Positions 1 through 37,225 of a stretch of 37,225 nucleotides of DNA are shown here, one piece after another. A program made the position numbers and the translations under genes. The notes beneath the pieces are model-generated. The model was not told where the DNA came from, did no database searches, and was given only the letters and a program-made list of their open reading frames with translations. The stretch is taken from positions 1 through 37,225 of the IMG/VR virus record IMGVR_UViG_3300007735_000690. One strand, 5' to 3'. Every line of letters starts with the position of its first letter. The first letter of the stretch is position 1. This stretch comes from a virus (lineage: Duplodnaviria; Caudoviricetes).

Positions 1-119
1 ACGCTTTGTCTCCAGTGCTTGGCGCAGGGCGTCCATTGCACCATCGATCTCCGCTGGCAGGCAGATGGCGTTTTCACCAATACTCAACTTGTTGATTTCC
101 ACCAAAGCCTCTAGCGCCA
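1..119. repeat. Terminal direct repeat (left copy); circular assembly overlap
   Basis: 1-119 (acgctttgtc...ctagcgcca) is identical to 37107-37225, and an ORF reads in frame across the join. Confidence 0.95.
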
Positions 120-141
120 TCTGCATAGCTTCTCTATCCAT
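1..141 (-). CDS. 5' part of a hypothetical protein spanning the circular junction (joins 36957-37106)
   Basis: ATG at 141 overlaps the end of ORF 134-460 and reads MDREAMQMALEALVEINKLS...ALETKR, continuing into EWVGLTADEI... at the other end of the window. Confidence 0.8.
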   Translation of the reverse strand, partial: MDREAMQMALEALVEINKLSIGENAICLPAEIDGAMDALRQALETKR

Positions 142-460
142 GATTCTTCTCCCGCAGCTTGGCTTCAATGGCTCTTGCAAAAGTCGTATCAGTCCAATCC
201 GCAGTCCAATCTCGGCTATAACGAACGCTGTTTATTTCCTCATCCGTCAGACCAACCCATTCTCGCTTTGGTGGTGCGGTGTACAGTGGTACATCGTCTG
301 GGTTATATCCGATCAGGTTGCCTTCTTCATCAAACTTTGATGATTGATACCACCAAAGTTCCCCCTTGCCTCCATCGGTAATCCACGCCACCGGCTCTTG
401 CTTTTCTTCCAGTGCCTGGCAGCAATGCCCACAGCGTGGACACTCAAAGTCTTGATTCAT
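134..460 (-). CDS. Hypothetical phage protein (CPRCGHCC N-terminus; EWVGLTDEEI...AIEAKLREKN module)
   Basis: ATGA overlap with the upstream gene, GGGGGTG RBS, and modular motifs shared with the junction-spanning gene. Confidence 0.75.
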   Translation of the reverse strand: MNQDFECPRCGHCCQALEEKQEPVAWITDGGKGELWWYQSSKFDEEGNLIGYNPDDVPLYTAPPKREWVGLTDEEINSVRYSRDWTADWTDTTFARAIEAKLREKNHG

Positions 461-1092
461 CGATCACCCCCGAAAAGTTTTTGGACAATAAAGCAATTGC
501 CATCCGTAAATGATGGCGGGAAACCCCTAGCGCCTAACGTGTTTGGCAGCGTTCCATAAACACGGAAAGCAGACGGATTCAGTGCTTCACTAATATCGTT
601 CACGGCTTGCTTTACCTCTGGCGAATACTTTTCATCGTTGTAATCATCAAAAACTATCCACCCGCCAGGCACTACAAGTTGGCTGTACATTTCCCAATCT
701 TGCTTGACGCCATTACCCGTGTGATCACCGTCGATAAAAAGTGCATCAACACTTAAATCGCTAACACGCTCAAATGTCTCTTTTTGGTGGGAATCGCCAA
801 GTACATAACGAAAAGTGTTTTTATTGGGATTGTTCGCTTTGACGTTTTCCTCAACAACCGATTGCGGAATTGGAGCGCCAACATCAATACTGACTGCGTG
901 CATCCGATCTTTTTGCAGCATCAAAATCGCGCTTGCCCCGGCATAGCAACCAATCTCCAAGTAAGTTGGCCGATGTACGCCAGGCAACGGCAAGTCATAA
1001 AGAATATGAAAATGATGATGAAATGTTTGGTTTCCTATGCGATCAGAAATGCGCCTAACGATCTCTAACGATTCAATCGTTGGCGTAATCAT
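457..1092 (-). CDS. Class I SAM-dependent methyltransferase (Methyltransf_24-like)
   Basis: YLEIGCYAGAS motif I, LFIDGDH, LVVPGGWIVFDDY. Confidence 0.85.
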   Translation of the reverse strand: MITPTIESLEIVRRISDRIGNQTFHHHFHILYDLPLPGVHRPTYLEIGCYAGASAILMLQKDRMHAVSIDVGAPIPQSVVEENVKANNPNKNTFRYVLGDSHQKETFERVSDLSVDALFIDGDHTGNGVKQDWEMYSQLVVPGGWIVFDDYNDEKYSPEVKQAVNDISEALNPSAFRVYGTLPNTLGARGFPPSFTDGNCFIVQKLFGGDR

Positions 1093-1730
1093 CGATCACC
1101 CCCAAACGCGTAAATTGGAAACTTAGACAAATCCGGGTAGCTCATCTCAATGTCCTCCATCACCTTTGGCGAACCATCACGATGCCAAAATTGATTCATG
1201 AGCAATAAGCCACGCGCCGCCACGTCCGGCATCATGTAAAAGTTCCAACCGATCATGTCGAAATGATCGTCGTGATAGGAACACTCACGCCGCCCACTGA
1301 AACGCGCACGCTTAAACCACAGCATGGCGGCATAGTCATCAGTGAGAATCGCACCGCCCTTGCCTAGCTTTAGGTGCTTATAAGGCCCAGTGAACGACAC
1401 GCACATATGCGAGCCTTTGACATACATATTGGAGGTAAACGAAAGCGCAGCATCCCACACACGCGTAGGTGCTAATTGATACGCGCCCTTAATCGTTCTT
1501 CCTTCAACCGGATAAAAGTCAACCTTCGCGCCGGCATGAATCACTTCGCAAGGCACGCCTGGATAAGTTCTTGCCGGTAGCCTAATCGTCGTTCCCGCCA
1601 CACGTTCATAGGTCAACGCTAAGAACAAAGCGTTGCAGCAGTTATCTACCGCCACGCAGTATGGTGCGCCGGTGTATTCGGCAACCTTTTCTTCAAACGA
1701 TTCCGTTATTTTGTAAACGCCATCCGCCAT
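1089..1730 (-). CDS. DegT/DnrJ/EryC1/StrS-family PLP-dependent sugar aminotransferase (short form)
   Basis: FEEKVAEYTGAPYCVAVDNCCNALFLAL, DAA, SFTGPYKHL (PLP Lys), GKGGAILTDD, GWNFYM; only 213 aa. Confidence 0.85.
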   Translation of the reverse strand: MADGVYKITESFEEKVAEYTGAPYCVAVDNCCNALFLALTYERVAGTTIRLPARTYPGVPCEVIHAGAKVDFYPVEGRTIKGAYQLAPTRVWDAALSFTSNMYVKGSHMCVSFTGPYKHLKLGKGGAILTDDYAAMLWFKRARFSGRRECSYHDDHFDMIGWNFYMMPDVAARGLLLMNQFWHRDGSPKVMEDIEMSYPDLSKFPIYAFGGDR

Positions 1731-1748
1731 GTCATCCCCTTAAGAGTC

Positions 1749-1779
1749 AAAAAATCCCGGCCTAAAAAGACCGGGTTTT
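1749..1779 (-). terminator. Rho-independent terminator after the putative SSB
   Basis: Minus strand AAAACCCGG-TCTTTTTAGG-CCGGGA followed by TTTTTT. Confidence 0.7.
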
Positions 1780-1795
1780 GTGAATAAGTGATTAC

Positions 1796-2332
1796 TTAAA
1801 ACTCTTCACCTTTTGCAGGCGCAGCGGCCACAGGCTCCGGCGCAGCAACGGGCGCAGCGCCCGCATCATCTGCTGGCCTTGGTGCCCAACCCGTGATGTT
1901 CCACTTGGGCTTGCGCGTGTTGCCTTTGCCAACCTTCATGGCCTCGGCGCCCACATACTCAATGATCGGCAACTTGCCAGCGTTCGCATTGCGATCCTTG
2001 GCGGCTGCCGTGTAAAGCGCTTCCAGTCCCATGTTTGGCCCTGCGCCATTCGATGACCATTCAACCCAACCCATTTCGCGGCTGAAAAAACGCACCACGA
2101 ACCCGCGCTTATGCGCATCGCTTGGCTTTTGGCCCTGCCTGCCTAACTCTTGATCGGGTTGCCAATCACGCACACCGGCTTCAAGCAACAACCAACCTGT
2201 TTGCACGTTGTCAATGTCAAACAACATTTTTTTTAATTGGATTTCCTGACCCGTCTTGTCGCTCCACATATTCATCGATGGAGAGAAACGAATATACGGA
2301 AGTCCTGATCCACCACCTGTAAGTCCTAGCAT
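1796..2332 (-). CDS. Putative single-stranded DNA-binding protein
   Basis: Lies directly downstream of the exonuclease; beta-rich core, Ala/Pro linker and acidic-aromatic tail (GEEF). Function is inferred. Confidence 0.55.
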   Translation of the reverse strand: MLGLTGGGSGLPYIRFSPSMNMWSDKTGQEIQLKKMLFDIDNVQTGWLLLEAGVRDWQPDQELGRQGQKPSDAHKRGFVVRFFSREMGWVEWSSNGAGPNMGLEALYTAAAKDRNANAGKLPIIEYVGAEAMKVGKGNTRKPKWNITGWAPRPADDAGAAPVAAPEPVAAAPAKGEEF

Positions 2333-2348
2333 GTCAAAGTTTCCTATT

Positions 2349-3419
2349 TCAAAGTGAGGTCAAATTTGGCGCGGGTTTGCGCCCAAGTGTTAAGCCACTT
2401 GATTCAGCGGTGACCTTATCCGCGAATTCCTGATAAAGATTTGGGTATTTCTTTTCTAACTGCGCGGGCGTAATAGGCACTGTTTTTACAGCACCTTTGT
2501 GCGCACTCAGCAATCCCGCCATCAGCTCATCGCTTTGCCATTTGCGCGTTGCACGCTTCGGTACAAGCGTCCAATCATGCAACTCACGCCCTGCTTGCAG
2601 CGCGTTTGTAACGCGCTCTTTGATGGCCTCGATTGTGTGCAGCGCATCGTCCGCCACGTTCATCATGGCGTTCAATTCCTCTTCCGTAGCTTCATCAATT
2701 TGCTTTGGCGTTACTCCGGCAAAACTTTCTACCCTGGCAATCTTTTCCGGGCACTTTGACCTGGCCGGGCACCAGCGGCAGTGCTCACCTTCATTGGTTG
2801 GCGGGAACGGTGCCAACGTGTCGCGCAATGCCGGTTCCAACACGTTGGCGGACCAATCAATGAGTTCAGCCTTCGTCATGAACGCCAAACTGATCTGCGG
2901 TTCCTGCGTTGGCTGAATGATTGCAAGCGTAATGTTCTTAACGCTTGCCGGTGCCTTTTCCAATGCGCCTAGCGCGTAAATCTTAAGTTGCGGACCTTCA
3001 ACATCCACCTTAATGCGACCAGTTTTAAGGTCTCCAACAACCAGGTCAACATCGTTAAAGCAAACAAGATCGGCAGTGCCGTACACATCAGCGCCAGCGT
3101 AATTAGGAATCCTAAGACGTTCTTCGATGAGGCAAGCACTTTCCATGCGCTTTTCCAGTTCGCCCGCAAAGTCCGTATAGACCTCGGCCCAAGACGCCAT
3201 CTCTTCGCTAATCGCAACACCTTCAAATTCCTTTCCAACAAATGTATGTGGCGCTGAACCTGTCAGCATCACCGTTTCCGCTAATGCGTGCACCGCTGTT
3301 CCAATCTTTGCAGCCTCTCCTGCTTCGCGTGGCGGCACGCCTCGTGAGAGTTTGATCGATGCCGGGCACGCTATCCATCGCTCGGCGGCTGATGGTGACC
3401 ATTCTGAGTGTGCGTTCAT
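2349..3419 (-). CDS. DUF2800-like PD-(D/E)XK (Cas4-like) exonuclease
   Basis: HSEWSPSAAERWIACPAS, GTAVHALAE, GTAD...GDLKTG, QLKIYALGA, HCRWCPARSKCP. Confidence 0.85.
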   Translation of the reverse strand: MNAHSEWSPSAAERWIACPASIKLSRGVPPREAGEAAKIGTAVHALAETVMLTGSAPHTFVGKEFEGVAISEEMASWAEVYTDFAGELEKRMESACLIEERLRIPNYAGADVYGTADLVCFNDVDLVVGDLKTGRIKVDVEGPQLKIYALGALEKAPASVKNITLAIIQPTQEPQISLAFMTKAELIDWSANVLEPALRDTLAPFPPTNEGEHCRWCPARSKCPEKIARVESFAGVTPKQIDEATEEELNAMMNVADDALHTIEAIKERVTNALQAGRELHDWTLVPKRATRKWQSDELMAGLLSAHKGAVKTVPITPAQLEKKYPNLYQEFADKVTAESSGLTLGRKPAPNLTSL

Positions 3420-3802
3420 GACTTTTTCCTCTTGTGTTTAAGTTTTAATTTTTTGCGTTTTAGCTTGCGCTCTTCGTGATGCAAGATTCGGTGACAGTTG
3501 GAGCAAACCGCAATACACTTTTTGATTTCCTCGAAGGCTTTTCCGTAAGACCCTGCCGTGACAAGCGCATTGATGTTTCGTTTTGGCGGCGTTCGATCAA
3601 CGTGGTGAAAGTCAATGACCGCTTCGTGCTGTATGCCGCACCGCTCGCAATGAAGTGATGCTTTGTATGCTCGCCACTTTGCACGCAATACGCGGTTTGA
3701 CGCGACACTTGCCTTGATTGTTTTTTCTCGATTTCGCTCGTAATACTTTCGAGCATAAATCTTTTGCTTGGCGGTTCTAGTCTTCGGGTCTTTGTACGGC
3801 AA
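3416..3802 (-). CDS. HNH endonuclease
   Basis: CERCG...DFHH...KCIAVCSNCHRILH zinc-finger HNH motif; TTG start. Confidence 0.8.
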   Translation of the reverse strand: MPYKDPKTRTAKQKIYARKYYERNREKTIKASVASNRVLRAKWRAYKASLHCERCGIQHEAVIDFHHVDRTPPKRNINALVTAGSYGKAFEEIKKCIAVCSNCHRILHHEERKLKRKKLKLKHKRKKS

Positions 3803-4220
3803 AAGCCTTCCTCCAATACAACGTATTGGGCGAGCCCCAAGGATCGTCTGGCTCGAACATCCTGAAGCCTGTGGCGATCAACGCGTTGGCAGACGCCACA
3901 TTGTCCGTCGTATCTGTAATGGCCTGCGTTAAACCTAAGTCCTTGGCGAACTTCAAACGCTCTCGAATCAATTTCTTTTGCAGCCCCCGGCCACGAAACG
4001 CCTCCAGCGTACCGGCCCTGGCTAAGTATGCGGCTTGCGGTGTTTTGCTGGATTGCAGCATGGCGGCAAACCCTGCTAACCGACCGTCGCAATACGCCAT
4101 CCACCACCAACCGTTCTTGGGGCTTAGGACCGTATCCAATGGCAAGCACTCTTTTTGAAGAAAGCGTATGGCTTGCTCCGTGGTTTGGGACATTTCCACA
4201 ACCCGCTTGATCCGAAACAT
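3777..4220 (-). CDS. GNAT-family acetyltransferase
   Basis: FRGRGLQKKLI acetyl-CoA loop and NVASANALIATGF motif B. Confidence 0.85.
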   Translation of the reverse strand: MFRIKRVVEMSQTTEQAIRFLQKECLPLDTVLSPKNGWWWMAYCDGRLAGFAAMLQSSKTPQAAYLARAGTLEAFRGRGLQKKLIRERLKFAKDLGLTQAITDTTDNVASANALIATGFRMFEPDDPWGSPNTLYWRKAFAVQRPED

Positions 4221-4243
4221 GAAGCATCCTCGTGAACTCCTCG

Positions 4244-4272
4244 ATTATGCTATAAGTCTTGTGTCGTTTCAA
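4244..4272 (-). promoter_or_regulatory. Candidate sigma70-type promoter upstream of the GNAT-HNH-exonuclease-SSB genes
   Basis: TTGAAA (4272-4267), 17-nt spacer, CATAAT (4249-4244), followed by GAGGAG/GAGGA RBS-like motifs. Confidence 0.5.
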
Positions 4273-4495
4273 CGAAACGCTCAAGCACCCAAGTGCGCAT
4301 CCACAACGGGCGCATGGTCTGTTTGGCGTGCCGCTCTTCAAGCCATGTCGTTGTCCTTGTTATGCCTCCAGGTGCAACCCAGTGATAGGGTTTGACGTAG
4401 TGCGGCACATAGGGCATACCCTCCAACATGTATACGGGCATGGGATGCAATTCTGCTTTCTTGTCGCTGTTGTTGATGTTCATTTGCCTTGCCAT
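4250..4495 (-). CDS. Hypothetical protein
   Basis: Fills the gap in the minus-strand operon and overlaps the upstream stop. Confidence 0.6.
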   Translation of the reverse strand: MARQMNINNSDKKAELHPMPVYMLEGMPYVPHYVKPYHWVAPGGITRTTTWLEERHAKQTMRPLWMRTWVLERFVETTQDL

Positions 4496-5163
4496 TTATC
4501 TAAGTAGCGCTGCGCTGATTCTTTCCACGTCGGACCCATCAAGCCTTGACTGTGATGGATGGCGGAAATCGATGACACATAAATTGACAAACCTTTCTCT
4601 GTGAATTGGCGGCAAATATCCATGTCGTAATGATGAAAGGTGAATTGCTCATCAAACCTTATATCGTTGTCATGAAACGTCTTCGAGTAAGCCGCCATAA
4701 ACAAACCGTCAATCAGAGACACTTGACGATTAGGCGATGCAAACACATCCCAACTTGTCAAATACTCGCCGTTGCCACGCGCTACGCAACCGGCCCATGC
4801 CTGGCGATCCGATAACGTGCCTTCCATGTCCGTGATCGCCCATGATGTTTGACCTGGTGATGGTTGACAGTTACCCGCCAATCCAACCAGGTGATGATCA
4901 TCGAGTGACGCGCCCAGGCGCATGTACCAGTACCAATCAACAATCTCAACGTCATCGTGCACAAACACGAGTAACGCCGGATCGTTCTTGGCGGCTTCGA
5001 TCGCTTCGTTATAGCGTTGGCACAATCCTGCCGTGTTGTTAGTGAACAGTTGCGCCTCAATAAATGACAGATGCGCAAAGCGCTGAATCGTTACACCTAG
5101 CGGTGTTCCTGCAAAATCTTTTCTGTTATGGCGAGTGCACGCCACAATCCTTATCGGTATCAT
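4480..5163 (-). CDS. Glycosyltransferase-like protein (GT-A fold, Glyco_tranf_2_5-like)
   Basis: RYNEAIE, LVFVHDDVEI, LVGLAG, LIDGLFMA, RFDEQFTFHHYDMDIC. Confidence 0.8.
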   Translation of the reverse strand: MIPIRIVACTRHNRKDFAGTPLGVTIQRFAHLSFIEAQLFTNNTAGLCQRYNEAIEAAKNDPALLVFVHDDVEIVDWYWYMRLGASLDDHHLVGLAGNCQPSPGQTSWAITDMEGTLSDRQAWAGCVARGNGEYLTSWDVFASPNRQVSLIDGLFMAAYSKTFHDNDIRFDEQFTFHHYDMDICRQFTEKGLSIYVSSISAIHHSQGLMGPTWKESAQRYLDKWQGK

Positions 5164-5822
5164 TCAATCCCCCATTGTTCTAAATAGTGTGGCCTGTGTG
5201 ATTTCATCCACGGCAATGACTGCTGAAGATTCGATTGCATGTCAACGCCAATCGTCATTGACCCAACGTGGTGGATGTAGCTACGGCTAATCCAATGGCT
5301 AAAGCCAAGTGCCACAAGGTCAGCGCACATCACATCATCGCTAAACCAATTCAATGGCGGAAACGGTGCTTGCTCATACGCTAGGCGCGGCAACCATGCA
5401 AATAAAGGCGATACCACTTTGTTTTTCTTAACCGCGCCTTCGCCCTTCCAACGCATACCAACAAACTGGTCCCTATCGTCTCGCGGTATGCGAATGTTTT
5501 GCGAAGGGCGCACATAGTCGGATCGCGCTGCAACGAGTCCCAACTTAGGACCACACAATTTCTTTAACGCTTCAACATCTTCCATGAGCAATCGCAACGA
5601 GTAAGGCGCAAGCACAATGTCATCGTTGGCGATGATTACGCCATCGTCGTCGTTTGACATGAAACGCTCAATGGCCCTGTTGTAATCATCACCAAACGTT
5701 GGCCCTTTTCCGTTCTCAATGCAAAGGTCAACTTCTGGCGCATAAGCATCAACACTTGCCGCCAAAACGTGTAACGATCCCTTATCAGGCTTGATCGTTG
5801 ACACAATCATTTTTATGCCCAT
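5160..5822 (-). CDS. GT2-like glycosyltransferase
   Basis: TFGDDYNRAI, IIANDDIVL, NWFSDDVMC, YIHHVGSMTIG; start taken at MGIKMIV. Confidence 0.7.
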   Translation of the reverse strand: MGIKMIVSTIKPDKGSLHVLAASVDAYAPEVDLCIENGKGPTFGDDYNRAIERFMSNDDDGVIIANDDIVLAPYSLRLLMEDVEALKKLCGPKLGLVAARSDYVRPSQNIRIPRDDRDQFVGMRWKGEGAVKKNKVVSPLFAWLPRLAYEQAPFPPLNWFSDDVMCADLVALGFSHWISRSYIHHVGSMTIGVDMQSNLQQSLPWMKSHRPHYLEQWGIE

Positions 5823-5974
5823 TCGCCAATCCTCTTTAGGCACTCGAGTGCGCGGCGGCGAACAACAGAATCGTTAAAGCGTCCATAGCTTTCTAAACCT
5901 TTGAGCGTTTCGACACAATCCGCCAGATTCTCTAGCGCAATGTTCAAACGCTTTTCAAGTTCGCCAACTTCCAC
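5813..5974 (-). CDS. Hypothetical coiled-coil protein (start uncertain; ORF open to 6175)
   Basis: GTG immediately after the stop of 5976-6188; helical sequence ELEKRLNIALENL. Confidence 0.5.
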   Translation of the reverse strand: MEVGELEKRLNIALENLADCVETLKGLESYGRFNDSVVRRRALECLKRIGEWA

Positions 5975-5975
5975 G

Positions 5976-6188
5976 TTAGCTTTTGGCGTTCGACCCTTTT
6001 TCGGTGCTATCGCCTCGAAACCAAACGTATCGTCCGCCTGATGCTCTAAGTGGGCAGTCTCTTCCTTGATTACAGTACCCGTTGCAGCAATCGTTATTTT
6101 TTGTTCCATTGCGATCCCTTTCAGGTTTGCGAGACAGTGCTCGCCATAAAGCGTTAAGTGAAAAGTTTTTAACAAAAGGCATCTTCAT
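5976..6188 (-). CDS. Small Cys-motif hypothetical protein
   Basis: ATGA coupling to the upstream gene; CCNGYCNQGRDCPLR motif typical of small phage proteins. Confidence 0.6.
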   Translation of the reverse strand: MKMPFVKNFSLNALWRALSRKPERDRNGTKNNDCCNGYCNQGRDCPLRASGGRYVWFRGDSTEKGSNAKS

Positions 6189-6436
6189 CGCTGCAACAAG
6201 TAGCGTGCAATCTGTCCAAGCATCAAGACACCGCCCAAGTAAAGCGAACCAAGCAAAAGCAACTTGGCTTGCCTGTCGCGTATGGCGTAAGCCGGCACGC
6301 GCTTAAACGTGTAGATACTCTGTATCCACAATTGATCGTCCGCCAAATAATTGGGCTTTGGCGGCTCATAGGCTGATCCAATCCTTGGTCGATCAACGAC
6401 AACCACGGTTTCACCATCGCGTTGGATCAGCATCAC
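6185..6436 (-). CDS. Hypothetical membrane-anchored protein
   Basis: Overlap-coupled; RIGSAYEPP motif; C-terminal hydrophobic helix. Confidence 0.65.
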   Translation of the reverse strand: MMLIQRDGETVVVVDRPRIGSAYEPPKPNYLADDQLWIQSIYTFKRVPAYAIRDRQAKLLLLGSLYLGGVLMLGQIARYLLQR

Positions 6437-6624
6437 ATGATCCTTTGCAAAACGTTGTAAGCATGGCTGCGAACCTGATCAGACACTTGACCGCCAAGGC
6501 GTTCAACGTCGGTTAGCTCGCCAATGAACTGCCTAGCGGTGCGCAACTTGCGATCTGAATCGGCTGCGATTTGGCGGGTATACGCCAACAATTCTTTCAA
6601 GTTTTCCACTTCCTGTGTTTTCAT
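6433..6624 (-). CDS. Hypothetical protein
   Basis: AGGAG RBS upstream of the ATG; in operon. Confidence 0.7.
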   Translation of the reverse strand: MKTQEVENLKELLAYTRQIAADSDRKLRTARQFIGELTDVERLGGQVSDQVRSHAYNVLQRIM

Positions 6625-6632
6625 AGTGACTC

Positions 6633-7109
6633 CTATTGCATCGAACCATACAAAGCGATCAAGGCAGCGTCTGCCCGTCCGTTGTCCTTGACACGGCTAA
6701 ACGCTGAACTCATTTCTGGAAACATTTGCATCGCCAGGGCGCGCGCACCTTCCTTGCCACCTGTTAAGCGCACAGCGCGTTGCCATGTCATTGGCGGTAC
6801 AAAGTGATAGCGAATCTTGAGGCTTGCGAGTACGCCTTCCACGTTACCGAGCGAGCGTCCAAAGTTGAACATCGACGTTACGCCTTGTCCTGGCATGGCG
6901 GACACTTGCTCAATGAAGCATTCGCACTCATGGTCGATCAAGAATGCCGCCAACTCCGTATGGAGTTCGTGCGGCGCGACAAAGCGTTTTACTGACTTGC
7001 CTACCTTACGTTCAACCGTAGGCATGTCAAACACGCTCACAAGTTTCTGACCTTGAACGGCTGCAATCGCGCCGCTCAACCCTGGATCGATGCCGAGAAT
7101 GATTTTCAT
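6633..7109 (-). CDS. RuvC-like Holliday junction resolvase
   Basis: ILGIDPGLSGAIA, FIEQV, SMFNFG, DNGRADAALIALYG; start taken at MKII. Confidence 0.85.
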   Translation of the reverse strand: MKIILGIDPGLSGAIAAVQGQKLVSVFDMPTVERKVGKSVKRFVAPHELHTELAAFLIDHECECFIEQVSAMPGQGVTSMFNFGRSLGNVEGVLASLKIRYHFVPPMTWQRAVRLTGGKEGARALAMQMFPEMSSAFSRVKDNGRADAALIALYGSMQ

Positions 7110-7135
7110 GGTTTGCAATCATGCACCATGTTTAC

Positions 7136-7154
7136 GAAATGGTTAGACCATTTC
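7136..7154. promoter_or_regulatory. Operator-like palindrome upstream of the resolvase operon
   Basis: GAAATGGT-TAG-ACCATTTC, perfect 8-bp arms, in the intergenic region. Confidence 0.45.
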
Positions 7155-7166
7155 AGACGAACGGTC

Positions 7167-7193
7167 AAAAAAAAGCCGCCATCGGTAGGCGGC
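7167..7193 (-). terminator. Rho-independent terminator ending the virion operon
   Basis: Minus strand GCCGCC-TACCGAT-GGCGGC followed by T8. Confidence 0.85.
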
Positions 7194-7240
7194 AAACACT
7201 CTCAGGGGGAGAATGACACAGGAGGAGTCCAGATGGTAGT

Positions 7241-9337
7241 TTACCTTCGATATCCCTCGGTGAGAAGCCCTCCCATTACAGGGAATGGCGCAACTTGGAA
7301 CGGGCCAACTTGAAACGGACCGGCCATGCGTTGCGCAAGCATTCTGCGCTGCCTCTCGCGCTCAAGCGCAGCGGCAGGCGATACAACGCCGCCTTGCGCC
7401 GCAACTTGTGTCGCTTCCACATTGGCGGCAGTTTGCATACGCTGCGAAATGTTTTGCGCCATAGGTCCAACTAGCGGCACATTGCCGCCAACACCGCGCG
7501 TCACAATATTCATGAGCGTTGGCGCTGTGCCTGATCGATTGATAAGTGGCACGCCGCCTGTTGCTGGTTCGCCAAACGCTGCGGTTGATGCTCGACCGAT
7601 ACGCTTTAACTGGTCAACCTCTTCTTTGTTGAAAAGCACTTCAAGTTTCGGTTGAATGCGTTTTAACGCGGCGTTAAATCCTGCCTGGCTAAACGCACCT
7701 GACGTACCAACGGCACTATCAATAAGCCATTGAACTGTTTGCGCCCTAACGTCATCCCATGCCGCCTTGGCCTGATCGAGCACTGCTTGGTCAATCTTTG
7801 CACCGCGTGGCTTAGTAAGCGTATCGCGCAAAGCAATGACGTCTTTGGTTTGCCCGCCAATGATGAATCGTTGAAAAAATTGATCTTGATTGGCTTGACC
7901 GGCAACGATTGGTTTGAATGGTTCAAATTCCCTTGCTCTGGCGGCTGACAGATTGATGCCTTCGCGGAACTTTTGCACCGCTTCATTTGCTTCCAATCCT
8001 TGCGTGGCTTCAGCCAAATAAACATCGAGTTGGCGTTTAATGTCACCCATTGCTTTTGCGGAACCAGGGTTTTCGCCAGCTCGTTGCGTAAGTAACTGAC
8101 GAAACTTGATCGCTTCTTCAATACTAAATGGGCGTCCAGCATCACCGCCAATAGCAAACTGATCAATTCTCTTTTTAACAGGCGCAGGGATAACATCTTC
8201 AAAGTCATCAAGCGTCGCTTGAATGCGTTGGCGGAAATCGCCAAAAGGTATTTGATCTTTTGCGCCTGGCAATCCACGCGCTGCGTTGTAAGCCGCGTCA
8301 ATGTCAGCACCTAACGCACCAAAAATACCGCTACGATCAACGCGCTGACCAATTGCGCCTGTTACGGCTTCACCCGTTGCCAATGGCGTCGGTTGCGCCT
8401 GGCCGCGTATTGCTTCAAGCCGTTCGCGCAACAGACGCGGTTGCTGCGTAAAAATGTCAAGCAATGGCTGGCCTGATTGCTCAATGGCGGCTAAGTTGCG
8501 TTCCATAGCAAATTGCCTTGGATCGCGCGTAACTTGCCCTGCCGTATAGGGCATACCTAGTTTTTCAAAATCTTCACGGCGCATCAACGATGCCGGGTCA
8601 AGATTTCCTGTAGCGCGTAACTGTTGCTTTGCACCTTCAGCCAATCGCGCTTGCGCGGTTGCTGTGAGTTGCGAAATGTCAGCCTGTGGATCGAGCGATT
8701 TGATGTAATTGTTGATCTCAACACGCACTTGTGCCGGCGGCATCGTTACTGCCTGGCGGGCCATGCCGCCAACCACATCTTTTCCGCCTAACGCAAGACG
8801 CGTTGCGCCTTTCACTACTTCAGGCGCCACCACACCGGCAACGGCGCCTGTTGCCGCTTGCGCAAGTTTAGATTCCGGCGTTCCTGCTTCGCTGTACATC
8901 GCTGCGGCTGGCAAGGCGCCTTGAAGTGTCCGCGCCGTTATGCCACCAAGTGTCAACTCGCGGCCACCAGGTATGAGCATGGCCGGCGCAGTTGCCATGA
9001 CATTGCCAACCATACGCGGAATGTCTGCCGCTGGTCCTGCATCGGTACGCATACCGCGCTCGCCATAAATGCTAGGCGGCTGCGCAGTGCCAATTGCGGC
9101 CTCATACAAAGCCAAATCTCTATTGACTTTTTGAGTGTACTTGGCGGCTTCTTCAGGATCAGTTGCCATTAAATACAACTGCTTAATACCCTGCCCAACA
9201 TCAAGAAATCCTCGAATCGTTCGCTCGCCAATGGTTGGTGATGGCGGACGCTCTATGCGCGGCGTTTCAACGGGTATCAAACGCACTTCGCGCTTTTCTT
9301 CATCATCCTCAACGGGTATGAGTCGGGCTTCAGCCAT
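7241..9337 (-). CDS. Putative ejection (DNA-transfer/internal virion) protein
   Basis: Large Ala/Gly/Gln-rich helical protein at the end of the podovirus virion module; called from synteny. Confidence 0.65.
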   Translation of the reverse strand: MAEARLIPVEDDEEKREVRLIPVETPRIERPPSPTIGERTIRGFLDVGQGIKQLYLMATDPEEAAKYTQKVNRDLALYEAAIGTAQPPSIYGERGMRTDAGPAADIPRMVGNVMATAPAMLIPGGRELTLGGITARTLQGALPAAAMYSEAGTPESKLAQAATGAVAGVVAPEVVKGATRLALGGKDVVGGMARQAVTMPPAQVRVEINNYIKSLDPQADISQLTATAQARLAEGAKQQLRATGNLDPASLMRREDFEKLGMPYTAGQVTRDPRQFAMERNLAAIEQSGQPLLDIFTQQPRLLRERLEAIRGQAQPTPLATGEAVTGAIGQRVDRSGIFGALGADIDAAYNAARGLPGAKDQIPFGDFRQRIQATLDDFEDVIPAPVKKRIDQFAIGGDAGRPFSIEEAIKFRQLLTQRAGENPGSAKAMGDIKRQLDVYLAEATQGLEANEAVQKFREGINLSAARAREFEPFKPIVAGQANQDQFFQRFIIGGQTKDVIALRDTLTKPRGAKIDQAVLDQAKAAWDDVRAQTVQWLIDSAVGTSGAFSQAGFNAALKRIQPKLEVLFNKEEVDQLKRIGRASTAAFGEPATGGVPLINRSGTAPTLMNIVTRGVGGNVPLVGPMAQNISQRMQTAANVEATQVAAQGGVVSPAAALERERQRRMLAQRMAGPFQVGPFQVAPFPVMGGLLTEGYRR

Positions 9338-9340
9338 GAT

Positions 9341-10771
9341 TTATTCCTCTACGCGGTAACGCTTGCCGTTAACAGTTACATAGTAATTGTCATCTGTGCC
9401 TTTTGTGGCGGTCATTGATTTGCCTTGCACTGTGACTTGCTTAGAGTACGGCTTTGGCTCATTGATTTGATATAGCGGTGCAAATTGCTGCATACCAGGC
9501 GTTGCAAGGATCGTCTGAGCCGCATTGCGTCCGCGCTTGATTAACTCACGATCAACGCGATCAGAGATATCTAGTGCTTGGCGCAGCGATGCCTCGCCAA
9601 CTGAAATATCGGCGTTCGATACTTTTGTGAGCAACAAGATATCCGAATCAGACAGTACGCCTTTCATCTTCGATGCGTTGTTCAATGTGCGTTGTGCAAG
9701 TTGAGGAATCAATGTGGCGGTATTTGCAATCCTTTGATCGTTTTGATTAAACCCTAACGCTTGAGCTGCCTGGCCTAACTTAAGCCTTCCTTCAGCACCA
9801 AAGCCAGTAATCACGCCCTGATCAAGCAACGCTCTAACGCGGTTGCTATTTTCAATCTGGCTTGCTGATGACTGCCCTTGTTCAACTTGTAATTGAGCTT
9901 GACCGGCGGCACCCTTTGCTATTTCCTTGGCAAAGGTTTCCCCCGTCGAAACACTAATGTTTGTTTGCGGCTTTCCTGCTTGAGCAAGTAGTGTTTTCAT
10001 CCTAAGTACGGCTTGACCAGCAGGAGAATCAAGATAGTTTGGATTAGCCATGATCTCTTGCTCAAAACTCAATTGCTTTTTTTCTTCTGGCTTAAACGGC
10101 GCCTCAGCAATCAATCTTCCTGTTGGACTAACCGCTCTTGCGCCCGGCGAAAGAATGGTTGGTTTTTGGACTTCAGTAATGTTTTGTGCAAGTTCCGTCA
10201 AAGCCTTGGCTTGTGCCGCTCCACCCGGTTCAAGCGCTAATTCTGAAGCCACACTTCGCAACAAATCAGCCCTCATTTGTTGGCGGGTATCTTCAGGTAT
10301 GCGCTGACCAACCATTTGTGCGGCTTGTTCCGTCGGTCCGCCACCACCAGCAAGCGCCATGGCTGGCGTTACTTCGGTTGGCAATCCTTGTAAGCGTTGG
10401 CGTAATCCAGCCATACGTTGCGATAATTGCTGTTGCTCAAGTAACTTACGCTGTTGCTCGTTAAGTTGCATTTGAAACAACTGCCTTTGCAACCCTTGTT
10501 GCTGCACACCTTGCAAGCCTTCAGCCAGTGTGCCGCCACGAGCAACCGTTGAGCCTAATTGCGCAAGCGTTAGCAAGCGCTGTCTGCGCCGCTCTTCCTC
10601 ATCCATCGGCATGGCGGGCAAGCCAGGGTACTGTTGCAAGCGATCAAGTCCAGTGCCAAAGCGATCAAAGATGTTTGGCGCGTAACCCTGTGATGCAGCT
10701 TCAGGCGAATCAGGCAATTGTTGCCCGCTATAACTGCCGCTGCCCGTAAAAAAGTCTAGTAGTGACGCCAT
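9341..10771 (-). CDS. Putative ejection (internal virion) protein
   Basis: Gln-rich helical protein with a GVLSDSDI motif; called from synteny. Confidence 0.65.
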   Translation of the reverse strand: MASLLDFFTGSGSYSGQQLPDSPEAASQGYAPNIFDRFGTGLDRLQQYPGLPAMPMDEEERRRQRLLTLAQLGSTVARGGTLAEGLQGVQQQGLQRQLFQMQLNEQQRKLLEQQQLSQRMAGLRQRLQGLPTEVTPAMALAGGGGPTEQAAQMVGQRIPEDTRQQMRADLLRSVASELALEPGGAAQAKALTELAQNITEVQKPTILSPGARAVSPTGRLIAEAPFKPEEKKQLSFEQEIMANPNYLDSPAGQAVLRMKTLLAQAGKPQTNISVSTGETFAKEIAKGAAGQAQLQVEQGQSSASQIENSNRVRALLDQGVITGFGAEGRLKLGQAAQALGFNQNDQRIANTATLIPQLAQRTLNNASKMKGVLSDSDILLLTKVSNADISVGEASLRQALDISDRVDRELIKRGRNAAQTILATPGMQQFAPLYQINEPKPYSKQVTVQGKSMTATKGTDDNYYVTVNGKRYRVEE

Positions 10772-10773
10772 GC

Positions 10774-11853
10774 TTATCCCCTTGTCCTGCGATCAAGTTC
10801 CTTTACAGCTTCAACTAATAGGCCGGTAATTTGTGGGTAGTTAACCGCCATCATGCCGCTATCATCTTTTGCCACGGCTTGAGGCATAACACGGCGAACG
10901 TCTTGCGCCATTACGCCGCCCGTTCGCTCATCATCGCCCTTGTAGTTGTAGTCATAGCCAGTCAATTTGCCAAGTTGCGACAATGGCGAATCCATGCGAT
11001 CAATGTTTTCTTTCATGCGTTTATCGGACATAAGATAAGCAAGTGACGCCAACGTGCTGACGCCCTGACCAAACTGTTGACCTGGTGATAAACGCTGTGA
11101 TGCAATTTGTTGATTCTCAGCGGGAAACCCGCTCAAGCCTTGCGATCTGATGTTCAGTTGTTGCAACGGGTAGGCTTGTTGGCGCAAGAAATCTTGATAC
11201 GCCAAATCGAGTTGCGCTTGTTGTTGCGCCTGTTCTTGTGCGCCAACGCCAAGCAGTTGTTGCGCTTGTTGTTGGCGGATTGCTTGTTGCTGCGCACCTA
11301 GCCCTGCCAGTTGCGCAGCCTGCGCCTGGCGCGTTGCAACGTCTTGTTGTGCAAGTTGCGCCGCTTGACCAAACCCTTGATAAGCCAAATTGCCAGCCGT
11401 TTGGCCTGCCGCTTGCAAAGCATTAAGATTGGTCATTGCCTCAACAACGCCCTGGCGCGATCCGCCAAAGGCGCGTGCGCGTGTGGCGGCTGCGGCGTTT
11501 TGCAGTTGTTGCTGCGCTCGTTGATTCTCAATATTTTGCAATGCCGTTCCAATGACTTGCTGCTGAAACGGATTGATGTATTGCTGAATGTTGCCGGCAA
11601 TGCTTGTTGGTTGCAGTGCCAACGCCGTTGCGTAATCAACGGTCTGCGTGCCTGGCCCCATAGCCCCGGCAGATGCAAGTTGCTGCAAGCCCAGTTGCGT
11701 TGCCGCCGTGGGTGCGGCTATTCTTGCGCCGCCATAAGGCGTGTATTCCTGGGCGGCTAGTTGCTTAGAAAACTCATAGTTCTCTAGCGCCGCCTGTTTG
11801 AATGCCGGGTCAAGTTCAACACGCGTTGTCTGACCGCCGCCGCTTTTACTCAT
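10774..11853 (-). CDS. Putative ejection/pilot protein with C-terminal peptidase S74 (intramolecular chaperone) domain
   Basis: MSKSGGGQTT start, AFGGSRQGV, Gln/Ala-rich body, then SDKRMKENI...GGVMAQDV...MAVNY. Confidence 0.75.
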   Translation of the reverse strand: MSKSGGGQTTRVELDPAFKQAALENYEFSKQLAAQEYTPYGGARIAAPTAATQLGLQQLASAGAMGPGTQTVDYATALALQPTSIAGNIQQYINPFQQQVIGTALQNIENQRAQQQLQNAAAATRARAFGGSRQGVVEAMTNLNALQAAGQTAGNLAYQGFGQAAQLAQQDVATRQAQAAQLAGLGAQQQAIRQQQAQQLLGVGAQEQAQQQAQLDLAYQDFLRQQAYPLQQLNIRSQGLSGFPAENQQIASQRLSPGQQFGQGVSTLASLAYLMSDKRMKENIDRMDSPLSQLGKLTGYDYNYKGDDERTGGVMAQDVRRVMPQAVAKDDSGMMAVNYPQITGLLVEAVKELDRRTRG

Positions 11854-12229
11854 GATTCAACTCCTTGGACATGACAGTCCATTTCTCTTCATAACCTTCG
11901 TCCGCCAAAAACGTACGCAGCCAACCACGTCTTCCGGCAAGTGTCACACGATTGCATCCGATTGATTGCGCCCATCTCTCAAGGATTGGACGCATACGCG
12001 AGAGCTCTTCTAAGTCCCCGCCAGCAAGAAAATAGTGCATCCCTTTGGCTTGTGGGTAACTCTGAATCTCAGTGATGACAGCGGATTGTTGACCAGGCCA
12101 AAACTGCATTTCATTGGCGTCAACGGCTCGCTTTATGTCCTCAATGGTATGTGTTCCGCCAGTGAAAGACAATGCCGCTTCGATAAATGGCCGGCATCGA
12201 TCCCAATGGCTTAAATCGTGTGCGTTCAC
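11846..12229 (-). CDS. Tail/head assembly protein with GNAT-like fold
   Basis: LAGGDLEEL, GCNRVTLAGRRGW; position between tail hub and ejection genes. Confidence 0.55.
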   Translation of the reverse strand: MNAHDLSHWDRCRPFIEAALSFTGGTHTIEDIKRAVDANEMQFWPGQQSAVITEIQSYPQAKGMHYFLAGGDLEELSRMRPILERWAQSIGCNRVTLAGRRGWLRTFLADEGYEEKWTVMSKELNHE

Positions 12230-13476
12230 TTGTAAGCCAATAAGTTTTCGCCAGCCACTAACGGCAGAGTTCCTGATAGCAATCCTTGCACGTAAGGCAA
12301 TGAGGCACCTTGGTTTAAGGTGGAAAGGATTGAACCTGTGACTTGTGGCGATAAATTAGACTTTTGCGCCTCAGCGCGTAAATCGTTGAATGTTGTACCC
12401 GTGTTGAGCAACCCTTGACCTGTGGCGGCTAACTGCTGCGCCGTTGGCGCTCCTTGAGGCATGGCGTAAAAGGATGCGGGCAATGTCGCTTGATTGGCGG
12501 CAACGCGTGGCGCAAGCAATCCAGCCGTTGGTGTACCACCATAAGATGCCGCATAAAAAGCATCCATGTAATTTTGAATCTGCTGACCCGTTGGGCCTTT
12601 GATGTTTGTGAGCAACCCTTGCTCTGGTCCGTACCCGTATTGCAACTGCGCCTGTGGAACAACGGCTTTGCCATAAGTTTCCGGCGGTAACGCTTGGTTA
12701 GCTTTATAAAAAGCATAATCAGGCGTTGACATGAGGTAAGTTGTCAAGGCATCTGTTGACGTGAACGGCGTTGTGCCTTGCTGATAACCTCTAAAGTTTG
12801 CCAACTCTGTAGCATTTGGCACGCGCCCAAACACGCTTTGAAAAACGGCTGATGCTTGCACGTCATTGATCGGTACGCCAGGTGCAGACGTAGGTGCTGG
12901 CGTCCCTGTGGGGGCTGGCGTTGTAGTTGGTGCTGTGGTTGTAGTTGTTGTCGTCCCGGTCGATGGCTTTCCAAGGACTTGGCTTTGCATTGACAAAAGC
13001 GAATTTACATAAGTTTGGTATTCCGGCGTGTTTCGCAAATAGTTGTAAAACGATGTTTCGCTTGACAGAATGGGATTGTTTGCCGCAATAGCAGCGTTAA
13101 AGTTTGACAACTCGTTTTGACTTGGTTGTCTACCGAAAAGGCCATAAAAAACTTCCGCCGCCTGCGATATAGAAATGGGTTTTGCAGCATCGAGCAATCC
13201 GGTTGATGGGCTTGACGTTGGCGCAGGCGTAGTGGTTGGCGCTGGCGTGGTAGTTGGCGCGGGCGTGGTAGTTGGAGCCGGTGTTGCGACTGGCAATGTC
13301 GCCGCATAGATTTGATAATCTGGTGTGCTTTTTAGGTAATTTTCTAGAGCACTCTGCGAAACAAGCGCAGGATTGTTAGCCGCCAAAGCAAGTTGGAAGT
13401 TAGATACTTCACTAGCATTTGGCGCCCTGCCAAATACGCTTTGGAAAACTTCACTGGCTTGTGCTAGCGTAATCAT
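12226..13476 (-). CDS. Repeat protein: three FGRxP helical repeats separated by Pro/Thr-rich linkers
   Basis: VFQSVFGRAPNASEV / VFYGLFGRQPSQNEL / VFQSVFGRVPNATEL repeats; TTTPAP linkers. Confidence 0.75.
   Translation of the reverse strand: MITLAQASEVFQSVFGRAPNASEVSNFQLALAANNPALVSQSALENYLKSTPDYQIYAATLPVATPAPTTTPAPTTTPAPTTTPAPTSSPSTGLLDAAKPISISQAAEVFYGLFGRQPSQNELSNFNAAIAANNPILSSETSFYNYLRNTPEYQTYVNSLLSMQSQVLGKPSTGTTTTTTTAPTTTPAPTGTPAPTSAPGVPINDVQASAVFQSVFGRVPNATELANFRGYQQGTTPFTSTDALTTYLMSTPDYAFYKANQALPPETYGKAVVPQAQLQYGYGPEQGLLTNIKGPTGQQIQNYMDAFYAASYGGTPTAGLLAPRVAANQATLPASFYAMPQGAPTAQQLAATGQGLLNTGTTFNDLRAEAQKSNLSPQVTGSILSTLNQGASLPYVQGLLSGTLPLVAGENLLAYK
13222..13290. repeat. Degenerate 18-bp tandem repeat encoding (TTTPAP)n
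   Basis: ggcgtagtggttggcgct / ggcgtggtagttggcgcg / ggcgtggtagttggagcc units. Confidence 0.8.
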
Positions 13477-13483
13477 AATTCCC

Positions 13484-13693
13484 TCACATCGTTGTGGCGC
13501 TTAACGCGCCAACATTGGAAACGGTTAGGTAGTAACGCGTTCCATTGGGCGAACGAATGACAAGTTTTTCATCTTGTCCAAGTTCAATGTCAGCGTTCTT
13601 CTTACGGTTCAGCGCGTCAGCCAGCTCAAGCGCACGACGCAGCGTCAACTCGGCCACTTGATCATAATCGGGCGTTGGGCGCGGCAGTTTCAT
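13484..13693 (-). CDS. Small tail-associated protein
   Basis: ATGA-coupled to the tail hub; LVIRSPNGTRYYLTVSNVGALS motif. Confidence 0.65.
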   Translation of the reverse strand: MKLPRPTPDYDQVAELTLRRALELADALNRKKNADIELGQDEKLVIRSPNGTRYYLTVSNVGALSATTM

Positions 13694-15180
13694 CGCCTGC
13701 TACCCGCTTTGGCGTTAAAACGAAAGATGCCTACCCGCCAATCTGTATTGTTGTTGCTCGTTACGCGAACCTTTAATTGCCTGCCTTGTAAACGAATCGA
13801 CGTTGGGTTGGCAAGTGAGTAAGGGCCATACGTTGTTTCGCTACCCGTTGGATAGAGTCGCGTTTTGAACGTAGCCGTTACATCGCCAAGCGTTGACTCA
13901 TCGGGAATCAACTCGTCCGCCACAAGCAAATTGTCACCCATACCAATCTGATAAGGACCGCTTTCGGCGTAAGGTGTGGTCGATCCGGTGTACGTCCAGC
14001 CGGTTTCGTGTTGGTAAATTTTTCCATCGGATGCCGCCATCAACGGAGCGCTAAACACACCCTGTCCCGTTCCAGACGTACGAATGAGCGAACCAATCGT
14101 CCAATGGTTTTCGCGGTAATTCCAAATGACGTAAGAGTCATTTTCGGTATTGGCGGATGATGGATAGAACCACCAGATTTCAGAGAATTTACTATTGTGC
14201 ACCGCAGCAACTTTAGAGATTTGGCCGCGATTGATGCTATTGAACACATAGTCAGATACATCGCTTGGCAATGGTTTGGTGTAACCGTCAAAAATCCAAA
14301 AGCCTGATTGACCCATCCAAGCGGCAAAGGTATCCGCTGCCGCGATGCCGATTGCGCTCACGGCACCGCAACCCGTTCCAACGCGCTCAAATCCATAGAC
14401 GTATGGCGGGCCTTGATACTGTGCAAAGTGAGCATCAACATCGGTAAGGATCAAGACGCCACCGCGCACGCGGCGGGCGCAAATGATGGAACCAGGCGTT
14501 GAAAGCGTAAAGTCACCCGCTTGATTGTTGGCGGCTGGCGTCCAAACCGTATTGTTTTCTTGGTCAGACCATTGCACTTTTCGCGGATCGCCGCCGGCGC
14601 CAAGGGCGAATAGAAAACGCTCTTCAGAGACAATCAATCCCTTGCAACTCGTTGGCGCGTTTGTGATGGCAACGGCTTTGGTTGGCGTTACAAAATCAAG
14701 TTGCCACTCGTACAACTTACCGTCGTAATCCGAGCACGCCACAAGATATTGGCCCCAATTGTCCATCGACCATGTTGTGGCGGGCAAGATACCTGTTGAT
14801 GCAAGGTTTAAGCGTGCTGTACCCCAGGCTTGTTCGCCATAGTCACCGTTACCATAACCCGTTCCGCCCGTTGCGTCGGTGCGCCCTGCGCTGAAACTTG
14901 TTGGCGTAATGTCGGCCTGGTCACCATCACCCTGGTAAACGTAAAGTTTTGATGCTGACCCAACGGCAAGCCAGACATTCGTTGAGTTGTCCCGCCAAGC
15001 AAACATGCCACGAGGAACGCCACTGACGGTTGCGCTTGACCACTGAAGCCAACCACCCATCGGGCGAAGCGTTCCCTCAAACCATCTTACGAGGTTGGCG
15101 TCATACCATCGACCCGCCGCTTGATACTCGGTGCCGTTTCGGTAAACGCCTGGAGGAAGTTTGATAGGGACGAGTGGCAT
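13690..15180 (-). CDS. Tail hub/nozzle (P22 gp10-like DNA stabilization protein)
   Basis: Beta-propeller-like composition; WYDANLVRW, VQWSDQEN, EIWWFYPS; synteny. Confidence 0.75.
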   Translation of the reverse strand: MPLVPIKLPPGVYRNGTEYQAAGRWYDANLVRWFEGTLRPMGGWLQWSSATVSGVPRGMFAWRDNSTNVWLAVGSASKLYVYQGDGDQADITPTSFSAGRTDATGGTGYGNGDYGEQAWGTARLNLASTGILPATTWSMDNWGQYLVACSDYDGKLYEWQLDFVTPTKAVAITNAPTSCKGLIVSEERFLFALGAGGDPRKVQWSDQENNTVWTPAANNQAGDFTLSTPGSIICARRVRGGVLILTDVDAHFAQYQGPPYVYGFERVGTGCGAVSAIGIAAADTFAAWMGQSGFWIFDGYTKPLPSDVSDYVFNSINRGQISKVAAVHNSKFSEIWWFYPSSANTENDSYVIWNYRENHWTIGSLIRTSGTGQGVFSAPLMAASDGKIYQHETGWTYTGSTTPYAESGPYQIGMGDNLLVADELIPDESTLGDVTATFKTRLYPTGSETTYGPYSLANPTSIRLQGRQLKVRVTSNNNTDWRVGIFRFNAKAGSRR

Positions 15181-15181
15181 G

Positions 15182-15658
15182 TCAGTTGCTCATGTAAAGG
15201 GCCATTTCATCGCGGCGGCGTTTGACCAGGCCCGGCAACTCTTTCCCTGCCGCTTTAGTCCACATCTTAAACGCAACTGCTGCGCCCGTATAGTCGCCTC
15301 GATTATGGCGCATCCTTAATGTGCTGCGTTGAAGGTTGCCTAGTCCCACATTGAACGAAAAGCTGACGAGTGCATCAAGGCGAGGCTGAGTAAGACCAGC
15401 AGGACACAATCGTGATACGCCAGCCTCAAAGCGTTGTAAGTCCTTTGCAAGTATGTCGTCAATTTCCGCCATCGATAACGTGCGATCCCAGCCTGGTGGA
15501 ATGGGTAAGGCTTTACGCTCTTCAACTTTGACGTTGATGTGCGATGGGTCAATGACATGGCCCACACCCACGGTCCAAAGCAACGCCGGACAACGATAAG
15601 GCCGCGCACGCACACCTTCGTGATGCTTGATCATTTGGAGGGCAAGCGGACTGATCAT
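15182..15658 (-). CDS. Endolysin, GH24 phage lysozyme
   Basis: HEGVRARPYRCPALLWTVGVGH (E-x8-C-x5-T), DALVSFSFNVG, LPGLVKRRRDE; start at the ATGA overlap. Confidence 0.9.
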   Translation of the reverse strand: MISPLALQMIKHHEGVRARPYRCPALLWTVGVGHVIDPSHINVKVEERKALPIPPGWDRTLSMAEIDDILAKDLQRFEAGVSRLCPAGLTQPRLDALVSFSFNVGLGNLQRSTLRMRHNRGDYTGAAVAFKMWTKAAGKELPGLVKRRRDEMALYMSN

Positions 15659-16137
15659 TTTGCAAAGGCTCGTGACCCAAAGTGAAAGGCCACAATCGCG
15701 GCCCAAATCTGCTGCGTATCGTCATCCCACAATTGGTCAAGCATCAAATCGAATGGCACATTTGTTGTCCATGCGTACCAGAAGCCGCCAATCTCAACGA
15801 ATACCAACAGCATAAACATGCCATAGGTCAACACGGGACGCACTAACGCTCTGGCGTTCTTGACCCACTGGCTTGTTCCTTCGCCAATTGCAATGTCATG
15901 CGCATACAACGCTTTCATCTCTTCGGCTTGCGTTTGCATCGCCACTTGTTCGGTGTGAATCTCTTCAATGCGTTGCTGCGCAAGCAATCCCATGGCGGCT
16001 AACTCACGCTCACGTTCATTTTGCATACGGGCAAGTTCCAGCTCATGCGCCTTGTCCTTGGAATCCTGCCAAAGGTCAAGCAACTTGGGCACGCCCCCGG
16101 CTAAGAATGACAAGAGCGTTGATAAGAGCGTCATCAT
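15655..16137 (-). CDS. Putative holin-like membrane protein
   Basis: N-terminal hydrophobic helix, VRPVLTY transmembrane segment, C-terminal FHFGSR; adjacent to the lysozyme. Confidence 0.65.
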   Translation of the reverse strand: MMTLLSTLLSFLAGGVPKLLDLWQDSKDKAHELELARMQNERERELAAMGLLAQQRIEEIHTEQVAMQTQAEEMKALYAHDIAIGEGTSQWVKNARALVRPVLTYGMFMLLVFVEIGGFWYAWTTNVPFDLMLDQLWDDDTQQIWAAIVAFHFGSRAFAK

Positions 16138-16138
16138 G

Positions 16139-16324
16139 CTAGGCTGACCCTTGGCACTTTTCGTTCAACTCGTTCACCTTTTCCCATAGTGCTGTGATTT
16201 GTTTGTCGTAATTCTTTTCAAGATAGTCAAGGCGCACTTTGATCGTTACCGCATAAGCCGCAATGGCAACCACTGCTGCACCTAAGTACCACAGTTTGCC
16301 GATTGCGTCGGTGATTGCTTCCAT
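16139..16324 (-). CDS. Small membrane protein (lysis module)
   Basis: One transmembrane helix plus coiled coil. Confidence 0.6.
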   Translation of the reverse strand: MEAITDAIGKLWYLGAAVVAIAAYAVTIKVRLDYLEKNYDKQITALWEKVNELNEKCQGSA

Positions 16325-16348
16325 ATTGGCGGATAGCTTGCTGAATGC

Positions 16349-16519
16349 TTATTTCAACTTCAGCGCTAAATTCAAAAGCAAAATGATGATGGTGCCCGCC
16401 GTGGTCATAAGGATCATCTCCAATCTTTTGAGCCTGGCGTTGATCTGTGAATAGCGTTCGTCGCACACTGCTTCGTGAACTTCAATGCGTTTTAAGGCTT
16501 CGGAGTCGGCTGAAGTCAT
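16349..16519 (-). CDS. Small membrane protein, 56 aa (not in the ORF track)
   Basis: MTSADSEALKRIEVHEAVCDERYSQINARLKRLEMILMTTAGTIIILLLNLALKLK; AAGGTG RBS; C-terminal TM helix. Confidence 0.75.
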   Translation of the reverse strand: MTSADSEALKRIEVHEAVCDERYSQINARLKRLEMILMTTAGTIIILLLNLALKLK

Positions 16520-16528
16520 ACATCACCT

Positions 16529-16669
16529 TTATTGCTCGTCTTTCGGAATCTGCGCCTCAGCCTGCTCCTTGATCTTCACAATTAGCGGCCACACGCCTGT
16601 CTTTGCCGGTAGATCACCGAGCACGTTCAAAATAAATTGGATTTCGTTTTGGTCGAGGTTTAAGTTCAT
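16529..16669 (-). CDS. Small protein after the tail fibre, 46 aa (possible fibre chaperone; not in the ORF track)
   Basis: ATGA overlap with the fibre stop, GGAGG RBS; [46 protein letters not shown]. Confidence 0.7.
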
Positions 16670-18504
16670 TGGGCCTCCAGTGCTGCAACCTTAGCTTCTA
16701 GCTGTTCGATGCGTTGATTTTGACGCTTCACAATGTCAAGCAGCATCACCGTTAAGCGATCATACTGAACACCGTCTGGGGCAAGTTGAGCATCTGTTTT
16801 TAACTTACGCTCAGACTTTGTTTCGGTTTCCGTGTAGGTTTCTGTTTCCGTAACGGCAGGCTCAACAACATTGCCTTCGTCATCTAAAACCGCTGGCGTT
16901 ACTTCAACTTCACGGGTCTTTTCTATCTCTGTCTGAGTCTCAATTGTTTCAAATTGATCTTCGGGGTATGACCAATGAACAAGCCTCGGTTCAACCTGAG
17001 CGACTTCTTCGGCAATTAAGCCGTACCATGACCAATCTTTACGGTCAGCCTCAGCTTTGGAGCGATACCATACAGGACGTAAGTTAAGAACGGCATCGGC
17101 TTTAGCGTGGTCAAGCGTTTCAACGTCCGTCTTGTAACGCAGCGACGATGTTGACCTCAGCAATTGATTTGCTGGTGTTGATCCGTTATTAAGAAAAGCA
17201 TTCGCAGCCGAGGCGGTTGTTCCAACGCCTGGGAAATAAACTTCACCCCCGCTGCCGATACGGGCGCGTTCGTTAAGACCGTTTGTGTAAAACTGCATTG
17301 CGTTGAGGGAATGGTCATAACGCAAAATACCTGAATATGTCGCTGCGCCAGAGGTGCCATCCGCCCAAAGAATCTGGCCGTATGAAGCACTGCCTGTATA
17401 TAAAGTCAGGCCGGTGTTTCCGCTCCCTGTCCCAACCGATAATCTAGTATCTGTTTCTGAAGCGAAACTTCCACTTGAGGTGTTGCCAACAGCCAAATTC
17501 CCACTCGCATCCAGCGTCATCGCCTGCGTGAATGTGATCGTGTTGCCTGCGGTGCCGGAACCTGCAATACGCCAAATATGTACGCCAGTAGATGATGACT
17601 GAAAATAATCTAGCGCATACGCACTACGGATATATTTGTAATTACCTGTTGAGTCGTAAAAAGCATTGTTAATTAGACCAAAACCAAAAGTAGAATATGA
17701 CCAAACAGAACCGGCATTAAGTTGTAATGCTCTTTCGGTATTAGCAGTTCCCCACGCACTCGGCGTCACCCCAAGGCCGAGGTTGCCGGAGGAGTCGAGG
17801 CGCATGCGTTCTGTAGAGTTTGTATTAAAAGTAATTGCGCCATTAAGAGCATTAAAAATGTCAAAGTTATTTGCATTACCGCCATAACCAACAAATGCCG
17901 CATTTCCATTCACATCTTTCCAACGCAAGTAACCTGAACCTGTTGTTGTGTAGTTTCCACTTGATTCAACAATACCAATTTGACCGCTACCATAAAGATG
18001 CAGTTTTGCTAATCCAGTTGCAATGCCAACACCTAAATTAGTCCCATCAAAAGTAAGCGCACTACCGCTTGTCGCCACCCTGGAGCCGTTGAGGTACAGT
18101 ACTCCGTTGGCAGTACCCGCTGAAAGTGTGGGGTTTGCCGTTAAGGTAATCGTATCGGTTGTTGCGTCACCAAGGGTTGTGTTGCCATTAGCCGTTAGCG
18201 TGGATGACAAGACAACAGCACCGCTAAACGTAACGTTGCTGGATGCGCTTAAGGTTGTAAACGAACCAGCAGCCGCCAATGACTGACCAATGGTGACGCT
18301 ATTGATCGTCCCCGATCCCGTTAGGTTTCCGCCAAGCGTAAGCGTCTTTCCGCTGCCCACGTTCATGGAAACGCTTGTGCCGTTCGATGCAAAGATTGCA
18401 TCAATCGTGTCAAGGTTCGTGTTAAGTTTGTTGCCCCATGTGTCGGTGGATGCACCAACTTCGGGTTTGGTCAAACTAAGGTTGGTTGTCGTGGTATCAG
18501 CCAT
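16666..18504 (-). CDS. Tail fibre with C-terminal S74 intramolecular chaperone
   Basis: [25 protein letters not shown]-terminus, [12 protein letters not shown] repeats, [27 protein letters not shown] coiled coil. Confidence 0.85.
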
Positions 18505-19050
18505 TTAAGCCGCCTCTCGATAAGGTGACACTTGAGGTGTCCAAGTTGTTCCTGAAACTGTTTGCGTGGTCCACGATTCGCTGGTAACCACTTGTGGTGT
18601 CCATGTATCGCTTGGGTCGGGTATCGGTGACCATTTCAATGCGCCCGCTGCGCTTACAGCGCTCGTGGCGCCGATAGACACAGACGCCGAAATGGTTGCC
18701 CCGCCTGACGCGGCAACCGTTGAAACGGCATCAATTGATACAGACGCCACCATAACGATAGTGCCTGCCGCTGCAACGGTTGATTCACCCGCCACAGCAA
18801 CCGATCCCGCCGCAATGCGTGCGCCGCTTGCAGCAACTGCTGATAAGCCTTCAATAAGTACAGCACCGCCGCGAATGACGCTAGCGGAAACGGATACGGT
18901 TGACACGGCGTCAATGATTGTTTCGCCATTGCGCTGCACCGATCCTGTTGGCGATACGCTTGACGCAGCACTAATGACAACGGCGCCTTCAACGTAACTC
19001 TGTACGCCATAGTTTGCACGCCCATAGTCATTAGCACCGTAACCAATCAT
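18505..19050 (-). CDS. Virion structural protein (Ala/Ser/Val-rich)
   Basis: YG repeats at the N-terminus, WT repeats at the C-terminus; located in the tail module. Confidence 0.65.
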   Translation of the reverse strand: MIGYGANDYGRANYGVQSYVEGAVVISAASSVSPTGSVQRNGETIIDAVSTVSVSASVIRGGAVLIEGLSAVAASGARIAAGSVAVAGESTVAAAGTIVMVASVSIDAVSTVAASGGATISASVSIGATSAVSAAGALKWSPIPDPSDTWTPQVVTSESWTTQTVSGTTWTPQVSPYREAA

Positions 19051-19436
19051 TACGCCAACGTGATGTCAAAATCGCCAGCGCTGAAACGAAACACATCACC
19101 CGTTCCAACGGATTTGGATGCGGTAAGCTGACCAACAGCCAGCATATTGCCTGACGTTGATGCGTCATATAACGCCGTATGCGTAACCGTTCCCCATGAT
19201 CCTGTGGCGGTGGGAAATTCAACGGCTGATGTGTTAGTGGCAGCGTCATTCGTTACCGTAAACGCCATGGATCGACGCAGATAGCCGTTACCCGATACTT
19301 CGTTGCTTGAACCTGACTCGCCAGGATCAGCGGTGAAAAGACCAACGTAAATTGTTGCTGGCGCCGTGTAGGCTGATCCGCCAAACACATGAGCCAATAC
19401 TTTGTTTTCAAGATAGTCACTAAATGAATTAGCCAT
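19050..19436 (-). CDS. Virion structural protein
   Basis: SFSDYLENKVL, YVGLFTADP, EFPTATGSWGTVTH, DASTSGNML. Confidence 0.7.
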   Translation of the reverse strand: MANSFSDYLENKVLAHVFGGSAYTAPATIYVGLFTADPGESGSSNEVSGNGYLRRSMAFTVTNDAATNTSAVEFPTATGSWGTVTHTALYDASTSGNMLAVGQLTASKSVGTGDVFRFSAGDFDITLA

Positions 19437-19439
19437 GGA

Positions 19440-20066
19440 TTACCCCATTGGTTTAGCGCGAACGCGTGGCGTTGTGCCGCTGTAATTGGCACGTTCTTGC
19501 TCTAGTTTCATGGCTTCAATGCCACGCTCATAAGCGGCATTCCAAACAGGAATGCGCGAATCATCTTGGAGGTATGGTGCCGATTGCAGCAGTGCGCCAT
19601 ATAAATAAAGGTCAGGGTGCTTGGTCAGCAACCAGTTTGTTGTATTGCTATCAGACAGTGCGGCAATTTTGCCGTAGTACGTCATTTGAACTTGCGTCGT
19701 ATCCGTTCCCGGAGATGGGACAACCTTGAACGTATCGCCAATAATTGTGTAGTAGCGCGGCGTGCCAGCCGCCGAAAAGTAACGCGTATAAAAGTCATCG
19801 CTTTGTTCATCGCTCAAAAACTCCAATTTGGTTGGCGTTGTCGTGAGCAACACAAGATTTTCCATTTGCAGGAAATCGGATGGCAGTTGCGTGTATTCGC
19901 TATCAAGCGTGGCGTTAGCACGCACAATCATTTGTCGAACGCGTACAGTTCGATTGAATTCGGCTTCCGCCAACGTGATGAAGTCGGCAATGGCAGACGT
20001 CAAATCTGACCGATTCAACCAATCGGCAATCGACGTTTTAAGTTGTGCGTAAGTGCCAAGCGCCAT
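19440..20066 (-). CDS. Head-tail adaptor protein
   Basis: YAQLKTSIADWLNRSDL, LPSDFL, NWLLTKHPDLYLYGAL; synteny. Confidence 0.75.
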   Translation of the reverse strand: MALGTYAQLKTSIADWLNRSDLTSAIADFITLAEAEFNRTVRVRQMIVRANATLDSEYTQLPSDFLQMENLVLLTTTPTKLEFLSDEQSDDFYTRYFSAAGTPRYYTIIGDTFKVVPSPGTDTTQVQMTYYGKIAALSDSNTTNWLLTKHPDLYLYGALLQSAPYLQDDSRIPVWNAAYERGIEAMKLEQERANYSGTTPRVRAKPMG

Positions 20067-20068
20067 GA

Positions 20069-20782
20069 TCAGGCAGCGTCCTTTTTGCGAAGTTCGGTTT
20101 TAAGACCGATTGATGCTCGGTAAGCATCCTCTTGAGGACGGATTGCCCAGGTATGGTCGTGCTTGTACTCCCAGGTTCCTATGTGACCTATTTTTTTGCT
20201 TAGGTCATGATCAATATACAACGGAATTGAATTGTCGCGCAATAACTTGCAAAAGTATATGTCTTCGCCCATGTAGCCCTTAGCCGCCACATCCCATGGC
20301 GTAGCAAACCAAGGCATTTCGATGGCGCGAAACACGTTTGTGTCAACCATCATCACGCCAGTGCCTACGGCATCAACTTGTTCAACGCCTGTGTCATGCT
20401 CGCCGGTATAGACAGGCACCTTGCGTTGGGTTTCTGGATCATAGTTCGCCGCAGTCGGTCCCACTGGCATCCGCCTGCGCGGGCAGTTGGCAGCAACAAC
20501 GAGTAAGTCGCGGTCAAGCAACTGCTTAATCGTATCTTGCGGAAAACGCATATCGCTATCGATAAACAGCACCACGTCAGCGTTGTTTTCCATGGCGGTC
20601 ATTACCAATTCTGAACGCTGGCTTACAAGCAACGTCCCCTTGGAAATGTTGACGTTTACTGCGTCATTTGGATGGTTCGCCACATGAAACGCCACAGCGT
20701 TTACAAGGTCAAACGCAAAGTCTGAATGCACTTCGTCCCTCGCAGGGACGCATACACTAATAATTCGTTTCTTATCCATCAC
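20069..20782 (-). CDS. GT-A fold glycosyltransferase-like protein in the head module
   Basis: ISVCVPARD, LFIDSDM (DxD), VGTGVMMV, GEDIYFC, IGHIG. Confidence 0.75.
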   Translation of the reverse strand: MMDKKRIISVCVPARDEVHSDFAFDLVNAVAFHVANHPNDAVNVNISKGTLLVSQRSELVMTAMENNADVVLFIDSDMRFPQDTIKQLLDRDLLVVAANCPRRRMPVGPTAANYDPETQRKVPVYTGEHDTGVEQVDAVGTGVMMVDTNVFRAIEMPWFATPWDVAAKGYMGEDIYFCKLLRDNSIPLYIDHDLSKKIGHIGTWEYKHDHTWAIRPQEDAYRASIGLKTELRKKDAA

Positions 20783-21099
20783 ACCCTTCCTGGTCGAGTC
20801 CTGAAAAATCGGTTATCGGGATCATTGAGCCACTTCTTGAAATCTTTTTCTGTGCGCGTGATGCCCTTGCTCACCAAGTCCATGTAGATGTTCATGGGGA
20901 TGGATGCAACCTGTACGCCAAGACCTTCACCGTTCCACCTGGCGCGTTCGTCAATCGATGCGAACTCTGCCTTATTGGTTTCAACGATAGGTGTTGCGTC
21001 TTGAATCGTTTCAATCACCGCTGTGTCTGTGGCCTCGTCGTAATGCCAAATGCGCGTTAGGCCAAGAAGTGGATCATGCTCGAAAAGTTTTGATTCCAT
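20779..21099 (-). CDS. Hypothetical protein downstream of the capsid gene
   Basis: VASIP, KKWLNDPDNRFFRT; synteny. Confidence 0.75.
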   Translation of the reverse strand: MESKLFEHDPLLGLTRIWHYDEATDTAVIETIQDATPIVETNKAEFASIDERARWNGEGLGVQVASIPMNIYMDLVSKGITRTEKDFKKWLNDPDNRFFRTRPGRV

Positions 21100-21102
21100 G
21101 TG

Positions 21103-21128
21103 AAAACGGGAGCGTTTCCGCCCCCGTT
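21103..21128 (-). terminator. Stem-loop/terminator after the major capsid gene
   Basis: Minus strand AACGGGGGCG-GAAA-CGCTCCCGTT followed by TT. Confidence 0.65.
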
Positions 21129-21140
21129 CCTTGTTGCTGG

Positions 21141-21740
21141 TTAGGTCGAAAGGTCAGCCGCCAAACCATGTGCTTTCTCGTTGTAGATGGCAAGGCCATA
21201 TTCAGCGAGGAGCAAGCGCTTTTCAGCATCGCCCGTTGTTGCAAGCTCAACTTGCTGGAACGGACGAAGGAAATGCACACCGGCGTAGTCAGGTGACAAC
21301 ACAAACGCGTCACGATCACGTTGGAACCTATTAGGGACAATGTTCACTTGGCCGAAGTCTCCGACATATACATCAGCCGCGCCAATGATCTGCGCTTGCT
21401 TACCAGCAGGCACATCACGATAACGCGTTGCGATACCGTTGAAGCCAGAAACAACTTGCTTGTTCTTGGCACCAACCATCACAATCGAAGGATCGCCGCC
21501 CTGTTCCCACACTTTCTGAAGCACATTCTTGAGAATGGTTTCAGTGAATGCGCGGGTTACGCCATCGCTGCGATCATCGTTAGGCAGCGTGGTGTAAGAA
21601 GGATCAGCACCGTTCGTACCCTTGTCGGTGTTGGTCTTAATGAACGCGAGCAACGATCCGGTTTTCTGGGCCGTTGTCGAGTCACCAGCGGATGCTGCCT
21701 GATTGGCTAGCATGATGGTTTCCATATCGCGCTTCAGTTC
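21141..21740 (-). CDS. Major capsid protein, exon 2
   Basis: Begins ELKRDME, the natural continuation of AYQLAKRAA; DVYVGDFG, ELATTGDAEK, NEKAHG. Confidence 0.9.
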   Translation of the reverse strand, partial: ELKRDMETIMLANQAASAGDSTTAQKTGSLLAFIKTNTDKGTNGADPSYTTLPNDDRSDGVTRAFTETILKNVLQKVWEQGGDPSIVMVGAKNKQVVSGFNGIATRYRDVPAGKQAQIIGAADVYVGDFGQVNIVPNRFQRDRDAFVLSPDYAGVHFLRPFQQVELATTGDAEKRLLLAEYGLAIYNEKAHGLAADLST

Positions 21741-22004
21741 CATATTGTTCATCAAGGTTCGCTACCACCTTGACCGCTTTCGCAGCTTTGTGTTTCCACA
21801 AAGATCAGACTATATCTTCATCCTCGACACTTTGAGGAGCCAGGCGCTTCGGATCGCTTGATCCTACGAGGTTTCCCTCTAGTCGTTGAACCTTCCCTTT
21901 CGGGCTTGGCTGCTGATTGTCTTTCCGGTGCGATTTCCGACGAAGAGTTTCCAGCAATTCACCTGGTTTCAATTACAAGTTACCTTGTAACGGGCCTCAC
22001 ATTA
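21741..22004 (-). ncRNA. Group I self-splicing intron (IA2-like, ORF-less), 264 nt
   Basis: Exon ends in U and intron ends in G. P/Q/R/S elements AATTGCTGGAAA, AATCAGCAG, GTTCAACGACTA, AAGATATAGTCT are present. P1-P9 helices including P7.1/P7.2 can be drawn. Confidence 0.93.
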
Positions 22005-22364
22005 AGCCGCACGCTTTGCCAACTGGTAGGCCAATTCTGACTTGCGGCCTGCTTTGTTGACAGCTTCAACCGTACCGGAAATCACCACAGTCTTACGAGA
22101 AATCTGAGTGTAATTGGTCAGTTGAACGGTTGGCGTTACAGCGTCATACGTCGAAATGTCATCACCTTGCAGTTGCGCGTTTGCGGTGGTGTTGTCCGCC
22201 AACGTGTCTGTCTGCCACTGGAACAGCGTGTTGCTAGCCGTACCACGTCCAATGTTGTTCATGAACGGTGTGGTTTCAGGACTGATGTTGTAAATCTGAT
22301 TGCTTAAGTCCTCACGAATACCCTTTGCAGAGTAAGTGAGGAAGGTGTTTGATGCGATAGTCAT
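22005..22364 (-). CDS. Major capsid protein, exon 1 (SU10/DUF5309-like; 319 aa when spliced)
   Basis: GIREDLSNQIYNISPETTPF, FQWQTDTL, NYTQISRK, ELAYQLAK; AAAGGA RBS; follows the scaffold gene. Confidence 0.9.
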
Positions 22365-22375
22365 TTGGGTTTCCT

Positions 22376-23392
22376 TTATATGAGATGTTCAAACAGTTTG
22401 GCAGCGTCACGGACGTTGCCGGTTTTTGCAAGGCGCTGTTTGGCTCGGACTACTTCACTCGTGGAAACTTTGGCGGACTTAGGGTTACCAGGTGCAATGA
22501 CTTTGGACTGCTGTACGGTTGGCGGCTTAGGCTTAATCGTTGCCTGTTTCGCCGTGATCCGGTCGTACAACATTGCTTTACGAAGTAACTTGACAACGCG
22601 GTGATCAGCCACGCCCTTCAAATCATCTTCCTGAAAGCCTTCCTTCAAACCAAATTCAATCAAAGCCGCCTTTTCGGATTTGGCCGTATCAGCGTTCTTC
22701 CATTCAGGTATGGCCTCCACAAGAAGTTGTGCTTCTTGCTCAAGCCTGGCCTTCATTGATCGTTGCACTTCGGCCTGCTGCAACTGATTCAAGCGTTGGA
22801 GTTCGGCTTGTGATGCCGCCAATTTCTCGTTGCGCTGACGTTGCAACTCGGTTTGCCGCACCCATTCGATTGGATCGTCCCTGTATAGACTCTCCATATC
22901 AATCGGGTTTTCCTGCTGCTGTTGGATTTGCTGTTGCAAAGCCGTAAGCAATTGAGCGTAAGTTTGCCGCTCTTCACGCACCGCGTTCAGCTCGGCTTCA
23001 GCGGCCTTGCGCTGTTCAGCCAATGCTTGCGTTTTGCGTGTGTAGTCAGCCGTTCGCTGGTAGCCGTTGATCAACTCATTGAGTTCAACCTCTTGTTCTT
23101 TGCCATCAATCTTGACGGTGAACTTTGGTGGCTCGCTGGATTGCTCTGACTCTTGAGCGTCTTCGTCTGACTCGCTCGATGCTTCAACGTCTTCGGACCC
23201 TTCGCCTTGCTCTTCCGCGTCTGTCTCTACATCGCCAACATCATCGGATTCGGCTTGCGCTTCATCCGTTTGCGCCTTGGTTTCTGTTTGTTCTCCGGGT
23301 TCGGCAAACATCGACTCAAAGGCTTTGGCGGCTTCCGCCACCGTCATCCCCGCTGTGCTTTCGCTTTCAACGGTTGCTAAATTCTCACTCAT
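22376..23392 (-). CDS. Capsid scaffolding protein
   Basis: Acidic N-terminus, VKIDGKEQEVELNELINGYQRTADYTRKTQ, coiled coils, RLAKTG..RDAA C-terminus. Confidence 0.85.
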   Translation of the reverse strand: MSENLATVESESTAGMTVAEAAKAFESMFAEPGEQTETKAQTDEAQAESDDVGDVETDAEEQGEGSEDVEASSESDEDAQESEQSSEPPKFTVKIDGKEQEVELNELINGYQRTADYTRKTQALAEQRKAAEAELNAVREERQTYAQLLTALQQQIQQQQENPIDMESLYRDDPIEWVRQTELQRQRNEKLAASQAELQRLNQLQQAEVQRSMKARLEQEAQLLVEAIPEWKNADTAKSEKAALIEFGLKEGFQEDDLKGVADHRVVKLLRKAMLYDRITAKQATIKPKPPTVQQSKVIAPGNPKSAKVSTSEVVRAKQRLAKTGNVRDAAKLFEHLI

Positions 23393-23405
23393 TTATTGCG
23401 CTCCA

Positions 23406-23666
23406 TCAAGTTTTGGTCAGTTTCCGCTGGCGATCAGCCGCCATACGGGTCAACGTACCGCTAGTAATCACGCTTCCAAAGTAGGTCTGAAGACGGTCCA
23501 TGGACTTAAAGTCATGAAAAATCGCCTCTCGATGCTTGGCATCTTCCGAGTGCGTCCACTCTTCAAACAATGATTCTCTAATCTGCTGCCACGCCTCCTG
23601 ATAAAGCGTGGAGTTGATAATTCGTTCGGCTTCCTGTGCGCGTCGTATTTTTTCGTCGTTTGTCAT
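23406..23666 (-). CDS. Small head-associated protein between portal and scaffold
   Basis: ATGA coupling to the portal gene; synteny. Confidence 0.7.
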   Translation of the reverse strand: MTNDEKIRRAQEAERIINSTLYQEAWQQIRESLFEEWTHSEDAKHREAIFHDFKSMDRLQTYFGSVITSGTLTRMAADRQRKLTKT

Positions 23667-25807
23667 TGCATGGGTTGCGCCGCTGTAACGGCTTGTTGGG
23701 CTTGGTTGATGGCTTGCATTTGCATCCGTTCACGATCCATTGCTACTTTGGCGTCAATCTCTGCCTGTGTTGCCGCCAAGTTAACTTGATACTTTAACTC
23801 CATTTCCTGGCGTTTCAGGATGCCATCTTGCGCTATACGATCACGCTCACGGTCATCAGCGCGGATCATCTTCTCTCGCTCAAGGGCAAGCTCGGCGGCT
23901 TTCTTTTGAATGTCAGCCTGAATCGATTGAATCTGAACTTGCGCCAAGGCTTGCGTTGGATCGGGTTGCGGTGGTTGCTGTGGCGGTGCGTAATCCATCG
24001 GCAATTGGTTAAAGAATTGCGATGAGTCCTTATATCCCGCCATCTCAACTAACTTGGTGAGCGTATTTGCGTACTGACCCATGGTGACTAAGGGGTTGTT
24101 TGGCCCAAGCGTTTGGAGTAACTGTTCTTGCTTGCCGGCAATGGCTTGCAAGAATTGAATCTTTTCATCAATACCGCCCGTACCAAGGCCAACGTTCACG
24201 CTTACGTCCATCGAGGCATCCCAACCGCGTGGATCAACCTGCACCCACTGATTGCGCAAGCGAATGACGCGTGGCTTGTCTTGATGCTGCGTAATCAAAC
24301 GCAACAAACCTTTGAACAAACGCTTCATGCCGATTTCAGAAAACACGCGAGCGATCAACTCAATGTGTTGCTGTGCGGCTTGAACGGTGGCTTGTACCGC
24401 CAACTTAGTTGTCGATTGCAGTGCGTCAGCGTTAAGACCCATGGAGGCTTTGGACATGCCAGTGCGTGCCTCTTTCACCTGGTCCATGTACTCCATCATC
24501 GGGAATGCCTGACCGCCAACAAATGGTGTGGTGAACGGCTGCACCATACCAGGCGCACGCATTCTAATAATGGCGCCGTTTTCGTTATTCAGTACGTCAT
24601 CAAGATTGACTTGGCCTTCAACAACGCCTGTGCGCGGATGAATGGATTGCGCCAATGAATCAAGCATATTGCGCAAAATCACTGACTTGATGCGCTGAAT
24701 GTCCATGGTTACATCAGCCGTGGACATACCAAAAAGTGTGTGAGGCTCAGGATCAGGACAGAAATAAGCAAAAGGCACATCATCAGCCGGATCATTGGCA
24801 ACGATCTTGTAGGACGGACCCATGGTGCAAATCTTGCGTAGTTCCGCCACGCCATCACCGTCTTGGTCAAGCCTTATATAACTTTCGGTATAAAGCACAC
24901 GGCGTTGCGCAGGATTGTTGGCAGACTCGCCAAACATCATTTGCGCCGGATTACGCGCAATGCGCTCAATGTTTGTGTCGAGTTCGTCTTCGCCCGTATT
25001 GGACTCAACCAACTCTTGGTCATAGCCCATGGCAACAAGTTCAGACACGGTGGCAAGTTTTCTGTGCGCCACAATGTCTGCGTCTTCGAGCGTTCGCGCC
25101 CTACGGTCAACGATAAACTCTTCAGGTGCCAGGCTTTCGACGCGGAAACGCTTGGTGATGACTTTGCGGCTCACGGTTACGTCGTGAATCATCACGGTTG
25201 GCGTCAATTGCTGGCCGCTTAATGGATCAATTACGGGCGGCGGTGCTGAAGGGTCTTCGGCAGACATTAAGTCAACCATCTCAACGCCTTCCTGACCAAG
25301 AATCAACGATAGTTGCGCGTCATCAAGGCCAGTGTAGTTTTCATTCTTAATTTCAATGTGCTCATCAACCCACCATTTGCAAACACCTGTCTTGCGTACC
25401 AAGGCATCTTTGAAGATGGAGTGAAACAGCACAAAGCCATTGTTGTCTTCGTTCAGGATATAGCGCACATAATCTGTGGCTTGCTCTGCCATCGGCGCAT
25501 CTTCCATGCTGCGCGGTACATACTGAACAACGTTTTCGGATGAGAAGAAAATGCGCATGAGGCTTGGCAAAATGGCCTGCACTGTGTCGCGCACATCCAT
25601 TGATACAACCTGGCTGCGCCCCTCTTCTTCATCGCCAAATGGATCACCAAAATAGTATTCCGTGGCGCGGGCGCGAAGATTGCCAATTTCTAAGTCAATG
25701 AAATTGGTAGCGTCAACGAGTTCAGCCGCAACAATGGCCTGAACTTCAGTCTCGTCCATAGGTTCGCCGGACTTGACGCCGGTAGCGAGGTTCATTTCAA
25801 CGTCCAT
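23663..25807 (-). CDS. Portal protein (P22-like)
   Basis: EEGRSQVVSMDVRDTV, FKDALVRKTG, PEEF, RTGMS, VNVGLGTG; Gln-rich C-terminal barrel region. Confidence 0.9.
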   Translation of the reverse strand: MDVEMNLATGVKSGEPMDETEVQAIVAAELVDATNFIDLEIGNLRARATEYYFGDPFGDEEEGRSQVVSMDVRDTVQAILPSLMRIFFSSENVVQYVPRSMEDAPMAEQATDYVRYILNEDNNGFVLFHSIFKDALVRKTGVCKWWVDEHIEIKNENYTGLDDAQLSLILGQEGVEMVDLMSAEDPSAPPPVIDPLSGQQLTPTVMIHDVTVSRKVITKRFRVESLAPEEFIVDRRARTLEDADIVAHRKLATVSELVAMGYDQELVESNTGEDELDTNIERIARNPAQMMFGESANNPAQRRVLYTESYIRLDQDGDGVAELRKICTMGPSYKIVANDPADDVPFAYFCPDPEPHTLFGMSTADVTMDIQRIKSVILRNMLDSLAQSIHPRTGVVEGQVNLDDVLNNENGAIIRMRAPGMVQPFTTPFVGGQAFPMMEYMDQVKEARTGMSKASMGLNADALQSTTKLAVQATVQAAQQHIELIARVFSEIGMKRLFKGLLRLITQHQDKPRVIRLRNQWVQVDPRGWDASMDVSVNVGLGTGGIDEKIQFLQAIAGKQEQLLQTLGPNNPLVTMGQYANTLTKLVEMAGYKDSSQFFNQLPMDYAPPQQPPQPDPTQALAQVQIQSIQADIQKKAAELALEREKMIRADDRERDRIAQDGILKRQEMELKYQVNLAATQAEIDAKVAMDRERMQMQAINQAQQAVTAAQPMQ

Positions 25808-26107
25808 TTACTTACCCTTATTTCTTGCGCTAATGGCTTTGGCTTTTGCTCGTGCATCGGCTTTGCTTGATGCACCCCAAGCCTTTAGGCTTAACAAAAG
25901 TCTCGTTGGTTCGCCATTTTTGTATTCTGGACCGGGCATGTTGCCCATTCTCGCAAGAAAGCTGGCGCGTCTTGGGTTATCTCCAGACTTCACAGGCGCT
26001 TTTAACGTTCCGCCCGTTTCTGCTTTGTACGATGCGCGGCCTTTGGCGTTCAATCCACCACTTGGACTTTGGCCTTCTTTACGCTGCCACGCTGGCGTTT
26101 TCATCAA
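25808..26107 (-). CDS. Small basic phage protein
   Basis: PAWQRKEG...GGLNAKGRASY...RRASFLARM; Lys/Arg-rich. Confidence 0.75.
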   Translation of the reverse strand: MMKTPAWQRKEGQSPSGGLNAKGRASYKAETGGTLKAPVKSGDNPRRASFLARMGNMPGPEYKNGEPTRLLLSLKAWGASSKADARAKAKAISARNKGK

Positions 26108-26601
26108 TCTTCCTCGCGCATAAAGTTGACGCGCTGAAACTCAACGGCTTCGCGCTGGCGGCGTGAGTTCGCCATTGATGTAATAGGTCCACCAACCAAC
26201 CAGGCGTCACAGGTGCGTGCCGCTGCACATTTAAAGTGAAATAGTTCGCAGTAACCAAGATCGGCAGCGTCTTGCACCGCCATCTCTAAGTCTTCGCTCT
26301 CTTCGCTTTCGCCTTCTTCGTATGATTCGCCGCTTTCCTCTTCACCTTCTTCGCTTTCACCCTCCATACCACCTGTAATGCACTCAATCATTTCAGGCGT
26401 TTGGATGAAGGCTGCGCAGTTACCGCAACGCATCGACTTAGCTTGCGCCAGGTCCGTATTCCACGTTTCGGCTTTGGCGTCCCAAAATTCACGGTTAGGC
26501 AATTCAGGGTTAGCAGGGCCGTAACCCACATTGGCAAACGCCCAATTGCGATGCTTTAGATTCGCAACAGGGTCTTTGGTTTCAATAGGGCATTCCATCA
26601 C
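26104..26601 (-). CDS. Cys-rich putative metal-binding protein with acidic insert
   Basis: CGNCAAF...GYCELFHFKCAAARTCDAW; Glu/Ser-rich insert. Confidence 0.75.
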   Translation of the reverse strand: MMECPIETKDPVANLKHRNWAFANVGYGPANPELPNREFWDAKAETWNTDLAQAKSMRCGNCAAFIQTPEMIECITGGMEGESEEGEEESGESYEEGESEESEDLEMAVQDAADLGYCELFHFKCAAARTCDAWLVGGPITSMANSRRQREAVEFQRVNFMREED

Positions 26602-26759
26602 TTTTTCTTCGCTTTACCGGCTTCAGACAGCGCAATGGCTATGGCCTGCTTAGGGTTTGTCACTTCCGGTCCTTTCTTGCTACCGGAATGCAACTTGCCC
26701 GCCTTGTATTCGCGCATAACTTTGGAGATTTTCTTCTCGGCTTTGGTCTTTTTCATCAT
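26598..26759 (-). CDS. Small basic protein, 53 aa (DUF6496-like; not in the ORF track)
   Basis: MMKKTKAEKKISKVMREYKAGKLHSGSKKGPEVTNPKQAIAIALSEAGKAKKK; overlap-coupled on both sides. Confidence 0.8.
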   Translation of the reverse strand: MMKKTKAEKKISKVMREYKAGKLHSGSKKGPEVTNPKQAIAIALSEAGKAKKK

Positions 26760-27088
26760 GATGGCAGTATGTCCGTCATAGAAACACGCATAGTGTGGTT
26801 TTGCTCTGCAACGACAGCCACTTTATCGCCAGCCGAAACGGTAATGTAAACCACCGTATTAGCAGGAATGATCGGTGATAACTCGGATGCCGTTGGATTG
26901 CTTCCTACCTCAAAATGACAGTGATAACCGGCATTTGATCCGTTGGCAATCCGCATCAGCGTCACACCAGTGCCAGCGGCGTGCGATTGCTGGCTTACAT
27001 CGGATGTGGTGATGCTGGTGTTTGTGCCAAGCCTTCCGACAATCTCAGGCCACAAATGCCCGGCTGAATCTCGTACTTGCTTGCTCAT
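26756..27088 (-). CDS. Hypothetical beta-rich protein
   Basis: ATGA coupling on both sides. Confidence 0.7.
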   Translation of the reverse strand: MSKQVRDSAGHLWPEIVGRLGTNTSITTSDVSQQSHAAGTGVTLMRIANGSNAGYHCHFEVGSNPTASELSPIIPANTVVYITVSAGDKVAVVAEQNHTMRVSMTDILPS

Positions 27089-27249
27089 TTCTTGGACCTT
27101 GCAGCACGCATATTGTCAACAAGGTTTGGGTAGGGTCTTCCAGCGGATTTCGCCATGGCCTTAGCACTGGCTTTTTCCTTCTTGGATAACGGTTCGCTTT
27201 TGCCCAACGACTTCGGACGCGCTTTATCCCACACTGGCTTGGCTTTCAT
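27085..27249 (-). CDS. Small basic protein, 54 aa (not in the ORF track)
   Basis: MKAKPVWDKARPKSLGKSEPLSKKEKASAKAMAKSAGRPYPNLVDNMRAARSKK; AGGGG RBS; ATGA overlap downstream. Confidence 0.8.
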   Translation of the reverse strand: MKAKPVWDKARPKSLGKSEPLSKKEKASAKAMAKSAGRPYPNLVDNMRAARSKK

Positions 27250-27273
27250 GGCACTACCCCTATTTGGGGGCAG

Positions 27274-27303
27274 ACACTAGCACATTCGCGCATCAATGCG
27301 CAA
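27274..27303 (-). promoter_or_regulatory. Candidate promoter for the head operon
   Basis: TTGCGC, 18-nt spacer, TAGTGT with an extended -10 TG, in a rare intergenic gap. Confidence 0.3.
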
Positions 27304-28231
27304 GATTCATGCGCAACGCGTGGTAATCCTGAAGAAATCCGCTCATGCTGGCAAGTTTGTTAAACGCCATATCCGCTGACAAACGCGAGTGAAATAAACG
27401 CAACTGCGGCCTGCGCTCCATCTCAGCCCAGTAAGTTTGCAAAACCGTACGTCCCCAATCTTCAGCGGTTACGCGATTGATGTTGCCGCCAAGGTATTCG
27501 TAGCGCATGAACATTTCCCAATCCACAATCCCTAATGTGTGGCGCGGGTTGTCTTTATTGGAGTCTTGGTTTGCGTGCAAACGAAACGCCCCCAGGTGCG
27601 CCCCACCGCCTACCGCCGGCCCGTGGCGCGTGGCTTCCAGATACGAAGTCACGTCACCCAAATAATGCCTCGGTGCCAACTCGCCAAGTGGCGCGTAGGT
27701 CATGGTGAATGCGCACTTGGAGCGATCCATCATCACAAACGAAGGCTCGCCAATAAAGTTCTTGTGCATCGCCATAAGCCGCAAAATGTTCTCGCGTGAT
27801 GACTTCATCAGTTCATCTTGATCAATAAAACCTGGTGCGCGAAGAAAACGCCCGGCACCATCAATCCAATGGCGTTGATGCCAAAACATCACGGCGTCGC
27901 GGTGATGATCCGCCAAATCGACCAAGTAGGACGTTGAAGATGGGTAAATCACATCATCGTCATACACAAAGCGCACTAAGTCGGAATCTGCCTGATCCCA
28001 AAGATAAGCGTAATGCGACACTTGATCGCCAGGACAGATAAGGTGTGTGTCAATGACTTCAAAGTCATAGCGCTGCGCCATATCGTTAATCATGTGGTGG
28101 TCATTTTCATCAGGGCTGTGATTGCCAATGATGACTTTGATGCGCGGATAAGTTTGCGCGTCAATTGAGGCTAATGTGGTGTATAGGTGCTCAGGCTTAT
28201 ACGCCGGAACGAGAATGGTTACGGGTCTCAT
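27293..28231 (-). CDS. GT2-family glycosyltransferase
   Basis: VTILVPAYKPEHL, RFVYDDDVI, NFIGEPSFVM, AFRLHANQDS. Confidence 0.85.
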   Translation of the reverse strand: MRPVTILVPAYKPEHLYTTLASIDAQTYPRIKVIIGNHSPDENDHHMINDMAQRYDFEVIDTHLICPGDQVSHYAYLWDQADSDLVRFVYDDDVIYPSSTSYLVDLADHHRDAVMFWHQRHWIDGAGRFLRAPGFIDQDELMKSSRENILRLMAMHKNFIGEPSFVMMDRSKCAFTMTYAPLGELAPRHYLGDVTSYLEATRHGPAVGGGAHLGAFRLHANQDSNKDNPRHTLGIVDWEMFMRYEYLGGNINRVTAEDWGRTVLQTYWAEMERRPQLRLFHSRLSADMAFNKLASMSGFLQDYHALRMNLAH

Positions 28232-28697
28232 GATTTACTTTCAAAATAATTGACCACAAAAATCCGCCAAACACTTTGGCAACAAATTGCATCGCAATGA
28301 TGTGCGGCATAAGAACGCCAAAAGCAACAGTTGGAAACAATAATGAATCAACTAGAGCGCCAACCGCATTACTTGTATTTGCTCTCACTTGCCATGTTCC
28401 TTTAAGCCTCGCAAATACCGACCAATCAATCGTAGCGGCAGCAGTAAATGCAACAGCAGAGGCAAGCGCAATTTTTCCGGTTGCAGGGTTTAGAAGTAAT
28501 GTAAGCAATCCAGAAACAAGTATTAGGCAACCCATCTGCCAAATCTTGAGTCTTACATGCAACCAATCTCTAAGCGTTAAGTCAAGACCAATAAACAAAA
28601 AAGCATTGAGCGGGCTAATTGCTGGCCCAAATGCCGCTACCGAAAGATTAGCAAGCGTCATTGCGATGGCATAAATTGCAATAGCTATGTAAAGCAT
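28197..28697 (-). CDS. VUT-family (YhhQ-like, queuosine precursor) transporter
   Basis: About 5-6 TM helices; LANL, FIGLDLTLRD, IALASAVAF, DWSVF, SNAVGALVDSLLFPTVAFG, QFVAK; start taken at MLYIAIAI. Confidence 0.8.
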   Translation of the reverse strand: MLYIAIAIYAIAMTLANLSVAAFGPAISPLNAFLFIGLDLTLRDWLHVRLKIWQMGCLILVSGLLTLLLNPATGKIALASAVAFTAAATIDWSVFARLKGTWQVRANTSNAVGALVDSLLFPTVAFGVLMPHIIAMQFVAKVFGGFLWSIILKVNHETRNHSRSGV

Positions 28698-29368
28698 AAG
28701 TTCTCCTGTACGGGTCTGCGTTTCCAATGATTAGGTGGGTTTTCTGAGTCAATACGCTTTGCCATGCAATAAGCACATTCATTCATGCTTTTATGATTGA
28801 CAGCAACATTTGTTGAGTCTGCGCTTGATAAAGGCCAGCGTTCGAGCCCCTGCCCTAACATCCGCATTCCATGCGTCCAAGGTAGCCGACCAAATGTTTT
28901 TGCAAGCTGGTTGAATGTTTCATCCATCCTGCCCTGCCACTTTGCATCGCCGACATTCCAGTACTCACCAGATGATCCGAGGCAAACTCGACCCCAATCG
29001 TCAACAAGTTCGCAAAGGTAATCTAACGATAAACCTAGATGCCAGACCGGAATGCCTAAAGACTTTGGAAACGGCCAAGTTGCAATCATCTCACGCTGTT
29101 GACCTTCCGGCCCATCAATTACATCAGGAACCACCCCCCAATGCGGATGTCCAAGAATGGGGTCTAACCATTGATAAAACCCATCAGGATCAAATGGCAA
29201 ACCTCGTGTCTTTGCGCTAAACGCACCGTTATCCAACATGAGCGATTGACCAATTTTTAAGCAAACCTTCAAATCTCTTGGGTCAGCGTAAGAAATGCAA
29301 AAATGCTCTCCGGCCAAAGTCTCTAACACCGACCTGGGCGTTATTGGCGTTCCATGAAAATGAATCAA
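28685..29368 (-). CDS. TGT/DpdA-like (base-exchange transglycosylase-fold) protein
   Basis: LMLDNGAFS, VVPDVIDG, IPVWH, VCLGSSG, HGMRM, SSADST in TGT-barrel order; TTG start overlapping the upstream TGA; adjacent to VUT. Confidence 0.65.
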   Translation of the reverse strand: MIHFHGTPITPRSVLETLAGEHFCISYADPRDLKVCLKIGQSLMLDNGAFSAKTRGLPFDPDGFYQWLDPILGHPHWGVVPDVIDGPEGQQREMIATWPFPKSLGIPVWHLGLSLDYLCELVDDWGRVCLGSSGEYWNVGDAKWQGRMDETFNQLAKTFGRLPWTHGMRMLGQGLERWPLSSADSTNVAVNHKSMNECAYCMAKRIDSENPPNHWKRRPVQENLCFT

Positions 29369-29547
29369 CGTTTCCCCCAACGCTTACGCTCAAGCTCGGC
29401 AAGTTGTACCAGTTCACGCGTGCGGCGTTCGAGTTCGATCACCATTTCTTCAAGCACTTCCCATTGCAATTTTTCGTACTCGCCTCGTGGAAAGTTCTCA
29501 AGCAATCCATTGACCCAGGCTTTTCTCGCCATATCGTTCAGGTTCAT
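29365..29547 (-). CDS. Hypothetical protein
   Basis: Overlap-coupled chain. Confidence 0.65.
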   Translation of the reverse strand: MNLNDMARKAWVNGLLENFPRGEYEKLQWEVLEEMVIELERRTRELVQLAELERKRWGKR

Positions 29548-29738
29548 CCCTGTCCTTTCAATAGTTCCGCCGCATCGTCATAGCCGTTTTTCTCCAGCAA
29601 CTCAATGCAATGATTAAGGCGGTGTTCGCTTGCTGCAAATTCAATTTGCGCCGCAAAGATAAAAAGATTCTCTGCGTGCTGATCAAACCCTGTGTTTCTG
29701 GCAATGCCCATCACATCGCCAATGGTCAAATCTTTCAC
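29544..29738 (-). CDS. Hypothetical protein
   Basis: AAGGAGG RBS, GTGA overlap. Confidence 0.7.
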   Translation of the reverse strand: MKDLTIGDVMGIARNTGFDQHAENLFIFAAQIEFAASEHRLNHCIELLEKNGYDDAAELLKGQG

Positions 29739-29920
29739 GTCAATACCTCCTTAATGTGTTGAGGCACCCTTGGCAGTGGCGCCCAGGCAACCGCCCACTC
29801 GGACCAGGTACCAATGACGCACACACCTCCAGGATTAAGTAGCAATATCTTCACGCCTAGTGGCGGCGGGTCATCTTCGGGCGTGCGCCAGGTGGCCTGG
29901 CCGGCGAGGTAGTCTTTCAC
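29735..29920 (-). CDS. Hypothetical protein (WAPLP motif)
   Basis: GTGA overlap; PPLGVKILLL...AWAPLP. Confidence 0.7.
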   Translation of the reverse strand: MKDYLAGQATWRTPEDDPPPLGVKILLLNPGGVCVIGTWSEWAVAWAPLPRVPQHIKEVLT

Positions 29921-30234
29921 GCCGCCTTTATTCCAAACGGGTTATGCCATAGCACTGGTGCTTTAGGCTTACGCGGCTTAAAGGTCTTGTACTGCTCCTT
30001 AACCTCGAAGTAATTCACCATCACTTTCTTCCAAGGTATTTCAATGTCCTTTATCCCCTTGGACTTCACAATAAGATCATCTCCCGCCAACTCGGTCATG
30101 AGTTGATCAATCCTTTTGGTGGTCATATCAAACTTTTCCGCCAAATGCCAAGCATTCACAGGGTTCTTCAATCCCTTTAAGTAATCAAAAATCATCTTCT
30201 TGCTTTCTGATCTACGCATTTTTCGTTTTGCCAT
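29917..30234 (-). CDS. Putative winged-helix DNA-binding protein
   Basis: IFDYLK...AWHLAEKFDMTTKRIDQLMTELAGDDLI pattern; GAGGGG RBS before MAKRK. Confidence 0.55.
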   Translation of the reverse strand: MAKRKMRRSESKKMIFDYLKGLKNPVNAWHLAEKFDMTTKRIDQLMTELAGDDLIVKSKGIKDIEIPWKKVMVNYFEVKEQYKTFKPRKPKAPVLWHNPFGIKAA

Positions 30235-30249
30235 TTCTACCCCTCTCAA

Positions 30250-31674
30250 TTAAACAACCGCTCTTAAGTTCCTCTTAATCGGCTTACCCCACTGCGAGTT
30301 ATAAGCCTTACCGTACAACGCCGTTCCTGCATCGCTGGCAAAGGTCAACGCCAAAGCATCAGCCATATCAGGTGATCCAATCCCGCGTTTCCGCATCTCG
30401 TCCTTGCTCTCTAGCTTCATCTTCCCGTTGCTATTAAACGAATAACGCGGTGAGACAAGTTCCGCCAAAAGCGACTCATCTTTAGGAATCTTGCAGTCGC
30501 GCTTTTCCAACCACGCTTTCATCTTTCCCCATAACTCAGCACGCAAGTTCACATAAATCGTTCCCATGGCGGGAGACTCAGCCACGTTGATCCCACGCGC
30601 AGGAAGATTCAATTCGCGCAAGCGGTCCACAACACCGGCCCCTAAGCCAATCGAATCGACAAGGATTTCAACGGGCCTGTCTTCTGGCTTCATGGCCTCG
30701 TACTCGGCGACCACCGCGCCCGTGGTCTGCATCAAATCCAACCCACGCCACTTGCGTATCTCAGTCACCGCATTACCTTTACGCTTTGCCAACGCCGTGG
30801 CGTCCGTCCCAAATCGCGCTACATCCAAACCCCACACCGTTTGCGTATCCGTCGTTTCAACGTCACGGTGAAAAGCGCTGTCCACCAGCTCAACGCCAAT
30901 CAAGGTATCGTCATCGGTGCGCGGAAACTCACCCAACACGCGAACACGGAAAGCGTTGGACTCTTCGCCATACCTTGACGCCATATCCTTGATATAGGCG
31001 TCGCTAACCCTTTTAGAGTCATAGCAGGACACGCGACGTGTCCACCACTCATCCTTCAATCGGTTATGCGTGTCAAAGAAAAACCCGCTGGACTTCGTTG
31101 GGTTACCCAACAAAATCGTCACAGCGTTATGCCCCGACATGGAACCCGCTGCCGCCTCGAACACGGACTCAGGGATACCAGATGCTTCATCCGCCACAAG
31201 CATCACATGGTCCGAATGCACACCCTGCAATGCTTCAGGTTGCTCGGCACGCGATGTACGGGCGGAGATAAACGCTTCCGTTGGCGATGACTTCAACTCA
31301 ATCCGATCCGTTTTCGGATCAAGCAACTGCCGCCACACATCAGGCAATTCCTTTACCCAACGCTTCAACTCAGCAAACAGTGCGTCATACAACTGGCTTG
31401 TCGTTGGCGCAGTCACCACCACTTTCACCGGATAACGGCAAAGCACAAACCAAATCATTGCCCAGGACGCAGCAGTCGATTTACCCACACCGTGACCTGA
31501 CCTTACGCTGATCTTTCGCTCGCCATCCGAAATAGCTTGCAAAAACTCAATCTGCCAAATATCAGGCTCAACGCCAATCACTTCGCGCACAAACAACGGT
31601 GCGTTGTTCGCGTACCGATCCAAGGCACGCGCAAACAACTTCACCAACTCATGATTCTTTAACTCTTCATTCAC
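30250..31674 (-). CDS. terL: Terminase large subunit
   Basis: SGHGVGKS Walker A, MLVADEAS Walker B, LLGNPT, GLDVARFG and SPDMADAL nuclease motifs; GTG start inferred. Confidence 0.95.
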   Translation of the reverse strand: MNEELKNHELVKLFARALDRYANNAPLFVREVIGVEPDIWQIEFLQAISDGERKISVRSGHGVGKSTAASWAMIWFVLCRYPVKVVVTAPTTSQLYDALFAELKRWVKELPDVWRQLLDPKTDRIELKSSPTEAFISARTSRAEQPEALQGVHSDHVMLVADEASGIPESVFEAAAGSMSGHNAVTILLGNPTKSSGFFFDTHNRLKDEWWTRRVSCYDSKRVSDAYIKDMASRYGEESNAFRVRVLGEFPRTDDDTLIGVELVDSAFHRDVETTDTQTVWGLDVARFGTDATALAKRKGNAVTEIRKWRGLDLMQTTGAVVAEYEAMKPEDRPVEILVDSIGLGAGVVDRLRELNLPARGINVAESPAMGTIYVNLRAELWGKMKAWLEKRDCKIPKDESLLAELVSPRYSFNSNGKMKLESKDEMRKRGIGSPDMADALALTFASDAGTALYGKAYNSQWGKPIKRNLRAVV

Positions 31675-32323
31675 GTCCAAGCACCTTTGCAACGCCAGCG
31701 TGCGTAATCGTCACGCCATGCAATTTCATCACTTCACCGGCAATCTGACGCAGCGACATGGACCCCTTCAAAGCCTTAATCGTTGCAATGGCGGCTTGCT
31801 GCTCGGCAACAGGCTCAAGGGTCGCTGCCTTGCCAGCACCTACAACGCGAAACCCAAAAGGCGGCAACCCCCCAACGTGCCCTCCAGCCTGACGCTTTGC
31901 CGCCTGGCCTACGCGCTGGCGATCCTTAATCACTCGCCTTTCGTGCGTCGCAAATGCCGCCATGATCTCAAGCATCAACTGCCCATAAATATTCTTCTCA
32001 TCCGTTACATCGCCATGCCCATTGATGATCAATCGAATGCCGCGCTCCTTGAACGCATGAACGGTGTTCAACGTATCCATCGAGTTGCGGCTAAACCGAT
32101 CCAGTTTCGCCACAATGATCACATCACCAGGTTGTGGCGTCACACCGTTTGCCGCCAATCGATCAAGAAAATTCAAATGCCCCGAAACGCCAGCATCCTC
32201 AATAAACCGATCAACCGTCAAGCCATGCGTTAACGCGTTGCCGGTCACTTCCCTGCGTTGCGTGTCAAGGCTTGTGCCATTGGCTTGCTCGTCAGTCGAT
32301 ACGCGCAAATAACCGTAGTTCAT
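31667..32323 (-). CDS. Small serine recombinase (resolvase/invertase family)
   Basis: YGYLRVST catalytic Ser, EDAGVSG, VAKLDRFSRN, FATHERRVIKDR, C-terminal SLRQIA HTH. Confidence 0.92.
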   Translation of the reverse strand: MNYGYLRVSTDEQANGTSLDTQRREVTGNALTHGLTVDRFIEDAGVSGHLNFLDRLAANGVTPQPGDVIIVAKLDRFSRNSMDTLNTVHAFKERGIRLIINGHGDVTDEKNIYGQLMLEIMAAFATHERRVIKDRQRVGQAAKRQAGGHVGGLPPFGFRVVGAGKAATLEPVAEQQAAIATIKALKGSMSLRQIAGEVMKLHGVTITHAGVAKVLGRE

Positions 32324-32403
32324 AACGCCATCCAAATCATCGTTGCGTACAAAGCGCCGAACATTGCGCCGCCAATGATCAATGTTGCTGTTGTGGATTT
32401 CAT
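32320..32403 (-). CDS. 27-aa hydrophobic peptide (not in the ORF track)
   Basis: MKSTTATLIIGGAMFGALYATMIWMAL; AGGA RBS; ATGA overlap with the recombinase start. Confidence 0.65.
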   Translation of the reverse strand: MKSTTATLIIGGAMFGALYATMIWMAL

Positions 32404-32695
32404 CTCGTTTCCTGTGTTTGTGTCAGTGGTGTAAATGTACACCGCGTTTACAGTCATTGGGGACGTTTACGCAAAAATTTTTTTGGTAGCCGACGAACGG
32501 ATGAGCGGTAAGTGGGGGGGGTAGCTAGGCATGGCGCGTTATGCGAGGCAAGGCACGCGATGCCAGTTATGCGAAGCATGAGTGGGCGCGTGTGGAGTGC
32601 CGCGCCTACGCCGCCCCCTCGAAACGCTGAAGGGGGGGGTGTTGCGCGAACGCGACGTGGCGGAAATGAGACACGCGTTGCGTCAGCGCAACGAT

Positions 32696-33274
32696 TTACC
32701 CGTTGTGCGGCGCAACATCAATAGTGCTGTCATCGACGTTTACGGCGTTGACGGTTTCGCGGTATCGATTCGCCATCAGATGCGCGTCAGTGATGTTCAC
32801 CTGAACGTTCACCTGCGTCTTGTTCTCTCCATAGGCTTGCTGGTTCCACTTACCAGCGAGCCATTGCCGGTACCTCGCTCTGACGTTCGCCAGGTTCGCC
32901 GTAACCGCGTCAGCGCCATCGACAATCGCCAGCCCTTGCTCCGCCAAAACGTGTGCTGCCCTCGCGCGTGCACGCGCAAATTCTTCGCTGCGCTCTGGAG
33001 TCGTTTCCGCCCACGAATAAAACGCGCCCTCGCTTACGCCAAGAGCGCCTATTAACTCGGACACTTTCACGCCGCTCCCAATCTGTTCAAACAGTCCCTC
33101 TTCGCCGCCCGGAAACTTATGCACCGCACGATTCACGATCGACCTTAACTCTCTACGCTTCGCGTTGCTCAATCCCGCGCCACGCGCTTCGCGCACCGCG
33201 CCTTCTTCGCTTTCCGCCTCACCAGTACCGCTCAAACGCGTCAGATCGCCCTCAGTTCGATTTTCTGCTTCCAT
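32696..33274 (-). CDS. terS: Terminase small subunit
   Basis: N-terminal HTH (VSELIGALGVSEGAFYSW), FARARARAAHVLAEQ, RQWLAGKWNQQAYG; upstream of TerL. Confidence 0.75.
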   Translation of the reverse strand: MEAENRTEGDLTRLSGTGEAESEEGAVREARGAGLSNAKRRELRSIVNRAVHKFPGGEEGLFEQIGSGVKVSELIGALGVSEGAFYSWAETTPERSEEFARARARAAHVLAEQGLAIVDGADAVTANLANVRARYRQWLAGKWNQQAYGENKTQVNVQVNITDAHLMANRYRETVNAVNVDDSTIDVAPHNG

Positions 33275-33280
33275 GTTCAC

Positions 33281-33940
33281 TCACTTACCTTTCGCTTGTT
33301 CCATCGCCTCTAACGCGCTTTTGCTCAACGCGTAAGCCTGCTCACTGCTTCCCTTGTACACCGGACCAATATCTTCTTCCGCCATCAGCGTCAACACCTC
33401 AGCACCAGGCATTGCCCGTTTAATGCTCACGGCTTGCGTGAAAAATTCCTGCTGCAAGATTACCGCCACCTCGTCCATCGTCCAGCAGTCGCACTCAGGT
33501 CTCATTGCCGCGTAGGCGTGGACAGTTGCCGGATCAGCGCAAATCGCAAACACGCTCCCGTCATCCCGCTGACCCTCCATAACACTTACCGACAACGGTT
33601 GAGCGTTCATCGCTTTAGCTTCAGCCTCCAACACGTCATACGCCCGCATCATCCCGCCACAAGCCAACCTATACGCCTCAACGTCTCTCGCTTTCCTAGC
33701 ATCCCTACACCGCCATAGCTGCTTCCAAAACCTTAATCGCGTTTCCTCGCTCACGAGTTCCGCCAAACGATCCAATCCCCAAACCTTATCCGCCTCACGC
33801 TTCCTCTTCATCACACTGACCGCCACACTATTCATCGCCAACACGATCTGGTCATCCTCTTCAAAAGGATTCTTCAACCGATCCTCTGATCCGCCATACA
33901 AACCATCTCTAACTTTCCCGCGCTTATCTTTTGCCGCCAT
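33281..33940 (-). CDS. Hypothetical protein
   Basis: AAAGGA RBS before MAAKDK; WGLDRLAELVS motif. Confidence 0.7.
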   Translation of the reverse strand: MAAKDKRGKVRDGLYGGSEDRLKNPFEEDDQIVLAMNSVAVSVMKRKREADKVWGLDRLAELVSEETRLRFWKQLWRCRDARKARDVEAYRLACGGMMRAYDVLEAEAKAMNAQPLSVSVMEGQRDDGSVFAICADPATVHAYAAMRPECDCWTMDEVAVILQQEFFTQAVSIKRAMPGAEVLTLMAEEDIGPVYKGSSEQAYALSKSALEAMEQAKGK

Positions 33941-33981
33941 AACCCAAATCCTTTCTCTACAAATCACACATCAAACATCAA

Positions 33982-34170
33982 GCGTCCGAAACATTGAAGC
34001 GTCCGAATGTGTGTCTTTCAGACACACACACATTTCGGACGCGTTCACTTCTTGTTCTACAACGCTTTCGGACAACTTCGTACGCGTTTTCGGACGCTTA
34101 AAGGACAAAACATCAACTTTAGGACACCCTAATTCGGACGCCAAAACATCACTTTCGGACATTCGGACGC
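33982..34170. repeat. Iteron array with central palindrome; putative replication origin
   Basis: Six TTCGGAC copies in one orientation and two inverted copies (GTCCGAA), around TGTGTGTCT-TTC-AGACACACA; directly downstream of the primase-helicase. Confidence 0.75.
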
Positions 34171-34176
34171 TTAACA

Positions 34177-36249
34177 TCAAAATCCTTCCTGATTAATCGG
34201 CTTGATCCACACCAAATCGTTTCTTATGGCGGCAAACTCAAGCTCAACTAACTTATCCTTCACTTCCTTCCAACGCTTCCTCCGATCACTATCCTCCACA
34301 TCGTTTCCTAGCCTGGCGTACACCTCATCCCGCCAACGCTCTAACGTCACCACGCGATGGCGTTCACCCTGAACGATCTGGTATTGCCCTTCCGTCTTCA
34401 CGATATGGCGTAACGCCTCCCTACCCATCGACTGATGCTTACCGCGTCCTGCGTTTGGCTTTGCGTTTTGTGGCGGTCTAAAGCCAACGCCATCGGGTAA
34501 CTCACCCTTAAATGGTTTAACCACGAGCGTATTGGCTAAGTCATCCTCAAACCCCAGGTTGAGTTTGGCGGCTGGCGTTTCGTGCGTTTCGTTCGTTTCC
34601 TGCTGATCAAAGTTCACCGTTTCCATGGAGAAATGAATCTCCACACCATCCTTGCCATCCTTTTGCTTGGTTACCCGCAACGTGCCTGACATTTGATCGG
34701 TATGGCGGGTAATCTCAATCTGCGTATCCACAGCACCTAAAAAGCTAGAGTGACCGCGTAAACCTAGCGAAGCATCCTTGCCACTATGGTGGACAACGAG
34801 CAAGGCTGCGCCCGTGGCTTCTTGCAGGCGTCCACAATTGCTGATGAAACTACCCATGTCTTCGGACGCGTTCTCGTTGCCGCCGCCAAAGGCGCGGGCT
34901 AAGGTATCAATGATGATCAATTTCGGACGCTGGATTTCGGACGCTCGTATGGCGGCTATCAAGTCAGCAAAATCCTGATCAGATGACCTTAAGTTAACTT
35001 GCGACCTGATCACGCCAACGGGTATGTCCTTGAGTTCATACGCATGGCGTAAACCAGAAATCCTTGTCCCAATACCGCCATGACCTTCACCCGCAATGTA
35101 TAAGACCTCACCGGCATTCGGCACTTCGTGCGCCAGCCACGAATCCCCACTGGCGATCATGGCGGCTAAGTGCAGCGCGATAAACGATTTGAACGTGCCT
35201 GGCGGCCCATAGAGCGCCATGAATCCCTTCTCCGGCACAATCCTATCCACCAACCACTTAACCGGCTCATCCTTCGCGTCACGCCACATCTCAACCCTGT
35301 AGCGTTGCGCTTCCTGCGCTTCAACCACTTCGGCAAACGGTTCCTTCTCAGGCACAACGGATTCTGGTTCCGTTTCGGCTTTCTCATTTATCACTAGTCT
35401 TTGTGGCGGTACAACGTCCTCAAAGTCCTCAACCACTTTGGCTTCGGCAATGCGCCTGGCGAACTCCTCAAACGTGAACCCTCGTCCGATAAATTCTTCA
35501 GCGTCATCGCCAATGGCTGACTCGTCATCGGCCAAATCAACCACCTTGATCGCTTGCGCTACACCTTGCAAGTCCCTAACGACACGTTTGGCGTACTTCC
35601 AGCCAGGCCTATCGTTATCGGGTAGCACAACCACCAATCGACCATGAAACCATGGCGTTATGGCGGCAGGCCATTCGCTCGACCCCGCGTGCGCCGATAT
35701 GGCGACCACATCGAACATGCCAACCAAAAACTCAGCGGCCTTTTCGCCCTCAGTCACAAATACCGGCGCCATGGGTCTTGCGATCATCAGCGGTAAGCCA
35801 AACGGTATGGGCGTCCAATTACGAATCGTTGGTACGCGCTCGCCATTGATGAGATGATATTGGCGGTATGTCTTGCCACCACCTTCAACGTCATACCTTA
35901 CCTTTTGCGCTGTGACTTCACCATTTTCATCGATGTAATCCCACGCCATCACTTCTTTCATCGTTGGCGGCACAATCGGCCTGATACCCGATAAAGGATC
36001 ACGCGCAACCAGCGGGCGGTTCCAGTTCAACGAATTAGGCAAGTGCGGTTTGATGGCGGCAAACACATCCTCCTGATCGCACCCGCCAAAGCACTTAAAA
36101 AGAAACTTCTCACCGACTTGCGTAATCGCAAGCGATGGATGCCGATCACCCTTGCCGTTGCCATGCCCAGGTACCGGGCAAGACGCAAGCCACCCCCTCT
36201 TATAACGCTTGGCGTTACCAAGCGCTGCGGCTAATAGTTCTGCGTTCAT
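34177..36249 (-). CDS. Primase-helicase (Zn finger + TOPRIM + RepA/AAA_25 SF4 helicase)
   Basis: CPVPGH...CFGGC, VTEGEKAA, LPDND, GPPGTFKS, IIIDTLAR, VHHSGKD, RGHSS. Confidence 0.92.
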   Translation of the reverse strand: MNAELLAAALGNAKRYKRGWLASCPVPGHGNGKGDRHPSLAITQVGEKFLFKCFGGCDQEDVFAAIKPHLPNSLNWNRPLVARDPLSGIRPIVPPTMKEVMAWDYIDENGEVTAQKVRYDVEGGGKTYRQYHLINGERVPTIRNWTPIPFGLPLMIARPMAPVFVTEGEKAAEFLVGMFDVVAISAHAGSSEWPAAITPWFHGRLVVVLPDNDRPGWKYAKRVVRDLQGVAQAIKVVDLADDESAIGDDAEEFIGRGFTFEEFARRIAEAKVVEDFEDVVPPQRLVINEKAETEPESVVPEKEPFAEVVEAQEAQRYRVEMWRDAKDEPVKWLVDRIVPEKGFMALYGPPGTFKSFIALHLAAMIASGDSWLAHEVPNAGEVLYIAGEGHGGIGTRISGLRHAYELKDIPVGVIRSQVNLRSSDQDFADLIAAIRASEIQRPKLIIIDTLARAFGGGNENASEDMGSFISNCGRLQEATGAALLVVHHSGKDASLGLRGHSSFLGAVDTQIEITRHTDQMSGTLRVTKQKDGKDGVEIHFSMETVNFDQQETNETHETPAAKLNLGFEDDLANTLVVKPFKGELPDGVGFRPPQNAKPNAGRGKHQSMGREALRHIVKTEGQYQIVQGERHRVVTLERWRDEVYARLGNDVEDSDRRKRWKEVKDKLVELEFAAIRNDLVWIKPINQEGF

Positions 36250-36905
36250 CTAGGCGCCGCCGGATTGCCTTGCAGCACAATGCCTTCGTGCACTGGCCCT
36301 TTGAAGTCATGGCGGACAATGGACCCTGCTGAAATCTTCACGCGGTTAGCGATTTGCTTACCCGGAAGCACATAAGATCCAATACCCATGATCACAGACA
36401 CGCCGATCACGCAATTGCCACAAACCACCGTGTGGGGAAACATCGTTGTATATGAATGAACCACCGCGTCATGTCCCACGGTTGAATTCATATTGATAAA
36501 TACAAAATCGTTTAGCCGAGCATCCGCCGCCACAATCACTTGTGGCGTTAACACGCATCCATCTCCAATCTTCGCGTAAGGCGAAATGCTGCAACTCTTA
36601 TGGATATACGTTCCCCAACGCCCTTCTTCGTTTTTAGAAACAATCGCCAACTTTACATCGGGGTCCGCCACAGCCAATATGAATTCAGCACCAGGAAACG
36701 CGCCCTCTCGGATGCTCTCAACCACGGGATACTTGGCGGCATAACGCTTATTGTTAAACGGCTGCGTTGAAACCACGCACACAATCTCGTGCGTGCCTTC
36801 CTCCTCGATGTAACCGATCAACTCCTTGGCAAGCCCTCCTGAACCAAAGATGACGTACTGGTTTTTGCGTTTTGCCTTTTGATACACATTGTGATCGCCG
36901 CTCAT
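36246..36905 (-). CDS. NeuD/PglD-like sugar acetyltransferase (hexapeptide repeat)
   Basis: IFGSGGLAKE Rossmann-like start, left-handed beta-helix repeats, STVGHD catalytic His, GNPA end. Confidence 0.88.
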   Translation of the reverse strand: MSGDHNVYQKAKRKNQYVIFGSGGLAKELIGYIEEEGTHEIVCVVSTQPFNNKRYAAKYPVVESIREGAFPGAEFILAVADPDVKLAIVSKNEEGRWGTYIHKSCSISPYAKIGDGCVLTPQVIVAADARLNDFVFINMNSTVGHDAVVHSYTTMFPHTVVCGNCVIGVSVIMGIGSYVLPGKQIANRVKISAGSIVRHDFKGPVHEGIVLQGNPAAPR

Positions 36906-36956
36906 TGATTGCGCCCCTTTAACTTGATTCTTTAAGTCGTAGTCCTGTTACGATAT

Positions 36957-37225
36957 TTACCACTTGTTCTTCTCCTTTAGCTTGGCTTCGATGGATTCCG
37001 CAAAATCCAACACGTTCTGATGTGCATAGCAAATGTGAAACTCCACAGCACTGCCACTCGCTTTGTTGCATTTCCAGATTTCATCTGCGGTCAGACCAAC
37101 CCATTCACGCTTTGTCTCCAGTGCTTGGCGCAGGGCGTCCATTGCACCATCGATCTCCGCTGGCAGGCAGATGGCGTTTTCACCAATACTCAACTTGTTG
37201 ATTTCCACCAAAGCCTCTAGCGCCA
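36957..37225 (-). CDS. 3' part of the junction-spanning hypothetical protein (starts at 141)
   Basis: EWVGLTADEI...FAESIEAKLKEKNKW. Confidence 0.75.
   Translation of the reverse strand, partial: ALEALVEINKLSIGENAICLPAEIDGAMDALRQALETKREWVGLTADEIWKCNKASGSAVEFHICYAHQNVLDFAESIEAKLKEKNKW
37107..37225. repeat. Terminal direct repeat (right copy)
   Basis: Identical to 1-119. Confidence 0.95.

What the first reader, a model, noticed from the sequence alone, without database searches (positions are those of the whole stretch)
21741..22004. Compact ORF-less group I intron splitting the major capsid gene
Seen: the capsid ORF stops at ...AAG CGT GCG GCT|TAA and resumes in frame 264 nt later at ...AATATG|GAA CTG AAG CGC. 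Removing the insert restores AYQLAKRAA-ELKRDME and a 319-aa protein. The insert folds as a complete ribozyme: P1 GGCU/GGCC with the U.G wobble at the 5' splice site, P2 TTACAAG-GTAA-CTTGTAA, P3 CCAGGTG/CGCCTGG, P4 TGCTG/CAGCA, P7 GACTA/TAGTC, P7.1 GAGG-GAAA-CCTC, P7.2 GGATC-AAGC-GATCC, P8 TCCTC/GAGGA, P9 CTTTGTG-GAAA-CACAAAG, P9.2 TCAAGGT/ACCTTGA, and a terminal G. Known: extra helices between P7 and P3 typify the IA2 introns of phages (T4 td, Twort), most of which sit in DNA-metabolism genes. Inference: this small podovirus must splice its most highly expressed late mRNA to build capsids, and the intron has no homing endonuclease.
Basis: partly seen in the sequence, partly recalled or inferred. 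Interest (0 to 1): 0.9.

Follow-up and report, generated by a model that had tools for sequence, protein, structure and literature searches.

The report
Self-splicing intron splits phage capsid gene
The only major capsid gene of this small freshwater phage is interrupted by a 264-base group I intron with no gene of its own, which is predicted to splice itself out of the RNA; it is one of many such introns in this capsid family, and protein made from unspliced RNA would end in Ala-Ala, a likely signal for destruction.

Summary
Observation confirmed (minus strand, 22004-21741). Rfam RF00028 scores 109.5 bits. Intronless alleles fix both splice sites: 77 of 77 informative relatives are continuous here, and 19 of 35 close ones match the 24-base junction exactly. 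The helices covary across 21 relatives. P7.1-GUA-P7.2 places it in subgroup IA2, built like T4 td. It has no ORF, and no endonuclease gene is linked to it.

Capsid-gene group I introns are in print for crAss-like phages (PMC7886860). This capsid family carries ORF-less introns at 20 site classes, and the scan has noted such introns in at least 82 other genomes.

Added here: translation of unspliced RNA ends in Ala-Ala in 13 of 35 intron clusters, against 0 of 70 in the other frames. Here the exon supplies the Ala-Ala and the intron's first codon is the stop. Earlier scan notes proposed this degron idea on other DNA; I retested the sequence pattern. Splicing, degradation and the route of spread are not shown.

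The parts
22005..22364 (-). Exon 1 of the major capsid protein gene (codons 1-120, ends ...LAKRAA)
   Evidence: PF17236 SU10_MCP profile positions 4-113, E 4e-36; phrog_1328 major head protein
21741..22004 (-). ORF-less group I intron, subgroup IA2 type, 264 nt
   Evidence: RF00028 109.5 bits; boundaries fixed by intronless alleles
21141..21740 (-). Exon 2 of the major capsid protein gene (codons 121-319 plus stop)
   Evidence: PF17236 profile positions 115-291, E 5e-55; colinear with exon 1
22002..22010 (-). Exon-encoded Ala-Ala (22010-22005) followed by the intron's first codon, the in-frame stop TAA (22004-22002): unspliced RNA gives a 120-aa fragment ending in Ala-Ala
   Evidence: sequence; family-wide frame test; degron role inferred
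21993..22008 (-). P1: exon GGCU (22008-22005) with guide GGCC (21996-21993); U.G wobble at the 5' splice site
   Evidence: U.G in 15 of 18 aligned rows, and the other three P1 pairs change on both sides
21973..21990 (-). P2 hairpin with GUAA loop
   Evidence: 7 of 7 pairs with changes on both sides
21840..21966 (-). P3 (21966-21960 with 21846-21840), enclosing P4 (21956-21951 with 21916-21911), P5, P6 (21910-21908 with 21892-21890) and P6a
   Evidence: P3 98.6%, P4 98.4%, P6 100% of cells paired
21808..21885 (-). P7 (21884-21880 with 21812-21808) with bulged C 21885; G21884-C21808 is the predicted guanosine-binding pair
   Evidence: invariant in 21 of 21; role of the pair from established group I biochemistry (recalled)
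21851..21879 (-). P7.1 (21879-21868), GUA linker (21867-21865), P7.2 (21864-21851): the IA2 signature
   Evidence: both helices 100% paired, all 9 pairs change on both sides; criterion from PMC3428280
21752..21838 (-). P8 (21838-21821), P9 (21803-21786), P9.1 (21785-21774), P9.2 (21773-21752)
   Evidence: P8, P9.1 and P9.2 are less well supported in the alignment (76%, 55% and 66% of cells paired; loops misregistered)
21741..21805 (-). P9.0 (A21805 and U21804 with U21742 and A21743) and terminal G 21741
   Evidence: the two pairs are standard in 32 of 35 and 30 of 35 intron clusters, with A-U/G-C/U-A exchanges
22376..23392 (-). Head scaffolding gene directly upstream; no nuclease gene between it and the capsid gene
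   Evidence: phrog_3927; ORF list

Best explanation
A 264-base, ORF-less group I intron of subgroup IA2 sits between codons 120 and 121 of the phage's only major capsid gene and is predicted to splice itself out of the late mRNA, restoring the 319-residue capsid protein. Steps: (1) shown: the insert, its exact ends and an intact, covarying ribozyme fold. (2) Inferred from established group I chemistry: P1 presents the U.G site, a guanosine bound in P7 attacks it, and P9.0 brings the terminal G in so that the exons join. (3) Shown in sequence: ribosomes on unspliced RNA meet TAA at the intron's first codon, as in T4 td, and would release a 120-aa fragment ending in Ala-Ala. (4) Inferred: ClpXP-type host proteases likely destroy that fragment, which would limit harm to capsid assembly and help such introns persist in a heavily translated structural gene. 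(5) Inferred, weakly: the intron is a rare, probably recent, selfish insertion that moved without an endonuclease of its own, most likely by a nuclease acting in trans from another phage, or else by reverse splicing.
For: Rfam hit. The exons are colinear on Pfam and PHROG profiles, and this is the only SU10-type capsid gene of a complete 37,225-nt record. 77 of 77 informative relatives among the 80 fetched are continuous at this junction. On 21 related introns, 89.6% of cells pair and 51 of 71 pairs change on both sides; 0 of 500 shuffles reach this, and slid controls reach at most 47.3%. P9.0 covaries. 5' and 3' ends align with T4 td. An independent DNA run holds the intron unchanged. Ala-Ala-stop: 13 of 35 clusters in the exon frame against 0 of 70 in other frames (p 1e-7). 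The motif occurs 13:0:0 across frames while all stops are 78:60:57, at 9 of 20 site classes; natural ORF ends give 26 of 482. It is absent from 9 of 9 clusters at sites up to codon 29 and present in 13 of 26 further in (p 0.013). Ala-Ala-COO- is the ClpXP signal (PMC9035409 passage). Only 3 of 94 T-ending codons in this gene end an Ala-Ala.
Against: No splicing was observed. The two RNA runs laid skip exactly 264 nt, but their contigs differ from this strain and have no cover on the intron, so intronless alleles explain them. P10 is weak. Here the Ala-Ala is ordinary capsid sequence (KRAA or KKAA in 63 of 77 relatives), so for this single intron it may be chance. In 11 of the 13 cases the Ala codons overlap or adjoin the GC-rich guide or P2 arm, which favours GCN codons (read by eye). 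22 of 35 clusters do not end in Ala-Ala. In other host genes Ala-Ala is not significantly enriched in structural over enzyme genes (4 of 24 vs 0 of 13, p 0.28; a final Ala 9 of 24 vs 0 of 13, p 0.015; frames there taken from the longest ORF). Clusters are related, so p-values overstate. No linked endonuclease and no co-conversion tract were found, so the route of spread is open. The host and its protease are unknown.
Confidence: 0.9

Rival explanations
1. The intron splices, but the Ala-Ala ending is incidental: only the in-frame stop matters (it clears ribosomes so the RNA can fold), and Ala-Ala arises from capsid sequence here and from GC-rich guide or P2 arms elsewhere.
For: In-frame stops are a known feature (PMC3984707 section 11; PMC8565351 passages). 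The Ala-Ala here is exon-encoded and common in intronless relatives. Most Ala-Ala codons overlap helix arms.
Against: A structural by-product should fall in all three frames; it falls 13:0:0. P1 loops at sites 106 and 112 differ by multiples of three and keep the ending. In L076 the Ala-Ala lies in the P1 loop, apart from the guide. The ending is scattered over the intron tree.
Confidence: 0.4
2. The element is a dead intron in a defective genome that cannot make capsids on its own.
For: The allele is rare: no second copy in two exact-pattern scans or among 80 related loci; P10 is weak.
Against: Every core pair and invariant base is intact. The record is complete with terminal repeats. The same allele occurs in a run of a separate study.
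Confidence: 0.05
3. The capsid protein is made in two pieces, exon 2 starting at the in-frame TTG/ATG codons inside P9.2 and the 3' linker, without splicing.
For: An ORF caller finds 21141-21755 with an upstream start; in-frame ATGs lie at intron positions 250-252 and 262-264.
Against: All 77 informative homologues and the solved relatives 9NY2 and 7Z45 are continuous across the site. Those starts lie in paired intron structure.
Confidence: 0.02
4. The intron is a domesticated regulator that times capsid synthesis by guanosine level or ribosome load.
For: A 'molecular on-switch' idea is discussed for phage introns (PMC11878797 passage).
Against: Near-identical phages (88-97% over long stretches for G001, G002, G003, G005) lack it; introns occupy 20 different site classes sporadically, as expected for selfish elements.
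Confidence: 0.05

Closest known systems
T4 td intron (group IA2; NC_000866, fetched as L327)
   Same: Starts with in-frame TAA; similar P1/P2 at the 5' end; P7.1/P7.2; P9, P9.1, P9.2 and a similar 3' end.
   Different: td is 1017 nt as cut here and carries I-TevI; it lies in thymidylate synthase. This one is 264 nt, ORF-less, in a capsid gene, and has a longer P4-P5 arm.
Group I introns in major capsid genes of crAss-like phages (PMC7886860, passages read)
   Same: Group I introns splitting the MCP gene, several per gene in some genomes; computational evidence only.
   Different: Those were found through endonuclease domains in gut phages. These are all ORF-less (largest insert 328 nt of 119) in an SU10-type capsid family.
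Staphylococcus phage Twort orf142 introns
   Same: IA2-type introns in a structural (tail) gene (PMC11878797 passage; P7.1/P7.2 in the Twort structure, PMC1995217 passage).
   Different: Different gene and host group. That there are three and that they are ORF-less comes from an earlier scan note and recall, not from a paper read here.
Collaborative (trans) homing: ORF-less intron plus free-standing endonuclease (PMC3984707 passages)
   Same: ORF-less intron in a conserved phage gene; a free-standing HNH gene (PF13392, E 1e-11) does sit right after the capsid gene in one intronless relative, L070.
   Different: No nuclease gene lies next to the capsid gene in this genome or among the neighbour ORFs of intron-bearing loci, and L070's enzyme has no match in this genome.
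SsrA tag / Ala-Ala C-terminal degron of ClpXP (PMC9035409 passages)
   Same: Unfinished product ends in Ala-Ala-COO-.
   Different: Written into the gene by exon plus intron stop, not added by tmRNA; the tail is KRAA rather than LAA; degradation untested.

Membership tests
Group I intron (Rfam RF00028) | Covariance-model score above the family cut-off | tested here: met
   109.5 bits vs 50
Group I intron (Rfam RF00028) | U.G pair at the 5' splice site in P1 and terminal G | tested here: met
   junction fixed by intronless alleles
Group I intron (Rfam RF00028) | Core P3-P7 pseudoknot, P4-P6 domain and guanosine-binding pair | tested here: met
Group I intron (Rfam RF00028) | P9.0 / P10 at the 3' splice site | tested here: inconclusive
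   P9.0 present and covarying; P10 weak, at best 4 of 6 non-contiguous pairs
Group I intron (Rfam RF00028) | Guanosine-dependent self-splicing | not testable with these tools
   RNA contigs laid came from differing alleles; a second laying was not available
Subgroup IA2 | P7.1 and P7.2 joined by G-U-A between P7 and P3 | tested here: met
   criterion as stated in PMC3428280
Subgroup IA2 | Best score against subgroup-specific covariance models | not testable with these tools
   only the general RF00028 model is held; IA2 is itself heterogeneous (PMC11878797)
Homing (mobile) intron | Intron-encoded endonuclease ORF | tested here: not met
   264 nt, stops in all three frames
Collaborative homing cassette | Free-standing endonuclease gene linked to the intron and absent from intronless relatives | tested here: not met
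   whole-genome comparison with 5 intronless relatives; Pfam/PHROG scans of 57 window ORFs or exons gave only a sub-threshold HNH hit (E 0.03) at 3419-3802, in a region shared with intronless relatives; neighbours of intron-bearing loci
SsrA-like C-terminal degron | Product ends in Ala-Ala-COO- | tested here: met
   exon 1 ends KRAA then TAA
SsrA-like C-terminal degron | ClpXP-dependent degradation | not testable with these tools
   needs a bench assay; host unknown

The most novel reading that the evidence does not exclude
Capsid-gene group I introns are under selection to tag their own aborted translation products for proteolysis. Introns far enough into the gene to release a sizeable capsid fragment end it in Ala-Ala (13 of 26) or a hydrophobic residue plus His (7 of 26); introns within the first 29 codons never do (0 of 9). 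This intron got its tag free by landing directly after a natural Ala-Ala and opening with a stop. Intron site choice would then be shaped by host protein quality control, which would explain how ORF-less ribozymes colonise the most abundant virion gene at 20 or more sites.
Probability: 0.45. Interest if true: 0.7.

Novelty: new member of a known kind. Interest (0 to 1): 0.38.

Why it matters
As a single element it is an ordinary, compact IA2 ribozyme, useful as a 264-nt td-like model and as a warning that gene callers split such capsid genes in two. Its family matters more. Reviews describe phage introns as favouring DNA-metabolism genes and call the reason unresolved (PMC12350094, PMC11878797 passages), yet this subfamily is concentrated in capsid and tail-sheath genes and lacks endonucleases. 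The site is polymorphic among near-identical phages with an identical capsid protein, so intron-plus and intron-minus alleles can be compared directly. If the Ala-Ala endings are real degrons, they would show a link between intron placement and host proteolysis that my paper searches did not find described.

Tried and rejected
BLAST of the intron against cultured phages gave partial core matches only, none covering 80%. RNA runs X15 and X16 show the joined form but with other alleles' bases and no intron cover, so they were rejected as proof of splicing. No other RNA run could be laid, so X17-X20 remain unexamined. A co-conversion tract was looked for and not found: 1 difference within 60 nt of the junction to the closest allele. 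A linked homing endonuclease was not found; PF01844 was also absent from 5 intron-bearing records, 3 of them fragments. The host could not be assigned: relatives in bacterial genomes are only 35-52% identical. The AlphaFold model had pLDDT 31.6 and was not used. The intron tree does not place this intron in any supported clade; nearest identity is 74%. No sigma-70 promoter was found near the gene. The first two intron-calling scripts misplaced or missed some sites and were replaced. 6 of its 41 clusters were dropped as miscalls before counting (L343, L313, L394 site 121, L214, two of L113); 17 motif hits were skipped. Pro-stop tails were not enriched (3 of 35 vs 4 of 70). Paper searches for intron plus ssrA/degron found no description of natural intron-encoded degrons. 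The library lacks most subscription journals, and the supplement of PMC11878797 (its table of split phage genes) could not be read.

Full report
Observation. The feature is on the minus strand. Exon 1 (22364-22005) ends in GCGGCT, the insert spans 22004-21741, begins TAA and ends in G, and exon 2 begins GAACTG at 21740. The exons give 120 + 199 = 319 codons with no stop, and the insert has stops in all three sense frames. Rfam finds one family in the window, RF00028, at 109.5 bits over the whole model. The exons match consecutive parts of PF17236 (positions 4-113 and 115-291) and phrog_1328. The record is a complete 37,225-nt virus with terminal repeats and has no other SU10-type capsid gene. 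Its head genes are SU10-like, cultured relatives include phiM5 and LUZ24, and solved relatives are 9NY2 and 7Z45. Runs that hold the DNA are mostly freshwater or wetland metagenomes. The host could not be assigned.

Splice sites. A search with exon 2 alone found 223 viral stretches and kept the best 80. Three lack exon 1. All 77 others are continuous at this junction; L074's insert, which my script first placed here, lies 19 nt upstream. Of 35 close alleles compared base by base, 19 have the same 12 + 12 junction bases as the spliced window gene. A contig from a separate study (X3) spans both junctions with no difference, so the insert is not an assembly error.

Structure. On an alignment of 21 related introns, 89.6% of cells pair and 51 of 71 pairs change on both sides; no shuffle of 500 reaches this, and slid controls reach at most 47.3%. 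The structure was drawn on the window's sequence, which favours it over the slid controls, and P8, P9.1 and P9.2 score lower because loops are misaligned. P9.0 pairs in 32 of 35 and 30 of 35 clusters with exchanges of pair type. P10 is weak. P7.1 and P7.2 joined by GUA is the stated criterion for IA2 (PMC3428280, passages), and both ends align with T4 td. Over half of viral group I introns are IA2 (PMC11835236, passage).

Family. Three of the 77 capsid loci carry other introns, after codon 29, in codon 113 and after codon 247. Of these, 50 and 51 match this capsid family, against 14 of 121 for a looser core pattern; the sets overlap. Among 41 further clusters from the signature scans sent to PHROGs, 12 were other major head proteins, 3 tail sheaths, 3 ribonucleotide reductases, 1 RNA polymerase, 1 terminase, 7 endonuclease ORFs and 14 unassigned (tallied by hand). 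In the SU10-type genes my script called 136 introns in 41 clusters. I dropped 6 as miscalls and kept 35, which fall in 20 site-and-phase classes and measure 221-320 nt. No insert among 119 exceeds 328 nt, so none holds an endonuclease gene. Site 120 was seen only in this genome. The nearest intron is 74% identical, and introns from different sites group together with support in places, which suggests movement between sites.

Mobility. The genome is 88-97% identical over long stretches to four intronless relatives and about 70-77% to a fifth. Its main extra block against the close ones is a Vut_1/TGT-like gene pair, not a nuclease. No nuclease gene neighbours the capsid gene in intron-bearing loci, but one intronless relative (L070) has a free-standing HNH gene directly downstream and a diverged sequence at codons 118-120. 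No co-conversion tract flanks the intron. Trans-acting nucleases from other phages are therefore available in this family, but nothing here shows how the intron arrived. Reverse splicing remains unproven in general (PMC3984707, passages).

Unspliced product. An in-frame stop just inside phage introns is known (PMC3984707 section 11; PMC8565351, passages). Earlier notes of this scan suggested that capsid introns also end the truncated product in an ssrA-like tail, and I tested that on my own set. Ala-Ala precedes the first stop in 13 of 35 clusters in the exon frame and in 0 of 70 other frames. The motif falls 13:0:0 across frames where all stops fall 78:60:57. It occurs at 9 of 20 site classes, and natural ORF ends show it in 26 of 482. 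A hydrophobic residue plus His ends 7 of 35 against 0 of 70; that a C-terminal His can serve Lon is recalled, not read here. Neither ending occurs in the 9 clusters at sites up to codon 29, and one of them or Val-Ala occurs in 21 of 26 further in; that grouping was chosen after seeing the data. Ala-Ala-COO- is the ClpXP recognition signal (PMC9035409, passages).

Against the degron reading: clusters are related; most Ala codons overlap GC-rich helix arms; 22 of 35 clusters lack Ala-Ala; and in other host genes the structural-versus-enzyme contrast is not significant for Ala-Ala (4 of 24 vs 0 of 13). In this window the Ala-Ala is the capsid's own sequence, shared by 63 of 77 relatives (KRAA or KKAA), although only 3 of 94 T-ending codons of the gene offer it.

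Expression. RNA runs X15 and X16 give contigs that skip exactly 264 nt, but they carry other alleles' bases and no intron sequence, so they do not show splicing. Four further RNA runs could not be examined.

Known work. Group I introns in major capsid genes are described for crAss-like phages (PMC7886860, passages), and in a tail gene for Twort (PMC11878797, passages). Short introns averaging about 206 nt, with RNA support for splicing, are common in Jug phages (PMC12880540, passages). Reviews still describe a preference for DNA-metabolism genes as unexplained (PMC12350094, passages). Searches for an intron-encoded degron and for this capsid family found no description; these were listings only, and the library lacks most subscription journals. 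PMC1995217 and PMC7112951 were read as passages.

Verdict. A real, intact, ORF-less IA2-type group I intron, a new member of a known kind, at a site not seen in the relatives sampled. Interest is moderate and comes from the family context and the untested degron reading, which the scan had already noted on other DNA.

Noticed in passing
window 28197-29380 (-): A Vut_1-family gene and a queuine tRNA-ribosyltransferase-like gene are present here and in G004 but missing as one 1.1-kb block from the closest relatives G001, G002 and G005; possibly a 7-deazaguanine DNA-modification module (recalled role).
   Followed up: partly
L070:4667-5245 (+): Free-standing HNH endonuclease gene (PF13392, E 1e-11) directly after an intronless capsid gene whose sequence at codons 118-120 is diverged; a candidate homing endonuclease aimed at the capsid gene.
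   Followed up: partly
L102 / L207 (one contig): One SU10-type capsid gene carries four introns, at codons 24, 55, about 245 and 290.
   Followed up: partly
L076:1806-2099 (+): A phage with a capsid protein 99-100% identical to the window's has a different intron after codon 247, whose P1 loop encodes Arg-Leu-Ala-Ala-stop apart from the guide sequence.
   Followed up: yes
L157, L256 (codon 106); L378, L404, L229, L255 (codon 112/113): P1 loops at one site differ in length by multiples of three and stay open in frame up to an Ala-Ala or Val-Ala stop.
   Followed up: partly
L274, L335, L101, L103: Related introns in tail-sheath genes give unspliced products ending in Val-Ala or Ala-Ala in 4 of 5 cases.
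   Followed up: partly
L336, L269, L145, L182: A phrog_4645 endonuclease ORF ends close to the 5' part of the core of introns of this type; whether it lies inside the intron was not checked.
   Followed up: no
window 460-1730, 4483-5843, 20069-20782, 27293-28231, 36246-36905 (-): Several methyltransferase, aminotransferase-like, glycosyltransferase-like and hexapeptide acetyltransferase genes for a 37-kb phage; one glycosyltransferase-like gene lies inside the head-tail block.
   Followed up: no
window 31667-32335 (-): A serine resolvase/invertase gene sits between the small and large terminase genes.
   Followed up: no
window 89-290 and 36957-37225: Short repeated stretches near the genome ends match several places in relatives; not examined.
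   Followed up: no
run X1, record 8: The same sample holds a second contig matching the intron's P7.1-P7.2 region with 5 differences in 58 bases, so another related intron is present there.
   Followed up: no
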